Made by a program: the position numbers and the translations under genes | Notes under the pieces: model-generated | Told to the model about the DNA's origin: nothing | Databases searched by the model: none | Seen by the model: the letters and a program-made list of their open reading frames with translations, nothing else | From: a virus | Taxonomy: Duplodnaviria > Caudoviricetes | Direction: 5' to 3' (one strand) | Virus record (IMG/VR): IMGVR_UViG_3300000228_000009 | Location: 1-59,124 of that record | DNA length: 59,124 nucleotides | Part shown: piece by piece, positions 1 to 59,124 of the stretch | Position numbering within the stretch: position 1 is the first letter of the stretch | Layout of the letters: every line of letters starts with the position of its first letter

Positions 1-464
1 AATTTATGTTCAATATCTTCATAATGTTTAAATCCTAACTTATCTGCAAGATAGATTGCTTCTTCTCCAGTTGATGGCATAATAATACGAGCCGTTCCTG
101 AAATTTGACATTCAGAACCATCAGCAAAAGTTACTTTAATGGACTGATCAATCTCTTTTCCTTCAGCAGCATCTTTAGTAAAGAAAAAAGTTTCACTGTT
201 TGGAAATGTAAAAATATCACCAAAGTTTTGGAACCACGTTCCTGGTGACATTTTTGCTGTCAATTTACCTGTAAAAGCTGCTTGTTTAACCTGATAACTA
301 CCTGTAGGCACGGTTTCCATAATACTACTAGCTGATACTAGTAAAAAAAGAAAACACGCGCAAAATAAAATTAATGTCATAATTTTTTTCATTCCAAATT
401 CCTCTTTTATATTTTTAATAGTTGCATTAATATCAATATCGCCCCATCTATCTTTTACTATCAT
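1..464 (-). CDS. SPFH/band-7 (prohibitin-like) membrane protein, partial (runs off window start)
   Basis: Manual translation: (MIVKDRWG...)MKKIMTLILFCACFLFLLVSASSIMETVPTGSYQVKQAAFTGKL...PGTWFQNFG...DQSIKVTFADGSECQISG. N-terminal TM helix, then an SPFH-like pattern. Alternative start at 392 with a GAGG RBS. Not in the ORF track. Confidence 0.6.
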   Translation of the reverse strand, partial: MIVKDRWGDIDINATIKNIKEEFGMKKIMTLILFCACFLFLLVSASSIMETVPTGSYQVKQAAFTGKLTAKMSPGTWFQNFGDIFTFPNSETFFFTKDAAEGKEIDQSIKVTFADGSECQISGTARIIMPSTGEEAIYLADKLGFKHYEDIEHK

Positions 465-755
465 TTAGTCTCCTTTAATAATTTCAGCTAATTCGTTTTC
501 TTTTACAACTAATTCATGGGACACCTTACTACTTTCTTGTTTAATATCTTTTAGTCTAGTGGTAACAAGTAATTCTTCTTTAGTCTCTGCAAGGTGCACA
601 ATAGACTCTTTAAGAATCTCTTTTTTGGTGTCAAGATCACTTTTAGATAGTACTTTTGAAACTTTTTTATTAATTATAGTGGGCAGAATAAATCTAAAAA
701 ATGTCCACACTATTAAAAAAAGCAATACTGTCACGAACAGCAATTGAAATAACAT
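465..755 (-). CDS. small membrane-anchored coiled-coil protein
   Basis: N-terminal hydrophobic helix and charged C-terminus; directly upstream of the SPFH gene. Confidence 0.55.
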   Translation of the reverse strand: MLFQLLFVTVLLFLIVWTFFRFILPTIINKKVSKVLSKSDLDTKKEILKESIVHLAETKEELLVTTRLKDIKQESSKVSHELVVKENELAEIIKGD

Positions 756-918
756 AAGTTGTCCTTATTTTTAGATTTTAAAATTTAAATTACTCATAAA
801 CTTGTTAATTTTTATATTAGTTACAAATCCATTTTTCGCTCCTTTTAATTAAATAATAACAATTTAACTTATGTAGCAATAGTTATATAATTTACAATAA
901 GTTAGTATTAAAAAAATT

Positions 919-1158
919 TTAAATAATTAATGAAAAATCTATATTAGAAACAAGATTAAAAATATCTTCTTCTTTTTTAAATAAATCTTCTTTATAAATA
1001 TAGTTAGATCTTTTTAATGCCTTAAATAAAGTATATTTTAATTCTTCCATTGGTTTATCTAATTTTAGTTTATTATTAGATGTTACATTTATCATACATT
1101 TATGTATAAATTTATTATTTTTATAAGAAAATGTTACATTAGCTAATTTTAAAGCCAC
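919..1158 (-). CDS. hypothetical protein
   Basis: ORF in a tightly packed minus-strand run. Confidence 0.5.
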   Translation of the reverse strand: MALKLANVTFSYKNNKFIHKCMINVTSNNKLKLDKPMEELKYTLFKALKRSNYIYKEDLFKKEEDIFNLVSNIDFSLII

Positions 1159-1410
1159 CTATTCCTCCATTTGTATTGGTTTTATCAACATATATAATAT
1201 AACATACTTTGCATTTTCTAATAATATCCTATGTTTATTTATAAGTAATTTAGATACAGACATAGCGTATTTTCTTTTTATTGAGCTATCATAAATTTGA
1301 ATAAAACTTTTACAAGGTCTTTTAATTGTAAAAACTGAACTCTCAGATATTATTGTGTTTGTTTCTTCATTTATATTATTTTCTGCTGTTATTGTTAATA
1401 TAGCTTCCAT
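1159..1410 (-). CDS. hypothetical protein
   Basis: ORF abutting both neighbours. Confidence 0.5.
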   Translation of the reverse strand: MEAILTITAENNINEETNTIISESSVFTIKRPCKSFIQIYDSSIKRKYAMSVSKLLINKHRILLENAKYVILYMLIKPIQMEE

Positions 1411-1413
1411 GAT

Positions 1414-1869
1414 TTATTTATAATAAATTAATAAATTTTGTTTACCTAATGTTTCTTCAAATATAAATTTTACAATGTTCCAATCACCTCCCGCCAAGCC
1501 GCACCCAATCATTGGTGCACGTATTTCCCAACCGTTATATAATGAAGCAACCTTATGAAGACATTTTGCTATAGCAACGTAATCTACTGGAGCTTTAGAT
1601 TTACTTCCATAATAGAATTGTGTATAGCAGTTTATGATATGAAAATCGTTGTGTATAGTGGCAATTGATATAGTACCTAACTTGTTACGATCTCCATGAA
1701 CAGTATTTTTATCTACGGTGTATATAAGAGGATAATTTTGTTTAAGATACTTAGCAATACCTGCCCCCATGGTATGGAAGCAATTACAACCATGCAAAAT
1801 GACTGTTGGTTTAGTAAAATCAAGTTGTGAAAGTATGTCCGCTTTAGTTATTTTCATATAATCTTCCAT
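1414..1869 (-). CDS. macrodomain (ADP-ribose processing) protein, T4 Tk.4-like
   Basis: HGCNCFHTMGAGIA, NCYTQFYYG and PMIGCGLAGGDW motifs. Confidence 0.9.
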   Translation of the reverse strand: MEDYMKITKADILSQLDFTKPTVILHGCNCFHTMGAGIAKYLKQNYPLIYTVDKNTVHGDRNKLGTISIATIHNDFHIINCYTQFYYGSKSKAPVDYVAIAKCLHKVASLYNGWEIRAPMIGCGLAGGDWNIVKFIFEETLGKQNLLIYYK

Positions 1870-1878
1870 ATTTAAATA

Positions 1879-2100
1879 TTATTTATTTATCCAACAACAT
1901 ACATTTCTATTTACTGATTGCCTTGGTACTGGTACACCTAAAGTGTCTGTACATGCTTTACATTGTAAACTATGTTCTTCTGAAGTTAAGTCAGAATCAG
2001 GCACAAATAGACCTGACGTACCTGAACCTGCTGAAAAAAATTTACCACATGTATCACATCGAAGTCTGCTTAACTTTTCTTCCCACATAATTATTCTCAA
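1879..2100 (-). CDS. small zinc-finger-like protein
   Basis: CDTC...CKAC pairs. Confidence 0.5.
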   Translation of the reverse strand: MRIIMWEEKLSRLRCDTCGKFFSAGSGTSGLFVPDSDLTSEEHSLQCKACTDTLGVPVPRQSVNRNVCCWINK

Positions 2101-2480
2101 ATTGTATATTTTACATGTTTTATTCCTGCTAAGCGAATAGCCTCTTCACAAATTGGACAAGGTTTTGCATTCATAGGTTTTCCAGCAATAGAATATCTAC
2201 TTACAAAAATTTTATAAGCTTGTACTAAATTTTTACATTTAAGTATAGCTTGAATTTCTGCATGTATAAAAATTTTATCTGGAAAACCACATTTACAAGC
2301 TAGTTCTTTTTGATAAGGGTGAGTTTTTACATAACTATTTTTACCTATGCTTAATACTCTCCCACGTTTATCATAAATAATAGCTGTTATATTATGCTGA
2401 GTATGTGATGACATGTTTTTAAAAATTATAATGTATTCATTAAATTTTGTATTAAATTGGTTTAACGCCGCCGGAAGCAA
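2097..2480 (-). CDS. zinc-dependent cytidine/dCMP deaminase-family protein
   Basis: HAE and PCPIC catalytic motifs; true start may be the Met at 2414. Confidence 0.85.
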   Translation of the reverse strand: MLPAALNQFNTKFNEYIIIFKNMSSHTQHNITAIIYDKRGRVLSIGKNSYVKTHPYQKELACKCGFPDKIFIHAEIQAILKCKNLVQAYKIFVSRYSIAGKPMNAKPCPICEEAIRLAGIKHVKYTI

Positions 2481-2973
2481 TTACTCCCTTATTCATAGCT
2501 TGACGAAGTTCGTTACCAATTAAACCCTTGCAACTATATATATATTTAGCATTTTCTAAAGCTGCCGCCAAAAGAGCATTAATGTCATATATATCATCTT
2601 CATCATTAGCGTTTCGTAACGACCACTGATTTCCAATTTTATCTTCTTTTTTTAAAGTAAAATAGGCATCATCATATATATAGTTACCAATAAACATATT
2701 TATTTCATACACCCAATCACCTTTAGTATGATATTTATTTGATACGGCACTTTTAATATCATAATTGGTTAATTCCCAAAACATAGTGCATAGTGCGCTA
2801 CTGTGTAATATTTCTAATGTTTCTTCTGAATAAGTAATATCAGTATGTACCGTGCACAGTAATAATTTTTCTACAAAATTTTTAACATGTACATCGGTTT
2901 CCATATAGTTTATAAGCTCATCTTTTTGTTCTTGTAACCTAACTATGGTTCTGTTAAATAAGTTATTAATCAT
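2452..2973 (-). CDS. hypothetical protein
   Basis: 173-aa ORF overlapping neighbours. Confidence 0.55.
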   Translation of the reverse strand: MINNLFNRTIVRLQEQKDELINYMETDVHVKNFVEKLLLCTVHTDITYSEETLEILHSSALCTMFWELTNYDIKSAVSNKYHTKGDWVYEINMFIGNYIYDDAYFTLKKEDKIGNQWSLRNANDEDDIYDINALLAAALENAKYIYSCKGLIGNELRQAMNKGVIASGGVKPI

Positions 2974-3325
2974 TATTATATTTCCGTATAAGGTCTATAC
3001 ATTCATTAACTTCGCCGAGTTCATAAGTATGTTCTATAATCATATCTTTTAAATGTTTTGAGTTTGAAATATAACATTCTTTTAATTCTTTATACGCTTC
3101 TTCTTTTGACTTACTATACATATCTCGTGCTATATAGGCTTTATGTTTATCTGGGTATTTTACTTCATATACAGTTTCTGTTGCCCCTAATAATAAAATT
3201 TCTTTCAATATTTCTATTTTGTCTATAAAAATTTTTGGTTTATTATTTACATCTTTAATATACGCGTCATATAAATAAACGTTATTAAAGTATTTAATAC
3301 ATTTGTCATCCATTTTAAACCTCAT
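2966..3325 (-). CDS. hypothetical protein
   Basis: ORF in packed run. Confidence 0.55.
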   Translation of the reverse strand: MRFKMDDKCIKYFNNVYLYDAYIKDVNNKPKIFIDKIEILKEILLLGATETVYEVKYPDKHKAYIARDMYSKSKEEAYKELKECYISNSKHLKDMIIEHTYELGEVNECIDLIRKYNND

Positions 3326-3373
3326 TATTAGTGTGTCTTGTAATTAATACTAATAAATTAATATTGTTGTCTA

Positions 3374-3730
3374 TTATAATAATGTTTCGCCCCTAAGAAA
3401 AGCGGAAGTTGCTGTGTATTTTTTACTACATTTAAGTGATATATTTTGCCAATTAGAACAATTAGAAAAATCTACACGTAGAGAGTAACCCACTCTTTGA
3501 TTATAATTAGATGTTAGCCAAATATCTCCTAATCTTGAGCATCCAGTACATCTATACCTTTTGTTTTGATAAGTACAAAAGATAGGATTGTTCTGTAACC
3601 ATATATTATCACCATCTTTGAATTTATTATATTCTGGTTTTCTACATCTTATAAAAAATTCTTTTATTATTGGTAAGCTATCAGATACACCTGAATCAAG
3701 CCAGTCATCTATGTGCATAATAATCACCAA
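3374..3730 (-). CDS. conserved-looking phage hypothetical protein
   Basis: FCTYQNKRYRCTGCSRLGDIWLT segment. Confidence 0.55.
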   Translation of the reverse strand: MVIIMHIDDWLDSGVSDSLPIIKEFFIRCRKPEYNKFKDGDNIWLQNNPIFCTYQNKRYRCTGCSRLGDIWLTSNYNQRVGYSLRVDFSNCSNWQNISLKCSKKYTATSAFLRGETLL

Positions 3731-3747
3731 ATATATAAATTAATATT

Positions 3748-4191
3748 TTAGTAAAGACTAAAAGTTCTAACTATTTTAGCCTGCTTTTTGTGCAACATAG
3801 TACGAAAATCTGAAAAATAAAATCGTTCTACAAATCCTTCGTATTCTACAGGAGTAAATTCAATTTTATATGGATGATACCAATGTTTTGGATGTCTTTG
3901 TTCTAATTCATTTAATGGATTATAAAGATGATTATCATTATTTACCATTTTACATATAATATCAGTTTTTTCCTCAACACATGAAAATAAATTCATAAAA
4001 GGTATTTTTACGATTTTATCATGTGGAGTAGTTGGAATAATAACACGTACATTGTCAACACCTATTTGTCTTAAACAAGCTAAGATGGCTTCCTCACTTT
4101 TGTATTTTAAATTTGCTAATTCTTCTAAAGACATTTTATAAGGTAATTCTTTTTCATAATATGAATCATAACGAGTTTCCATAATAGTCAC
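3748..4191 (-). CDS. hypothetical protein
   Basis: ORF in packed run. Confidence 0.55.
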   Translation of the reverse strand: MTIMETRYDSYYEKELPYKMSLEELANLKYKSEEAILACLRQIGVDNVRVIIPTTPHDKIVKIPFMNLFSCVEEKTDIICKMVNNDNHLYNPLNELEQRHPKHWYHPYKIEFTPVEYEGFVERFYFSDFRTMLHKKQAKIVRTFSLY

Positions 4192-4202
4192 CTTTAAAAA
4201 TT

Positions 4203-4391
4203 TTATGGTTCAAAAGTATGTAATTTATAATTGTCTTCTACTAATATATAATAATTAGACCCATAGCTTGAAGTATGATTATTAATTAGAAAATCAAGAA
4301 TAAGTTTGCCGTAAAACTGGTTTAAATTTTCAGCCACTAAAACATCACTTACTGTTTCTCTATCAAAATTATCAATACATATAATTTTCAT
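4203..4391 (-). CDS. hypothetical protein
   Basis: short ORF MKIICIDNFDRE...YKLHTFEP. Confidence 0.55.
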   Translation of the reverse strand: MKIICIDNFDRETVSDVLVAENLNQFYGKLILDFLINNHTSSYGSNYYILVEDNYKLHTFEP

Positions 4392-4400
4392 AATAATTTC

Positions 4401-4616
4401 CTATTTTAATTTTTGTGGCAATTCATTTAAATAATGTAGTTGTTTAAGATACATTGAAATAGACTCAATTGATTTATCTTGCTCTGTTTCATAGAAAAGT
4501 TCAGGCCAAGAATATTTTACATATCTCCCAACAAAATATTGGCCCAGTCTTAAATGAGGTTTGCCTTCTTTTTCATACTCATTTAGAAGAATTGTTATAC
4601 TTGGTAATACACCCAT
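4401..4616 (-). CDS. hypothetical protein
   Basis: LRLGQYF motif; GAGG RBS; downstream of an AGTGGTAC element. Confidence 0.55.
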   Translation of the reverse strand: MGVLPSITILLNEYEKEGKPHLRLGQYFVGRYVKYSWPELFYETEQDKSIESISMYLKQLHYLNELPQKLK

Positions 4617-4676
4617 TCAAATACCTCAAAAGGTTATTATTTACTTTACCCAAAAAACAGTACCACTATCTACAAA

Positions 4677-5063
4677 TTATTGGAAGGCGTAAAACTCCTC
4701 AACTTTGTATGAATTTGTGTTATTAGTATTAAACCAAACACCTGTATGAATAGCCTCATTAATTTTATTTAGAAATTCTTTTTCATTAGTAGAATGTGTA
4801 ATATTATTTATACAATAAATTATTGAGTCCACATCTTCATATTGTTTATCATGTTCATTATACCAACAACCCATTAAAATTATACCTTTTTTATTAGAGG
4901 TGGCAATATAAACCTTCATGCAAAGAATATTAGAAAGATATTGTAATTCAATACCATGTAAAGATGGTAAGTCTTCTATGGTATAAATCTTTTTTTGTTT
5001 AAAAAACAATTTAATAAAATAATGTTTTAATAAAAAGAAAATTGAAAGAAAAAAGTATCTCAT
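4677..5063 (-). CDS. hypothetical protein
   Basis: ORF track. Confidence 0.45.
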   Translation of the reverse strand: MRYFFLSIFFLLKHYFIKLFFKQKKIYTIEDLPSLHGIELQYLSNILCMKVYIATSNKKGIILMGCWYNEHDKQYEDVDSIIYCINNITHSTNEKEFLNKINEAIHTGVWFNTNNTNSYKVEEFYAFQ

Positions 5064-5134
5064 AATTTTTATTTTGTTTATATTAATATTTTAAATTAAA
5101 TGCATTAGTAAGTAAAATTTTTAAACTTTTAATT

Positions 5135-5725
5135 TTATAAACTAGAAGCATGATAAGTGTTTGTTAGCATATCTATAGCTTTGGTTCTAGTTAGAATCAT
5201 TTCTCCGTAAAATGATTCATATATTAATGGATATCGTGCATATCCATTCGTTCCGTATTTATCTTTAAGATATTTGATAGAATCTTGTATACGGTTTTTA
5301 CCAGTTCTACATTTAAGACAACGCTCCATTAAGATTTTTACACTGTTTTCATCAGGAACATCTCGGTCAGCAGAGCTTATAAGCTCCGACAAGATGCTAC
5401 TATATTTACCAGTATAACTAGCTCTATGTTCTCTTATTGCTGATGTGACTCGATATTGAGATTCCAATGACATATCAGTTTTACCTGGATATGCTTCATT
5501 GATTGCAAACAGCGCACCAGCTTCGTGATGATTGTCTCTACCAAGATACAATTGCACATCATGCATTAGTGCTGCTGCTATTATTTCATCTTCTGGTATA
5601 TTAAGATTGAAATAGTTATTAAACATAATAGCTCTTTCAAAAACAGATTTAGCATGATTTAATTGGTGAGCCAAATCATTTTTATTGTAATAAGGTTCAA
5701 CAAATGATATCATTAAATTTAACAT
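5135..5725 (-). CDS. HD-domain phosphohydrolase
   Basis: H...H (AHQLNH), AALMHD, HHEAGA, IREHR and SSADR motifs; AGGAG RBS. Confidence 0.85.
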   Translation of the reverse strand: MLNLMISFVEPYYNKNDLAHQLNHAKSVFERAIMFNNYFNLNIPEDEIIAAALMHDVQLYLGRDNHHEAGALFAINEAYPGKTDMSLESQYRVTSAIREHRASYTGKYSSILSELISSADRDVPDENSVKILMERCLKCRTGKNRIQDSIKYLKDKYGTNGYARYPLIYESFYGEMILTRTKAIDMLTNTYHASSL

Positions 5726-5751
5726 TTTATTATCTCCTTAAATAATATACA

Positions 5752-6135
5752 TTAGCAAATAAAATTTTTAAATTTTTTAATCTCACCAATAACTTCTTTA
5801 CTGATCACAACATTACCTAATAAAAGTGGAATAATAGAAATTTGGCTTTTATTTCTAAGTCTAGTTGTACTAATTCCTGTAGCATCTTGAATCATTTTTG
5901 TTGGAATAAGCATACCATCATCCATTTTTCTAACATTATTTTCATCTAATTCCTTACCGTTAAATATTAACAATGCTGAGTCCACAGTTTTAAAAACTTC
6001 TGCGGCAGTAGGAGTTAAAGCCCAATAAGGACATTTGTTTCTTTTAATATCGGTTGCATAATATAATGTAGCACCATGTTCAACATTAATATTTTGTGAA
6101 GTTATAATATACCCGATTACAGTAATTTTATGCAT
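5752..6135 (-). CDS. hypothetical protein
   Basis: ORF with AAGG RBS. Confidence 0.5.
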   Translation of the reverse strand: MHKITVIGYIITSQNINVEHGATLYYATDIKRNKCPYWALTPTAAEVFKTVDSALLIFNGKELDENNVRKMDDGMLIPTKMIQDATGISTTRLRNKSQISIIPLLLGNVVISKEVIGEIKKFKNFIC

Positions 6136-6178
6136 TGTTATTTACCTTATAATAATATAGAATAGTTGTCAATGACTA

Positions 6179-6505
6179 TTATTTTAAAAAGTCTAATAAC
6201 CAAGGAGCATTATACACGATACATGAATTTTTAGGATCAATGTTTTCGCCATCTGAATCATACACAGTTATTTCATAGATATTCGCATCTTCCGATACAC
6301 ATATTGAAAATTGAGCGTTATCTAAAGAAAAATTAGTCCAGTACTCCGATCCCCTTTTTAGAGTATTTATGAGATTATAAGTTTCTAGCTTGAGGACAGT
6401 TTTTACTCCCTGTATAATTTTACTAATATACATAATATTTCTCTTATAAATGAAAAATGTTACCAGGCAAGTGAAGTGCATCATTACGATACCATCGTTT
6501 ATCAT
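6179..6505 (-). CDS. hypothetical protein
   Basis: ORF; the likely start is the internal MYISK. Confidence 0.45.
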   Translation of the reverse strand: MINDGIVMMHFTCLVTFFIYKRNIMYISKIIQGVKTVLKLETYNLINTLKRGSEYWTNFSLDNAQFSICVSEDANIYEITVYDSDGENIDPKNSCIVYNAPWLLDFLK

Positions 6506-6707
6506 CGTTTATATACTCAATTGCAGGGCTGTTTTCTTTATAATGCCTGCACCATAATTTATCACCATATACTCTGTAAAGTTCACTACTGCTGTACCAC
6601 TTCTTAGTTCCGTTTACATGTTCACATGCAAATTCATTTACTCTATGCACTTTATCGTTTAAGTACCAAAATTTATTATTATTGATAACTACTTTATATT
6701 CACTCAT
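6444..6707 (-). CDS. degenerate WYxNGKLHRxDGPAIE-type repeat protein
   Basis: WYLNDKVHRVNEFACEHVNGTKKWY and PAIEYINDDKRWYRNDALH repeats; AGGAG RBS. Confidence 0.6.
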   Translation of the reverse strand: MSEYKVVINNNKFWYLNDKVHRVNEFACEHVNGTKKWYSSSELYRVYGDKLWCRHYKENSPAIEYINDDKRWYRNDALHLPGNIFHL

Positions 6708-6767
6708 AATATTTACTCCTTAAATGAAAATTTTAATATGAATAGATATCAGTACATACAACAATTG

Positions 6768-6992
6768 TCAATGGGAAAAATTAAATTCTTCTTTATTAAT
6801 AACAGTAACATCAAACGTGATTATATTGAATGTTTCCAAGAATATTTCAATAGTCTTATCTTCCGGCGGAGTATCTTTACTTCGTAACCCTAACCATGCG
6901 TGATATATTTCACGTACTCTATTATCAAATTGTTTCCTACCAGTACAAATATTTGATATATTTTTATATTTTTTATTTTGTAATGCAAACAT
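6768..6992 (-). CDS. hypothetical protein
   Basis: GAGG RBS. Confidence 0.5.
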   Translation of the reverse strand: MFALQNKKYKNISNICTGRKQFDNRVREIYHAWLGLRSKDTPPEDKTIEIFLETFNIITFDVTVINKEEFNFSH

Positions 6993-7014
6993 AATGTTTA
7001 CCCTCTTGAATTAT

Positions 7015-7212
7015 TTACTCATTTAGAATTTCAATATCAATAGTTACTTCAGTATCAGGATTTTTACAATATTCAACAATTTTATACCCCAATTGTTGAG
7101 CATATAATTCTGCACCTTTATGAGATTTGAAGTAATATAAACAATGAGTATCTATCCCACTAAATGCATATGAAGAATTTTCATAAATTGTTAAGACATA
7201 TATACTATCCAT
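7015..7212 (-). CDS. hypothetical protein
   Basis: AGGGA RBS. Confidence 0.5.
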   Translation of the reverse strand: MDSIYVLTIYENSSYAFSGIDTHCLYYFKSHKGAELYAQQLGYKIVEYCKNPDTEVTIDIEILNE

Positions 7213-7385
7213 AATGTTTATCCCTTAGAAATTTAACTTAACTACTATTACACCATAATTATTATAATGTAACAGTATGTAATTATTTAACTTTTTATTA
7301 AATATTACTACTTTTATAACTTATTGATACCATTGACAATAATAAATGATAATTATACACTATTTATTTAGTATTTATTATTATT

Positions 7386-8000
7386 TTAATAAGATGTTCT
7401 GGTCCTCTTTTCGAAAGATATAATCTCCTGCATAATTTCCTTAGAATAACCAAAAATATTTAAAATAATACCAAATTCTTTTAAAAATTTAGATATATTT
7501 TCTTGTTTAATAGCTAACCCAAAAGTAATTGAAAGCCAGAAATTATTGTAATAATATTCATCGAAAGAAGTATATAAATTTGTTCTATATTTACCTATTT
7601 GAGTGTATACAGTAAAGATTTTTGTCTTTATAAGTACTTTAAATTGAGCATAACCTAAACCAATGTAATAAGGAGATTGCCTATTATACGGTTCAATATA
7701 TGGATAATCTACTGGTTCGACCAAAATAGATCTAGAAACATAAGCTTTAAAGTGATTTCTACATTCATCTTCTTGTGCTTTAGGAGATAAAGATTCCATA
7801 GTATAAAAATGTATATTACCACCTTTTCCAGTTATATCACCAGCAATAATAATATCTCCTTTTTCAGGATCTTTTCTATAATTATCGCACAATTTATTTA
7901 TTAGAAGTGCTTTAGAAGTAAAAAGCTCTTTCTCAATCTCCTGAACAGATTCGCCATGATCATGAAAAATTTGAATAAGTGAAGGTGTTTCAGTTTGCAT
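7386..8000 (-). CDS. hypothetical protein
   Basis: 204 aa; AGGAG RBS. Confidence 0.6.
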   Translation of the reverse strand: MQTETPSLIQIFHDHGESVQEIEKELFTSKALLINKLCDNYRKDPEKGDIIIAGDITGKGGNIHFYTMESLSPKAQEDECRNHFKAYVSRSILVEPVDYPYIEPYNRQSPYYIGLGYAQFKVLIKTKIFTVYTQIGKYRTNLYTSFDEYYYNNFWLSITFGLAIKQENISKFLKEFGIILNIFGYSKEIMQEIISFEKRTRTSY

Positions 8001-8009
8001 AATAATCTC

Positions 8010-8192
8010 CTAATTAATAAAATATTTTTTCGGAAGAGGAAAAGCTTTATTAAGACCTATACATAGTTCACAAACTTCATCAAATTCTTTTTTAGAAGGG
8101 ACACTTTCACCTTCTTCTAAATTAAACAATACTACAAAATTATATACTTTATTAGCTTCTTCTATTCTTATTTCTCCCCACTCTTGTTTCAT
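8010..8192 (-). CDS. hypothetical protein
   Basis: AGGAG RBS. Confidence 0.5.
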   Translation of the reverse strand: MKQEWGEIRIEEANKVYNFVVLFNLEEGESVPSKKEFDEVCELCIGLNKAFPLPKKYFIN

Positions 8193-8207
8193 AATAGCTC
8201 CTTATAT

Positions 8208-8447
8208 TTAATATTCAAGAGCAATTAAAAGAGCTATAGTACAGTTACCTTGTTCATCAGCAGCTTGTCTAACTACATGCTCGTCAAAATAGACTTCACT
8301 AACTTTTGTACTATCATCATTATCTATTATAACATAACCATTAGCAACAGGCTTTTCTGTTCTGACGCAGTCACAGTGACATTTTAATCCTTGGCCTTTT
8401 AATATACATACACTCATATTTAATCTCCTACATAAGACATTGAGCAT
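8208..8447 (-). CDS. hypothetical protein
   Basis: likely start at the internal MSVCIL with an AGGAG RBS. Confidence 0.5.
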   Translation of the reverse strand: MLNVLCRRLNMSVCILKGQGLKCHCDCVRTEKPVANGYVIIDNDDSTKVSEVYFDEHVVRQAADEQGNCTIALLIALEY

Positions 8448-9183
8448 TTGATTTTATTGTCACATTACCTTCTCTTACTTGACATTTATCCTCTGTAGAT
8501 ATAAGAGAGGCATATTTTAAAACCCGCCATTGTAAATTTCCCATGGAAAGATTAGAAAATATTTTTCTTACTTCTATACCATTAACATGTGTTAGTATAG
8601 TCTTTACTTCTCTGGCTATACCAGTATTATCCCGCATAACTGCTGTTTTATGCCAATGATATACATCATATTTACCATCAGCATACTCATAAAGCATGAT
8701 TAGTTTTCTAAGTATTAAAGGAGTTTTAAAACTTTTTGCTGGCTCCCAGGAGATAACATTATCAATTATAGACACTTCAGGTACAAATAATGGTCTAAAA
8801 TTAGGATCTTTAAGTACACCACAATATCTCTCAGCTAGTGTTAAATTATTCTCTGTTTTATCATGTATATGCTCAGGAAAGATATAACAAGAACTTAACT
8901 TTACACTCATATTAACGCCATCGTTTGTAAATTTATGGTTGTATTTCATATGTGTTCGGCGCTGAGGAATTTCAGCAAAAAGTAGCTTAAAACCATACTG
9001 AGTCAAACTTTTCTCTGACCAACCATCAAAACTACAATATCCTTTATGAAGCTGTATAAGCTCTAAAACATTATTATCACAACTTTTAGCAAATCTTTTT
9101 AAACTATCAATAGAACAATCAACACAAGTAGAAGCAATAAAATTCCTATTGTTTGCAATAATGCTTTTTTCTAGTTCGGACAT
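8428..9183 (-). CDS. hypothetical protein
   Basis: 251 aa; AGGAG RBS. Confidence 0.6.
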   Translation of the reverse strand: MSELEKSIIANNRNFIASTCVDCSIDSLKRFAKSCDNNVLELIQLHKGYCSFDGWSEKSLTQYGFKLLFAEIPQRRTHMKYNHKFTNDGVNMSVKLSSCYIFPEHIHDKTENNLTLAERYCGVLKDPNFRPLFVPEVSIIDNVISWEPAKSFKTPLILRKLIMLYEYADGKYDVYHWHKTAVMRDNTGIAREVKTILTHVNGIEVRKIFSNLSMGNLQWRVLKYASLISTEDKCQVREGNVTIKSNAQCLM

Positions 9184-9263
9184 TGTAATTCTCCTTAAAA
9201 ATCAAATATTTATTTTCGGGCAATAAAACTTCTATTACATTATAAAACATAATACTTTTAAAA

Positions 9264-9668
9264 CTAAAAATGTTTCATCATAGATGGAATATCCTCATTA
9301 TAATATAAATCACTAATAATAGTATCAAATAATATATCATTCATATCAGCACCTACTTTATCAATTATTTTATTTGCTATAATTTCAAGGTCTTCTTTAG
9401 TATAACCAGAATGATTTGTACGTAAGCACTTTATTTTTTTAACTACTAAATACTCTCCGCATGTTGAACATGCCGGATAATAATTAACAAAATCTAAAAA
9501 TTTAAATTTGGTTTTAGCTATATTAGCTTGACATTTTTTACACACATTATCAACAATAATATAAGTATCTTCAACTTTATAACTCTTTGGTTCCATCATA
9601 ATTCTCCTTAAATATTTATATAATAAACATCCCCAACACCACTTACTAAGTACTACTTTTATTATCAC
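9264..9668 (-). CDS. zinc-ribbon protein
   Basis: CKKC...CSTC; likely start MMEPK with an AGGAG RBS. Confidence 0.5.
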   Translation of the reverse strand: MIIKVVLSKWCWGCLLYKYLRRIMMEPKSYKVEDTYIIVDNVCKKCQANIAKTKFKFLDFVNYYPACSTCGEYLVVKKIKCLRTNHSGYTKEDLEIIANKIIDKVGADMNDILFDTIISDLYYNEDIPSMMKHF

Positions 9669-9904
9669 ACAATTTTAATAACTACTACTATACTATTTAT
9701 AATACGTTTAAACTACATAAATTTTTATTTTCGGGCAATAAAAAGTAACATAAAGGAACTAAATAACACTATACAAAACCATAAAACTACTTTTACCACT
9801 ACACAATTATTACATAAATTATTTATACACCACTACCACAGTATTAATATAAAACAATATCACTACTGACACTACACTACTGCTGCTACGTTACTACCAC
9901 AACA

Positions 9905-10019
9905 CTACTGCTACCACAACATTACTACTACTGCTACCACAACATTACTACTACTGCTACCACAACATTACTACTACTGCTACCACAACATTACTACTAC
10001 TGCTACCACAACATTACTA
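9905..10019. repeat. tandem repeat, 5 x 23 bp (CTACTGCTACCACAACATTACTA)
   Basis: five exact head-to-tail copies at 9905, 9928, 9951, 9974, 9997; no spacers. Confidence 0.95.
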
Positions 10020-10141
10020 CTTTTATACTATTATTCTATATGTTAAAACAATTAGAGTGTCCTTTTTTGACACACTTTGTCAACATAAAAACTTTTTAAG
10101 TATTTATTAAAAATTAATAATTTTAATAGTAGTAATAAATA

Positions 10142-10213
10142 CAGTACCATACATCATAGTACAATACCTTATAGTACAACAGTACAGCAGTACCATACAT
10201 CATAGTACAATAC
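10142..10213. repeat. 26-bp direct repeat CAGTACCATACATCATAGTACAATAC
   Basis: copies at 10142 and 10188. Confidence 0.85.
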
Positions 10214-10353
10214 GCCACAGTAGTACCATAGTACCATATTTAATAGTATGATCTTAAGCAGTAATATATTGTATTCTTATAGGGGTAAATTGGTATTGGA
10301 AGGCTTCAGAAGGGAATATTGGAAAGGAAAAAAGTTGGAATATTTGTTATTAA

Positions 10354-10533
10354 TTATGGTTCTGGTATAGGAGTAGTTTCATATAGTTTTATTTTTGTAC
10401 AAGTTCTAATTGATTTTATCATATTAGCATATTTATTGGCTAATCCTAATTCTTCTTTTTTAAAGAAATGACATTCTTGATTACTTGTTAGTGTATTGAA
10501 CCATACCACTATTATATTAGTTTGATTTTGCAT
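10354..10533 (-). CDS. small hypothetical protein (59 aa)
   Basis: manual translation MQNQTNIIVVWFNTLT...ETTPIPEP*; GGAG RBS; below the ORF-track cutoff. Confidence 0.5.
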   Translation of the reverse strand: MQNQTNIIVVWFNTLTSNQECHFFKKEELGLANKYANMIKSIRTCTKIKLYETTPIPEP

Positions 10534-10652
10534 CTTATATTCTCCGGCGGAGATTAAAATATAGTTTAATAATAGATATACTTATAGTTAATAGTACTAT
10601 AGATACTATTACTAACATAAATTTTAAATTATTTTGTTTAATTTTTAATAAG

Positions 10653-10700
10653 AAATAGTACCATTATTTAAATTTTGTTATAAAATAATGGTACTATTTT
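10653..10700 (-). terminator. hairpin downstream of the 10723-11019 gene
   Basis: AAATAGTACCATTATTT...AAATAATGGTACTATTT inverted repeat. Confidence 0.55.
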
Positions 10701-10722
10701 ATACTTTATTTGTTTTTGTTTA

Positions 10723-11019
10723 CTAAACTTTGAATTCAGGATGTGTTTTTAATATATTATTAAGTAGTACTTTTAGTCTTTTTAATTCAATATTAAACTT
10801 TACTACTAGTAATAAAGAAACTATAGTTAGCGTACCATGTAAACAATAACCTACAGTATTGTCTTTTACTATATAAGCTATTAGTATACTAATACATGCC
10901 ATTACACACCAAAATATTACATTTACTTTTGCCGCCGGAATTAAAGAAAATTGTAATGTTTGCGCGTAGCCTTCTCTTGGCATTCTTTCATGTTGCCTTC
11001 TTGATATAAAATTTTCCAT
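10723..11019 (-). CDS. two-TM membrane protein
   Basis: two hydrophobic segments; GGAGG RBS. Confidence 0.55.
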   Translation of the reverse strand: MENFISRRQHERMPREGYAQTLQFSLIPAAKVNVIFWCVMACISILIAYIVKDNTVGYCLHGTLTIVSLLLVVKFNIELKRLKVLLNNILKTHPEFKV

Positions 11020-11193
11020 AACATTCCTCCTGTTAAATTTTATAATACATATATAACCTATACTATAATATTACTGGTTTGTTTATAATTCTATATCAAG
11101 TATAGCAAGGTACATTAATAACATAATGAAACCTAATAAGAGCCCGCTTTTAAAAAACCATATTAAAAATTCCATTATTTAGTACCTTTTATG

Positions 11194-11221
11194 TTGACAT
11201 TAAATTAAAATATGTTATAAT
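11194..11221 (+). promoter_or_regulatory. sigma70-type promoter
   Basis: TTGACA(11194)-16 nt-TATAAT(11216) with an extended-10 TG. Confidence 0.8.
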
Positions 11222-11234
11222 ATAGTATACAATT

Positions 11235-12364
11235 TGTCCCCAGTTGGGGACATTTTACTAACCGAAATTTTAGTGCTAATCAATATTAAAACATTACTAA
11301 AAGGTGACTTATGAACGAGATAAATGAATTAAAAGCTGATGCTACATTAGAAGAACAATGCAACTATTTCAAAGAACAAGCAGTAAACTTTGCTTTAAAT
11401 TCTTTAGCTTTATCAAATAAATATGATCATGACGTTGCATTATTAATGTTTATGGTTGCTGAATATATACCATTTTTCGAAAATATGATGATTGATTTGG
11501 GCATGCAAGATGTTTTAGATAAATTTAAAAAAGAAAGATCTTTAAAAAAATAGAAGATTTTTGTCGCCCACTGGGCGACAAAACTACATAAGATTTGAAA
11601 TCTTTTTAAAAAATAGAATATTTTTGTTGCCCATTGGGCGACAAAATTTCATAAGATTTTTATGTTTAATAAACTAACATGTATATAATAGCAACAGAGT
11701 GATGTTTACAACTATAAAAAATTTAAACTTCAAGTAATAGATTACATCACCTATCTTAGTAGATAGTTCTATTAGAAGTTTTTAATGAAAGGTAAAACTA
11801 TGAACGAACTAATTGTAAAAGAACCATTTAATTTTTCTGTTATTGAAACAATGGAATCAGTTAAATTAACTGAAATGTCGTTTATGGATAGAACTAAACT
11901 TTATTGTGAAGTTGAAGCTAAGTCTTTTTATCTTCGCGGTAGAATTCTTCAATCAATAAAAGAAGACAACTGTTTTAAAGAAGCTGGTTACGAAACATTT
12001 GAAAAAGCTGTGAAAGATATTTTAAGTATTAGTAGGAGTTTTGCTTATAGAATTATGGATGCTACTACTACTTATGAAACTTTGTCGCCCACTGGGCGAC
12101 ATTTTTTGCCAACATCTGAAAGACAATTAAGACCTCTTACAGGATTAGAACCAGAACAACAAATTGAAGTATGGCAAGAAGTAGCTAAAGATAAAGTACC
12201 TACTGCTAAAGAAGTACAAAAAGCAGTAAATAAAAAATTAGGTAAAAATATTCCACAAAAAGATAAAATAAAAGTACCAGTAACATCCTTAGAAGTACCT
12301 ATAGTGCCTATTGAAGATATCACAGCTGCAAAATCTTATGAAATTTTGTCCACAATTGTGGACA
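11235..12364. repeat. family of five TGTY-N10/11-GACA palindromes (operator-like)
   Basis: 11235 TGTCCCCAGTTGGGGACA; 11562 and 12083 TGTCGCCCACTGGGCGACA; 11625 TGTTGCCCATTGGGCGACA; 12347 TGTCCACAATTGTGGACA. Confidence 0.85.
11311..11553 (+). CDS. hypothetical protein
   Basis: AAGGTG RBS, downstream of the consensus promoter. Confidence 0.6.
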   Translation: MNEINELKADATLEEQCNYFKEQAVNFALNSLALSNKYDHDVALLMFMVAEYIPFFENMMIDLGMQDVLDKFKKERSLKK

Positions 12365-12762
12365 TTTTGCCTACTGAAAATAATAGTACTATAGATATGT
12401 CTAAATATATTACTATAGAAGAACATAATAGAATTGTTTTAGAATATGAAAAAGCTTATATGATAGATATTGAAAAATTAATGAATAGAGTTTCTGAATT
12501 AGAAAGTAGATTAAGTTTTTTTGAGAAAGATTCTATTAATCCAACCCCAGAAAAATCAACTTTATTACCCAGAGAAATTGTATTTAATTTTGTAAAACAA
12601 CACGGTAATGCTATACAATGTCTAGCATTACTATCAGATTATCTTACTAATGAAAGATTATATAATCTTTTTGTTAAAGTAAGAGAAGACTATAAGATGA
12701 CCACCCCACCCCCAGCATGGGATTTAGAAATAATAAATGCTACAGGAATTTTGAGTTTTTAG
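11785..12762 (+). CDS. probable HTH DNA-binding protein (DUF3102/ParB-C-like)
   Basis: GYETFEKAVKDILSISRSFAYRIMDA helix-turn-helix-like segment followed by LPTSERQLRPLT...QIEVWQ. Confidence 0.6.
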   Translation: MKGKTMNELIVKEPFNFSVIETMESVKLTEMSFMDRTKLYCEVEAKSFYLRGRILQSIKEDNCFKEAGYETFEKAVKDILSISRSFAYRIMDATTTYETLSPTGRHFLPTSERQLRPLTGLEPEQQIEVWQEVAKDKVPTAKEVQKAVNKKLGKNIPQKDKIKVPVTSLEVPIVPIEDITAAKSYEILSTIVDILPTENNSTIDMSKYITIEEHNRIVLEYEKAYMIDIEKLMNRVSELESRLSFFEKDSINPTPEKSTLLPREIVFNFVKQHGNAIQCLALLSDYLTNERLYNLFVKVREDYKMTTPPPAWDLEIINATGILSF

Positions 12763-13038
12763 TATGCAAGGTTAGTTTATTCAATACTGTTTAAATTATT
12801 TATTTCCCGGCCACAAAAATTCATCTGTAAAAAATCTCAGGATATGAATAGGTCGCCTGTCTAGAGACCAAAAAACCGGCCATCCCTCCCAACTACACTC
12901 CGTACCACCAACTTGCTTGATGCCAGAGGAAAAAATAAGTTGTACCACTTATAATAATCCATGATATGAAATACAAGTTTTGACAATAGCATATTTCCCC
13001 ACAATAAAATATATATAATAATAAGTACCATATTATAA

Positions 13039-13076
13039 ATTGTACCGTACCACCCCGAAGGATGATACGGTACAAT
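13039..13076 (-). terminator. intrinsic terminator-like hairpin
   Basis: long stem with a cUUCGg loop on the minus strand immediately after the stop of 13083. Confidence 0.7.
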
Positions 13077-13082
13077 AACGGC

Positions 13083-14012
13083 TTAGATAGGCATCTGCCC
13101 ACTAAGCATGGTTCCTGCAGCAGCTGATACTGGAGGAACTGCTACAGTTGGGACGGCTCCGAATGATGCCAACATTTTTGCAAATGCAGCCGGATCAATT
13201 CCTGCTGGCATTTGTACCGGTGCAGGAGTAGGAGTAGGAGCAGGTGCAGGTACCACTGCTGGTGCAGGTACTTGTCCTCTCATCATAGCTTGTAACATTG
13301 CCACCATGTTAGGATCAATTCCTGCTGGCATTCCCGGTGTTGCTGCATTGATCAATTGTGCACCAGCCGGAAGCATTATCCTTGCATGCCCATAGGTAGT
13401 ACTTCCTGATATGTACTGCATTTCTTTACGGGATCTTTTGATGAAGTCCCAAGTCTCCGCGTCTGCGTGACCTGTAACGTTCCAGAAGGGAGGCCGTGCT
13501 GCGAATGTGGCTTGTCCGGTTGCTCGGTAATTGGCAATCTCATTCTGAATAACCGCATCGGCGTCGTTGCCCCAAATCGGAAGTCCTTTCATAACAAAGG
13601 ATGTTCCGTTAACCATGATTTCCCGACCAAGATGATCCACTTGCGGCTTGTCATCAATAAAGAGACGTTTCTTGAACGTGTTTACGTCCAGTTCACAAGA
13701 GAATTCCTTTCCAGCCGTAATGGCCTTGGCGCAAAGGTCAGCTAGACCACCACCAGGTTTGGCATTGTTTCCATTCCATGCTACAATACGAATGACCTCT
13801 GCCTTCCCTTCACGATACTCCCCTGTGGTTGGGTCGGTATAGTTCATACCGTTTATATACACGTTACCCTCCCATCTGGCCGAAACTTTTTTGCCGTTTG
13901 TAATGTGTTCCGGATAGTAGGTACCACCGTGTTGAACACCAGTAGCTGCATTCTTCGTACCTGCTGCCCGACCTGCTACCAACATTGCTACAAACTTGCT
14001 TGCACTTGCCAT
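13083..14012 (-). CDS. possible divergent single-stranded DNA-binding (OB-fold) protein with Pro/Ala-rich tail
   Basis: GEYREGKAEVIRIVAWNG...LADLCAKAITAGKEFSCE resembles the SSB core; start MASASKF at 14012 with an AGGAG RBS. Confidence 0.45.
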   Translation of the reverse strand: MASASKFVAMLVAGRAAGTKNAATGVQHGGTYYPEHITNGKKVSARWEGNVYINGMNYTDPTTGEYREGKAEVIRIVAWNGNNAKPGGGLADLCAKAITAGKEFSCELDVNTFKKRLFIDDKPQVDHLGREIMVNGTSFVMKGLPIWGNDADAVIQNEIANYRATGQATFAARPPFWNVTGHADAETWDFIKRSRKEMQYISGSTTYGHARIMLPAGAQLINAATPGMPAGIDPNMVAMLQAMMRGQVPAPAVVPAPAPTPTPAPVQMPAGIDPAAFAKMLASFGAVPTVAVPPVSAAAGTMLSGQMPI

Positions 14013-14132
14013 GATAATTCTCCTAAAAAAAGATAAAAGTTTGAGCAAGGGAACAATTCCACAAGCCCATCGTAAGACCAGTACCACTATTCCCCATTTC
14101 CATCCCCATGAACAGAAACAGGTACACCAACC

Positions 14133-14315
14133 TCAATAGACAGTACCACTACTCCCCACAACTTTAGGTTCAATACTTAAAATGTTTCCATTTTTATCGT
14201 AATGAATCCAAATAATTGTGCATTTAGGTAATGAATTCAAGTATTTAATTGTACGTCCGAATTCATTTCTAATTTGATGAGAGTTAATTACTATGCCTGA
14301 ACGAATCATGTCCAT
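14133..14315 (-). CDS. hypothetical protein
   Basis: overlaps the stop of the upstream gene. Confidence 0.45.
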   Translation of the reverse strand: MDMIRSGIVINSHQIRNEFGRTIKYLNSLPKCTIIWIHYDKNGNILSIEPKVVGSSGTVY

Positions 14316-15574
14316 AGTTTATATTCCTCTTGTCCGAGGATATGTCCTGCTGGAAGTTTAATGCTGGCACGTACTCCAGGATTTAGGTGATCCCCAAGAA
14401 CGTACATTATCTTTGCTCCCATCTGAGCTTCACGAGCCCAAGTTTTTAAATTTCCCATGTCATCTACTGCGTTGGGATTTTGTGCAACAAGAGACCGTCT
14501 ATGTAGTGTACCATTGATATTAAGGAATAAAGTATACTTAGGAAGGTTTTCTTTCGTAAGCATACCTGTTATTCCCATTGTGGTTGGTTGATTTTTGGCA
14601 TATTTACCTTGGTTATCTAACGTATCCATATGAGTGAATATTTGAGAAGCGCCAGGAATGTGGGCAATGTTGATAGGATCTAATATTACACCAGGGTTAT
14701 TATACCCTCCTTCGTTTGTGAACTCTCCCTTGGAAACAACATGCCAGAACATGGTACGGAATACTGTCTCTATTGTGCTGGCCATGTTTGGTACAATTGC
14801 TGGCGGATTTGGGTCTTCATATTCTGTATATTCTTCTGCATAAGCTTGTGATTCAGGCACTGTACGCGTTGGTTCAACAGGTTGAAGTTGCTCAGTTTCC
14901 TGTATTGTTGTTTCTAAGAATTTTGCTGGTTCTTCTATCCAAGGTTCTTCATCTTTTGATAAAGCCTCGAATGTATGTGAAATAGAAAGTTCTAAGTTTT
15001 TATCTGGGTCATAATACCCCAGATTATTTTTGTGCATCCAAACTTGAAGATCTTTCCACATCATAGGAGTTTCTTTTGTGTCCTCCTCCAAAGAGTCGAT
15101 AAATTCCTTAATTTGGCCATCCAAGAAGTCCCCAAACAGTGTTATGTTACAATCCCAATTCTTGGCTATTAACCAAGCTTTTTTACCTGCTTCTTTTGCA
15201 CCTTCCTCATCAAGGTTATTGTGGTTGAAGTCGTTATTTTCGAAGCTGACTTTGAGGTGCCACGCTTCATGGATAACAGTATCAAGAAGTTCGTGCAATA
15301 ACATCATACGAATACTTGCATACATGTTTTCTTCTTTCATGCATAGATCTAGAGAAGATCCAAAGTGTTTCCCCAAGTTAATGCTTATTGAACGAGATGG
15401 GGTGTGAGCAATACCAAAATAATCGCTAGGTACATTTTCATTATATGCAATCATATTGATTGCTTCGTGCGGGCATATTGAAAGTACAGCATTTCGTATA
15501 AGCCACCGTAAATGTGGCGATACTAATTTGCAGCCCGTCTCAAGAATTCCAGGTACTTCGTTGTATTTATTCAT
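14306..15574 (-). CDS. zincin-like (HEXXH) domain protein
   Basis: TVIHEAWH motif preceded by a FGIAHT...ISINL strand pattern. Confidence 0.5.
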   Translation of the reverse strand: MNKYNEVPGILETGCKLVSPHLRWLIRNAVLSICPHEAINMIAYNENVPSDYFGIAHTPSRSISINLGKHFGSSLDLCMKEENMYASIRMMLLHELLDTVIHEAWHLKVSFENNDFNHNNLDEEGAKEAGKKAWLIAKNWDCNITLFGDFLDGQIKEFIDSLEEDTKETPMMWKDLQVWMHKNNLGYYDPDKNLELSISHTFEALSKDEEPWIEEPAKFLETTIQETEQLQPVEPTRTVPESQAYAEEYTEYEDPNPPAIVPNMASTIETVFRTMFWHVVSKGEFTNEGGYNNPGVILDPINIAHIPGASQIFTHMDTLDNQGKYAKNQPTTMGITGMLTKENLPKYTLFLNINGTLHRRSLVAQNPNAVDDMGNLKTWAREAQMGAKIMYVLGDHLNPGVRASIKLPAGHILGQEEYKLWT

Positions 15575-16376
15575 TGTGTTCTCCTTTGTATGTGTTTCTT
15601 ATGGCCATTATCATTTTACCCAGAAAATTAATGCCAGGCTTTCCTTTGCATTTTGGGCAGTAACAATCACCCCAAAAGTTGTCATGCCACCAGTTACCTT
15701 CAACTAACGTAGCATTGCCTGTAGAAAGTAAAAGATTTTTGAATTTAGGAATCTTAAACTTTTCTTCTAAGGCTACCTTCATTACTTCAAGTTTTACTGT
15801 GCTCCAATCCCAGCACAGTTCTGCTTTTTTTCCTTCTTCTTTTGCTAATGCTGCTGTTGCTAAGGCCGCAATACGAGGCCTTTCTTCAGCAGAAAATTTC
15901 CAAGCTTGATAAAAATGCTCCGTTGAAGAATACATTATTCCTTGATATTCGAATTCACATGGAGCGAAGTTCGAAAGCCAGCTGTATTCCCCTCTGAATT
16001 CTTTGATCTTTTGTGGTTTGTTCAACCAACGCGAGAAATCTACAATCTCTCCGTTATATTTGGCTCCATACTTCTGTAGATAGTATGTAAGAAGATGCCT
16101 GTGGCAAAATTCTCCAGGTGGGCAGAAGCAGACCAGAACTACATACTGCATGTTAAGCAGCTTATTCCAAGCTTCTGTGTTTGTTACACCCATTATTAAC
16201 TCATGATACTTTTTTATATAATTCTGTTTGTCTCCGTCGGTTTTCCCGGATTTCATGTAAGTACTCACCATGTCCCAGGTTGGGGCAAATAGTTTTCCGA
16301 ACGGATCTTGACCTTTCACTGTGATATCCAGCCGGTGTGGCCCTGGATACCGATATTGTGCTGTCCACATTTCCAT
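15567..16376 (-). CDS. DUF488-like + NADAR (YbiA) fusion protein
   Basis: N-terminal FAPTW...LVCFCPPGEFCHRHLL; C-terminal WLSNF, STEHFYQAWKF, LVEGNWWHDNFWG, GINFLGKMIMAIR. Confidence 0.85.
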   Translation of the reverse strand: MEMWTAQYRYPGPHRLDITVKGQDPFGKLFAPTWDMVSTYMKSGKTDGDKQNYIKKYHELIMGVTNTEAWNKLLNMQYVVLVCFCPPGEFCHRHLLTYYLQKYGAKYNGEIVDFSRWLNKPQKIKEFRGEYSWLSNFAPCEFEYQGIMYSSTEHFYQAWKFSAEERPRIAALATAALAKEEGKKAELCWDWSTVKLEVMKVALEEKFKIPKFKNLLLSTGNATLVEGNWWHDNFWGDCYCPKCKGKPGINFLGKMIMAIRNTYKGEHNE

Positions 16377-16586
16377 TTAATTTTCCTCCTCACTGTCTTT
16401 TAATGAAATACATATCTTCTCTGCTTCTTCCTCTTTTGTTTTATCATCCCAATTTGAATCCATTGGGACAGTTAACATTAGCATATTATACTTCCAGTAA
16501 CAACTGATGTTTTCATATACTATATCAGCTCTTACTGGTGTTGATAATATTGAAAAAATGAAAATAGAAAATAGAAATAGCTTCAT
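16377..16586 (-). CDS. small secreted protein
   Basis: signal-peptide-like N-terminus (VRA|D); GGAGG RBS. Confidence 0.55.
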   Translation of the reverse strand: MKLFLFSIFIFSILSTPVRADIVYENISCYWKYNMLMLTVPMDSNWDDKTKEEEAEKICISLKDSEEEN

Positions 16587-16774
16587 GATTTACCTCCTTT
16601 TGAATTAATTGGTTAGTTACCTACCTCAAAGAATAGTACCACTACACCCCAACCATCCCCACACCCCATCTACACAAAGGCTACCATAAACTACAGTCGT
16701 AGCCTACGGAGTCCCAGGGTTCTTTTAAATGGTTGTGCACCCTACCAGGCAGAAACCCGATAGGATGCACTTTG

Positions 16775-17041
16775 TTAAATTTGGTGATACTTATACAAAT
16801 CTTCTAGTTGTTCTTTAAGATCACAAATTTCTTTAACCATTTCTGCTCTTGATTTATCTCTGTATAGCTCTACCATAGGGTCAGTAATACCGTACTCTGC
16901 TGGATTCTCACCAGCATTAAGTATTTGTTGATATTCACTGTCGGGGTCACTATGATCTAATGCTGCAGTATTGTATAGCATTCCTCCCCGTCTTACCCAA
17001 ACATATGTTGTTACTACTTTTCCTACTTTCTTTGTTGTCAT
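16775..17041 (-). CDS. hypothetical protein
   Basis: AGGAG RBS. Confidence 0.6.
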   Translation of the reverse strand: MTTKKVGKVVTTYVWVRRGGMLYNTAALDHSDPDSEYQQILNAGENPAEYGITDPMVELYRDKSRAEMVKEICDLKEQLEDLYKYHQI

Positions 17042-17054
17042 TTCGATCTCCTAA

Positions 17055-17450
17055 TTATAAATATGGATTAACTTCTTTTGGCGGCGGGAATAGAATCATA
17101 CCGTCTTCATCTACTGCCATGAAAGACTTTTCCTCAGCATTATAATAAACAGTATACCCATCTTCTTTGTGATGTGTATTCATTACTTTCATTTCCTTAG
17201 AATTTGTTTGAGTTAGAAGTTCAGCACCTTCTTCAGTCACCAGATCATGGTAGCGAAGTTTATTTTCTCTTATCGCGTAGCCAATCACATCTAAGGCAAA
17301 GAAGTTATCTTTACAAAGACTGTCAACTAACCTGCGGCGAAGAGTTAAAATAGTTTCAGCAGTTATCATATTAGACATAGTAATCTCCTTAAGCGTTGAT
17401 TTGAATGAATTTATATATACTGTTAATGGACCGTTGTGAAAGATTGCCAC
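17055..17450 (-). CDS. hypothetical protein
   Basis: likely start MSNMIT with an AAGGAG RBS. Confidence 0.55.
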   Translation of the reverse strand: MAIFHNGPLTVYINSFKSTLKEITMSNMITAETILTLRRRLVDSLCKDNFFALDVIGYAIRENKLRYHDLVTEEGAELLTQTNSKEMKVMNTHHKEDGYTVYYNAEEKSFMAVDEDGMILFPPPKEVNPYL

Positions 17451-17769
17451 ACCATTCGAATCCTTCGTTTGATTTAATCGCGTTTAACATTTGTTTTACC
17501 CCGCAGATGGAAGGAACTTCATGCATACTGTTGAAGTTTTTCCATACTTTAAGGATGTCATTCTTTCTTTGTAGTGTAACGTAGTTTTTACCTTTACTAC
17601 GTGCTTTAGTTATAGATGAAGATGTTGGTAATACTTGCATCTTACTTATATAAGCCATTAGCTTTATTAATGTAAGTTCTTCTTGTGCTTTACGTAACTC
17701 CATAAATTTATTATTTACTCTATTAGTAGCAGCAATTACTAAACCATTTGAATCTACGTTATATACCAT
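17389..17769 (-). CDS. hypothetical protein
   Basis: AAAGGAG RBS in a structured leader. Confidence 0.65.
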   Translation of the reverse strand: MVYNVDSNGLVIAATNRVNNKFMELRKAQEELTLIKLMAYISKMQVLPTSSSITKARSKGKNYVTLQRKNDILKVWKNFNSMHEVPSICGVKQMLNAIKSNEGFEWCGNLSQRSINSIYKFIQINA

Positions 17770-17873
17770 GGTGTTCTCCTTTGGCCTTAGCCTTTGGTTT
17801 TTTAGAGCCGCCGAAATGGAAGCTCCTTCAAAAAACCAGTACCACTACATTAATGCAGTGATACTGGTTTAGG

Positions 17874-18278
17874 TTAATGTTTAATCTTTTTAGGAACTGC
17901 TTTAATTATTAAGCGTTCCTTGTAGAATTTGTGTGTCCCTATTTGTGTTATGTACGTAAGGTCTTTTCGCCATATAGGCTTTTTATCTTGCCTATGATAG
18001 TGGGTAGAACCTTTTGTAAAATCATAACCTTTTACAGCTATGATAGAACTCTTAAGACATTCAAGTAAAGCTTTCATGTCTGTCGGAGTCCATGATTTTT
18101 GTGTGTGGGTCCAACTAAACTGTTTAGGATCAAGCACAACTTCTTTTACTGATTGCTTTCTTTCCTTAACACGATTAATTGTCACATGGGCTACAGCCAC
18201 CTGCGCTAACTGATCTTCGCTTCTGGCTTCATGATAAACATTCAATGTTAACCACACAAGAGCACTTAGTAAATCCAT
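17874..18278 (-). CDS. cell wall hydrolase (SleB/Hydrolase_2 family)
   Basis: LNVYHEARSE, VAHVTINRV, QFSW, THYH and IGTHKFY motifs. Confidence 0.9.
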   Translation of the reverse strand: MDLLSALVWLTLNVYHEARSEDQLAQVAVAHVTINRVKERKQSVKEVVLDPKQFSWTHTQKSWTPTDMKALLECLKSSIIAVKGYDFTKGSTHYHRQDKKPIWRKDLTYITQIGTHKFYKERLIIKAVPKKIKH

Positions 18279-18282
18279 GAGG

Positions 18283-18825
18283 TTACTCTCCTATGTAGGC
18301 ACCAAGTTCTTGCTGTCTGTCCTTAATGCGTTCAATGAAACGAGATAAAGTTTCATGATTTCCCAGATTCATTACTGTAATACCCATATCTTGGGATAAC
18401 CGTAGCGCTTGTCCGGTCCCTCCCGAAATTTTTCCGTCAGGAGTCCAACAAATGATCAAAGAGCAACCCTCAATGATCAAATAGTTTCTGGCATGCAATT
18501 TAAAAGCACCTCGTGTTAGTCTTGCAGAGTTTGGATGGTATTTATGAACTGACTCTATTGCTTTTGTGTGAGTCTTGTCATTAAATACCATGACGCTCTT
18601 GTTATGAAGGGTTGCTACCCACGCAGATTCATAACTGCCCCAAGGTAAGAAAAGTTCGATAGGTCCTCGTACCTTGTTGGCTCCATTGGCAAACGCTTGA
18701 TCAGCACCTAATGCAGCCCCGGTATTACACGTATGACCGTCAATGGCCATAAGTGTTCCAATATCCTCCATCATCTTAATAATATCAGGAGGGGTTTGTC
18801 TTGATCCTATACCTGCGTATTTCAT
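18283..18825 (-). CDS. SLOG/DprA(Smf)-like nucleotide-binding protein
   Basis: YAGIGSRQTP, TGAALGAD, HARN and CWTPDG..SGGTGQA motifs. Confidence 0.8.
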   Translation of the reverse strand: MKYAGIGSRQTPPDIIKMMEDIGTLMAIDGHTCNTGAALGADQAFANGANKVRGPIELFLPWGSYESAWVATLHNKSVMVFNDKTHTKAIESVHKYHPNSARLTRGAFKLHARNYLIIEGCSLIICWTPDGKISGGTGQALRLSQDMGITVMNLGNHETLSRFIERIKDRQQELGAYIGE

Positions 18826-19025
18826 TTTTCCATCTCCTTCAATGCTTCAGTAGCAATATCTTTATTAGTATACCCGCCTGGCACATCAATATTGCTTTGA
18901 ATGCGAAGTAGAGCAGCCTTCGCAATGTCCAACTTCTTCTTTGCCTCTTGACGTTCTTGTATAGCAGCTCTTGCATTAGCAGCTGCTCGTTCAATTACTG
19001 TTAGAGTTTTGTTAATCCAGTTCAT
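18822..19025 (-). CDS. hypothetical coiled-coil protein
   Basis: AAAGGAG RBS. Confidence 0.55.
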   Translation of the reverse strand: MNWINKTLTVIERAAANARAAIQERQEAKKKLDIAKAALLRIQSNIDVPGGYTNKDIATEALKEMEK

Positions 19026-19067
19026 AATGTACTCCTTTGCAATTATACTACCAGGGTTCTTTTGTTT

Positions 19068-19307
19068 TTATTTCCAATCTGCTGGGCGCATTGTCCAAGC
19101 GACCTCAGCGAAATCAGCGTGTAGTCCAAAGTACAGCTTATCTATAGGTATATCAAGAGATAAGGCAGCAGCCTTTTCAATATCTCCTGTAGAGGTATGC
19201 AATAATGATGCAGACCATATTGCTTCTACAACCTCATGTTGTTCTTCAAAGGGCTTTTCCCACGCTTCTTTTTCTCTTGGAACGATTTTGATTTTAATGA
19301 CGTCCAT
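19068..19307 (-). CDS. hypothetical protein
   Basis: GAGGTG RBS. Confidence 0.55.
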   Translation of the reverse strand: MDVIKIKIVPREKEAWEKPFEEQHEVVEAIWSASLLHTSTGDIEKAAALSLDIPIDKLYFGLHADFAEVAWTMRPADWK

Positions 19308-19386
19308 AAGTCACCTCGATTGGAGTTGGGTTAATTCTTCGTTTATGTAATGAATCTCAGCTTCTGTTTGACAAGCTGCCGTGAAT

Positions 19387-19575
19387 TCATCGTCCGCAAA
19401 GAATGGATAGGAAAGTATCTGTTTCTTTTTGTTTAGTAATTGTACTATCTTCTGGTTCATTATGGTTTTTTATTGTTCTGTTTATTATATCTACCGAAAT
19501 TAACATAGCTGCTTCTTTTCCTTTCAAGAAGGCTATGTCAATCAATTTCTTTACTTGTTCTTCTGTATAAACCAT
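19387..19575 (-). CDS. hypothetical protein
   Basis: AAGGA RBS. Confidence 0.5.
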   Translation of the reverse strand: MVYTEEQVKKLIDIAFLKGKEAAMLISVDIINRTIKNHNEPEDSTITKQKETDTFLSILCGR

Positions 19576-19715
19576 TTATAATCCTTGTAGTTTTTGTTAA
19601 TGAATGATCTTGCTTGTAAGATCGAGAAGGCTGCTCAGAAATAATATGCCTGGAATACCTATCATCAATAGAATCATTAAAAAATAATGCATGATGTCTC
19701 CGTAAATTGTATGTA

Positions 19716-19937
19716 CTATTCCTTGCAATACCAGCGATTGTCGGATTTATGGTAGTAATAAGTATATACAGAACTATCACATACTTTGTGAAAGGTTGTG
19801 TTATCAGGTGTTCTACATATGTCGAAAGCACCAGCAGATACCTGAGTAGTGATGAAATCATCGACACTGCTTTTTGATGATATGAACGATGCTGTCATCA
19901 CATCTCCCATATCTTTTGTTGTTTTATTACGTGCCAT
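19716..19937 (-). CDS. hypothetical protein
   Basis: structured leader with an AAAGGAG RBS. Confidence 0.6.
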   Translation of the reverse strand: MARNKTTKDMGDVMTASFISSKSSVDDFITTQVSAGAFDICRTPDNTTFHKVCDSSVYTYYYHKSDNRWYCKE

Positions 19938-20046
19938 ACTAAATCTCCTTTGGTGTTATACACCGTTGGTGTTTTATAGCTGACGAAATGCCAGCTACTT
20001 CAAAAAACCAGTACCACTGTGGAAGCTGGTACTAGTTTTTAGTGGC

Positions 20047-20349
20047 TTACCAGAGTTCTCTACCCTCCTTCATGGCCACGAAATATTTTTCGAAGTGGCC
20101 TAACCAGTCATCCATAGTTAATGCAAGGCTATACGTACCACCCCAGTACCCTGCATCATAGGTACCGAAGACCCCTACTCGGTTGTTACCGTTGATGCTT
20201 ACCCATAAATCTATTATTGGTCCTTCTTCAGAGTCGTCGTAATGACTCCATAAACCAGCACCTTCGTTAAGTTCTGGGTTGTATGTAAGCTCCATACCGT
20301 TAGCTTTGAAGGCGGCCACTATTTTCGGATCAAGCATAAACCTTTTCAT
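20047..20349 (-). CDS. hypothetical protein
   Basis: structured leader with an AAAGGAG RBS. Confidence 0.65.
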   Translation of the reverse strand: MKRFMLDPKIVAAFKANGMELTYNPELNEGAGLWSHYDDSEEGPIIDLWVSINGNNRVGVFGTYDAGYWGGTYSLALTMDDWLGHFEKYFVAMKEGRELW

Positions 20350-20696
20350 AATAAATCTCCTTTGCTCCGAAGAGCCTTGGGTTATATAATCAACGAAATG
20401 TTGATTCTTCGATAAGTAAGTACCACTAAAATTACGGAAGTAAATTGCTTTACCTGTCTAGTGGCTTTGAAAGCGGTCTATTCCAAGAACATCTAAAATA
20501 TGTACCGCGTCTTAAAGATTTGTACCATTTTCCCCCGATCCAAACTACCCAGAAAGCAACCAATAAGCAATCTACCGCAGGCATTTCTTACAGGGCTCCA
20601 GGGTAACCCAACAAGCAAACTACTACAGGTGTTGCCACGGAGATCGGTGTTGTTACTATCTACCAGTACCACTGTGGAAGCTGGTACTGTTTCGTT

Positions 20697-21206
20697 TTAC
20701 CTCCTTGCTATGAAGGGAATATCCTCGCTACGGGCCCACTCCTTAGCATCCTTAACAGCGTCTATCTCGGCGGCATGGCCGAAATAACTGGTGTTCTCAG
20801 GAGTGAAACAGTTACGTTCATCATCCCAAGTCAACAGCACTGCTTTCCAACCAGCTATTGGCTTGTAGGTTGTGACGAATGATGCCTTGGGGTCAGAACG
20901 GTAGCTGGTTTTCTTGATATGCCACAAGCTACCAAGTTCATCAGCTATATTCTCACGTAGGGACTTACCAAAGCAACAACCCATTCTTCCTCGTGTTTGT
21001 GTGAAGAACAGGGTAGAATGCTTACCATCTTTGCTTTGATAGCCAAAGATACCAAACTCTTGACAAGAAAGCACCAACTCCTGACCTTCAGCCAAGGCTC
21101 TTTTTGCATAGCGTCTGGCTTCCTCTTTGTCCATTGTTATGTACATATTGTCAGAAAGTACGTACATTCTCTTCAGCCATCCGTTAGGGATATTCATTGT
21201 ATTCAT
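20697..21206 (-). CDS. hypothetical protein
   Basis: structured leader with an AAAGGAG RBS. Confidence 0.65.
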   Translation of the reverse strand: MNTMNIPNGWLKRMYVLSDNMYITMDKEEARRYAKRALAEGQELVLSCQEFGIFGYQSKDGKHSTLFFTQTRGRMGCCFGKSLRENIADELGSLWHIKKTSYRSDPKASFVTTYKPIAGWKAVLLTWDDERNCFTPENTSYFGHAAEIDAVKDAKEWARSEDIPFIARR

Positions 21207-21212
21207 TGGAAA

Positions 21213-21670
21213 CTCCTTTGCTCCGAAGAGCCTTGGGTTTGCAGCTAAATTGCTGCCGGCGAGGATGAATTCCTCAAAAAACCGGTACCACTACCCGAAG
21301 GCAGTGGTACAATATTAGGCAAGTTTTTTCCAACAGAGCTGAGCTCCGTTGTAGCACACATGACAGGATTCAATGGTAGTGTAGTATACACAACCATTAT
21401 GTGATAGCTTTAGCAGGTAAGTGCCTTTGTCGGTATTCAGCCAGCACTTATGTCCCTTAAATGTGATTGTGATTTTACCATCTAAGGACACCATACCCAT
21501 ATACCGATCGGTACGAGATGAAAGGGGGCTGCCATCGACAGGAATTAACTTGATATAGTTGTACATGGTGTTCTCCTTTGCTCCGAAGAGCTTTGGGTTT
21601 GCAGCTAAATTGCTGCGGGCGAGGATGAATTCCTCAAAAAACCAGTACCACTACCCGAAGGCAGTGGTAC
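21213..21670. repeat. ~100-bp near-identical direct repeats (cassette leader), period 360 bp
   Basis: 21213-21310 vs 21573-21670: CTCCTTTGCTCCGAAGAGC...GCAGCTAAATTGCTGC...GAGGATGAATTCCTCAAAAAACC.GTACCACTACCCGAAGGCAGTGGTAC. Confidence 0.9.
21315..21566 (-). CDS. hypothetical protein
   Basis: lies between two cassette repeats; AAAGGAG RBS. Confidence 0.65.
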   Translation of the reverse strand: MYNYIKLIPVDGSPLSSRTDRYMGMVSLDGKITITFKGHKCWLNTDKGTYLLKLSHNGCVYYTTIESCHVCYNGAQLCWKKLA

Positions 21671-21678
21671 CGGTGGTG

Positions 21679-21933
21679 CTACCAAGACAGAATAGCAGTT
21701 CTTTTCATGATCTCAACTTGAACATGAAAGGCCACACCATTTAAAAGCACACCTCCACTATAAAAGGTTGAGTACGAAGGATAGGACGGAACCCCGTCCT
21801 GCTTTAGTACGTATTTACCACGTCTTGTTTTTAAAACAAGAGCATCATTATACACATTTATATCAACTACAATAGTTTTGTCCTCGGATTTGAAAATGCC
21901 ACATTTTACAGAGGTGAGAATGATTTCAGACAT
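21679..21933 (-). CDS. hypothetical protein
   Basis: AAAGGAG RBS; weak similarity to the 21315 protein (LNTDKGTYLLK vs LKTRRGKYVLK). Confidence 0.65.
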   Translation of the reverse strand: MSEIILTSVKCGIFKSEDKTIVVDINVYNDALVLKTRRGKYVLKQDGVPSYPSYSTFYSGGVLLNGVAFHVQVEIMKRTAILSW

Positions 21934-22270
21934 GGTGTTCTCCTTTGCTCCGAAGAGCTTTGGTGGGGGGGGGTGGTTGCCACATAAAAGTGACGTTGAT
22001 TACAACTTCCAATGAGGAAGAAGCAATGTGAGGACACATTCCTCAAAAGAGCAGTACCACTATAAGCGGTTAGAAAGGAAAACTGCCCCCTATAAAAATA
22101 GAAATTTTCTTATACATGGTGTACCACTATAGGGTACCCATTATTATAAATTTTTTCTAAAAAAACAATATGACCACCACTATAGGGCGCCACATGATAT
22201 GTACATAAAGATGTTAATGTAGTAATATATAATAGTATTAAGAAGTAAATATGTAAAAGCCTATGGTTGA

Positions 22271-22330
22271 AAGTACCAACAAGTACCAACAAGTACCAAC
22301 AAGTACCAACAAGTACCAACAAGTACCAAC
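22271..22330. repeat. tandem repeat, 6 x 10 bp (AAGTACCAAC)
   Basis: six exact copies. Confidence 0.95.
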
Positions 22331-22482
22331 ATCTTTAAGTACTAAAATTAATATGCTTATTGTAGTTGAAAAGAAAAATACGGTGAAACAAAAATAATAG
22401 AATTACACATATTAGTTACACCATATTTGTACTTACACTATAGTACTACTATAGTACTACTATCAGCAGAGAAGTTATTTTT

Positions 22483-22579
22483 TGAAACCGCAGTAGTTTA
22501 AATTTTGATACAATAGGTGTTTCATAACTACTGAAACCGCAGTAGTTTAAATTGTGGTACTAAAAATGTTTCATAACTA
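22483..22579. repeat. imperfect 49-bp-period tandem duplication
   Basis: TGAAACCGCAGTAGTTTAAATT...TGTTTCATAACTA at 22483 and 22532. Confidence 0.85.
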
Positions 22580-22934
22580 AATAGCATAATAGTACAATAA
22601 TCATAGTAGTGACAAATAGTGACATCTCAAAACATATTAATATAAATAATATAGTATTAGCATAGTAGTACTACTATAACTGTACTGCTCTATGCCTCTA
22701 CTTGACTCTATACGCTTCTTTTTGTACTAATAGTATATCTACTGTGGTAGTGGTGAGTAAATTTAATGGTGGTACTACTATGCCATTTTATAGCGCGGGG
22801 AATAAAATTAGGGTGGTGGTCGTATTAGTGTCCCAAGTGTGACTCGTTAATAAGTTTATGTAGGAATAGTTAATAAACTAACTAATATAAAAATGTAGGC
22901 AAATAGCTTTTAATCTTAAATATTAGGAGAAATT

Positions 22935-23381
22935 ATGAAAAAATTTATAGTAGGTTTAGCAATATTAGCTGCACTATCTACCCAAGGATGTGCTAACAGT
23001 AACTTCATGACTGATACCAACATAGACCCAGTAGAAGCGGCTACTATTCAACTTTCAGTAGGAGCTGCTATGGCAGCATATCCTAAAACAGTAGTACCAG
23101 CATTTCAAGTATCGTCTGCGTTGCTTGCAGTAAAAAACTCAGACACTAATCTTGTAGCATTGAGTTTCCTTGATGATGAATTAGCTAAAGAAACTGCTAA
23201 GCTTAATCTAGATCCTTTGACACTACAATCATTTAATGACTTAATTTTACTTGTGAGAGTTAGTATTAATAATAAACTATCTGATAGTAATATACCTGAA
23301 AATGAAAAATTAGTAATGGTTTGGAAAGTAGTGGAAATAGTAAATGCTACTGCTAAAGCTAGAATAGATCTAGTAAAATAA
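22935..23381 (+). CDS. putative lipoprotein
   Basis: MKK + hydrophobic core + TQG|C lipobox-like site; AGGAG RBS. Confidence 0.65.
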   Translation: MKKFIVGLAILAALSTQGCANSNFMTDTNIDPVEAATIQLSVGAAMAAYPKTVVPAFQVSSALLAVKNSDTNLVALSFLDDELAKETAKLNLDPLTLQSFNDLILLVRVSINNKLSDSNIPENEKLVMVWKVVEIVNATAKARIDLVK

Positions 23382-23384
23382 ATG

Positions 23385-23413
23385 TTGACTTATTTTTAAA
23401 AATATATTATATT
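23385..23413 (+). promoter_or_regulatory. sigma70-type promoter
   Basis: TTGACT-17 nt-TATATT. Confidence 0.55.
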
Positions 23414-23439
23414 TACTTTAAATACTTATCTTAATAATT

Positions 23440-23800
23440 AAATCCTCAGTTTTTTACAAAAGCCTTTGAGGTGCATTAGGAATTATTACCTAATCCAGGT
23501 ATGGCGTTGCCCGGCCAGTTGAATTCAAATAATAGGGAAACCCTGATAAAGTACTTGCAATAAGTACTTAGCCGTCCTAGATGCTTATGCATCCTGAATA
23601 TGAAGAATAAGAAATAGTGATAAGATGTTTCTTTACGTGGTAAAGGTAGACCAGGGCACGTACTTCTTCTAAAAAACGAAACAAACGACCGACGTCAAGT
23701 CAGTTAAAAGTTAGTTATTCAGTCCCTTGTGCACGATAGTTGTTTCTTTTTTATTGTGCATGGGGGGCTAAAGTACTCACTTCACTCTCTCGGTCAAATC
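23440..23800 (+). ncRNA. candidate large structured non-coding RNA, family unidentified
   Basis: ORF-free, relatively GC-rich, with many hairpins and long-range complementarities downstream of a promoter (see findings). Confidence 0.5.
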
Positions 23801-23923
23801 ATGTTGGTTGTGCTGTTGTAGTTTATTACTACTTGTTAATAACTGCTGTATTGATCTGCCGTGATGTATATTAGTACTATAATTAATAATTACTAATAAG
23901 TTAAATTTAAGAACTACAATAAT

Positions 23924-24295
23924 ATGTGTGGTTCAATAAGGAGAATTTCTATGGATGAAAGTAGCGCTAAAATAATGTACGACTTAACAAAACTAACCAA
24001 TAAACCTAGACAAATAACTTCTGATTTTATAGAAACAATAACTTTAGTTATGTTTAGAGAATTTATTAATCACCTGCCTAATAAAGAAGAATACTTAGAT
24101 CTAGTTCTAAACACATGGGAAGAACAGATTCTTGGTCAGAAAGAAGCAGAACTAGACTTACTTACTGCAGAACATAATACTATGTTTGAGTTAGTTGCAG
24201 GATCAGTTATTGCTAATTCAGAAAACATTAAAGAATTTACCAAAGAAGTAGATGCGATTAAAAAAATATATAGAAGTAGTCTTATAAGTAATTAA
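23924..24295 (+). CDS. hypothetical protein
   Basis: likely start MDESS with an AAGGAG RBS. Confidence 0.6.
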   Translation: MCGSIRRISMDESSAKIMYDLTKLTNKPRQITSDFIETITLVMFREFINHLPNKEEYLDLVLNTWEEQILGQKEAELDLLTAEHNTMFELVAGSVIANSENIKEFTKEVDAIKKIYRSSLISN

Positions 24296-24382
24296 ATTTT
24301 TTATTGTGTCTTCAAATAAAGTAACCTATGTAAAGTATACTATTTATTAATAGCTATTTAACCTTTTTGGAGATACTATGAA

Positions 24383-24697
24383 ATGGAAAATTTATCAGTA
24401 AAGATAGAGAAGTTTTCTATCTATATTATGATTGTATATATGTCCACTATGACAGGTTTGTATTTTCATATGGACTCCCGCATCAACGCCCTGCAAACTA
24501 TGCAAGATAGAACTTTCGAAAAATATTCTTTAAAAGAACAAAGAACTGAAGAAGATATACTAGCAGTAAAACTTCAAGTTTCTGAATTATCAAAGGATGT
24601 TAAAAAAGTAGAAAATAACATCTTAGATCATCTAACAAATTTATCTAATATTATAGTTGCCAACAACTCAAATAATAAAGAACAACCAAAAAAATAA
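24383..24697 (+). CDS. membrane-anchored coiled-coil protein
   Basis: one TM segment plus a heptad-like region; GGAG RBS. Confidence 0.55.
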   Translation: MENLSVKIEKFSIYIMIVYMSTMTGLYFHMDSRINALQTMQDRTFEKYSLKEQRTEEDILAVKLQVSELSKDVKKVENNILDHLTNLSNIIVANNSNNKEQPKK

Positions 24698-24699
24698 AA

Positions 24700-25146
24700 A
24701 TGGGTCAAGTAGATATAGAAGTAATCAAGATTATTATTAATAATAATTTTTCTATGATTAATCTCACATGGAGTTCTGGACTAGCTTGGTGGTTATCGTC
24801 TTTTGTTTTTGTATTGGCTTTATTTGGAAAACTTTACCCTAGTAAAAAAATATTTATTGACAATGGTTTATTTGTACCAGTAGGTATGCTTGTTTCTTTT
24901 ATTTTAGTATCTTTAATTACTTTTGGTGTTGTGGTAATACATGATCTTTCTATAGTTGAGGTTTCTACTTATAAACTTTTTATAAATATATGTTCTAATT
25001 TTAATGCCCCAAATGCCGGATATATTTTTGATTTAGTGAGGAAGTTGTATGTTATTGTTACGTCAAGTTTAATAGTTTTTTTAATCGCTTGGTTATACTT
25101 ATGGTTTTTTGAAAGCAAACCAAGCTCATTTATTACTAAACCCTAG
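24700..25146 (+). CDS. integral membrane protein (3 TM)
   Basis: three hydrophobic segments. Confidence 0.55.
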   Translation: MGQVDIEVIKIIINNNFSMINLTWSSGLAWWLSSFVFVLALFGKLYPSKKIFIDNGLFVPVGMLVSFILVSLITFGVVVIHDLSIVEVSTYKLFINICSNFNAPNAGYIFDLVRKLYVIVTSSLIVFLIAWLYLWFFESKPSSFITKP

Positions 25147-25173
25147 TACTAATCATATAGTACTAGGGTTTTT
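25138..25173 (+). terminator. intrinsic terminator
   Basis: AAACCCTAGTACTA-ATCATA-TAGTACTAGGGTTT followed by Ts. Confidence 0.7.
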
Positions 25174-25187
25174 AATTTGGAGGATAA

Positions 25188-26465
25188 ATGTCAAAAATAC
25201 TCGTAGACACTAATTTACTGTTGGACGATTCAAATATTCTATTTAAATTACACAAAGAATATGATGAAATAATCTTATCTGCAGTAGTATTAAAAGAATT
25301 AGATAAGCATAAAGTTAATCCTGACTTATCTTTTTCTGCAAGGGCTGCCATTAACTCTATTAAAGAGTTTCAAAAGAAATATCCCGATGTCATTACATTT
25401 GTTGTTAATGATCAGGATATTTCAAGTAATGATGATTTGATAATTGCCGCCGCAAAAAGTACTGGGGCAGAAATAGCTACTAAAGATATATCTATGAGTA
25501 TTATATCTGAAAGTAAAGGAGTAAAAGCTAGATTATATGGTAATATAGCAAATGGTGTTTTTGATCCATACACTTATATTAAAGAGACGGAACTTCCTAC
25601 ATTTTTTTCTTACTTACAAAAATACACCAATGATTTGTATGATGAAATACTTACATGGTTAGAATTAAATAAACAAGTTACTAGAAATAGTTGGTGTTTC
25701 ATATTTATTCAAGATGCAGCTAGTAATGACACAGCTATATACGCAAATAACCCTATTAATTTTTCTTTAGATAGAATAGACAATAATCCTAATTATAGAA
25801 CTATAGGAGAAGATTCATTTAAATTAAAAGCTAAAGACTCCTATCAAGTGTGTGCATTTTATGCTTTAATAAATGCTCCCAATGTTTTACTAACGGGTAA
25901 ATGGGGTTCAGGTAAAAGTTTAATTAGTTCAGCATATGCTATTAGTCACAATAGTAAGAAAACTTTTATTAGTAGACCTCCAATAGGAATTGATCCAAGA
26001 TACAACATAGGGTTTTTACCTGGAGGTACTGAGGATAAGTTAAATTCTTGGGCTATGGGTTTTTTAAGTTCACTCTATTTTATTTTTGGAAATACAAAAG
26101 GTCAAGCTAAGGAAGGAAAGTCTTTTGATTTCGTAAAAGCTGAACTTTTTAAAAAATATTTTGAGTTGCTTGATATAAACAGTATTCAAGGTTTAAGCTT
26201 AATGGACGATTATTTGCTTTTAGATGAGGTGCAGCTTTGTACTATTGATCTAGTTTCAGCCTGTTTAAGTAGGGCAACAGAAGAATCTAAGATAATAATG
26301 ACAGGTGACCTAGTACAAAGTTATAATATAAAACCTTCTAACAGTGGTTTACTAAAACTATTAAGAGCATTACCACATAAGTCTATGGCTTATGTGAATT
26401 TGAAATATGCTTATAGGAGTGATTTACTTGAACTAGCTGAGAAATTACAAGATAAGACATTCTAA
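25188..26465 (+). CDS. phoH: PhoH-family ATPase with N-terminal PIN domain
   Basis: LVDTNLLL PIN start, GKWGSGKS Walker A, IGFLPGGTEDK, DEVQ, TGDLVQ. Confidence 0.9.
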   Translation: MSKILVDTNLLLDDSNILFKLHKEYDEIILSAVVLKELDKHKVNPDLSFSARAAINSIKEFQKKYPDVITFVVNDQDISSNDDLIIAAAKSTGAEIATKDISMSIISESKGVKARLYGNIANGVFDPYTYIKETELPTFFSYLQKYTNDLYDEILTWLELNKQVTRNSWCFIFIQDAASNDTAIYANNPINFSLDRIDNNPNYRTIGEDSFKLKAKDSYQVCAFYALINAPNVLLTGKWGSGKSLISSAYAISHNSKKTFISRPPIGIDPRYNIGFLPGGTEDKLNSWAMGFLSSLYFIFGNTKGQAKEGKSFDFVKAELFKKYFELLDINSIQGLSLMDDYLLLDEVQLCTIDLVSACLSRATEESKIIMTGDLVQSYNIKPSNSGLLKLLRALPHKSMAYVNLKYAYRSDLLELAEKLQDKTF

Positions 26466-26609
26466 TTTAGAATATAAACTAACTTCTATTACTATAGTTA
26501 GTACAACTAAATTTTTTAATTACAGAAAAACCAGTAGATGTTGGTACAGGTATCATCGCAGCAGCTAGTCAGACAGGTAATGCTACTAATTTAGCAGGGA
26601 GTTTATATA

Positions 26610-26795
26610 ATGGTATGGATAAATAACAAACATTACAATGCTAAGTCTTATCCGAAAGAAGCTCGCGGAGGAGCAATGTGTAATTGTAAAAAATGTAGAA
26701 AATATACTGAAGAGCCGTTAGTTTGTCCTGTATGTGGTTGTAAAGTTTTATCAGGTGCAACAAGTTGTTGTTCTTGTGGTTGGTATAAAAAATGA
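26610..26795 (+). CDS. Cys-rich zinc-ribbon protein
   Basis: CNCKKC, CPVCG, CCSCGW. Confidence 0.5.
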   Translation: MVWINNKHYNAKSYPKEARGGAMCNCKKCRKYTEEPLVCPVCGCKVLSGATSCCSCGWYKK

Positions 26796-27421
26796 TTAGA
26801 TACTTTAGTTTTTGTGTTTATATACTTGTAGCAGTTGTTTGTCTTTTTTCCACTCCAGCAAGAGCTACAGTTTATAAACAAATTAATTTTGAATGGGAAT
26901 ATGATACAAGTGTAGAAGGGCTAGCTGGGTACATCTTATATCAAGGTGGAAAGCATCTTCATACAATTAAAGACCCTAAAGCTCTATCAGTTGATTTAAA
27001 TGTAGGACTAGAACCAGGAAGTGTTGTTGCATTTACTATGAAGGCTTTTGATGTTGAAGGTAACGAGAGTGCTTTATCTGCTCCGTACAATTTAGTTGTA
27101 CCAGTAGCATTTGAAAATAGTAATTTTTTACCTATACCTATGATATCTAATAATATTAATAATACAACTGTTGATTTTACTGCATTAGGTTCAACAGATT
27201 TTGATGGTAGTATTACTAGTTATTCTTGGAATTTCGGTGACGGTACATACTCAACGTACCCATCAGTTACTCATATTTTTCCAGTGTCTGGTACTTATAT
27301 AGTTATATTAACTGTTACTGACAATGATGGTGGTATAGTTTCTTGTAATAAAGAGATAATTGTTAGCAATACAGAATATTTAATAAAACGCCCTATTAAT
27401 ATAAAGTTAATTTCAAACTAA
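26792..27421 (+). CDS. secreted Fn3-like + PKD domain protein
   Basis: signal peptide; AFDVEGNESALS Fn3-like end; YSWNFGDG...GTYIVILTVTDNDG PKD motif. Confidence 0.8.
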   Translation: MIRYFSFCVYILVAVVCLFSTPARATVYKQINFEWEYDTSVEGLAGYILYQGGKHLHTIKDPKALSVDLNVGLEPGSVVAFTMKAFDVEGNESALSAPYNLVVPVAFENSNFLPIPMISNNINNTTVDFTALGSTDFDGSITSYSWNFGDGTYSTYPSVTHIFPVSGTYIVILTVTDNDGGIVSCNKEIIVSNTEYLIKRPINIKLISN

Positions 27422-27438
27422 TTTATGTTGGTGATTAA

Positions 27439-27639
27439 ATGATTAAATGCCCAAATTGTGAAAGAAAGTGGTTTGAGAATACTAAAGCCGCAGAAGTTAT
27501 TGAAGAAAGTAATAAATGCATTGTATGTTGTACCGAGACAGATGAAGAATGGTTACAAAGTTGTGTAACTGTCACCATAGAAATTGAACCTGGATTAATA
27601 GATATTTTTAAAGGAGATGAATATGAAAAATGTACTTAG
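27439..27639 (+). CDS. small zinc-binding protein
   Basis: CPNC, CIVC. Confidence 0.5.
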   Translation: MIKCPNCERKWFENTKAAEVIEESNKCIVCCTETDEEWLQSCVTVTIEIEPGLIDIFKGDEYEKCT

Positions 27640-27961
27640 GTTTTTTTCAGCTTTAATAATTTTAAGTTATAGTGCTAATTGTTTGGCAGCCCCATATGTA
27701 GTTACTTCAAAATTTGAATCAAATTCAGTAACTAAGTGTGTGTTTGTTTTAAATGATGCCAGTAGTGTAAGTGTTACGCCTATAGTTACTGTAGAAGATC
27801 CTACAAAAAGTTATTGTAAGTATGATGTTGCAAGTTCTTCTAATGGTAAGAATACTGTATCAGTTACTTACACAAATATGTGGGGGAGTTCTTCATCCGT
27901 CCCTTTCTCTTACGTAAAAACATTACCGCCCACTCCATCAGATATAATGTTACAAGAATAA
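27617..27961 (+). CDS. secreted Ig/Fn3-like protein
   Basis: signal peptide; beta-rich; NMWGSSSSVPFSY. Confidence 0.55.
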   Translation: MNMKNVLRFFSALIILSYSANCLAAPYVVTSKFESNSVTKCVFVLNDASSVSVTPIVTVEDPTKSYCKYDVASSSNGKNTVSVTYTNMWGSSSSVPFSYVKTLPPTPSDIMLQE

Positions 27962-27971
27962 GAATAAAAAA

Positions 27972-28643
27972 ATGATTATTCGAATTATAACATTTGTAGT
28001 GTTTTTACTATCCACATACTCCGTATGCAGTTCTACATCTGTAGATGTATACGGAGATTATGATTTTAATAAAAGGGAACTATCAGTATTTTGGAAAAAT
28101 AACATAGTATATGACTCATATAAAGTAGATTTATATGCTTTACCTACTGTGTACAGCGATACTTGTATTAATATAAATTCTGGAGTACTAGCCACTACTA
28201 GATTAACTACTACTTCTAATATTATTTTTACAAACGTAGGTACTTTACTAGAGCCTGTGAAGTGTAGAGTTATTATATATGGTGTCAAAAATAATGTAGA
28301 AACTTTAATTTATAAACAAGAATTTTATATATATTTATTATCTACATCATACAGAGTTGAATGGGAACTATGTAATTTATCTGGCGGCCATGAATATTTA
28401 GGTGTATACGAACACTCCACTTTAAACCCAAACTATGTTTTTGATACAAATAAATTTATTGAAAGTTGGGAATCTTCTGTATTTATTGATAATGATATTT
28501 ATGGCAAAAAAAAGTATGTTATATTTGCTAGTGTTGGTAAAGAGTCAGGTAGTGATGCTGTTATAGTAAGTCAGCCTTCAGGTATTTTTATACTGTACCA
28601 TGTATTGCCAGAAAAACCTAAGTTAGAAGGCATAACTAATTAA
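27972..28643 (+). CDS. secreted beta-rich hypothetical protein
   Basis: signal-peptide-like N-terminus. Confidence 0.5.
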   Translation: MIIRIITFVVFLLSTYSVCSSTSVDVYGDYDFNKRELSVFWKNNIVYDSYKVDLYALPTVYSDTCININSGVLATTRLTTTSNIIFTNVGTLLEPVKCRVIIYGVKNNVETLIYKQEFYIYLLSTSYRVEWELCNLSGGHEYLGVYEHSTLNPNYVFDTNKFIESWESSVFIDNDIYGKKKYVIFASVGKESGSDAVIVSQPSGIFILYHVLPEKPKLEGITN

Positions 28644-28662
28644 CATTTATACTTAAATTTAT

Positions 28663-28884
28663 ATGAAAGATAATATTTATAATAGATTACCAGTAATTTT
28701 AAACAACACAGAAAATCATAGTAATTTGTATGATACCATAAGTTCTTTAGATAACAATTTAGATAAAGCTATTGCTAAAGGTAGTAATCAAGAGGATATA
28801 TTGTTAATAATGAAAAGTTTATTAAATGATATTAAAATATGCAATTCTATGACAGAATATTTAGAAGAGGTTACTTATGAGTAG
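28663..28884 (+). CDS. hypothetical protein
   Basis: overlaps the next gene. Confidence 0.5.
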   Translation: MKDNIYNRLPVILNNTENHSNLYDTISSLDNNLDKAIAKGSNQEDILLIMKSLLNDIKICNSMTEYLEEVTYE

Positions 28885-29083
28885 ATCTTGGTCATTTTCT
28901 GAAGAAAAAATATTAATTGATAATTACTCTACCTGTACTGTGTTTGAACTTATTGAGAAGCTTCCAGGAAGAGATGAGGATTCAATTAATTGTAAAATCA
29001 AGCGAATGAGGAAACAAAATAAAATCATAACACATAAAACGTCTGAAACAGTATCTAGATCACATAAGGAGAGGTTGAAATGA
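28877..29083 (+). CDS. Myb/SANT-like HTH protein
   Basis: WSFSEEKILIDNY...LIEKLPGRDEDSINCK pattern. Confidence 0.6.
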   Translation: MSRSWSFSEEKILIDNYSTCTVFELIEKLPGRDEDSINCKIKRMRKQNKIITHKTSETVSRSHKERLK

Positions 29084-29322
29084 TGAATATGGAATATATA
29101 TTAAATAATTCTCTTTGTAAACATTGTGACCATAGGGTTTCAAGAGTAGTTAGTACAGAAGGTATAGAAGTATCTTACTATGATGAAGATGATAGTGTTA
29201 CTGTAACTGATACTTCAGATGAAATTTTAGATAGCTTTACTCATGAGTACTGCACTAAATTATGTGTAGATTTAGATCATATAGTATTAGATTGTACAAA
29301 GTTTTTGTTGGTAGATAAATAA
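29080..29322 (+). CDS. hypothetical Cys-containing protein
   Basis: CKHC...C...C; overlaps the previous stop. Confidence 0.5.
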   Translation: MMNMEYILNNSLCKHCDHRVSRVVSTEGIEVSYYDEDDSVTVTDTSDEILDSFTHEYCTKLCVDLDHIVLDCTKFLLVDK

Positions 29323-29334
29323 TAGGAGAAATAT

Positions 29335-30519
29335 ATGAGTAATGTTAAAATTTATAGACACACTGATTACGGAGCACCGCAATTATACGGAAATGCCGGT
29401 TATCTTATACCAGTACTTGATGCTTGTTTGGTTGATGGTTATGGTACTAGATCTATTCTAACTCTGTCACACGCTAGTAATGTGGTAACAGCTACGACAT
29501 CTGTTGCACATAATTTAGATGTTCATTCTAGACAAACTATAGCAGGGGCTAACGAGTCTGGGTATAACGGAGAATTTATAATATCCATTACAGATGCATA
29601 TACTTTTACTTACACGGCATCTGGTATAGCTGCTTCACCAGCTACAGGTACAATTACTACTATGACTGCAGGAGCAGGCTGGACTAAACCATACTCAGGA
29701 ACTAACTTAGCTGCATATAGACAAGGATCAGGATCACAACACTATTTTAGAATTGACGATACCACTACACAGTCTTCAAGAATAGTAGGTTATGAAACTA
29801 TGACAGCTATTAGTACAGGTACAGGACCATTCCCAACATCATCACAAGTTTCAGGAGGCTTATATATACATAAATCAAATTCATCAGATGCAACGAACGC
29901 TAGAAGATGGATTATTGTTGCTAATGACAAAACTATATATATGTGGGTTAATTATGGTGCTGGTTTAAATACAGAATATGGTTATCTATCTATGTGTGGG
30001 TTTGGACAGTTTATATCTAACAAAGATGGTGATGCATATAACACATTTATATCAGCTAGTACTGGAACCGGTTCATCCTCTTATGTGTATTTTATGCACT
30101 TAGTAAGTACCGTTGCTGCTGTAATAACTACTTCCTCATTTGGCTTTTATGCCCCACGATCTTATACACAGGTTGGTACTTCTGTTACTTTAGGTAAAAT
30201 AAGTGACTATTCTAAAGCAGCACAGACCGGTATGGGTAGTCAAACAGGTACAGCTTTGATCTACCCTCATCCAATAGATGGTGGTTTATATATGTCACAG
30301 GTAAATATTGTAGAAGGAGCTGGACCTGGGGCTAATTCTATACTTAGGGGCAAAATGTTTGGTGTTTGGAATCCTTTGCATAATATACCTTTAAACCATG
30401 GTGATATTTTCACAGGTAATGGTGATCTAGCGGGTAAAACATTTATAACATTAAACGGTTGCCCAGCCACTTCAAGTTTAGGTCAATGTATGATTGACAT
30501 ATCTTTATCGTGGGATTAA
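29335..30519 (+). CDS. putative virion structural/tail-associated protein
   Basis: GAPQLYG...LDACLVDGYG N-terminus and AGWTKPY motif typical of phage virion proteins; Gly/Thr/Ser-rich. Confidence 0.6.
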   Translation: MSNVKIYRHTDYGAPQLYGNAGYLIPVLDACLVDGYGTRSILTLSHASNVVTATTSVAHNLDVHSRQTIAGANESGYNGEFIISITDAYTFTYTASGIAASPATGTITTMTAGAGWTKPYSGTNLAAYRQGSGSQHYFRIDDTTTQSSRIVGYETMTAISTGTGPFPTSSQVSGGLYIHKSNSSDATNARRWIIVANDKTIYMWVNYGAGLNTEYGYLSMCGFGQFISNKDGDAYNTFISASTGTGSSSYVYFMHLVSTVAAVITTSSFGFYAPRSYTQVGTSVTLGKISDYSKAAQTGMGSQTGTALIYPHPIDGGLYMSQVNIVEGAGPGANSILRGKMFGVWNPLHNIPLNHGDIFTGNGDLAGKTFITLNGCPATSSLGQCMIDISLSWD

Positions 30520-30525
30520 TAATGT

Positions 30526-31533
30526 ATGCCAGCACATATACCTCATTATCCAACAGCTTTTAGTGATACGTATGTAAAAGCATCATCATATTATTCAAGT
30601 AGTTATTATCATTGGTTTGCGTTTAACCCGTCTTTATCACTTGTAGGATCAGCATCTTCTAATTCGTGGGGAGCTATTGATAATTCTGTACCTCAAAGAA
30701 TTAATGTAGACTTTGAAAATTCGTTTATTTTAGGTATGGTGCTTTTAGAGAACTATCATGATTCTGGTTCTTCTACTTTATCCGGTGTCAAAACTTTTAG
30801 AATTTATGGTTCGAATTCAAGTACAGCTTTTACTACTACAGATGGTAGTGATCTTACAGATTTAACATTACTAGGGGAATTTGTAGCATTAGAACATGTT
30901 AGTGCAAATTCTTCAGACCCACAATATTTTTATATTTCAAGTAACTACACAGAGTACAGATATCTATGTATAATTTTTATAGATGTTTTAAGTAGTGGAC
31001 AGTCTTTTATAGGTGTTAGAAGAATAACTTATTATTCGGTCCATGAAAGTTTAAAAATTGTAGTTAGTGATGATACTATAGGTATGTATCCAATTAAACT
31101 ACAAAAATTTATTGTAACCAAACAAGATAATTATGGTGTAGTAAAAAATGTGTTTCTAAGAGGTATTTTAAAAATTAAGCTGGCTAGTACAGTTAGTGTA
31201 AATAATATAACTACTCCAGTTAGTGGTGTATATTTAAAAACAAGACATGATTATAAAAGAAGACAACCCGTATATATAAATGGTGATATATATACAGAAA
31301 CCAATGGTATTATACAAGGAATAGTGACAGTTAGTGGTACAGTTTGGCCTGGAGTTACTGTAAGATTATATTACAACATTGATGGTAATATCATAAACCA
31401 AACTATTACGGATGAAAATGGTAATTTTGAGTTTTATATACTGGAACCACTAAAAGATTATTTCACGGTTATAGCTCATCATGATGGTTTTAATGCAATT
31501 GTATACGATAGAGTTAAATCTTCTATATATTAA
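30526..31533 (+). CDS. putative virion protein with discoidin (F5/8-like) and carboxypeptidase-regulatory-like domains
   Basis: ASSYYS...AFN, VKTFRIYGSN, EYRY; C-terminal VRLYY...TITDENGNFEF. Confidence 0.6.
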   Translation: MPAHIPHYPTAFSDTYVKASSYYSSSYYHWFAFNPSLSLVGSASSNSWGAIDNSVPQRINVDFENSFILGMVLLENYHDSGSSTLSGVKTFRIYGSNSSTAFTTTDGSDLTDLTLLGEFVALEHVSANSSDPQYFYISSNYTEYRYLCIIFIDVLSSGQSFIGVRRITYYSVHESLKIVVSDDTIGMYPIKLQKFIVTKQDNYGVVKNVFLRGILKIKLASTVSVNNITTPVSGVYLKTRHDYKRRQPVYINGDIYTETNGIIQGIVTVSGTVWPGVTVRLYYNIDGNIINQTITDENGNFEFYILEPLKDYFTVIAHHDGFNAIVYDRVKSSIY

Positions 31534-31543
31534 ATAAAAATAC

Positions 31544-31572
31544 TTTACAAGTTCAACTTTAAATGTTATAAT
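31544..31572 (+). promoter_or_regulatory. sigma70-type promoter of clpP
   Basis: TTTACA-17 nt-TATAAT with TG extension. Confidence 0.6.
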
Positions 31573-31628
31573 ATATTTATAAAAATTGTTTTATTAAATT
31601 TTAAAATATGAATTAAAGGAGATTTTTT

Positions 31629-32198
31629 ATGAATTTATCTTATGTAATTGAAGGCGAGGCAGCGGAAGAGAGAAGTTATGAAATTTTTAGTAGATTGTTG
31701 AAAGATCGTATTATTTATGTTCAAGGACAGTTCGAAGATTCTATGGCTAATAGAACAGTAGCACAGCTTCTTTATTTATCATCTCGAGATGCAGAAAAAC
31801 CTATATATATGTATATAAACTCACCTGGGGGTTCAATATCATCTATGTATGCTATAGTTGATTGTATGGATTATATTACTCCAGATGTTCATACTTTAGG
31901 TATAGGTAGTGTTTGTTCAGCAGGTAGTTTTCTTTTAGCCGCCGGAACAAAAAATCATCGAAAAATTCTTAAGAATACTTCTGTCATGATACATGAGTTA
32001 TCAAGCGGTGTTCAAGGTAAAGCTGGTGATATATTTAATGAAGTTAAGAACATGGAAAGACTTTATGAAAAGATGGCAAAACAATATGCTTCTTTTACTG
32101 GTAAATCCGTTGTAAAAATCAAAAAAGATATGCAACGAGACTTTTGGATGGATGCTAAAGAAGCTTTAGATTATGGTTTGGTGGATCAAATTATATAA
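31629..32198 (+). CDS. clpP: ATP-dependent Clp protease proteolytic subunit
   Basis: IFSRLLKDRII, YINSPGGS, catalytic S (CSAGS), H (MIHE), D (RDFWM), YGLVD. Confidence 0.95.
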   Translation: MNLSYVIEGEAAEERSYEIFSRLLKDRIIYVQGQFEDSMANRTVAQLLYLSSRDAEKPIYMYINSPGGSISSMYAIVDCMDYITPDVHTLGIGSVCSAGSFLLAAGTKNHRKILKNTSVMIHELSSGVQGKAGDIFNEVKNMERLYEKMAKQYASFTGKSVVKIKKDMQRDFWMDAKEALDYGLVDQII

Positions 32199-32239
32199 TA
32201 GTAATAAACAACAGTTAAAATTATACGTAGGAACATCAT

Positions 32240-32686
32240 ATGGAAATTAATATTGCATGTGTAAATATAGTTAAATTTTATGAAGGTTTTAGATCTAAAC
32301 CTTATTTAGATCCGGTTGGTATACCAACCATTGGGTATGGTTCCACTTATTATGAAAACTATACTAAAGTTACAATACAGGATCTACCTATAACGTCAGA
32401 AAGAGCTACACAGTTATTATTATATAACCTAAGTAAATTCGCTTCTGATATCACTGATATTGTTAAAGTGCCTTTAAATAATAATCAATTTAGTGCCTTA
32501 GTGAGTTTCTCATATAACGTAGGCTTAGGGGCATTTAAAAAATCAACATTATTAAAATTAGTCAACTCAGGTAATTTTATAGGTGCAGCTGAACAGTTTA
32601 TACGTTGGAACAAAGCAGGAGGAAAAGTATTACCTGGATTAACAAAGCGTAGAGAAGCAGAAAGAAATTTATGGCAAACCCCATAA
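32240..32686 (+). CDS. lysozyme/endolysin (GH24)
   Basis: YEG...YLDPVGIPTIGYG, ALVSFSYNVG, RWNKAGGKVLPGLTKRREAE. Confidence 0.95.
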   Translation: MEINIACVNIVKFYEGFRSKPYLDPVGIPTIGYGSTYYENYTKVTIQDLPITSERATQLLLYNLSKFASDITDIVKVPLNNNQFSALVSFSYNVGLGAFKKSTLLKLVNSGNFIGAAEQFIRWNKAGGKVLPGLTKRREAERNLWQTP

Positions 32687-32800
32687 AACTGTATTTTAAT
32701 AGAATTAAAGTGTGGTTAATGTAACCATACTTGTTTACAATGATTAAATTATATCTTTGTTTAGTCTTAATTTTAAAGTTTTTTAAATGAGGAGTATTAT

Positions 32801-33349
32801 ATGAATAATAGAGTTGAAGGTGTAGTAAAGTGGTTCATTAGCTGAGAGCCCTTTATACTGGTAACAGTATATCGAAACTCCTCTAATTGCTGGAACATCC
32901 TTATAGCCTAGTGAACTACAACGTAGATAAAAATATCAGACGTGAATGTTAAAAATTACTAGGATTGGACGATCAGCAGCTAAAGCCTTTTAAAATGGGT
33001 TAAGTTCAACGACCAGTCGTAAGACGTAGAGTAGAAGCTATTGCTACTTGAAATGGGGAGAATCCAAACATATTTGGATTTTGATATGGTCTTATCTTTA
33101 TGGAAACATAAAGCTATCTTAAGATAGAAATAATCAGTAGCGTGATTATTTAAAAACGTATAAGTTTCAGCCGACAGAGGGTATGGTTTTGCAGTAGTTA
33201 CTGGTGATAAGAAAGAGCAAGAATATTTTTTACACTTTTCTACAATTAATATGGATGGTTATAAAACTTTGAAAGCCAAACAAAAGATTTCATTTGTTTT
33301 AAAAGACACAGAAAAAGGTATACAAGCTACTGAAGTTGAGTTGCTATAA
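32801..33349 (+). CDS. csp: cold-shock domain protein, spliced (exons 32801-32834 and 33165-33349; 72 aa)
   Basis: joined exons give MNNRVEGVVKWFSADRGYGFAVVTGDKKEQEYFLHFSTINMDGYKTLKAKQKISFVLKDTEKGIQATEVELL with RNP1 and RNP2; GAGGAG RBS. Confidence 0.9.
32835..33164 (+). ncRNA. group I intron (330 nt, no ORF) in the csp gene
   Basis: P AATTGCTGGAA 32885, Q ATCAGCAG 32972, R GTTCAACGACCA 33004, S GATATGGTCT 33083; 5' exon ends in U, intron ends in G; IGS 32841-32854 pairs with both exons. Confidence 0.9.
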
Positions 33350-33780
33350 TGTATTTAAGTGAAATAGTTTTAAGGAAACGTTATCTAGAGTATAAACTTG
33401 ATACTATAGACAAGTACATACATAATATATGCAACATGTGTACAAATACAAATACAAGTACAGATTTATTGACTGGTGCTATAAGTTACAAGTTTGATTT
33501 ATTAAGCAAAATAAGAAGTCATAACGTTCTTATTAGTAATTTAAATAAAGAAACTTTTATAAACGTTAGTGGTGTTGAATTAAGTGTATTCGAAGCAATG
33601 CATTTGTTGAAAACTTTAGAAAGTAAATTAGATACTTTTACAAAACTTATTAAATCAGAAGCAGCGTCTTCTTTAGATGCGCTGACTATTTTTAGTAAAA
33701 ATGACATCTTGTTCGATGAATATCAAAATATATATTTAACAGTATTACAAAGTGATTTAATTACAAAATGGGAAGGTTAG
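33349..33780 (+). CDS. hypothetical protein
   Basis: start overlaps the csp stop codon. Confidence 0.6.
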   Translation: MYLSEIVLRKRYLEYKLDTIDKYIHNICNMCTNTNTSTDLLTGAISYKFDLLSKIRSHNVLISNLNKETFINVSGVELSVFEAMHLLKTLESKLDTFTKLIKSEAASSLDALTIFSKNDILFDEYQNIYLTVLQSDLITKWEG

Positions 33781-33800
33781 AGCATTAAAGGAGATATTAC

Positions 33801-34403
33801 ATGTTATACGTTGTTTCTGGACAAGCAAGGTCGGGGAAGGATACATCAGTTGAAATTTTAAAAAATATTATTGAGTCAGATAATGAAACATGTGCTACAG
33901 TGGCATATGCTGATTTTTTAAAAGAAATTTTAGGTAAATGTTTTAATTTAACACATGAACAACTATATGGTAAATTAAAAGAAGTCCCTATAGAAGGTCT
34001 AAATAGAAATACTGGATCTTTTTTAGATAATAATGTTTGTTGGACTCCAAGAGAGTTGTTGCAATACCTTGGAACAGATGTTATGAGAAACATTGATCCA
34101 TATTGTTGGATTAATGTAGTTAAGAATTTTGTTGATACTAATAAAAATAATTACGATAATATAATTTTGAGCGACGCAAGATTTTCTAATGAAGTAGCTT
34201 GGGTGTTAGAACATGGAGGTATTCATATACATATACAAAAAACTTTCCGCGATAAAATAAATGGAAGCACACACTATTCTGAAACATCTTTACCTAATAT
34301 AGAAGAAAGTGACAATACTTTTATTATAAATAATGATGGTTCTTTAGATGACTTAACAATTAAACTTGAAAATATTTGGAGGAAACAAAATGGTAGAGTC
34401 TAA
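33801..34403 (+). CDS. deoxynucleoside monophosphate kinase (T4 gp1-like)
   Basis: SGQARSGKDT, YADFLKE, PRELLQYLGTDVMR, DARFSNE, HYSE, NNDGSL. Confidence 0.9.
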   Translation: MLYVVSGQARSGKDTSVEILKNIIESDNETCATVAYADFLKEILGKCFNLTHEQLYGKLKEVPIEGLNRNTGSFLDNNVCWTPRELLQYLGTDVMRNIDPYCWINVVKNFVDTNKNNYDNIILSDARFSNEVAWVLEHGGIHIHIQKTFRDKINGSTHYSETSLPNIEESDNTFIINNDGSLDDLTIKLENIWRKQNGRV

Positions 34404-34656
34404 TCACATGTTTGAATTTAACTCAAACGAAATTAAAAGTGTTAGTATTTATAAAAGTTCTGGAGATTATAATTATGCTACTGTAACTTTAAAAAGGGGA
34501 CAATCATATATTAGTATTAATTATGAGTGGCAGGGAGAAGTTACACCGGATTTTGTAATGGATATGGTAACTTACTTCAGTCCTGGAAAAGTTACTGCTA
34601 GTATTACAGACCAAGAAGTTATAGACTTTAAGAAACGTTTATCTGAGATTAAATAA
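34366..34656 (+). CDS. hypothetical protein
   Basis: likely start MVESN with a GGAGG RBS. Confidence 0.55.
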   Translation: MKIFGGNKMVESNHMFEFNSNEIKSVSIYKSSGDYNYATVTLKRGQSYISINYEWQGEVTPDFVMDMVTYFSPGKVTASITDQEVIDFKKRLSEIK

Positions 34657-34890
34657 ATGCCAATTTCTATTGATGAGTTTAGATATCCAAGATTTATTAA
34701 ATACGAAGAAAAGAAACCTTTTATAGAGGATGCTAAGGCTAAATTTATGGATGGTACGGTTTTTAATGGTCTTAGACGTTTTCAAAATGAAGAATTTCCA
34801 CAAGCAGGTTATAATCCTTTAGCTAATATTACAACAATCCTAAAAGTTAATCTAGATAAAGATGATTTAACTTTACCACCTACGGCTTAG
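34657..34890 (+). CDS. hypothetical protein
   Basis: abuts the previous gene. Confidence 0.55.
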   Translation: MPISIDEFRYPRFIKYEEKKPFIEDAKAKFMDGTVFNGLRRFQNEEFPQAGYNPLANITTILKVNLDKDDLTLPPTA

Positions 34891-34910
34891 GTGGTAACAT
34901 AATAATATAA

Positions 34911-35891
34911 ATGAGTAAGTCAAACAAGTTGTTTTTTACTGGTGTTATTAAACCAGCATTTAATATTAAAAATTACACACTTTTAATTAGTGCGAAAGAT
35001 TATAAAGAACAGTACCAAAGATTTTATTACATTTGTGATTCAGGTGTAATTCATGAGACATGTTGGAATAATGTAAGTAGAGGTACTTTTTGTAGATGTA
35101 AAACAAAATTAAAAGCTTACAAAGAACTAAAAACATATATCAAAAGTAAGTGTGGTAGGATTCTCAAACCGTGGTTTGAGTTTATTGATGTTGATACGCC
35201 TGTAAGATGCAAGTGTTCAAATAATCATATATTTAGTCTGTCATTGTCTGACGCAAGAACAGGTGTGTGGTGTAATAAATGTTTTCGTGATGAAAAAGCT
35301 GTTAGTAGGATTATTAAAAATAACATAGCTTTGTATGATACTTTACATACGAAGCTACAGGAATGTGGTGAGAAAACTTTTGCAATACATGAAAATAATT
35401 TAAAGTTACTAGGTGTTTCTTGTAAGAACTGTAATGTTATTTTTCACCCAGGCCGGAGAGCTTCTTATGAACGAATAAGGTCTGCTTTGTACAATGGCAC
35501 TGGAAATAATTATTTCTTTTGTTCAAGTGCTTGTAAATATAATAGTGTTTACTACAACCAATGCATAATGGACTTTTCTAAATTTGAAAAAAGTGTTTTA
35601 AAATTTATTAAAACTTTTTATAAGAGTAAAATTAAAAATCATGATAGGTCTGTAATAGTTAATCCTACAACAGATAAAGCACTTGAGTTAGATTTTTATT
35701 TTCCGCATATTAATAAAGCTATCGAATGTAATGGAAGTTATTGGCATGCATCAGAAGTAGTAAAAGAAAGAGATAAAATAAAATTAAAGCAATGTGAGCA
35801 AGCAGATATAAAATTGCTTGTAATTGATGAATACTTATGGTATAATGATACATTAAATCAACAAGTAGTTATTAAAAATTTTTTACAATAA
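34911..35891 (+). CDS. free-standing homing-type endonuclease (Zn modules + Vsr/PD-(D/E)xK-like domain)
   Basis: LELDFYFPHINKAIECNGSYWH nuclease motif; Cys/His repeats. Confidence 0.7.
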   Translation: MSKSNKLFFTGVIKPAFNIKNYTLLISAKDYKEQYQRFYYICDSGVIHETCWNNVSRGTFCRCKTKLKAYKELKTYIKSKCGRILKPWFEFIDVDTPVRCKCSNNHIFSLSLSDARTGVWCNKCFRDEKAVSRIIKNNIALYDTLHTKLQECGEKTFAIHENNLKLLGVSCKNCNVIFHPGRRASYERIRSALYNGTGNNYFFCSSACKYNSVYYNQCIMDFSKFEKSVLKFIKTFYKSKIKNHDRSVIVNPTTDKALELDFYFPHINKAIECNGSYWHASEVVKERDKIKLKQCEQADIKLLVIDEYLWYNDTLNQQVVIKNFLQ

Positions 35892-35905
35892 AAAGGAGTA
35901 GTATT

Positions 35906-36481
35906 ATGGAATTTTCTCCAGAAAAAAAACTTGAAACTTTTAAATCTGAGCTATCATTAATTTTTAATAAGAATATTAAAAGTTTTACTGAAGTTTGTGT
36001 TATGATGGCTCCAGATTATATTTTTTTCGCGGCGCCTGCCTCCTCATCAGGGAAATACCATCCTATTGACGAGCTATCAGGTTATGGTACAGTTATTCAT
36101 ACTAAGAGAGTTGTTACAGTAGCATACGAATTATGTAGAGGCTTAGGATGTGAACAAAATAGGGATCTAATAATCTCTGCTTGTATATTACATGACTTAC
36201 GAAAACAAGGTATTGAGCCAACAGGACATACTGTAAAATGGCACCCTGATCTTGGAGCAAAATTGGTAGAAGAAGTTTATGCAGATTTAAAGTTAATATC
36301 TTCGTCTGATTTTGAAATGATTAAAAATTGTGTAGGTTACCACTATGGACCATGGAGTATCAAACCCTGGTCTAAACCTTTAGACAAATATCTACCTGAA
36401 GAAATGTGCGTTTACTTGTCTGATTACATAGCAAGTAAAAAATCACTCACCGTTAAACAAGAGGATAGATTCGATGGTTAA
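35906..36481 (+). CDS. HD-domain protein
   Basis: PASSSGKYHP, HTKRV, ILHDLRK, HYGPW, LSDYIAS. Confidence 0.85.
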   Translation: MEFSPEKKLETFKSELSLIFNKNIKSFTEVCVMMAPDYIFFAAPASSSGKYHPIDELSGYGTVIHTKRVVTVAYELCRGLGCEQNRDLIISACILHDLRKQGIEPTGHTVKWHPDLGAKLVEEVYADLKLISSSDFEMIKNCVGYHYGPWSIKPWSKPLDKYLPEEMCVYLSDYIASKKSLTVKQEDRFDG

Positions 36482-36812
36482 TGAGGTTTTTAAAAAAGAT
36501 CTAAGTAAATTTATGTCTGAGAGCACCGTTTCTTCTGAGCTTCCTGCTGGGGAAACACCAAGAAGGTATGAACCATCTTGTGGTGTAAAAGCACATAATA
36601 GTAGAATACACAAAGAAAGTAATTTTGCTGACAAATACAAAAACCTACCTTTTACATTCTCAAAGCCCAGTTTTGGTGAAGCAAATAAAAGAAGTGTTAT
36701 AAAGGTTTGTTCTAATTGTGAAACTTCTGTCTATGTACATTACAATGCAGTAGGTATTATTTGTAGAAATTGTGGTAAATACTCTTCTTTAAAGGAGATC
36801 CAAAGTGATTGA
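36474..36812 (+). CDS. zinc-ribbon protein
   Basis: CSNC...CRNCG. Confidence 0.55.
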   Translation: MVNEVFKKDLSKFMSESTVSSELPAGETPRRYEPSCGVKAHNSRIHKESNFADKYKNLPFTFSKPSFGEANKRSVIKVCSNCETSVYVHYNAVGIICRNCGKYSSLKEIQSD

Positions 36813-37281
36813 TACAATAAACACTACAAATATAAAAGGTAGAGGCCGCCCACTAGGGTTTAGACTTAGCGAGCTTAGTAAACAATCTATAAGTGATTCT
36901 AAAAAAGGACAACGTCATTCTGAAGAAACTAAAGAAAAAATATCTAAAACTTTAATGCAATACTTTAGAAATACGTATCCTCTGTCAGATGAACTTTATA
37001 TACAATATAAGTATGAAATTGATAATTATAGTGAAGTTAGAGAATGGTTCGATAGAGTGAGAACATCATATAATGAAACTAATAATATATGTACAGAAAG
37101 ATCTTTAAACTCAAAACGTTTTAGAGAAATATCTATAGAATATAATATAAGTATGGAAGATAATCCTAATTTAACTACAATATTAAACAGTCCAGAAGAT
37201 GTGTGTGATTTAAGAGAACAATGCGACGAACATGATTTAGATTTTGATGCTGTATGTGACGTATTAGGAGTAAAATTTTAA
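36805..37281 (+). CDS. NUMOD3-motif DNA-binding protein
   Basis: KKGQRHSEETKEKISK. Confidence 0.65.
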   Translation: MIDTINTTNIKGRGRPLGFRLSELSKQSISDSKKGQRHSEETKEKISKTLMQYFRNTYPLSDELYIQYKYEIDNYSEVREWFDRVRTSYNETNNICTERSLNSKRFREISIEYNISMEDNPNLTTILNSPEDVCDLREQCDEHDLDFDAVCDVLGVKF

Positions 37282-37282
37282 T

Positions 37283-37783
37283 ATGGTAAGAACAGTAGGA
37301 AGACCAAAAAGCCCACCAAAAGCAAGGGAGATATTAACTGAAATACTCCCTATCAAAGATATGTTTTCTGAAGAAGAACTCCCTATCTATTATGGTTTAA
37401 TAGATATTTACCTTAAAGATTTTGATGAAGATGATTTAACATCAAGTGATATTGATGATATTATGACTTTAGCTAGTAATAAAATTATTGAAGTTCGCTT
37501 AATGAAATCAAGTAAAGATAATGCAAGTGATCACTTAAATTATTCTAGTTCTTTAGAAAAACTTAGAAAACAAAGTGATAAAATAAAAGACAATCTTGCC
37601 TCAAGAAGAAAAGACAGGGTAGACTTGAATGAATTTAGAGGTTTTTCTATAGTTGATCTAGCTGTAGGTTTTGATGATACTAAAAAGTTAAAATTAGAAC
37701 TACAAGCTAGAAAAATGAAAGAAGAACAAACTATTATAGAAGATGTACTTGAAGAGAATACTTGTAAGGATGATGTAGACTAG
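37283..37783 (+). CDS. possible terminase small subunit
   Basis: helical protein immediately upstream of the large terminase; inferred from position. Confidence 0.4.
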   Translation: MVRTVGRPKSPPKAREILTEILPIKDMFSEEELPIYYGLIDIYLKDFDEDDLTSSDIDDIMTLASNKIIEVRLMKSSKDNASDHLNYSSSLEKLRKQSDKIKDNLASRRKDRVDLNEFRGFSIVDLAVGFDDTKKLKLELQARKMKEEQTIIEDVLEENTCKDDVD

Positions 37784-37784
37784 T

Positions 37785-40700
37785 ATGTCTAAACTAACCA
37801 AAAACATGGATATTGTTTTACAACAAGGTCCAGAAATGATCGAGTTTTATAGAAACAATCCTTGTATTGCTGCATATGAATTACTTGGTGTAGATCTGGC
37901 TCCTGTACAACGTATAGTATTTGAGGCTATGTGGTTTAAGCCGTATGTACTGGCAATATGTTCTAGAGGTATGGGAAAAACCTTTTTGTCTGGGGTACTT
38001 GCATCATTACTAACTTTGTTATATCCTGGATATAGGGTGGGCCTGATAGCCCCTAGTTTCCGCCAGTGTTTATTAGTATCAGATACTAACGCTACTTTTT
38101 GGACATCCGATGGCTTAAGTGTAGCAGAGAATTTTTATAATGCTATTGAGTGTGGTACTACACATGTTCAGTCCTTGTACAATAATAACCTAATAGTAAA
38201 TAAGTGGAAAAACCCCAAAAGACCTTGTATAAAGATAGATACAGAACGTGGTTTTTCTGTTGGTGGTACATTGGATCATAGGTTACTAACAATAGACACA
38301 AACATGGATTTGGTTTACACTAATTTATCTGATATTACAAAAGACACTTATATAGCTATAAAAAAGGGTTTTAATTTATATGGTGATAGTATTAAACTTC
38401 CAGATGTTTTTATTGAAGAATCTTACAGGAACAAATGCTGTACGCTCCCTAAAACTATGACAAAAGATTTTGCTTATTGGCTAGGATTACTAATAGGTGA
38501 CGGTAGTATAGAATATAATGAGACTGCTGGAAAATATAGAGTATGTTTCTATAGCTCAGATTATGAGTTAACTGAAAGTTTTAAAAAAATAGGCACTAAA
38601 TTATTTGGTATTAATCCTTGGAAAGATGTTGATAGAAATGGTAATATTTCTTCTTGTTTTAATAACAAGAAAATGCTCAGGTTTTTACTAAGTTGTGGTT
38701 TAACCACAAATAACTCTCCACTAAAATATATACCTCATGTAATATGTAAAGCACCTAAAAGTTATATAGTAGAGTTTGTGGCAGGGTTGTTAGATACAGA
38801 CGGTAACGTTTCTCAATTTACAGACAATAATTACAAATGGATATCAATAGGTTTAACAACTTCATCAAAAAGGTTGGCAGAGGAGTATAAAGCAGTTTTA
38901 CTTAATATTGGCGTTATGTCATCTACTAGTATTGATGATAGGCTTGATAAAAATTATATAGTAGATCATATAGCAACTAAGAAGTATCTATCATATAATA
39001 TAACAGTTTCTGGTTTTGATGATATATGTACTTTTCACAAACATATTAAATTTAAGTTAAAAAGAAAACAAGAACTTATTGATGGGTACATAGAAAATAA
39101 GTCTTGTAAAATAAGTAATACTAATAAACTTCCTTATTCCTTACCATATTATAAAGAATTATTGATACATCTAAATACTACACATAGTAAGCTACTTACA
39201 GAAAATGAACTTATTTTAGCTCGTATGGGGATACGTTGTTGCCACAAAAATAAATCACAAAGTATCACATGTAAAAAACTACTTCAAGTGTTATCAATAT
39301 ATGATAAGTATAACTTACATCATACAGCTATTAGTAAAATAGAAAACTTATTAAACTTAAATTTATGTTTTGTTAAACCAAAAGAAATTACTAGTTTATT
39401 CGAAGAAACTATAGATATTGAAGTAGTTAACGAATCTTGTTATTTTAGTAGTGGTTTTATTAGTCATAACTCTAAAATGATATTTAATGAGGTTGAGAAA
39501 TTATATTCTAAATCACCTATATTACGCGAAGCAACAGAGAAGAGACCTATTCGTGGATCTGACACTTGTTACTTAAAATATAAATCTTCCGCAGGAACAA
39601 ACGGTTCCTTTATTGAAGCCCTCCCATTAGGAGCAGATGGGGCCAAAATTCGTGGTTCTCGTTTTTATTGTTTGTTGGTGGATGAGTTCGCACAAGTACC
39701 ATCAAAAATAATAGAAACAGTTCTAGCACCAATGAGTATTACTAAATTAGATCCTATGAATAAAGTACGGGAGTTGGAACGTAGAAAGTCTTTGATAGCG
39801 GCAGGTTTAGCATCAGGGGATGATTTTGAGGAAGATTCTGTGAATAAAATGATCGGGACTTCATCTGGTTACTACAAGTTTAATCATATGTATAAACGTA
39901 TGAAGGAGTATTGGAATCAGATAGATGCTGGATCACAGGATCATGCAGTTTTCCAGATACCTTATACAGCACTACCTGAAGGTTTCCTTGATCCTAAGAA
40001 TATAGAAAATGCTGAAAGGGTTATGTCAAGTCATGAGTTTGCTATGGAGTATTTGGGAGCCATGGTGAGTGACTCAGAAGGTTTTTTTAAAGCGTCTGTT
40101 TTAGAAAAATGTACAACTTCCGATCATTCTTTAGAATTATCAGGAGAAAAAGAAGTTAGTTATATTATTGGTATAGATCCTAACCAAGGTGGTAAAGCTA
40201 AATGTGGTGTTGTAATAATTAGGCTCGGAAGACCAAATAAGATAGTAAGAGTTTTAGCTCTTGATGGTAAAACTACACAAGACATAACAACGTCTCTTCA
40301 GGATTTATGTAATTCTTACAATGTTATAAGGGTGTTCATGGATAGGGGCGGCGGCGGAAAGGCAGTATCTGATTTGCTGGCTGAAGGATATAATAATTCG
40401 GAACCTATATTAAATATAAACGACAAAGACAACTTAAAGATTAAAGGTAGACGTATACTAGATCTCATAGCTTTTAGTACTTCATGGATCGCCGACGCAA
40501 ATTTCGCAGCATTATCTTTATTTGAAGACACTAATCTTATGTTTCCACAGGTACCTTTATATAATGTTGATGATAAAGTACAAGATGTTATTTATAATAA
40601 TTATGACCTTATATATGAATTAAAAAGACAGTGTTTAAACATTGTTGTTACACAAACTTCTGGTGGGGCTTTACATTTTGATACACCTAAAAAAGGACAA

Positions 40701-40910
40701 AACAAGGACTTGTATTCTGCTTTAATTTTAGCTTGTTATGGTGTTAAAGCTTTAGAACATGAGTCTACAGATGCTGTTTCTTCTAACTCTTTTCATTCTA
40801 CTGGTGGTTTAGTTAGAGGACATGATGGTGGTAATTGGTCAAACACACCATCAAGTATTGTTTTATCATCAGCAGCTTTATCAATGGCTGTTTTAAATAA
40901 GAAAAAATAA
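37785..40910 (+). CDS. terL: terminase large subunit containing an intein (extein ~573 aa)
   Basis: Walker A SRGMGKT, Walker B LLVDEF, nuclease IGIDP and KDLYSAL. Confidence 0.92.
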   Translation: MSKLTKNMDIVLQQGPEMIEFYRNNPCIAAYELLGVDLAPVQRIVFEAMWFKPYVLAICSRGMGKTFLSGVLASLLTLLYPGYRVGLIAPSFRQCLLVSDTNATFWTSDGLSVAENFYNAIECGTTHVQSLYNNNLIVNKWKNPKRPCIKIDTERGFSVGGTLDHRLLTIDTNMDLVYTNLSDITKDTYIAIKKGFNLYGDSIKLPDVFIEESYRNKCCTLPKTMTKDFAYWLGLLIGDGSIEYNETAGKYRVCFYSSDYELTESFKKIGTKLFGINPWKDVDRNGNISSCFNNKKMLRFLLSCGLTTNNSPLKYIPHVICKAPKSYIVEFVAGLLDTDGNVSQFTDNNYKWISIGLTTSSKRLAEEYKAVLLNIGVMSSTSIDDRLDKNYIVDHIATKKYLSYNITVSGFDDICTFHKHIKFKLKRKQELIDGYIENKSCKISNTNKLPYSLPYYKELLIHLNTTHSKLLTENELILARMGIRCCHKNKSQSITCKKLLQVLSIYDKYNLHHTAISKIENLLNLNLCFVKPKEITSLFEETIDIEVVNESCYFSSGFISHNSKMIFNEVEKLYSKSPILREATEKRPIRGSDTCYLKYKSSAGTNGSFIEALPLGADGAKIRGSRFYCLLVDEFAQVPSKIIETVLAPMSITKLDPMNKVRELERRKSLIAAGLASGDDFEEDSVNKMIGTSSGYYKFNHMYKRMKEYWNQIDAGSQDHAVFQIPYTALPEGFLDPKNIENAERVMSSHEFAMEYLGAMVSDSEGFFKASVLEKCTTSDHSLELSGEKEVSYIIGIDPNQGGKAKCGVVIIRLGRPNKIVRVLALDGKTTQDITTSLQDLCNSYNVIRVFMDRGGGGKAVSDLLAEGYNNSEPILNINDKDNLKIKGRRILDLIAFSTSWIADANFAALSLFEDTNLMFPQVPLYNVDDKVQDVIYNNYDLIYELKRQCLNIVVTQTSGGALHFDTPKKGQNKDLYSALILACYGVKALEHESTDAVSSNSFHSTGGLVRGHDGGNWSNTPSSIVLSSAALSMAVLNKKK
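38067..39470 (+). mobile_element. intein with LAGLIDADG homing endonuclease (468 aa)
   Basis: FRQ|CLLV N-junction, ISHN|S C-junction, DHR block B, WLGLLIGDG and VAGLLDTDG motifs. Confidence 0.92.
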
Positions 40911-40951
40911 ACTAACTACTACTAATTTAAGTAACTATTTTATAATCAATA

Positions 40952-42730
40952 TTGGTAAAAACTATGAATGAAAATACAGCTAATAAAATAACTGCAGATT
41001 TACAAGCACGTTATCCTGATGTAGGTATAAAGTCAGTATCAATAGATGAAGCCTCTGGTCAAACTACATTTTTAGTCGAACCAACTAAAAAGTCTTTGGC
41101 TTTCTTAGATAATCCTCTTATGCCACATACATTTAAAGCAAAGGCGTCTACACTTTCGAGGGACTCGTTGTCAAGATCCTATCTTGATCTATCCATGAAG
41201 AAAGATGTATATGATGAGGATCCTAAAGTTCTATATGACAAGGTAATGCGTTACTATTACACAGAACCAATAGTCGGGTCTGTTATTAATGTTTTATCGT
41301 CATTGGCTAGTAAAGGCTTTGAAAATGATATAGATGATGTTGACATAAAGAATTTTTTCGATACTTGGGTATTCGATGTAAATTTTGAGGAAGTTATAGA
41401 TTGGATATTTCTTGAATTATTTAAAACATCACAGGTTACTACATACAAATATATAGCTAACTACGAACCAAGAATATCAACAATACAGCCAGCTGGAAGT
41501 AGCAAATCTAAAAAAGTAAAGTCGGTTGGTAAATTAGAAAACGCTGCAAAAAAGAAAATTTGGTCTAAAGGGCATTTACCTGTAGGTTACACAGTTTTAA
41601 ACCCATCATTAGTTAATATTACAGGTAACTTACTTTTTAATAATGTATCAGTTTCTCTTTCACCTCCTAAAGAATTAGGAGAAGTATTAAAAAAGAATAC
41701 TTCAGATCTTACAGAAGAAGAAAAAGCACTTATTAAAGCGCTACCAAGCGATTTAAAAAAAGCGGCTGAAAGTGGCGGAGATTATCAACTTGATTCTAGA
41801 TTAGTAGGTAATATAACATACAAGAAGCAACCTTATGAAAGGTATGCAAGACCTAGAACAGCTAGAGTTTTCGAAAGTATTGAATATAAGAAAGCATTAC
41901 GTAACGCTGACTTAAGCACTTTAGATGGTATTTCTAATTATATTTTAAAAATTACTGTAGGTAATGACGAGTTCCCTGTAACATCTCAAGAAGAGTTAGA
42001 GGCCGTGGCTAAACTATTTGATACACCAAGTAAAAGTTTTGATGTTGTGTGGAATCACACACTTAAAATTGAAAAAATAGTTAGTCCAGAGATCGATAAA
42101 ATTTTAGGCCAGGCAAAATACTCTCAAGTTAATGAAGACATTACAGGAGGTCTTTCTTTTACAAGAGCATTACTAGATGCAACAGATGTCACAGCTGGAT
42201 CAGAATGGGCAATTGGCGCGGTAAAAGAAGATATTGATTACGCTAGAAAACAAGTAACACGTTGGATATATAACGAGTACAGACAGATAGCTGAAGCTGT
42301 GGGTTTTGATAGATTCCCTAGAGTTCGCTGGGATGAAAACATTCTTAGGAACGATATACTTTATAAAAATTCTATTGCTTCTATGGTGGATCGAAGAATG
42401 CTATCATATCAAACTGCACTTGAAACTTTAGGTTTTGATTACACAAATGAATTAGGTAATATGCAAAATGAGTTACCATTAATAATTGATGGTACGTTTG
42501 GTCTAAGAGGTAGCCCTTTTCAACAAGCTACATCATTACAAAAAACACAGAACGCTCCAGTTGGGACACCTTCTAACGGTAGGCCTACAGGAACTACAAA
42601 TACAAAAACACCAGAAACAGATCCTAGTAAAATAGAAGCCAGTAATTCTTTAAGTAGTGTTTTTTCTGCTATGTCTAAAGAGGATAGAGAATTACTTATA
42701 AAAGAAATTTCAAGTATTGATACGGATTAG
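40952..42730 (+). CDS. portal protein
   Basis: 592 aa immediately after terL; synteny with head genes. Confidence 0.7.
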   Translation: MVKTMNENTANKITADLQARYPDVGIKSVSIDEASGQTTFLVEPTKKSLAFLDNPLMPHTFKAKASTLSRDSLSRSYLDLSMKKDVYDEDPKVLYDKVMRYYYTEPIVGSVINVLSSLASKGFENDIDDVDIKNFFDTWVFDVNFEEVIDWIFLELFKTSQVTTYKYIANYEPRISTIQPAGSSKSKKVKSVGKLENAAKKKIWSKGHLPVGYTVLNPSLVNITGNLLFNNVSVSLSPPKELGEVLKKNTSDLTEEEKALIKALPSDLKKAAESGGDYQLDSRLVGNITYKKQPYERYARPRTARVFESIEYKKALRNADLSTLDGISNYILKITVGNDEFPVTSQEELEAVAKLFDTPSKSFDVVWNHTLKIEKIVSPEIDKILGQAKYSQVNEDITGGLSFTRALLDATDVTAGSEWAIGAVKEDIDYARKQVTRWIYNEYRQIAEAVGFDRFPRVRWDENILRNDILYKNSIASMVDRRMLSYQTALETLGFDYTNELGNMQNELPLIIDGTFGLRGSPFQQATSLQKTQNAPVGTPSNGRPTGTTNTKTPETDPSKIEASNSLSSVFSAMSKEDRELLIKEISSIDTD

Positions 42731-42731
42731 T

Positions 42732-43679
42732 ATGTCCAAAAAATTAACTTATGCAGAAGTTAAAAGTATTTTTAATGCTAAGGGTTTGACACTTACATCA
42801 GAACATTATATAAATAATAAAATTAAATTACATTACATATGTAAAAAATGTGGTTATAGTAATGAAACTGATGTTATTACAGTTAAAAATAGTAAAGGTT
42901 GTCCAAGGTGTAATAATACTGTTTATAAATATAAAATTGATGATGTAATACTAGCTCTTTCCAAGGAAAGGTATAAATTAATTAGTACTGTTTATGATAA
43001 TAGTTGCCAAAGATTACAGGTTGAATGTAACAGGGGTCATATCATTACACTGGCCTTTAGGGATTGGGTACAAGGTTGTAGGTGCCTTAAATGTTATTTA
43101 GAAGATGTACAAAAAATAAATATAAGTAAATTGGATTTACCGTTTTATGACACATACGCCAGTAAGCTTGTAGTATATCAAGAAGTACATGAAATTATTC
43201 GTGTTATAAATAACGTTGAAGTATCATTATTAGGTGTTAATTGTTTAACATGTGGAAAAATTTTTATACCAAGCACATCATCAGTTTTTCGCAGATTGAA
43301 TTGTATAAATGGAGTAACAGGCGGCGAAAGTAATTTATATTGTTCGGAGGATTGTAAAGACAACTGTAGTGTTTTTGGGAAACATAAATATCCAAAAGGC
43401 ATCAAACAATATAGAAATATCAGACCAGATCAAAAACAATGGGCGGCCATAGTTAAAGAACGTGATAACTACACCTGCCAAAAATGTGGCTCTACAGAAG
43501 GAACTATAGTAGCACACCATATAGAACCAGTTATAGAAAATCCTATAGAATCCGCAGATATTGATAACGGTATAGCTCTTTGTCAAAAGTGTCATAATGA
43601 ATTACATAGTTTACCTGGGTGTAAAAGTAAAGATCTTAGATGTAATAAAAATACTAAGGAGGTGTTAAATGAAGTATAA
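42732..43679 (+). CDS. HNH endonuclease with N-terminal zinc-binding repeats
   Basis: RDNYTCQKCG...AHHI...NGIALCQKCHNELH; ATG at 42732. Confidence 0.85.
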   Translation: MSKKLTYAEVKSIFNAKGLTLTSEHYINNKIKLHYICKKCGYSNETDVITVKNSKGCPRCNNTVYKYKIDDVILALSKERYKLISTVYDNSCQRLQVECNRGHIITLAFRDWVQGCRCLKCYLEDVQKINISKLDLPFYDTYASKLVVYQEVHEIIRVINNVEVSLLGVNCLTCGKIFIPSTSSVFRRLNCINGVTGGESNLYCSEDCKDNCSVFGKHKYPKGIKQYRNIRPDQKQWAAIVKERDNYTCQKCGSTEGTIVAHHIEPVIENPIESADIDNGIALCQKCHNELHSLPGCKSKDLRCNKNTKEVLNEV

Positions 43680-44754
43680 ATTTTATATGACAGCAGGTTT
43701 AAATTACGTTGAGGAAACCGAGGACCTACATAAAGTAGCTGCTTCTGTAATACCTTTACCAGATATAAACAAAAGACAACCAGATTTGGCTTATTTTACA
43801 AGTAGGTTTGTAAGTTCTGGAACGAATTTAAATAACGCTCATTTTATGGGAAGTGAATTAGTAAAAGCTAGAAACTCTATTGTTGCCAAAGCAGTTGATG
43901 TAGAACATGCTGAAGATGAGATTATAGGTCATATTTACGCTTGCGAGTTTACTGATAAAGATGGTGTTAGACTTGACATTAGTGAATTGTCACAATTAGA
44001 ATCAACTAAACTTGATGCACAAGATATGCACATTGAAATTGCTAGTGTGGTTTATAAAACACGTTTTTCAGCATTAGCTAATGAAATAAAAAACGGTGAT
44101 TGGTGTGTATCAATGGAAGCTTACTATACAAACTACGATGTAATGGTCGGTGGTACATTAATGACAGCTGAAGAAGCACAATTAATGGGCTTTGACGTGG
44201 CTAACGAGTCTTTATATGGTAAGTCTGCTAAAGTTGTAAAATCAGGAGAAGTAATAGACCAAGGAGTTGTTGCTAAAGTTTTACGAGGTATATGTTTTTC
44301 AGGTGTAGGTATTGTAAAAAATCCAGCAAATAAACCTTCAATAGTTTTTGAAGCCACAGCAGGAAATGAGAATACATTAGAAAATGAAGATATTGTCTTT
44401 GATTATTCAAAACTTAATGATATTAATAATGTAACCTCTACTAATGTAGATATGAAAGCAACATCAGCTGAGGATTCACCTGGTATTTGTGTTTTCTATG
44501 ATAAAGAGAAAATCGATTCTATATTTAAAGATCAAGACTCAGAAGTTTTAAATACAAATTGGTGTAGCAAATTTGACACAAGTTGTACAAGTACAGGTGA
44601 TTACACCAGTTCTTTGTGTTTAGCTAAAGTGTATACTGATGACTACTTAGAAGCTTTTATAACTGAAGTAGCAAATAAAAAAATTAAGGAGTTACATAAT
44701 GACAAAGAAGTGAAAAGACTAGTTAATGAAATTAATGTATTAGTTAAAAAATAA
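43669..44754 (+). CDS. prohead (capsid maturation) protease
   Basis: NLNNAHF, DVEH, VSMEAY and FSGVGIVKNPA motifs; position between portal and scaffold. Confidence 0.65.
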   Translation: MKYKFYMTAGLNYVEETEDLHKVAASVIPLPDINKRQPDLAYFTSRFVSSGTNLNNAHFMGSELVKARNSIVAKAVDVEHAEDEIIGHIYACEFTDKDGVRLDISELSQLESTKLDAQDMHIEIASVVYKTRFSALANEIKNGDWCVSMEAYYTNYDVMVGGTLMTAEEAQLMGFDVANESLYGKSAKVVKSGEVIDQGVVAKVLRGICFSGVGIVKNPANKPSIVFEATAGNENTLENEDIVFDYSKLNDINNVTSTNVDMKATSAEDSPGICVFYDKEKIDSIFKDQDSEVLNTNWCSKFDTSCTSTGDYTSSLCLAKVYTDDYLEAFITEVANKKIKELHNDKEVKRLVNEINVLVKK

Positions 44755-44839
44755 ATGCATTTGGACACGGAAAGGTTTCACGAGATACTTTAGGTTAGTT
44801 ACTATAAATTTATTTAGATTTTAATTCAGGAGGAATATA

Positions 44840-45517
44840 ATGGAAGACAAGTTAACAGACCAGATTGAAAAAGTCGTTTCAGCTATTTTCGCTAGTAAAG
44901 AGGAAGATACTAAGCGCAAGAAGACAGAAGATGCACTACATGCTTCTGCTGACAAATTAACAACTTTACAAGAGGAGCTTGATAAAACTGTTCAAGCTAA
45001 TACTACACAAGCATCTGAAATTGCTGATCTTACAGAACAAGTTAAGACCGTACAGTCAGAAAAAGCGGCGCTAGATCAAAAGTTTCAAGAAGATTTAGCT
45101 AATGTAGTTTCAGAAAAAGCTAAAGTGGATGAAGCTTTTGAGAAATTAAATTTAGAGTATTCTACTTTAAAAATGGAAATTACAGCTGACAAACGTATGG
45201 CAGAACTTGAAAAGGCCGGAGTAGTTAGAGAACAAGCTGCAATTCAAAGAGATAAAGTAAAAGTAATGTCTGATGAAGACTTTACTTCTTACTGCGATGA
45301 GTTAGTGGCTATAAAAGCTCAAGTAATTGCTACACTTGCCACAAAAGCTGCTGCAACCGCAGATGTGGTAGTTGATGATGCAGTACCTCCTGCAAATGTA
45401 GATACAACTCAAGCAGTCAAAGCAGCATTAAATTTAGAAACCGCTCCTTCTCAGGACCTACTTTCAAAGTACAAAGACTTGGGAAATGCTTTAGCACAAT
45501 CCATAACTAAAAAATAA
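44840..45517 (+). CDS. scaffolding protein
   Basis: long coiled-coil, acidic; GGAGG RBS; synteny. Confidence 0.55.
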   Translation: MEDKLTDQIEKVVSAIFASKEEDTKRKKTEDALHASADKLTTLQEELDKTVQANTTQASEIADLTEQVKTVQSEKAALDQKFQEDLANVVSEKAKVDEAFEKLNLEYSTLKMEITADKRMAELEKAGVVREQAAIQRDKVKVMSDEDFTSYCDELVAIKAQVIATLATKAAATADVVVDDAVPPANVDTTQAVKAALNLETAPSQDLLSKYKDLGNALAQSITKK

Positions 45518-45533
45518 TTGAGGAGGAAAATAA

Positions 45534-46160
45534 ATGTTTATTCCAAGACATCCCGTAGTTGAAGATCAGTTTTGTTTATATGGCAGTTCTGTTGACGCCA
45601 CAGGTATTGGTGGTACAATTGCTTATGCCGGAGCTGTTGTTTATCTAGACGACACTAAAGAGGAATCTGAAGTATTAAAGATGGCTCATGGTGTTACTGC
45701 CGATCCTTTCGGTTTCTTAATGCAGAAAGTTAAAACTGGTTACCATTCTGTACATCCAGTGGGTTTTGTTATGCCTGGGGATCTAGGTTCCAGTGACGCT
45801 ATAGCTCAGCCAACCTACAGCAATGCTGGTGCTATTACTGGCACCACTACTGTTCCAGTAGGTGTTGCTCATCTTGGTATTTATGATACCATTCACTACA
45901 CTTGTGTTAAAACAACTGTAAGTGGTGTAGCTAGTGTTGCTGATGGAAGTCAGCCTAAACCAGGCCAGTCATTATTCGCCGCAGCTGAAGATGCAAAAGT
46001 TACCAATTCTACAGTAGCTTCTACAGGTACTGATATTCTTGGTCAACGTTGTAGCACAGTTGTTGTTGCTAAGGTTGTTAAGGGTGTTAGTGCTGCTAAG
46101 GCCGCATCTACCTTTAATGGTGGAACAAAATATGCTTTACGTATTAAACTTCTAGTTTAA
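45534..46160 (+). CDS. head decoration/cement-like protein
   Basis: Gly/Ala/Val/Thr-rich protein directly upstream of the capsid gene. Confidence 0.5.
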   Translation: MFIPRHPVVEDQFCLYGSSVDATGIGGTIAYAGAVVYLDDTKEESEVLKMAHGVTADPFGFLMQKVKTGYHSVHPVGFVMPGDLGSSDAIAQPTYSNAGAITGTTTVPVGVAHLGIYDTIHYTCVKTTVSGVASVADGSQPKPGQSLFAAAEDAKVTNSTVASTGTDILGQRCSTVVVAKVVKGVSAAKAASTFNGGTKYALRIKLLV

Positions 46161-46232
46161 TATAAGATGGATTAAGGGGTAGATACAGTGTCTACCCTTC
46201 CATAAATAAATACAATTCATAAGGAGATTAAA

Positions 46233-49200
46233 ATGGATATCGTTGAAATGAGAAAACTGTTCGCAGCTACGGCTGAAGTACAGACTCCAGAGGGTATGGC
46301 AGCTTACCGAGCTTTCGCTGCTGCTATTACTGTACCTATCTTACAGAAGGTAGAGCTTGAATCTATTATGCGTCAGCTCTTTGCTGTTGAAAAATTAGCT
46401 CCAGGTGCTCAAGCAGTCTACCCGGTCGCTGAAGATTTCGAGATTAATTAAGTAGGAGTCTCGTAACTTGGCTATATGCTGGAAACTCCTGGTAGGTCTT
46501 AAGTACCAAAGTGTAAAAATCTTAAGAATAGGGATAATCAGCAGGAAAGATAAATTATGAATATATTAAAAGACAATAAAGATTTGTTATACAATTTATA
46601 TGTAAAACAAGAAAAGTCATTATCTAGTATTGCTAAAGATTATAGTATTTCTTCTATGACAGTTGCAGCTTGGTTAAAAAGGGTTGGTATAGAAACCAGA
46701 AAGTCATCTGTTAATATTTATAAAGAAATAAAAAATACAGAATTTAGTGATGAACAAAAGAGCTTGATTATAGGATCTATTTTAGGTGATGGTTCTATTA
46801 CAAAAGGAAAAGATTGTAAAAATGCTAGGTTTGTTGAAAGACACTGTGCGGAACAGCTTAATTACTTACAGTGGAAAAATAGTATACTTAAACCTTTTGT
46901 AAAGTCTAACCTTATAAAAACTCCTGGAGGATGTCATATTATATCAGGTGTTATTTGTACTACTCAAGATAGTTACATTTTATCTACTATAACACATCCT
47001 TATCTAACTGAATTATATAACAAGTTCTACCCTAAAGGTAAGAAGTGCATACCAGAAGATTTAAATTACAATTTAACCGCATTATCAATTGCTGTTTGGT
47101 TGTGTGATGATGGTTGTATTACTTGTAATCCTGGAAACAGTACCTATAGGTTAGATTTACATACAGAGAGTTTTACATATAATGAAAATCTTTTTTTATG
47201 TAGAGAAGTGTTATCTAAATTTTTTGGTTTGGGTTTTAGAATAAACACTAGAATGTATAAATCAGGAAGAGCTTACTATATATGTATAAGTGGTAAAGAT
47301 AATTTAAGACGCATTACTAGTTTTTTGAAACCATTTATACCAAGCTGTATGCTACATAAATTTAAATATTATTTATAATTTATATCCTCAACGACTATAC
47401 GCCAAGAACTTTAATTAGTTAAGATATAGTCTGAACTACATAGAGATATGTAGAGGAAAAGTCGAAGGTACTCAGACCTTCTAAAGAAGAACTTTTCCCG
47501 CCTATGAAAATAGGTCACAAAAGTAACAGAAATTTGTCCTGTTTGGGTATTACCTGGTTTAGGTTATCAGGCACAGAATTTTATTGAAGGAATTGGGGAA
47601 GAGGTTGGCATGTAATATAGGCCTCGTAACTTGACTATATGCTGGAAACTCCGGTAAGGCTTTAAATACTTAACCTATTGAAAAATGAGGAAGTGAAAAT
47701 TTTAAAGATACGGACAATCAGCAGGAAAGATGAGATTATATGAAAAAAATAGATGTACCAGAATATGAATTACTAAATAATTTATATACAGAAGAAAAAA
47801 AGTCTTTAATAGATATAGCAACTATATGCAACACATCTGCTATGACTGTTAGATCTTGGTTAAATAATTTAGGTATTGAAATTAAACAAGCTAATAATGA
47901 CATATATAAAGAGTTAAGATATGTAAGCTTAGGAGATCACCAAAAAAGTATCATAATAGGTTCTTTATTAGGTGATGGTAGTCTTAGAATACCTAAACGT
48001 GGAAAAAATGCTCATTTTTATGAAAAGCATAGCGTTGATCAAGAAGAGTATTTACATTGGAAATACGATAATTTAAAACCTTTCTCTATACATATACATA
48101 GAGAGTTAGGTAAAGAGAATCATAATATTTCAGGTGTAGCTTGTTCTACTAAAGATTCTGTAAAATTAACTACAACAGCTAATTCAGACTTAACTAAATT
48201 ATGGAAGTTATGGTATAAAGGCAATGGTAATAAAATTATACCACATAATTTAGATGACTACTTTAATAAGTTGGTGCTGGCTGTATGGATTTGTGATGAT
48301 GGTTCTTTTGTTTGGAATAACATTAGAAGAACATATAGGTTAGATCTTCACACAGAGTCTTTTACTTACAAAGAACAAGTTAGACTAGTAGAAAGTATAT
48401 ATAAATTATTCAAAGGTAACATACTTATAATACCAAGGAAGTACAACAGTGGGGAAAAATTTTATTTAAGTTTACGTAATAAAGTAGCTCTTCATGAACT
48501 TTGCTTGTCACTTAAACAGTATGTTCCTGAGTGTATGTGGTATAAATTTAATACAAACATATAATTTCAAATCCTCAACGACTATATGTCAAGAACTTTA
48601 ATTAGTTAAGATATAGTCTGAACTTACGGGAAACCGTAAGAGGGAGAGTTTAAATACCCTCCCCGCCTATGAAAATAGGTTACAAAAGTAACAGAACGCT
48701 ATGTACCCACATTCAGTATTAATGCTTCCGCAGATTGGAAGATTACCTATGCTCGTGATTCTCGTATTGATATAGTTCAGAGAACTGCAGCTAGAGTTGC
48801 AAAAGATTTAGCAAACTATGAGGAAGAGTGCGGTTGGAGAGTAATTGTTCCAGCAGCTACATCTGGTTTTGCAGGTAAAGGTTTGTTAGGTGCTCGTCCA
48901 GCTCCTATTTATGAAATTCCTACAGGTTCTGCTGGACAAGGTTACCTTTCTAAGGAATTGGTAAACAAAATGTTAGTTGGTTTTAAGCGTTTAGGTAGAA
49001 CTCTCACAGACCTATATGTTTCTCCAGAGGATGCAGCTGATATTCGTGAGTGGACTGATACTGATATTGATCCAATTACTCGTAGAGAAGTGTTTACTGC
49101 TGCTGGTATGGGTAGTATTTGGAATGTTGCTCTTCATGAAGTACAACATTTAGGAGCACCAGGTCTTTACAATATTAATGGTAGTACCTCTCAGTATGGT

Positions 49201-49485
49201 AAGTTCTTAGCTGATGGTACTAATAAGTATAATGCCTACACATTAGATAATCCTAATGTAGTTGATGCAGATGGTACCGTTACTACACTTGGCGAAACTC
49301 AGATTTATGGTTTTGACATGACTGCTAATGACTCCCTTGTTATGCCTATTCGTAAAGAGTATGAGGCACACGAAGATCCAACCTTGTTACGGGTGCAGAA
49401 ACAAGGATTCTTTGGATGGGCTGAACTTGGCTTCTGTTGTTTGGATAGCCGTATGCTTGGTATTGGTGTTATTGATCGTTCATAA
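46233..49485 (+). CDS. major capsid protein, spliced (exons 46233-46444, 47537-47605, 48699-49485; 355 aa)
   Basis: exons join in frame: ...AEDFEI|PVWVLPGLGYQAQNFIEGIGEEV|YVPTFSINASADW...; total 1068 nt; followed by a strong terminator. Confidence 0.85.
46445..47536 (+). mobile_element. group I intron 1 in the capsid gene (with homing endonuclease ORF)
   Basis: TATGCTGGAAACTC, AATCAGCAGG, CTCAACGACTA, AAGATATAGTCT cores; IGS AGGAGTCTCG pairs with CGAGAU and UCCU; ends in G. Confidence 0.9.
46557..47378 (+). CDS. intron-encoded LAGLIDADG endonuclease
   Basis: IIGSILGDG and IAVWLCDDG motifs; N-terminal HTH-like segment. Confidence 0.9.
   Translation: MNILKDNKDLLYNLYVKQEKSLSSIAKDYSISSMTVAAWLKRVGIETRKSSVNIYKEIKNTEFSDEQKSLIIGSILGDGSITKGKDCKNARFVERHCAEQLNYLQWKNSILKPFVKSNLIKTPGGCHIISGVICTTQDSYILSTITHPYLTELYNKFYPKGKKCIPEDLNYNLTALSIAVWLCDDGCITCNPGNSTYRLDLHTESFTYNENLFLCREVLSKFFGLGFRINTRMYKSGRAYYICISGKDNLRRITSFLKPFIPSCMLHKFKYYL
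47606..48698 (+). mobile_element. group I intron 2 in the capsid gene (with homing endonuclease ORF)
   Basis: same core elements as intron 1; IGS ATAGGCCTC pairs with GAGGU and CUAU; ends in G48698. Confidence 0.9.
47740..48564 (+). CDS. intron-encoded LAGLIDADG endonuclease (paralog of 46557)
   Basis: IIGSLLGDG, LAVWICDDG; shared TYRLDLHTESFTY. Confidence 0.9.
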   Translation: MKKIDVPEYELLNNLYTEEKKSLIDIATICNTSAMTVRSWLNNLGIEIKQANNDIYKELRYVSLGDHQKSIIIGSLLGDGSLRIPKRGKNAHFYEKHSVDQEEYLHWKYDNLKPFSIHIHRELGKENHNISGVACSTKDSVKLTTTANSDLTKLWKLWYKGNGNKIIPHNLDDYFNKLVLAVWICDDGSFVWNNIRRTYRLDLHTESFTYKEQVRLVESIYKLFKGNILIIPRKYNSGEKFYLSLRNKVALHELCLSLKQYVPECMWYKFNTNI

Positions 49486-49509
49486 TGTTTAGTTTTTAGT
49501 ATTACTTTT

Positions 49510-49535
49510 AAGCCCTACTTCGGTAGGGCTTTTTT
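49510..49535 (+). terminator. intrinsic terminator after the capsid gene
   Basis: AAGCCCTAC-TTCG-GTAGGGCTT-TTTT. Confidence 0.9.
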
Positions 49536-49561
49536 GTTTATATAACATGTTCATAAAACTC

Positions 49562-49590
49562 TTGCTTTAATTAAGTAACTATATTATAAT
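49562..49590 (+). promoter_or_regulatory. sigma70-type promoter
   Basis: TTGCTT-17 nt-TATAAT. Confidence 0.6.
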
Positions 49591-49640
49591 AATAGTGTTT
49601 TATTTTACTTATCAACTCATTAATTTATTATAGGATTATT

Positions 49641-51074
49641 ATGCAAGAATTTAAAACTAAAGTTTGTTTGATGTGTAATGAAGAATACTCACCTACCAGC
49701 CCAAAACAAAAATTTTGTATTAGTTGTAAAGAAAAAGCTGTAAAATTAGCTCAGGCCGAGAGAGACAAAAAACGCAATCGTTTGAAACATAGTACTGTTT
49801 ATGAAAGAATTTGCCCTTTTTGTGAAGCACATTTTCAAACATTTGACTCTAAGAAAAAATACTGTGGTTCTGAAGAATGTGAAAATTTTAGATGTAAGTT
49901 GAAAAGCAAAGTTGGTCATGTTAGAAGGGATAAAACAGCTTTACTTGAGAAAGGAAGAAAATACTATAGTGACAATACAGATAAATGTAGATTAAGTACT
50001 GCTACCAGATATAGAAAAAATAATACAGATGCAAAAGATTACGTTTCTAGAGGTAAGTTTAGGAATTCTTATGAAGAAGTAAAAACTTACATTGAATCTG
50101 AAGGTTATAAACTGATGTCAGATACTTACATAAATAATAGAACTAAACTATCATTACAATGTTCAGAAGGACACCAGTATAGAGCAACTTATCATAGTTT
50201 TAGAAATAATGGTGGTGTACTTGGTAACAGGTGTCCATATTGTTATAGACAAAATAATTATGTGTCAAAACCAGAACAACTAGTTAGAGACTTCATTCAA
50301 ACACACTTCCCTGACTTACAAGTTATTTACAATGACCGCAGTGTCCTAAAGCCAAAAGAACTTGATATTTACATACCATCAAAAAATTTAGCTATCGAAG
50401 TATGTGGGTTATATTGGCACAGTGAAACAGTCACAGGAAAGCCAAAATCTTATCATTACGATAAAATGATGGGTTGTTACGCTAAAGGTATTCAGTTGAT
50501 TACAATATTTGAAGATGAATTATATGAATATAAAGATGTAGTCTTTTCAAATATAAGACAGGCACTAGGAGAAACTCTAAATAAAATTTGTGTCGAAGAT
50601 TGTAATCTAAAAGAAATAACTTTAAAGGAAGCTAATGACTTCTACTCAAAATATCATTTGTGTGGTAAAACTACTGGTACCATCAGTTATGGTTTGTTAC
50701 ATGAAAATAAACTAATTTGTGCATGTAGTGTAGGTCCAGTAATAAAAAATAACAAAGCAAGTGCGTTTAAACTTGATATAAAAAGATTTTGTACTTTACC
50801 AGACACATATTTATCTGATGGATTCACTACAATATTTGAAACAATTAAAACCAATCATAGCTACAAAGAGATAATAGCACATTGTGATATGCGGTATTCC
50901 AACATGTCAGACGATCTATATGCAAGACACGGTTTTACTTTGTTGACACAATCAAAATTTACACCTCATTATTTCAAAAGTCAAAAAAGATTTAAAAATT
51001 CATTAAATGCAAACAATAATTATGGATTAATTTGGGATTGTGGTCATAGAACCCACATTTATAAAATAAACTAA
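49641..51074 (+). CDS. free-standing homing-type endonuclease (Zn fingers + Vsr-like nuclease + GNAT-like C-terminus)
   Basis: KELDIYIPSKNLAIEVCGLYWHSE, ITIFEDE, CDMRYS, IWDCG; multiple CxxC. Confidence 0.75.
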   Translation: MQEFKTKVCLMCNEEYSPTSPKQKFCISCKEKAVKLAQAERDKKRNRLKHSTVYERICPFCEAHFQTFDSKKKYCGSEECENFRCKLKSKVGHVRRDKTALLEKGRKYYSDNTDKCRLSTATRYRKNNTDAKDYVSRGKFRNSYEEVKTYIESEGYKLMSDTYINNRTKLSLQCSEGHQYRATYHSFRNNGGVLGNRCPYCYRQNNYVSKPEQLVRDFIQTHFPDLQVIYNDRSVLKPKELDIYIPSKNLAIEVCGLYWHSETVTGKPKSYHYDKMMGCYAKGIQLITIFEDELYEYKDVVFSNIRQALGETLNKICVEDCNLKEITLKEANDFYSKYHLCGKTTGTISYGLLHENKLICACSVGPVIKNNKASAFKLDIKRFCTLPDTYLSDGFTTIFETIKTNHSYKEIIAHCDMRYSNMSDDLYARHGFTLLTQSKFTPHYFKSQKRFKNSLNANNNYGLIWDCGHRTHIYKIN

Positions 51075-51198
51075 CTAGTGTATTATGTATAACACATTCT
51101 ACCTGATGTGTAAAATTGTGATTAGTCTATCTTCAATGTCGTCAACATTCAGCATGCGTGACGGTGGAATATGAAATTGGGCCGGGACTTGAAGAAAA

Positions 51199-51384
51199 AT
51201 GACTGAATCATTATCACAAAAGCAAGAGACAGAAACATTGTTACTTTCTGACGCTGAATGGTCAAAGTGGAAGAAAAAATCAAGAAAAGCAGTAATGCTG
51301 CTGATATTAAAAACATTTGCTAAAGTGATTCTTGCGGTATCAATGATGACTGGGCTTGTGCATTTAATGTGGAATGATGTATGA
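51199..51384 (+). CDS. small membrane protein
   Basis: C-terminal hydrophobic helix; lies inside the insert. Confidence 0.4.
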   Translation: MTESLSQKQETETLLLSDAEWSKWKKKSRKAVMLLILKTFAKVILAVSMMTGLVHLMWNDV

Positions 51385-51581
51385 AATTAACAACTGGAGA
51401 TAATAACATGATAGAGACTATTATTGGCAAATCAACCGTGGTTGGGAATAAAATTGTTGAAAACAATGAACTTAAATGGACATTCATTTTTCCTGTAGGC
51501 ACCGAAATAAATGCCGTCATTGATGAGACTGGTGGAAACGTCTCTTTTCTGGTTCCTGATTATGATTCTTTGTTAGTTTGA
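51381..51581 (+). CDS. hypothetical protein
   Basis: ATGA overlap with the previous ORF. Confidence 0.45.
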   Translation: MKLTTGDNNMIETIIGKSTVVGNKIVENNELKWTFIFPVGTEINAVIDETGGNVSFLVPDYDSLLV

Positions 51582-51712
51582 TACGGAAAACGGGGTATGA
51601 ATGAAGAAAAAGAGTTACACGGATAATGTGGTGCGTGTTGAACTCTTATAAGGATTAATTTGAGATTGTGTTCATATAATCCACATTTATAAAATAAACT
51701 AACTAGTATATC

Positions 51713-52033
51713 ATGAACAATATAATTTTATTTTTAATAGCTGTTATTATAACAGAAAGCATTACTGAAATAATAAGCAAGTCTTCTTTATTCGAACCAT
51801 TAAGAAAGTGGTTATTTAAGAATAAAAGCAATAAACTTTTAAGTTTTATGCATGACCTACTTGATTGTGGTTTTTGTTTATCTGTTTGGGTTGGAACTAT
51901 TGTAGGAAATTTGTTACTGGATTTTAAAATTATAACAATTTGGTTAGACTGGTTAATTATAGGTTTATTAGTGCATAAATGTTCAAATGTATTACATAAT
52001 CTGATAGATCGGACAAGGGGATTTAAAGACTAA
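51713..52033 (+). CDS. DUF1360-like membrane protein
   Basis: FEPLRKW...LLDCGFCLSVWVG motif. Confidence 0.6.
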   Translation: MNNIILFLIAVIITESITEIISKSSLFEPLRKWLFKNKSNKLLSFMHDLLDCGFCLSVWVGTIVGNLLLDFKIITIWLDWLIIGLLVHKCSNVLHNLIDRTRGFKD

Positions 52034-52057
52034 TTTTTTGGAAAAGGAGTATTTATT

Positions 52058-52516
52058 ATGGATGGTTACATAAAAAGTAAAAAAACATCTTGGGTACATA
52101 TATTTAAAATGAGTGTTCGGCCTGGAGGTACTATACCTCTTGCTGACTTGTATAATCTTTATGGTAAAAGGTATAATATTGCAGAAAAAGATTTTGTTAC
52201 GTGGCTTAAAGACGTAAAATTGAAAGGTTCTATAGATGATTGGTTAATTATAGAGGAAACTCTTACTGATACACTTAAAGAGATACCAAACGTTTCTGAA
52301 GAAAAAGAAAAATCTTTAACTGTACCTATTAATAAAATGACTATTCATGATCTAATGGATTTACCTGTTCGTAAAGCCCGAGAGGTTATTCCTGGTATTA
52401 TGGATATTAAACTTCTTAAATTTGCTTTAAGAGAGTTAAAGCCTTTACCTAATAAAGAATCTATATGTAGGATTATAGATAAAAGAATTATGGAGTTGAG
52501 TATTAACCCTCATTAA
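52058..52516 (+). CDS. hypothetical protein
   Basis: AAGGAG RBS. Confidence 0.6.
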   Translation: MDGYIKSKKTSWVHIFKMSVRPGGTIPLADLYNLYGKRYNIAEKDFVTWLKDVKLKGSIDDWLIIEETLTDTLKEIPNVSEEKEKSLTVPINKMTIHDLMDLPVRKAREVIPGIMDIKLLKFALRELKPLPNKESICRIIDKRIMELSINPH

Positions 52517-52631
52517 TTTTATAACATTTATCTGTATAATGTTTAAGTTGCTTCTTTGAGTTATCAACCATACTTTTTATATTTATATAGATAGTAAATT
52601 TTAATAACTTTTATACATAAGGAGTAATAAA

Positions 52632-54371
52632 ATGGCCTACGAAGATATTGCTGCAGATGTCACAGTTGACAAAGCAACAAAGATTATTGATTATATCGGA
52701 ACTGCTCATGGAGTAGCAGCAGCAGGGTACTACACAGGTATTTATCTACATAGGTGGCTGGGAAGTTTAGCTGATGATGCCCAGGCATCTACTGGTTCTG
52801 GTGACTACATGGATATGACGAAGTTGACGCCTTCCCAGAGAAACGGTATCGACCAGATTATCCAGGTGTTGAATGGATATACCCTAACTGAGACGTTGAT
52901 TGAGCATCTTTATGATTGTTCTGTTATTATGAACAACGGATCAGACATATATGATGGTTTTGCTCTGATTGCTGGTGAGGGTTGTGACCTACAGATCGTT
53001 CAAAATGGGGCTGTTGTGGTCAATGACTTCTGGAACACCGTTCCTAATGGTCAGACAACTAAAGGATTGAATCGTGACCTTACTAAAGGAATTGCGTCCC
53101 GTTTCTTGCTGAAAGTACGAAGCTCCGGAGCAGATATTGACCTAAGAAGGGTTCTTGGACAAACCCGTGTTTTTGGGTACACCTTCTCAGAGTTCCTTGT
53201 AAATGGCTCTGCTCGTGGTAACAATGTTATCGCCCTGAACTATGCGGCTGACAACAATAACCTCACTGCCGAGGCAACAGTAGCCACCTGGACAGATATT
53301 ACCCTGACCACAGAAGGGTATAATGCCATCGACGTTGATGCCAATACAGTAAACGAATATTATTACTCAAAGTGGAATGTCAATAAACCGACCCGCTCGA
53401 TAAATAATTTCTATGAGCGCATCAAATGGTTGCAGCGGCAGGCATCAGCCTCCACAGTTTATGGCCTGAACGGTGAATTGTTCCGTGGAGTTACTCACCA
53501 AATTGCCTACTCATCACTCACAGGTGTCTTTGATGACAGCAATGCTATAACATTCAGCAGTGGAGGCACTGCTCAGATTCTGGCGGATGATGGTTCTGGT
53601 GTTATGTGGGTTCAGCTTCTTACAGGTGCCCCTCCTGTTGCCACCAATACTATCTCACAGACGGTGCCGGATGCGGCATCTGCTACTATCTCAACAATGA
53701 CAGAGCGGACACTGAGCTTTCCGTCTTGTGGACAATCTACCGGTTCTGCTCTTCTTGGTGGCTATGGTTTTGGTGTTGAGACTGATGATCTTACCAGTAA
53801 TGATAAGATCACGGCCCTTGATAATGTGCAACGTAATCCACCTAATAATCAGGTGTTCTATGTAAATGGTGTTGTTTCTACGGAAGATTACGTTCTTCTT
53901 GGATTGAAGAACGGAGGCAGTACTGATATAGATTCAGGTCAGTTCTTGTTGAGTACGGCTATTACAGGAGCTTCAACTTCTGTTGTTGCAAAAGTTGGAA
54001 CAGAAACTCCTGGAACCAGTACAAAGTCTGCTTTGGATACACCGACTACTGGGACAATTCGTGTTGAAGGTGATGATGGAATTTACTACAGAGTACCTTA
54101 TACTGGGTTCACTGTTCAGGCTTCCACAATTACCTTTACCGGCTGTTCAAGTTGTCCTACGGCAGCAGTCGATAATGATGTTTATATCAGTTACATTGAC
54201 AAGCTGGCAGATGCTACTTCTCTCAGTTATTTGGCAACTTATCATTCAGACAGAGCTTTGTTTGGGCGTATTCGGGACGGAAAAACCACGCCTATTAAGA
54301 CATTTGAAGGGACTGGTACTTTCGGCTCTGCCGGTGGTTCAATTTCGGTCTTGAGACAATCGGATGAATAA
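52632..54371 (+). CDS. putative virion structural protein
   Basis: 579 aa, Thr/Gly/Ser-rich; late region; AAGGAG RBS. Confidence 0.55.
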   Translation: MAYEDIAADVTVDKATKIIDYIGTAHGVAAAGYYTGIYLHRWLGSLADDAQASTGSGDYMDMTKLTPSQRNGIDQIIQVLNGYTLTETLIEHLYDCSVIMNNGSDIYDGFALIAGEGCDLQIVQNGAVVVNDFWNTVPNGQTTKGLNRDLTKGIASRFLLKVRSSGADIDLRRVLGQTRVFGYTFSEFLVNGSARGNNVIALNYAADNNNLTAEATVATWTDITLTTEGYNAIDVDANTVNEYYYSKWNVNKPTRSINNFYERIKWLQRQASASTVYGLNGELFRGVTHQIAYSSLTGVFDDSNAITFSSGGTAQILADDGSGVMWVQLLTGAPPVATNTISQTVPDAASATISTMTERTLSFPSCGQSTGSALLGGYGFGVETDDLTSNDKITALDNVQRNPPNNQVFYVNGVVSTEDYVLLGLKNGGSTDIDSGQFLLSTAITGASTSVVAKVGTETPGTSTKSALDTPTTGTIRVEGDDGIYYRVPYTGFTVQASTITFTGCSSCPTAAVDNDVYISYIDKLADATSLSYLATYHSDRALFGRIRDGKTTPIKTFEGTGTFGSAGGSISVLRQSDE

Positions 54372-56903
54372 ATGGCGAAGATAAGAGACTATGCAGTTTC
54401 TATTGAGACTGTTGCCGTTGCATCGATGGCAGTGGAGATGCCATTGCATGAGACTGGGGACTTGCTGCTGTTTTTTTTCAATAAGGACACAGCAAGTGGC
54501 GGGCCTGCTACGCCTTCTGGCTGGAGTACAGTTACTGGATTCACGAACCCTTTGAACTCCACTGGGTCTGGTAACTATCTCTTTGCCAAGCGGGCTACTT
54601 CCTCTGCCGAGGCTCTTGGGTCGGTTGCATATACATCGGAAACAGCCATAGCCATTGTTATATCAATACGAGGGTGCTATGGATCCACTGTTACCGATGC
54701 TATATCAAACGCGCTTACGGCAACAGTTAATGACTCAACACTTCCGCTCGATGGGGGTACTGGCTTTACTCCAACGTATGCAAATTCCCTGGTAGTGTCT
54801 TTACTTGGAACTGATACAGGTTTGGGGCCGTTTTGCCTCCCCGGATGGGAACATTTATTCGGCGGTGACACGGCTGCAAACTCTCTTGCGGTGAGCTACA
54901 CTTTTCAACGCACGGCAGCTTCACTTACTCATCCTGGATATTGGGGCGGTACTCAGGATGATTCAAAATGGGCGTTACTGGCCATAAGAGATGATGGAAA
55001 CGGACAAATTCCCGCGTATGTAGACAGAGATACAGTGCCTTCGTATTTGTTGGCCCCACTTGTTATGCTTGCTACCGCTGATAAAGGAACTTGGGAGCTT
55101 GTCTCGAATGACATAACGTCTGTTACATTGACAAATGGCGGCGCATCCAAGACACTCACTCAGGTTGACCCTACAGCTACAGCCGACTGCGGGTATAACC
55201 CATTTAATGCGGCAGCAAAAGTTACCGCTGCTTCTAATAAAACCAATGTCTATGCGTCGCAACTCAGGAGAACTGCGGTTGATGATTTGACGGTTGGCAA
55301 TGGGGTTATTTTTGGGACTTGGCGACCCACAGTACCACGAGACTATCTCGATATGGGAAAGGTTGTTGCCGGCGGAATGGATATAATGATTGCGGACGCA
55401 TCGAATAATTACAGGATGTGGTGTATCGGGGCACAATTATCAAAGACAACAAAAACGTCTGATCGTCAAAATTATAACATAGAGGTGGCTTCGGAAGATA
55501 CTGATTGGGCTGAATCTGCAACAAACCCTACCTTATCAGCTATCGAGGATTGGTATCTTTGTGGAAGTGGTTATTTCGGAGCAATGGCTGCGGAGTGGTC
55601 TGGACTGTACCTGCTTAACAATTTTGTCATTGCTGGAGGCTCATCAACAGTCCCGATGACGCTTGACGATGTTATCTCTGCTGTCAATAACGGCGGTGGA
55701 TATATGCCGTTCATTGAAAAGGCGGGGGCTGCTGGTACAGTCTGGGTTCCTTTACAGTTTGGTGGTGGCGAGGCGTGCCATACAGGTATCAACCTTGGTG
55801 TAATTCAATTCCCGCGCAAAGCAGACGGGGTGGATTATCTTGATTCCCACCTATCAAACAATAAGCACGGCGTGGAATTTTACGGACAGGATCGCGGGGG
55901 TGGCGATGTAGATACGCTTTCATTTACCAATACCGTTTTCACTTCTGAGACACCATTCTATTGGCGGTTTAATGCCAGTCATGCGGCTGGGGCGTCCATA
56001 GACTTTAGTGGGGCGACTGTTGTAATGGCGACGGTAACACTTCGTTCAACGGTTTCTCTATCTGTGGTGGCCTTTATTAACTGTCCATCATTTATCCAGA
56101 ATGGGGCCGTACTTGCATCGTGTTCAATCGCTGGAACTACAATCTTGTCCGGTGCCCCAAACAATATCTCAGATTGCAATTTCTCTTGTTCAGCCGAACA
56201 TGGCATTGAGATAACAACTCCAGGTACTTACTCATTTTCAGGGAATCAATTTAGTGGGTATGGAGCAGACGGAACAACTACCGCTGCTGTCTATAACAAT
56301 TCTGCTGGTGCTGTAACTCTGAATATTGTTGGTGGAGGCGGTACACCAACAGTGCGGAATGGTGCGGGGGCGAGTACCACAATTATAGCTGGTTCTGTAA
56401 CAACCATAGTAACCGTCACAACAGATACAGGTACTCCAATACCAAGTGCGGCGGTGGCTCTTTATGCCAAGGATGCAACAGGAAATCTTCCTTATCAGGA
56501 ACCGGTAACCATTACCAATTCAGGAACTACTGCAACTGTAGCGCACACTGCCCATGGGATGCTGACTAATGATAAGAGCCTTATCAACGGAGCTTCTCTT
56601 GATGCTAACAATGGGGTCTATGCAATAACAGTAACATCCGTTGACCAGTACACCTACACAATGGGAAGCACACCAGGGAGTGATCCAACGGGGACAATAA
56701 CTGCTACCTGGACGGCATTATATGGAACAACAGATGCAAACGGACAGATAAGTATGAGCAGAGTTTTCTCTGTAGATCAACCTGTCAGTGGGTGGGCCAG
56801 AAAATCAACATCCGCACCCTACTATAAAACCGGCCCTATTTCTGGAACAATAGATTCAGGGACGGGAGCAAGTTTAACAGCATTGTTATTGAGTGATGAA
56901 TAA
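54372..56903 (+). CDS. putative tail/fibre-associated protein with beta-helix-like segment
   Basis: 843 aa; HGIEITTPGTYSFSGNQFSGYG beta-helix-like pattern. Confidence 0.55.
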   Translation: MAKIRDYAVSIETVAVASMAVEMPLHETGDLLLFFFNKDTASGGPATPSGWSTVTGFTNPLNSTGSGNYLFAKRATSSAEALGSVAYTSETAIAIVISIRGCYGSTVTDAISNALTATVNDSTLPLDGGTGFTPTYANSLVVSLLGTDTGLGPFCLPGWEHLFGGDTAANSLAVSYTFQRTAASLTHPGYWGGTQDDSKWALLAIRDDGNGQIPAYVDRDTVPSYLLAPLVMLATADKGTWELVSNDITSVTLTNGGASKTLTQVDPTATADCGYNPFNAAAKVTAASNKTNVYASQLRRTAVDDLTVGNGVIFGTWRPTVPRDYLDMGKVVAGGMDIMIADASNNYRMWCIGAQLSKTTKTSDRQNYNIEVASEDTDWAESATNPTLSAIEDWYLCGSGYFGAMAAEWSGLYLLNNFVIAGGSSTVPMTLDDVISAVNNGGGYMPFIEKAGAAGTVWVPLQFGGGEACHTGINLGVIQFPRKADGVDYLDSHLSNNKHGVEFYGQDRGGGDVDTLSFTNTVFTSETPFYWRFNASHAAGASIDFSGATVVMATVTLRSTVSLSVVAFINCPSFIQNGAVLASCSIAGTTILSGAPNNISDCNFSCSAEHGIEITTPGTYSFSGNQFSGYGADGTTTAAVYNNSAGAVTLNIVGGGGTPTVRNGAGASTTIIAGSVTTIVTVTTDTGTPIPSAAVALYAKDATGNLPYQEPVTITNSGTTATVAHTAHGMLTNDKSLINGASLDANNGVYAITVTSVDQYTYTMGSTPGSDPTGTITATWTALYGTTDANGQISMSRVFSVDQPVSGWARKSTSAPYYKTGPISGTIDSGTGASLTALLLSDE

Positions 56904-57124
56904 TGGCCTACGATTCTGAATACGATGGCAGAATGCTTGCTGCCACAAGAAACATTGAGGCTATCTTTGTTGCTTTGAATCATTTTGAGAGCAAGCGGGC
57001 TGCTGATGCGCAAAGAGTGGAAGATTTGATGATGACAGTTACTCAACTTACCCAACAGGTTAATGGTCTCAATCAGAAGGTAGCTTTACTTCAAGCACAA
57101 TTATACCAGGCTGGAATTAGGTGA
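56903..57124 (+). CDS. small coiled-coil protein
   Basis: overlaps the previous stop; heptads. Confidence 0.55.
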   Translation: MAYDSEYDGRMLAATRNIEAIFVALNHFESKRAADAQRVEDLMMTVTQLTQQVNGLNQKVALLQAQLYQAGIR

Positions 57125-57222
57125 TTGATATTGATGGCGGATAGGATCGCTTCCGAAAAGCTGCAACTCACAGCCTGCCGCCATTATTTATTTTGAGTAA
57201 AGTTCAAAAGGAGTTTTGAAAA

Positions 57223-57741
57223 ATGTTAACACAAGAGCGAGTAAAGGAGTTATTTAGGTACGAGGATGGTAATTTGATTAGGCGGGTACGCACTAGTAAC
57301 TGTGTGAATATCGGCGATGTTGCTGGGTGTGTAAATGGTTTGGGTTATTTGCGAACAATGGTAGATGGGAAACGCTATTTTAACCATCGGCTGGTCTTCT
57401 TGTTCCACTATGGGTATACGCCAGAAAATCAAGTTGACCATATTGACAGAAATAGAACAAACAACAAGATAAACAACCTTAGAGAAGTCTCTAATTCATG
57501 TAATGTAAGGAATTCAAAGCAACCAAGAAATAACACTTCCGGTATTAAGGGTGTTTCTTGGTTTAAGAGAGCCAAAAAATGGATAGCATACATTGAGGCT
57601 GGTGGCTCACGAAAACATCTTGGCAGGTTTACCGACTTAACCGAGGCCATCGCTCACCGTTTTGCCGCTGAACAGTGTCTTAACTGGAGCAATTGTGACT
57701 CAAATTCTCCTGCTTACCAATATATGAAGGACAAGAAATGA
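57223..57741 (+). CDS. HNH endonuclease with AP2 domain
   Basis: HRLVF...VDHIDRNRTNNKINNLR and NTSGIKGVSW...WIAYI...KHLGRF. Confidence 0.9.
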   Translation: MLTQERVKELFRYEDGNLIRRVRTSNCVNIGDVAGCVNGLGYLRTMVDGKRYFNHRLVFLFHYGYTPENQVDHIDRNRTNNKINNLREVSNSCNVRNSKQPRNNTSGIKGVSWFKRAKKWIAYIEAGGSRKHLGRFTDLTEAIAHRFAAEQCLNWSNCDSNSPAYQYMKDKK

Positions 57742-58913
57742 ATATAGATTGGCCCACTGGCATAATCACAATTACAAAGACGGACTCCTTCATGACTTGG
57801 GCTGGTGGATTTATTTACGACCTTAATACCGACCTATTCAGACGAGCCTTGAAGGATCGCGAGGATGACTGGGATGGGATGGCGTTTCCAAAAACACATA
57901 ACCATAATACTGCTGTCCTTCTGGGTGGTATTGAATATGCCCGTATCATAGAAATCCTTGCACCTTACACGATTACTTTTGATGATACTGGTGGTGCCTG
58001 GGTTTGTAATCTTATCGGCAGCAACAATAATATTCTTGATAAAACAAACCTGACGACTGTACAAGTAAGGTCAAATAACTCTGCTGGGTTGGTTCAGATG
58101 TCCGAGATACAGCACGGTATATTTAACGGGGTTGTTACTGTTGATGTTGTTCATGGAGTTGCTGGTACAGTGTACCCTATAGGAACACCAATGAAGCCCG
58201 TGAATAATCTTCAGGACGCAAAAATTATCGCTAATTACAGAGGATTCAAAGTAATTTATATAATAGGGACGATTACCATATCAGATGTTGATCTATCTGG
58301 TTTCAAATTAACCGGAATGAATCCAGTAGCGACTGGAGTTACTCTTGATTCAACAGCTCTTCTTGATAATTGTGAAATAACAGAATTAACAGTATCAGGA
58401 GCCGTTGATAGTAGATGTATTATACGTAATTGTATTATTGGTTTATTGGATCATTTTGATGGATTTATTTATCTCTGTGCTTTTACGTCTAATAAGATTA
58501 CGCTTTACGGCAGTACTCCAGCGGTATTCCTTGATTGCTATTCAGTGTCACCAACCAACCAACCCACTGTGATAGATTGTGCCAACGGAACCACACCATT
58601 GATTATCAGAAATTGGGTTGGTAGTATGAAGGTGATAAACAGAAACCAAGATAACGTGTATTCTTGTATAAACTTTAATGGTTACTGCGAATTAGACTCC
58701 AGTATTACTGCTGGTGGATGGGATATTTCAGGAACGGGGGATTTAGTTGATCATTCTACTGGAACCGCTATCGTTGATCATTCCAAATTGATACACGGAG
58801 ATGAGATTGCTGAGGCTGTTTGGAGATATACTCGGTCAGGTTCACAACCTGCATTTGATGATTCGTTAAGTTTCGATGACGTAAATAATTCTTACTTAAT
58901 AGGAGTAATATAA
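57738..58913 (+). CDS. putative virion protein with beta-helix-like region
   Basis: GTVYPIGTPMKPVNNL motif; Cys/Ile-rich repeats. Confidence 0.5.
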   Translation: MNIDWPTGIITITKTDSFMTWAGGFIYDLNTDLFRRALKDREDDWDGMAFPKTHNHNTAVLLGGIEYARIIEILAPYTITFDDTGGAWVCNLIGSNNNILDKTNLTTVQVRSNNSAGLVQMSEIQHGIFNGVVTVDVVHGVAGTVYPIGTPMKPVNNLQDAKIIANYRGFKVIYIIGTITISDVDLSGFKLTGMNPVATGVTLDSTALLDNCEITELTVSGAVDSRCIIRNCIIGLLDHFDGFIYLCAFTSNKITLYGSTPAVFLDCYSVSPTNQPTVIDCANGTTPLIIRNWVGSMKVINRNQDNVYSCINFNGYCELDSSITAGGWDISGTGDLVDHSTGTAIVDHSKLIHGDEIAEAVWRYTRSGSQPAFDDSLSFDDVNNSYLIGVI

Positions 58914-58914
58914 T

Positions 58915-59124
58915 ATGGCTAATTTAACAGTAAAGGATTCCACGGGAACAACTAAATATTTAAGTGCTTCTGGTGCGGGTACGGACGGTGATCCTCAAAT
59001 ATTGAAACACGAAGTTTCTAATTTTCCTGCGACTCAACCAGTTAGTGGCAGTGTCGGTATAACAAATTTCCCAACAACTCAACCAGTTAGTGGCAGTGTT
59101 GACATATCTAATTTCCCAACAACT
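58915..59124 (+). CDS. repeat-containing virion/fibre protein, partial
   Basis: MANLTVKDSTG...; 15-aa repeats SNFPATQPVSGSVGI / TNFPTTQPVSGSVDI; AGGAG RBS. Confidence 0.6.
   Translation, partial: MANLTVKDSTGTTKYLSASGAGTDGDPQILKHEVSNFPATQPVSGSVGITNFPTTQPVSGSVDISNFPTT

Follow-up and report, generated by a model that had tools for sequence, protein, structure and literature searches.

The window analysed here is a 59,124-nt stretch of viral DNA (Duplodnaviria; Caudoviricetes), positions 1 to 59,124 of IMG/VR record IMGVR_UViG_3300000228_000009. From 22935 to 58913, all ORFs of at least 90 aa lie on the + strand, except for two overlapped ones, and near the beginning of this run the genes leave a gap. 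A gene for a 148-aa protein lies upstream of the gap. Downstream of it come genes for proteins of 123, 104 and 148 aa and one for a PIN-PhoH protein, after which genes of the same orientation continue for about 35 kb. Neither the upstream protein nor any of the three that directly follow the gap has a Pfam domain above the curated cut-off or belongs to a PHROG family. Weak sub-threshold Pfam matches were obtained for the 104-aa protein alone, and the Atlas clusters of the 123-aa protein are all labelled hypothetical protein, one set having a sub-threshold share of Zn_ribbon_recom. It is in this gap that the initial annotation, in which the sequence is quoted correctly, had placed a complex folded RNA, and we propose that positions 23420–23800 (+ strand) encode an RNA of about 380 nt, of which the 5′ end is derived from the promoter and the 3′ end is approximate.

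The promoter is of the sigma70 type, with a −35 box TTGACT (23385–90), a 17-nt spacer and a −10 box TATATT (23408–13) on the + strand, and is recognised from a motif scan together with homologs. The scan by itself does not rise above chance (6 sites vs. 7.8 expected). The −35 sequence TTGAC is aligned in all seven sequences (the window and six homologs) with no conservation upstream of it, which agrees with the promoter annotated initially, and TG directly 5′ of the −10 box was seen by eye in the alignment in five of the seven. One natural variant, 23412 T>C, falls inside the −10 box. BLAST homology to two phage records (G001 and G002) spans exactly 23419–23799/23804, while a further record, G004, matches from 23363 to 23661 and G003 gives no DNA-level match across the RNA. 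After the RNA, no intrinsic terminator was found. A possible terminal hairpin, GUAGU-UUAUU-ACUAC (23818–23832, +), is not followed by a T-run; an equivalent is predicted in four of the seven sequences, with z-scores for the region from −0.2 to −3.7. The next gene has the same orientation and begins about 125 nt past the tail; in between, the window has no promoter scoring at least 10 of 12, and since both a terminator and a good intervening promoter are missing, the RNA could be a long leader in this phage. In six of the seven close homologs, a second promoter scoring at least 10 of 12 is present before the next gene, 276–653 nt past the CCGU block, and five of these six have TTGAC as −35 sequence. 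The 13 sequencing runs that contain the sequence are all DNA records, with no RNA run among them. The phage is uncultured and occurs in soil, biofilm or cave habitats.

The coding potential of the region is low. The stretch 23382–23923 holds no ORF of more than 44 aa, as the initial annotation had also concluded, and reading it with alternative genetic codes (TAG as Q; table 4) opened no ORF in the gap. Across the seven sequences, no ORF keeps its position or length.

The identity of the RNA follows from its central part. The Rfam family EGFOA (RF02955) matches 23562–23673 (+) over the full model (1–108) with 36.9 bits, which is 0.8 bit short of the gathering score of 37.7; the E-values are 4.8e-5 over 701 nt, 5.5e-4 over 8 kb and 9.7e-7 per record. 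Nowhere in the window does any Rfam family reach its gathering score. Four of the six full-length homologs, on the other hand, lie above the EGFOA cut-off (L041, 44.5 bits; L011, 44.2; L013 and L015, 42.1 each), with L023 (37.0 bits) and L063 (no match at the gathering threshold) falling below it like the window, and of 14 more distant loci that were scanned 10 score 57–69 bits. The homology to the accepted members is full-length, the alignment running from promoter to tail at 53.5–84.2% identity. Both sequence blocks of the family, CCGUNCUAG (23572–80) and GUAAAGNUAGACC (23640–52), are present in the window, the spacing in the family being 35–65 nt, and they are unchanging across 14 members above the cut-off. 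The four helices of the model (a hairpin, an outer stem and two inner hairpins) are retained with covariation. The model's 5′ CCCAGA strand faces CUGGG of the large loop, and the CCCUG/CAGGG found in the window is a compensatory variant of this pair; the use of the CCCAG/CUGGG pseudoknot as a family criterion derives from the present analysis. The low score may be due to misplacement of the 5′ block of the model, which cmscan put on an arm of a hairpin inserted at 23549–69 instead of on CCCUGA. We are therefore confident that the RNA is real, structured and homologous to EGFOA. The central 135 nt or so (23541–23673) is a divergent EGFOA member, and the locus as a whole represents a longer version of a catalogued RNA and no new RNA class.

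What is new are the conserved domains of about 120 nt on the 5′ side and about 130 nt on the 3′ side, which bring the RNA to about 380 nt. No Rfam family matched them, and EGFOA-assoc-1 (RF02970) gave nothing at E-values up to 10 in 23300–24000 or in 23405–23560. At that same permissive limit, Rfam returned beyond EGFOA nothing but unspecific matches of long hairpins to miRNA and lncRNA models, with no RNase P, intron, ribozyme or riboswitch among them; ARAGORN found no tRNA or tmRNA gene in the window. The EGFOA motif is reportedly the work of Weinberg and colleagues in 2017. It goes unmentioned in the main text of Weinberg et al. (2017), and full-text literature searches on 'EGFOA' and 'RF02955' returned a 2026 preprint alone (bioRxiv 10.64898/2026.07.01.735769).

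In the core, four helices, Pa to Pd, fold around invariant nucleotides. Helix Pa (GAUGC/GCAUC, 23580–23593) is the first hairpin of the EGFOA model and has compensatory changes at 3/5 pairs; the natural variants at 23586 and 23588 are in its loop. The outer stem Pb (GAAGAA/UUCUUC, 23602–23669) has them at 5/6 pairs, and Pc (AAGAAAUA/UGUUUCUU, 23609–23633, with loop GUGAUAAGA) at 7/8. Natural variation in Pc comprises 23615 T>C, which turns a U-G into a C-G pair, and, at the stem base, 23609 A>T and 23634 T>A, both carried by a single contig. Pd (ACGUG/CACGU, 23635–23661) closes the 17-nt loop GUAAAGGUAGACCAGGG; it is paired in 100% of the cells, with compensatory changes at 2/5 pairs in the seven-sequence alignment and at 4/5 in the 14 members above the cut-off. 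The Pd loop pairs with the upstream CCCUG (PK1) and GU-N-CUA (PK2), so that a compact double pseudoknot is formed. PK1 joins CCCUG (23541–45) to CAGGG (23652–56) and is fully complementary in 17 of 33 family members, by six distinct combinations (CCCAG/CUGGG, CUCAG/CUGAG, CCCUG/CAGGG, AUCAG/CUGAU, ACCAG/CUGGU and UCCAG/CUGGA); on the 14 members above the cut-off, 95.4% of the cells are paired and 3/5 pairs are compensatory. PK2 consists of GU (23574–75) and CUA (23577–79), with C23576 bulged, paired to UAGAC (23647–51). Its five pairs in the window are invariant in 14/14 and 7/7 sequences and hence offer no covariation to test. In other members a sixth pair, between G and the base preceding UAGAC, is formed as G-C in 10 of the 14 and as G-U in 1, the remaining 3 leaving it unpaired; variation in CCGUNCUAG is confined to the base proposed as bulge. 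Together, the core pseudoknots and Pd are 97.3% paired on the 14 members, with a covariation score of 0.459, which 0/500 shuffles reached, vs. 0.143 in the shuffles; when these diverse cores are aligned with MAFFT, RNAalifold recovers Pd alone. A local hairpin UAGGG-AAA-CCCUG (23533–23545) can form in four of the seven sequences, the GGG being absent from L041, L015 and L013. Since its 3′ arm is the 5′ strand of PK1, hairpin and pseudoknot are alternatives, of which PK1 is the better supported. The inserted hairpin (AAGUACUU/AAGUACUU, 23549–23569) lies between CCCUGA and CCGUCCUAG; it appears in 7/7 independent folds with differing sequence, has 5/8 compensatory pairs, and tolerates a natural A-U to G-U change (23562 A>G).

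The 5′ domain is specific for the clade. Helix H1 pairs CCUCA (23444–48) with UGAGG (23467–71) around a loop with a conserved UAAAGCC; it covaries (CCCUC/GAGGG, CUUGUU/AACAAG, CCUAC/GUAGG), with 2/5 pairs compensatory. H2 is built from AUUAGG (23475–80), CCUAAU (23489–94) and two closing pairs (23472–23497 in total) and was found in 7/7 independent folds with differing sequence (CUAGC/GCUAG, CUUAG/CUAAG, CUUAA/UUAAG), its loop containing the natural variant 23482 A>G. The short H3 (GGC/GCC, 23503–23516, loop GUUGCCCG) is paired in 100% of the cells, and 2/3 pairs are compensatory (AGC/GCU, GCC/GGC). Its loop CGUU(G) and (C)GACG in the linker further downstream are compatible with pairing, in nearly invariant sequences. 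A possible helix AUACUU (23422–27)/AGGUAU (23497–502) could close the domain: each of its six alignment columns shows pairing in six or more of the seven sequences, which are nearly invariant here and thus leave the helix unproven. It clashes with a 3-bp GGU/GCC helix (23498–500/23571–73) from RNAalifold.

On the 3′ side, a long-range helix pairs CUGAAUA (23594–600) with UAUUCAG (23716–22), the second strand falling past the 3′ limit of the Rfam model; 79.6% of the cells are paired and 2/7 pairs are compensatory (CAGAA/UUCUG and others). The linker UAAAAAACGAAACAAACGACCGACGUCAAG... (23670–23715) is conserved within the close group as AACGA..CGACCGACG, and its part GAACGAUACUG is common to L013 and another subgroup. 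It is followed by a 16-bp hairpin (23723–23767), independently predicted in 7/7 sequences and with 8/16 compensatory pairs, in the loop of which a natural 1-nt deletion occurs at 23747. Four members of one subgroup have a strong terminator-like hairpin within the 3′ domain. The RNA ends in a single-stranded, C/U-rich and G-poor tail, AAAGUACUCACUUCACUCUCUC (23770–23795), conserved in the close group, and L037 and two further subgroups have a similar tail after a 3′ hairpin; that subgroups share 3′ tails and differ in their 5′ domains was read from the alignment by eye. The tail may be a Rho-loading site. Base pairing of the tail to the GAGG strand of H1, for end closure or for strand exchange, was rejected, because 96–1000 of 1000 shuffled tails did as well. 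An anti-Shine-Dalgarno role is conceivable, although the CCUCC-like sequence occurs in some members alone and is absent from the window tail CACUCUCUC.

The structure as a whole was evaluated on an alignment of the window with its six homologs of full length, which come from other contigs of phages and metagenomes. The 84-pair structure is 85.6% paired vs. 76.8% in shuffles, 39 of the 84 pairs are compensatory vs. 19, and the covariation score is 0.358 vs. 0.214, which none of 500 shuffles reached and which slid controls (0.10–0.15) did not approach; because the alignment consists of seven related sequences only, these shuffle controls overstate significance. The + strand folds better than its shuffles (z −3.59, 0/100 as good), and the − strand does not (z −1.69, 9/100). 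Natural variants from four metagenome runs, eight substitutions and one deletion, break no helix: four of them are loop changes, one affects the −10 box, two replace one pair by another (A-U by G-U, U-G by C-G), and two are found jointly at the base of a stem. The homolog collection and covariation analysis that had been suggested as a check thus yielded compensatory changes and, with the helix-sparing variants, they bear out the earlier view of a complex folded RNA with pseudoknots.

Ten helices had been drawn in the initial annotation, of which six hold: ATTAGG/CCTAAT (H2), AAGTACTT/AAGTACTT (the inserted hairpin), GATGC/GCATC (Pa), AAGAAATA/TGTTTCTT (Pc), the long 3′ stem and the enclosing helix CTGAATA/TATTCAG. 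TAGGG-AAA-CCCTG is conditional, as it can form in four sequences and competes with the better-supported pseudoknot. The enclosing helix ATGGC/GCCGT is unsupported and excluded by H3, and the crossing pairings CGTTGCCCGG/CCAGGGCACG and GACCGA/TCGGTC likewise found no support, the real pseudoknots using other partners; these three and TAGGG/CCCTG jointly are 67.4% paired, with a score of 0.061 that 191/500 shuffles reached. Overlooked were PK1, PK2 and the helices at 23444–48/67–71, 23503–05/14–16, 23602–07/64–69 and 23635–39/57–61.

With regard to distribution, one copy of the RNA is present in each of five related phage records, a clade of phages of about 260 kb, and none of 14 control genomes matched; blastn against GenBank phages gave no match. 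When 185,579 genomes of prokaryote species were scanned for the pattern, one match was returned (L065), apparently coding DNA by sequence. L065, L040 and L056 were discarded as family members because their sequence looks like coding DNA, and 20 of the first 25 viral pattern matches were rejected as lacking the CCGUNCUAG block; L002 may be a divergent relative. No protein family was found that neighbours the RNA across subgroups: the downstream genes encode a DnaE-type polymerase in one subgroup, an RHH regulator with a capsid gene in another, and PhoH in a third. Most members have a co-directional gene 290–1100 nt downstream. At two distant loci (L061 and L037) the next real gene, for a DDE transposase or an NrdG-like protein, is convergent. 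tRNAs were found within about 1 kb of EGFOA at 2 of 20 loci scanned (L042 and L061).

The explanation that we favour, by a modest degree, is that the window carries at about 23420–23800 (+) a phage gene for a non-coding RNA of about 380 nt with its own sigma70 promoter, and that this RNA would act as follows. It would be made early by the host RNA polymerase, as a separate transcript, and serve as a trans-acting structural RNA. Its invariant core would self-associate into small oligomers of RNA alone, bind a conserved host component, or do both, with the variable peripheral domains adapting it to each phage lineage. Our confidence in this combined explanation blends the high confidence in an EGFOA-homologous RNA with a lower one in the mechanism, since a trans-acting, self-assembling RNA taken separately is plausible but somewhat short of probable. 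The promoter aligned in seven of seven sequences and the second downstream promoter in six of seven would, as sequence features, count in favour of a separate transcription unit. The 2026 preprint describes a trimer, a hexamer and a strand-exchanged dimer of two EGFOA RNAs by cryo-EM, an assembly that was obtained in vitro, with other members and with constructs of less than 200 nt (bioRxiv 10.64898/2026.07.01.735769). A more far-reaching reading can be envisaged, in which the 108-nt EGFOA is the core of phage RNAs of about 350–420 nt with swappable 5′ domains (EGFOA-assoc-1 being one) and a shared 3′ module of long hairpin and C/U-rich tail, transcribed early by the host polymerase in the phages of about 260 kb and forming RNA-only oligomers for host takeover, with the CCCUG toggle between hairpin and pseudoknot serving as an assembly or folding switch; taken as a whole this is rather speculative, and we would not expect all of it to hold.

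A cis-acting role is the most obvious rival. The RNA could be the structured 5′ part of the mRNA of the downstream genes, for example one that makes the polymerase resistant to terminators or that works as a switch. It does start right after a promoter and heads the + strand gene run, with no terminator before the next gene and, in the window, no good intervening promoter; furthermore, the co-directional gene downstream in most members, the alternative pairing of CCCUG with UAGGG or the Pd loop, and the terminator-like hairpin inside the 3′ domain of four members would all suit a leader. Against this stand the intervening promoters in six of seven close homologs, the wholly different downstream genes between subgroups, the convergent genes at L061 and L037, the typing of EGFOA as an sRNA gene by Rfam and the lack of likeness (no Rfam match) to put or EAR. 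A leader role would fit the window itself, whereas across the family the RNA is not always a co-directional 5′ UTR with no promoter in between, and we consider a leader unlikely.

Catalysis is less probable still. Double-pseudoknot topologies are common among small ribozymes, and the absolutely conserved junction and loop nucleotides (CCGUNCUAG and GUAAAGNUAGACC) and the phage DNA context would fit a core that is the catalytic centre for self-cleavage or another reaction, but no Rfam ribozyme family matched even at E-values up to 10, and the sequence context is neither repeated nor rolling-circle, with no exon-like flanks. The accessible text of the preprint, moreover, reports intact oligomers and makes no mention of cleavage (bioRxiv 10.64898/2026.07.01.735769). 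That the RNA belongs to a wholly unknown class, as was initially believed, seemed in line with unmatched 5′ and 3′ domains and the absence of any score at gathering level; with an EGFOA match over the whole model (E 4.8e-5) and full-length alignment to RNAs above the cut-off, this is refuted for the core and very improbable overall. A confident Rfam match had been named as what would end the novelty, and in substance it does so for the core, while the extensions on both sides stay new. Least credible is the possibility that the element is no RNA at all and instead a small protein gene or a DNA site (origin, packaging site or operator array). Short ORFs of 30–44 aa occur on both strands, and one of 38–39 aa on the minus strand recurs in three of seven homologs, but none is kept in all seven and their lengths and starts vary. 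The compensatory substitutions in stems and indels in loops, the strand asymmetry of folding and the lack of a repeat array within the element also argue for an RNA.

These results extend what can be said about an orphan family that, as far as the accessible sources go, was known from a 108-nt Rfam model and from RNA-only trimers and dimers in the 2026 preprint. A double-pseudoknot core with covariation and conserved outer domains are added to the EGFOA picture. In nature, the transcript is probably some 3.5 times as long as the model and has its own conserved host-type promoter, and the Rfam entries for EGFOA and EGFOA-assoc-1 may well be parts of one larger RNA. For experimenters, natural boundaries, a promoter and a set of compensatory variants are now on hand.

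The put RNA of phage HK022 and EAR are cis-acting processive antitermination RNAs, which make RNA polymerase resistant to terminators and sit just after the promoter that heads a long co-directional gene run. The RNA in the window has a similar position, but it has no similarity to them, is much larger, and in most homologs the downstream genes have a separate promoter. Like the GOLLD, ROOL and manA RNAs, which are large or phage-associated structured RNAs that form RNA-only multimers, the window RNA is phage-borne and highly structured, and EGFOA RNAs homo-oligomerise in vitro according to the preprint; Weinberg et al. (2017) treat GOLLD and ROOL in their main text. In sequence and model, the window RNA has no similarity to these RNAs, and the window lacks a tRNA, while the EGFOA oligomers described in the preprint are open trimers or dimers and not cages (bioRxiv 10.64898/2026.07.01.735769). 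The likeness to EGFOA itself comprises the CCGUNCUAG and GUAAAGNUAGACC blocks, helices Pa to Pd in unchanged order, a 5′ CCCWGA strand complementary to the Pd loop, an origin in phages and metagenomes, and a gene-poor spacer. The window RNA differs in the 21-nt hairpin (23549–69) between CCCUGA and CCGUCCUAG, in the base before UAGAC, which is G and not C, and in being about 3.5 times longer than the 108-position model, with the long-range helix and 3′ domain outside it. EGFOA-assoc-1 (250 positions) was found at L060 with 252 bits, on the same strand and 12 nt upstream of EGFOA. RF02970 thus sits where the 5′ domain of the window sits, and a single composite RNA of comparable overall size is suggested. 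The 5′ domain of the window (about 120 nt; H1, H2 and H3) is not matched by it, and the two are distinct, lineage-specific domains.

The region at about 23420-23800 on the plus strand is a real, conserved, pseudoknotted RNA with a core from a known family. In the linear IMG/VR virus record of 59,124 bases (CheckV completeness 22%, G+C 33%), it sits in a 542-base gap (23382-23923) flanked by ORFs of 148 and 123 aa, both on the plus strand. The region had been described as ORF-free, and no ORF of more than 44 aa is present in the gap, nor does recoding (TAG as Q; table 4) yield one there. Likewise, no tRNA or tmRNA had been recognised, and ARAGORN finds neither across the whole window. A promoter-like site, TTGACT-17-TATATT, is located at 23385-23413 (+), in a promoter scan that by itself is not beyond chance (7.8 sites expected vs 6 found). 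The plus strand of 23440-23800 folds at -98.5 kcal/mol (z -3.59; equally good in 0 of 100 shuffles), whereas the minus strand reaches a z of just -1.69. No intrinsic terminator was found 3' of the RNA; the C/U-rich, G-poor tail might serve for Rho loading.

An Rfam scan of the window returned no family at its gathering score. With a permissive scan of 23300-24000, EGFOA (RF02955, typed 'Gene; sRNA') is matched at 23562-23673 (+) over all 108 model positions, scoring 36.9 bits (gathering score 37.7; E 4.8e-5), and it is the sole Rfam hit in 19000-27000 at E up to 1. The Rfam alignment puts the 5' block of the model, acuuuCCcAG, onto the 3' arm of a hairpin (AAGUACUUAG) and not onto the true CCCUGA at 23541-46; we infer that the missing score is due to this 21-nt hairpin, inserted at 23549-69. 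The cut-off is passed by four of the six full-length homologs (44.5, 44.2, 42.1 and 42.1 bits) and by 10 of 14 more distant loci scanned (57-69 bits). BLAST homology to the related phage records G001 and G002 spans 23419-23799/23804, from about 7 nt past the -10 box to where the tail ends; the match to G004 extends over 23363-23661, and G003 gives no DNA-level match over the RNA. Since homologs pass the cut-off, the alignment is full-length and the G001/G002 homology spans the RNA, we read the core, by homology, as a divergent EGFOA RNA, although it falls 0.8 bit short of Rfam's operational cut-off. Thus, of the folded RNA of unknown class proposed in the initial annotation, the pseudoknotted RNA stands and the novelty of the class does not.

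Homologs were collected by scanning for two invariant blocks, which gave 25 and then 9 loci in viral contigs and 33 loci in metagenome contigs. The same scan of prokaryotes (one genome per species, 185,579 species) gave one locus, which by sequence apparently lies within coding DNA and was rejected. Removal of duplicates reduced 44 matches to 35 distinct sequences and, after omission of L040 and L056, to 33 family members, window included. Six members (L063; L011, identical to L059; L023; L041; L015; L013) align with the window over the full length, from the -35 box to the C/U-rich tail, at identities of 84.2% to 53.5%, and the sequence outside is unrelated. Exactly one EGFOA copy is present in each of five related virus records, and none of 14 control genomes gave a hit. 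The sizes and estimated completeness of these five records (59 kb, 22%; 228 kb, 86%; 55 kb, 21%; 66 kb, 25%; 38.5 kb, 15%) indicate genomes of about 260 kb each.

RNAalifold predicts 58 pairs in the seven-sequence alignment, with compensatory changes in 28. A curated structure comprises 14 helices, among them two pseudoknots, with 84 pairs in all; it has 85.6% standard-pair cells (shuffled mean 76.8%), 39 pairs changed on both sides (19) and a covariation score of 0.358 (0.214), each reached by 0 of 500 shuffles, a control that overstates significance with just seven related sequences. More weight is carried by per-helix counts and by slid controls, in which moving the 3' partners 1-3 columns gives scores of 0.10-0.15.

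From 5' to 3', a possible closing helix of near-invariant sequence (AUACUU/AGGUAU) is followed by H1 (CCUCA/UGAGG, covarying as CCCUC/GAGGG, CUUGUU/AACAAG and CCUAC/GUAGG), H2 (AUUAGG/CCUAAU), H3 (GGC/GCC) and an optional palindromic hairpin, present in three of seven sequences. Then come the CCCUG strand, the inserted hairpin at 23549-69, CCGUCCUAG, helix Pa (23580-93), the 5' strand CUGAAUA of a long-range helix, and Pb (23602-69), which encloses Pc (23609-33) and Pd (23635-61). A conserved 46-nt linker (23670-715) leads to the 3' strand UAUUCAG of the long-range helix, a 16-bp hairpin (23723-67) and the tail AAAGUACUCACUUCACUCUCUC (23770-95). When the segments between anchors are folded separately, hairpins form at H1, H2 and 23549-69 in all seven sequences, despite their differing sequences, and at H3 in five; the 3' hairpin is likewise predicted in seven of seven. 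Six of the helices proposed initially hold, namely ATTAGG/CCTAAT (H2), the AAGTACTT hairpin, GATGC/GCATC, AAGAAATA/TGTTTCTT, the long 3' stem and the enclosing helix CTGAATA/TATTCAG.

Natural variation is compatible with this structure. Contigs from four metagenome runs, all recorded as DNA, carry eight substitutions and one deletion in 23380-23860: four variants are in loops (23482, 23586, 23588 and the deletion at 23747), one is in the -10 box (23412), two preserve a pair (23562, A-U to G-U; 23615, U-G to C-G), and 23609 A>T and 23634 T>A occur on the same contig at opposite sides of the Pc base. No helix is disrupted.

Two upstream strands have their complement in the 17-nt Pd loop (GUAAAGGUAGACCAGGG). 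In pseudoknot PK1, CCCUG (23541-45) pairs with CAGGG (23652-56); among the 33 members, complementarity extends to 5/5 positions in 17, 4/5 in 10, 3/5 in 2 and 2/5 in 1, the other three having no reachable C[AT]GA motif (one of them with 29 nt of upstream sequence only). Full complementarity occurs in six distinct combinations; of the PK1 cells in the 14 members that pass the cut-off, 95.4% are paired, and three of the five pairs show compensatory change. In PK2, GU and CUA, flanking one bulged base, pair with UAGAC; the five pairs formed in the window do not vary, which leaves covariation uninformative on them, and a sixth pair in other members is G-C in 10, G-U in 1 and unpaired in 3 of 14. 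The sole variable base of CCGUNCUAG is the proposed PK2 bulge. Taken together, PK1, PK2 and Pd (16 pairs, 14 members) are 97.3% paired and score 0.459 vs 0.143 shuffled (0 of 500).

The remaining initial pairings fare differently. The hairpin TAGGG-AAA-CCCTG can form in four of seven sequences, but its CCCUG arm doubles as a PK1 strand; hairpin and PK1 are best regarded as alternatives. In other subgroups, too, the loop sequence has a similar copy upstream (by eye). H3 covaries in a way that contradicts ATGGC/GCCGT, two columns of the crossing pairing CGTTGCCCGG/CCAGGGCACG pair in none of the seven sequences, and GACCGA/TCGGTC is found in the window alone. Jointly, these four pairings are 67.4% paired and score 0.061, a value reached by 191 of 500 shuffles.

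Elsewhere in the window, an intergenic cassette of about 100 nt occurs in 4-5 copies (20347-20428, 21203-21310, 21563-21670, 21930-22062; two 97% alike), dispersed between small minus-strand ORFs; its presence accounts for the scarcity of ORFs in 21206-22935. In minus-strand orientation the cassette resembles a terminator-like GC-rich hairpin with T-run, then two small hairpins and AAAGGAG before the next ATG, and pieces of about 40 nt recur many times in G001-G003. A tandem repeat of about seven copies of the 10-nt unit AAGTACCAAC (22261-22340) overlaps a 70-aa minus-strand ORF (22110-22322). Two adjoining 48-nt direct repeats, 88% alike (22483-22579), lie in the divergent intergenic region between minus- and plus-strand gene blocks and may be operator or promoter elements. 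An intein carrying a LAGLIDADG homing endonuclease domain splits the terminase large subunit (37785-40910, 1041 aa), and several free-standing HNH or homing endonuclease genes are found nearby (34911-35891, 42717-43679, 49641-51074).

In the part of the literature covered, a single 2026 preprint (bioRxiv 10.64898/2026.07.01.735769) reports experimental work on EGFOA, in which two of its RNAs assembled in vitro into a trimer, a hexamer and a dimer with exchanged strands (cryo-EM). Our favoured reading, which we hold tentatively, is that of an early, independently transcribed, trans-acting structural RNA. It would act through its invariant core, the double pseudoknot, by associating with itself, by binding a conserved host component, or in both ways. 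The main rival, a cis-acting leader or antiterminator for a long co-directional operon, we consider unlikely; it is compatible with the window's own layout, in which no second promoter of at least 10 of 12 lies between the RNA and the next gene. In the close group the order of the 148-aa ORF, the RNA, ORFs of 123, 104 and 148 aa and a 425-aa PIN-PhoH protein is kept on one strand. Such a second promoter is present in six of seven close homologs, 276-653 nt past the CCGU block and before the next gene, with a TTGAC -35 box in five of the six. In other subgroups the neighbours are wholly different (a DnaE-type polymerase; an amidase; an RHH regulator with capsid and RepA_N genes; integrases), and in two distant loci the first real gene after the RNA runs in the opposite direction (L061, a DDE transposase; L037, an NrdG-like protein). 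A ribozyme, for which the analysis provides no support, is very improbable.

No protein partner accompanies the RNA across subgroups. The PIN-PhoH fusion (25188-26465) is syntenic with the RNA in the four close-group loci with enough downstream flank, window included; as a predicted RNA-directed nuclease/ATPase it might be a candidate RNA partner.

New here are the length of the RNA, its promoter, its outer domains and its occurrence within a clade of ~260-kb phages. Neither the 5' domain (23405-23560) nor the 3' domain (23660-23870) has a counterpart in Rfam; all that scored was noise from miRNA-precursor and lncRNA models (E 0.05-9). In locus L060, EGFOA-assoc-1 (RF02970; 252 bits, 250 positions) ends 12 nt upstream of EGFOA on the same strand; thus a large 5' domain plus core is already catalogued, as two families. 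The stretch L060:4757-5129, which holds EGFOA-assoc-1 (250 nt) and EGFOA (108 nt), is probably one RNA of about 370 nt that Rfam lists twice. Several subgroups have TTGACA-17-TATAAT promoters 174-378 nt upstream of the core. By eye, a 3' hairpin followed by a CUCACU..CUC-like tail is common to two other subgroups and L037, and GAACGAUACUG to L013 and another subgroup. In one subgroup (L030, L047, L054 and L058) a strong terminator-like hairpin (-8.8 to -14.4 kcal/mol, T6-7 run) is inserted about 120 nt past the core, separating the linker from the conserved 3' hairpin and tail; the sister sequences L038, L049 and L062 lack it. In two of 20 loci scanned, tRNA genes lie about 1 kb or less from EGFOA (L042:1247-1319 and L061:203-274), a setting reminiscent of the GOLLD and ROOL RNAs, which are associated with tRNAs.

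Follow-up and report, generated by a model that had tools for sequence, protein, structure and literature searches.

The interruption of a phage cold-shock gene (csp) described here is best explained, with good probability, by the invasion of a cspA-family gene of an uncultured jumbo-type phage by an IA-type group I intron, a selfish element which is in all likelihood self-splicing, rather than by a conserved part of csp expression. The window (the whole stretch of DNA that was analysed) is an IMG/VR virus record of 59,124 bases, with a GC content of 33% and no tRNAs; the record is estimated to be 22% complete, and extrapolation from this completeness estimate gives a full phage genome of roughly 270 kb.

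The split csp gene and its spliced product

The csp gene lies on the plus strand, as do all the features located below, and starts at ATG 32801, 6 nt after a Shine-Dalgarno sequence, GAGGAGU (32789-32795), which is recognised in the sequence, in the fold of the nascent RNA and in relatives. Exon 1 (32801-32834) is composed of 34 nt, namely 11 codons and the first base of a Phe codon; it matches the N-termini of 20/20 homologues and its final base, U32834, is the U of the U.G pair at the splice site. The ORF-less intron follows at 32835-33164 (330 nt), and exon 2 (33165-33349) completes the Phe codon with two bases and continues with 60 codons (frame 33167-33346, 60 residues) and the stop. Exon 2 encodes RNP1, RNP2 and the remainder of the cold-shock domain; taken alone, it matches the Pfam family CSD (PF00313) with 50.1 bits against a cut-off of 27 (E 2.5e-13) and, among the PHROG families, phrog_729 (cold shock protein).

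Excision of 32835-33164 joins TGG-T to TT-TCA, giving TGG-TTT-TCA (ligated junction TGGT|TTTCAGCC), and the exons joined in silico amount to 219 nt, that is 72 amino acids and a stop. This product aligns without gaps with 20/20 uninterrupted homologues (71-73 aa) from a large protein collection, the twelve residues that span the junction, KWFSADRGYGFA, being identical in P0005, P0008 and P0009; the splice junction named in the original prediction, which had described a cold-shock gene split by an intron, is therefore the right one, and its exon coordinates are correct. A one-base ambiguity, T|TT versus TT|T, is resolved by the requirement for a terminal G in the intron. The insertion site is the Phe codon of the KWF motif, four codons ahead of RNP1, and is conserved both in DNA and in protein; the spliced Csp contains the motifs RGYGFA and YFLHF, which we take to be RNP1 and RNP2, respectively, and the conserved residues W11, Y18, F20, F33 and H35 of the nucleic-acid-binding face. 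It had also been claimed that unspliced RNA yields only a 14-aa peptide; indeed, the frame opened at 32801 reads MNNRVEGVVKWFIS (14 aa) and ends at UGA 32843-32845. Since exon 1 is just 34 nt long, gene callers will miss the csp gene of the window.

Anatomy of the intron

When a 901-nt stretch was used as query, positions 32825-33113 matched the Rfam family RF00028 (Intron_gpI) over the full model (1-253) with 76.2 bits, the gathering score being 50 (E 1.9e-19); the match was repeated in the search of the phage's own genome. The intron is absent from the output of two Rfam scans of the whole window, one of which returned no match and the other int-alpA alone; these misses are due to speed filters that lose the intron in a longer, AT-rich query, and do not count as evidence against it, although they do carry the practical warning that an intron scoring 76 bits went unnoticed in standard Rfam scans of the whole contig. 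Along with the RF00028 score, the group I features found in silico are a P1 helix with its U.G pair, a terminal G accompanied by P10, the core helices and the restored reading frame.

The internal guide sequence (32841-32854) is divided into two abutting halves: 32848-32854 pairs with the 5' exon (32827-32834) as P1, and 32841-32847 with the 3' exon as P10. P1 consists of GGU/GCC, including the pair U32834.G32848 at the splice site, plus AAAG/CUUU, with U32831 bulged or mismatched; P10 pairs GCUGAGA with UUUCAGC in 7/7 positions. Both guide pairings had been proposed beforehand, including the U.G at the splice site, and both hold. The last base of the intron is G33164.

The ribozyme core contains the P3/P7 pseudoknot in canonical order. 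P2 (32855-32870) is a 6-bp hairpin capped by a GUAA loop; in P3, positions 32878-32883 (5' strand) pair with 33055-33060 (6/6); P4 (32888-32893/32973-32978) forms 6/6 pairs, and P5 (32897-32901/32961-32965), which carries a 59-nt extension (32902-32960), forms 5/5. P6 and P6a (32979-33005), placed by hand on the cmscan alignment with two non-standard pairs flagged, make P6 the weakest element of the intron. The 5' strand of P7, GACCA (33011-33015), pairs with UGGUC (33087-33091) in 5/5 positions; P7.1 (33016-33025) and P7.2 (33030-33048) are hairpins lying between P7 and the 3' strand of P3, P8 (33062-33079) is a hairpin of 7 bp (7/7 pairs), and P9 (33097-33112), P9.1 (33114-33127) and P9.2 (33128-33151) were located in the helix check. 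As a whole, the fold of 32815-33185 is far better than those of shuffled sequences (z -4.29), none of 100 shuffles being as good. Hairpins P7.1 and P7.2 between P7 and P3' are a mark of the IA-type group I introns; by these hairpins, the intron belongs probably to subgroup IA2.

Helix positions were assigned manually on the cmscan alignment, and the pairing in each sequence was then checked by script, leaving out P1 GGT, P6 and P6a of the window intron, P5a, P6, P7.1 and P9.1 of a related intron (L033, see below) and P6 and P9.1 of another one (L041). A MAFFT alignment of the three introns was not used for pair counts, P2 (in L041), P5 and P9.2 being out of register in it.

From this architecture we infer that csp is spliced, and that splicing would proceed without the help of proteins. 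In the pre-mRNA, the end of the 5' exon, AAAG(U)GGU, would pair with GCCCUUU of the guide to form P1, in which U32834.G32848 would define the splice site; free guanosine, bound at P7, would attack after U32834; GCUGAGA of the guide would then hold the 3' exon UUUCAGC in P10, with G33164 occupying the guanosine site, and ligation of the exons would restore the 72-aa cold-shock protein. No endonuclease ORF is found in the intron, the longest ORFs overlapping it being of 28 aa on the plus strand and of 33 aa on the minus strand (the latter running into exon 1); in the absence of any longer overlapping ORF, the term ORF-less is justified.

Distribution among relatives

An empty site, GT(W)AARTGGT|TY, is present in 12/12 of the closest IMG/VR csp loci (8 distinct sequences), whose proteins are 63-88% identical over exon 2. 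These twelve relatives have in common the gene order ClpP, lysozyme, csp, orf143, dNMP kinase, orf96, orf77, orf191; the conserved order and the uninterrupted gene identify csp as a stable member of the core gene set in this group of phages, and the empty site indicates that the intron is an insertion in the lineage of the window. A wider, profile-based scan of IMG/VR yielded 46 related csp loci, of which 42 are unsplit and four are split, namely L032, L033 and L034, which are identical here, and L041. In the first three, AAATGGT is followed by an intron of 263 nt that starts with TCATTA and ends with G, and then by TTAGTAAT; this intron (RF00028, 88.2 bits) is homologous to that of the window and is inserted at exactly the same site, so that a survey of phage csp genes for introns at this position, as suggested by the original prediction, does find them, in three identical loci among 46. 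The fourth split locus, on a 234-kb contig, contains a different group I intron of 264 nt (86.0 bits), inserted 13 nt downstream of the window's site, where it separates the Arg codon of RNP1 from the Gly codon. The csp genes of L041 and L033 are 89% identical in DNA. The clade with the same-site intron is more distant from the window than the intron-less relatives are, ClpP being 54% identical in the former versus 68-72% in the latter. With two sites 13 nt apart in related phages, the DNA of the RNP1 motif is a hot spot for introns.

Further searches extend the set of uninterrupted genes. In a metagenome scan with two search patterns, of which one covers both intron sites, none of the best 80 of at least 568 relatives is split, as all the matches kept start at query residue 7 or before. 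Among cultured phages (50,697 records), tblastn with exon 2 retrieved 16 records, all below 45% identity and none split. An exact-pattern scan of IMG/VR with two 21-nt stretches of the intron found none, in a collection from which near-identical records have possibly been left out.

The window is rich in other mobile elements. It carries, in a split gene of the head region, two LAGLIDADG_2 ORFs enclosed in weaker group I matches (these two LAGLIDADG-bearing introns lie at 46.2-48.7 kb), as well as an intein with a LAGLIDADG_3 domain in a terminase-like gene and two free-standing homing-endonuclease-like ORFs. The sporadic occurrence of csp introns, the differing sites in L033 and L041 and the abundance of selfish elements in the window point to a selfish intron aimed at a conserved motif, a habit known of phage introns (PMC3984707), and not to a conserved regulatory design; it is nonetheless possible to reconcile a sporadic distribution with a role adopted in a single lineage. 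The other split gene had been regarded as a capsid gene: this identity is backed by a sequence match to a major capsid protein chain in the PDB, which is weak (E 0.0041), whereas Pfam and PHROG give no match for its exon ORFs, tblastn finds none among the phage records and the first exon ORF has no sequence match in the PDB.

Covariation and maintenance of the ribozyme

The introns of the window and of L033 are identical at 198 of 260 aligned positions, and the respective spliced coding sequences at 141 of 212. Between the two introns, changes on both sides that keep the pair are found twice among the six pairs of P2, once in P5 and once in P7; the one-sided change is confined to a single P3 pair (C-G to U.G) and no core pair is broken. 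P7 is GACCA/UGGUC in the window intron and GACUA/UAGUC in L033, in L041 and in both LAGLIDADG introns of the window. The compensatory change in P7, previously read as the sign of a maintained ribozyme, is real with respect to L033 and to the two LAGLIDADG introns, and is one of a total of four compensatory helix positions.

The same-site intron of L033 shares with that of the window its position after TGGT and the P1 guide GCCCUUU, but lacks the 59-nt extension of P5, has other hairpins as P7.1, P7.2, P9.1 and P9.2 and has a weak P10; these four hairpins, although different in sequence, are located at matching places in the two introns. The intron of L041, which also has hairpins of different sequence in the place of P7.1/P7.2, shares with the window intron the host gene and the broad group I type, but differs in the guide and in P3. 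Since the 3' domain of L033 is closer to that of L041 than to that of the window, these introns look modular.

Strain variants

None of the 20 sequencing runs on record for the region is listed as RNA. The entire intron is spanned by contigs of three further DNA runs, of soil, cave and biofilm origin, and parts of it occur in a fourth; in the strains of these four runs no joint across the intron, and hence no intron-less allele, was found. One of the contigs (X5 contig record 15, 32458-33404) has 21 differences with respect to the window, one of which is unlisted: 15 listed differences fall within 182 nt upstream (32458-32639) and four within 205 nt downstream (33200-33404), and the block in between (32640-33199) contains one listed difference (at most two). 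The only listed difference within the intron, 33100 A>G, replaces an A-U pair in P9 by G.U. In exon 2, two strain changes are synonymous and a double change converts T24 into D, the residue of the relatives; this pattern indicates that csp is under purifying selection.

These variants bear on the reading that the intron is a dead end, no longer able to splice, and that csp is inactivated in the lineage of the window. The unpaired U in P1 and the imperfect pairs of P6 would be in line with such a decay; the ribozyme core, however, is intact and its score is well above the family cut-off, the frame and the conserved residues are kept in both exons, and the strains show in exon 2 the two synonymous changes and the one towards the relatives' residue, as well as the pair-preserving change in P9, so that inactivation appears extremely unlikely.

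The uniform block around the intron fits either a recent spread with co-conversion or constraint, and the near-identity of the intron among strains could equally reflect function. It is given no weight here, because the lysozyme gene located upstream of csp is variable anyway (38-56% identity among relatives).

Possible spread of the intron and the neighbouring endonuclease-like ORF

As a selfish intron, the element would persist in csp because splicing would render it nearly harmless, and it is possibly still mobile and phenotypically neutral. Having no endonuclease of its own, it would spread, if it is still doing so, by recombination with co-infecting relatives or by means of an endonuclease encoded elsewhere. 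A candidate mobility helper is found 1.56 kb downstream of the intron, at 34911-35891, where a free-standing homing-endonuclease-like ORF of 326 aa matches phrog_559 (E 4.2e-21) and phrog_3339 (E 1.4e-10). It could be proposed that the two elements collaborate in homing, the product of this ORF cutting the uninterrupted KWF site in the csp of co-infecting relatives, and thereby mobilising the intron and protecting the genome; this scheme is unlikely.

The matches to PHROGs of homing or HNH endonucleases, the short distance from the intron and the absence of the ORF at that position in 12 of the 13 relatives covering the place, relative to which it is an insertion, are all in keeping with the scheme, as would be the near-identical block 32640-33199 between more diverged strain flanks, if produced by co-conversion. 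Such a mechanism is known for ORF-less introns of phages, according to part of the text of PMC3984707, and the resemblance to the collaborative pairs described in that part of the text lies in an ORF-less intron at a conserved site with a free-standing endonuclease-like gene nearby. The difference is that in the present case the presence of the endonuclease-like ORF does not track that of the intron: the remaining relative, L017, has the ORF (52% identical) beside an intron-less csp, whereas L033 and L041 have csp introns without such an ORF at that junction. By eye, no ORF between csp and the dNMP kinase gene in the genome of L033 is endonuclease-like, and neither is any of those listed beside csp in L145; moreover, the divergence of the strains upstream of the block may just reflect the variable lysozyme module.

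Is the intron regulatory?

The original prediction had also put forward that splicing acts as a temperature or folding switch or as a positive feedback loop. According to such a proposal, the efficiency of splicing would set the amount of Csp, as a sensor of temperature or of RNA folding, and Csp would in turn help its own intron to splice, along with the two others present in the window. The interrupted gene does encode a CSD protein, and general RNA chaperones (StpA, S12 and IF1) promote splicing of the T4 td intron, as reported in the consulted portions of PMC3984707 and PMC3017892; in the same portions, IF1 is described as belonging to the same fold class as Csp and as complementing a csp double knock-out, so that a protein with a cold-shock domain could, by analogy, assist the folding of group I introns.

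The layout of the gene offers some further arguments. Exon 1 is very short and the guide sequence contains the in-frame stop, which implies that translation and P1 formation must compete; in addition, the Shine-Dalgarno sequence is the exact complement of ACUCCUC (32877-32883), which includes the 5' strand of P3, and the two segments are base-paired in the nascent RNA at its minimum-energy fold. The same complementarity is present in L033 (AAAGGAGU/ACUCCUUU). L041, however, has the Shine-Dalgarno sequence of L033 but an unrelated P3, which suggests that the complementarity is probably inherent to the GGAG/CUCC helix; indeed, such a helix is complementary to any strong ribosome-binding site. 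The fold of the nascent RNA itself barely beats shuffled sequences (z -1.83, with 7 of 200 as good), a long leader of the cold-shock type is missing, and the promoter-like sites are five against 4.6 expected, the scan for promoters and terminators giving nothing above chance.

The distribution of the intron is the main argument against regulation by splicing. Retention across relatives, which would be expected of a regulatory intron, is not observed, since 42 of the 46 related csp loci, the 12 closest among them, keep csp without it; the close relatives L033 and L041 differ from each other both in the intron and in its site, and the window holds a wealth of selfish elements. Nothing supportive was found for the proposed switch or feedback, which fits this distribution poorly, and a regulatory intron of this kind is very unlikely. 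A narrower version would have the intron adopted as a folding sensor in this lineage: pairing of the Shine-Dalgarno sequence with P3 would set ribosome loading, ribozyme folding and the stop within the guide in competition, the output of Csp would follow the folding conditions, for instance temperature, and Csp would aid the three introns. This is highly improbable as well; if true, ribozyme and Csp would form an autocatalytic loop, the one interrupting the gene of the other. More generally, an interplay between chaperone and intron would, if real, make a neat natural system; the case is otherwise of modest interest.

Comparison with known systems

It is well established that phage genes can contain group I introns, dozens being possible in jumbo phages, and the csp element is in itself an ordinary one; what appears to be new, as full-text searches of the literature returned no report of a group I intron in a csp gene, is a cold-shock RNA-chaperone gene as host of group I introns, at two neighbouring insertion sites. 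The introns of T4 type, like the csp intron, have an early in-frame stop after the 5' splice site and P7.1/P7.2 hairpins. As in td, nrdB and nrdD/sunY of T4 and in the phage introns of IA2 type, a group I ribozyme is located here in a conserved protein-coding gene; the host gene, however, encodes an RNA chaperone with a cold-shock domain instead of a protein of nucleotide metabolism, a polymerase or a structural protein, and the intron has neither an endonuclease ORF nor a recognisable remnant of one. According to excerpts of the respective papers, phage introns tend to occupy conserved protein-coding genes (PMC3984707) and more than half of the viral group I introns belong to IA2 (PMC11835236); the excerpted text of the former, a review of 2014, mentions no cold-shock genes.

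The Jug phages, in which terL, nrdD and polymerase genes are among the hosts of introns that number 18.5 per genome according to PMC12880540, are similar to the phage of the window: their genomes are large, and several group I introns, together with inteins and stand-alone endonucleases, cut essential genes. In the main text of that paper, the terms "cold shock" and "csp" occur zero times.

With respect to the CspA family (PF00313), the spliced protein has the usual features, namely a length of about 70 aa, the CSD match, the conserved aromatic residues and H35, and is set apart by being encoded by a phage, split by an intron and placed in a clade of its own, with no more than 53% identity to the remotest of the 20 matches, P0019 and P0020. 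As to the ribozyme, the best DNA matches to the intron core among the 50,697 phage records are found in Serratia phage vB_SmaM_2050HW (79% over 142 nt) and in Salmonella phage phA11 (82% over 121 nt); the former lies in a split RNA polymerase beta gene with an endonuclease gene alongside, and the latter is hosted by a split DNA helicase gene rather than by csp.

csp introns in related viruses

The cold-shock protein gene (csp) is interrupted by a group I intron also in related viral loci, in two different forms. In L032, L033 and L034, three such loci identical in this region, the intron (L033 1245-1507, 263 nt; 88.2 bits against RF00028, the Rfam group I intron model) is homologous to that of the window (32835-33164) and occupies the identical insertion site; the group I intron of a further locus, L041 (1237-1500, 264 nt, 86.0 bits), is a different one, which separates the Arg codon of RNP1 from its Gly codon, 13 nt downstream of the first site. 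Neither the L033 intron nor the L041 intron contains an ORF.

The Shine-Dalgarno sequence of the window csp, GAGGAGU (32789-32795), is exactly complementary to the 5' strand of the ribozyme core helix P3, ACUCCUC (32877-32883), and the two are base-paired in the minimum-energy fold of 32770-32900; the L033 counterpart of this complementarity is AAAGGAGU/ACUCCUUU. Since L041 combines a Shine-Dalgarno sequence identical to that of L033 with an unrelated P3, the match is probably due to chance.

Strain variation around csp

In the strains of the window phage represented in three other sequencing runs (X4, X5 and X8), the block 32640-33199, which runs from the 3' portion of the lysozyme gene through the intergenic region, exon 1 and the intron into the first 35 nt of exon 2, is near-identical to the window, with one listed difference; in X5, the 182 nt upstream of it contain 15 differing positions. 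Recombination or co-conversion around the csp intron could have produced such a block. Directly after csp, in orf143, a TACAAG-like repeat is inserted at 33446-33452 in strain variants from two runs; these insertions are 12 nt long and preserve the reading frame.

Other intervening elements and endonuclease genes

A terminase-like ORF (37785-40910; weak match to Terminase_6C) contains an intein, whose Intein_splicing match (34.8 bits) falls slightly below the 35.8-bit cut-off and which carries a LAGLIDADG_3 domain (E 1.7e-18). A split head-region gene (45534-49485), the last exon ORF of which weakly matches the major capsid protein chain 6wkk_A (E 0.0041), is interrupted twice by an endonuclease ORF of the LAGLIDADG_2 type, at 46557-47378 and at 47740-48564. 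Behind each of these ORFs lies a group I ribozyme match covering the 3' part, at 47313-47453 (26.3 bits) and 48519-48640 (35.2 bits) respectively, and neither score reaches the cut-off of 50 bits. Two free-standing ORFs, 34911-35891 (E 4.2e-21) and 49641-51074 (E 1.3e-57), belong to the same homing or HNH endonuclease family, phrog_559; the former has been inserted between the genes orf77 and orf191, and is missing in 12 of the 13 relatives covering the place but present in L017.

Sensitivity of the Rfam scans

The 76-bit csp intron, found with a 901-nt query, was not recovered by whole-window scans, either default or permissive, nor was the 86-bit csp intron in the RF00028 search of the 234-kb L041 record, which returned another match at 71842-72064; intron counts from whole-record scans are lower bounds. 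Three very weak RF00028 candidates from the own-genome search (12044-12217, 44391-44536 and 46477-46543; 12.5-15.1 bits, E 0.006-0.04) are probably noise or fragments. Absent from the gathering-threshold scan and returned by the permissive whole-window scan only, a match to the int-alpA RNA (RF02996) lies at 57134-57198, with 38.9 bits against a gathering score of 35.8 (E 0.00015).
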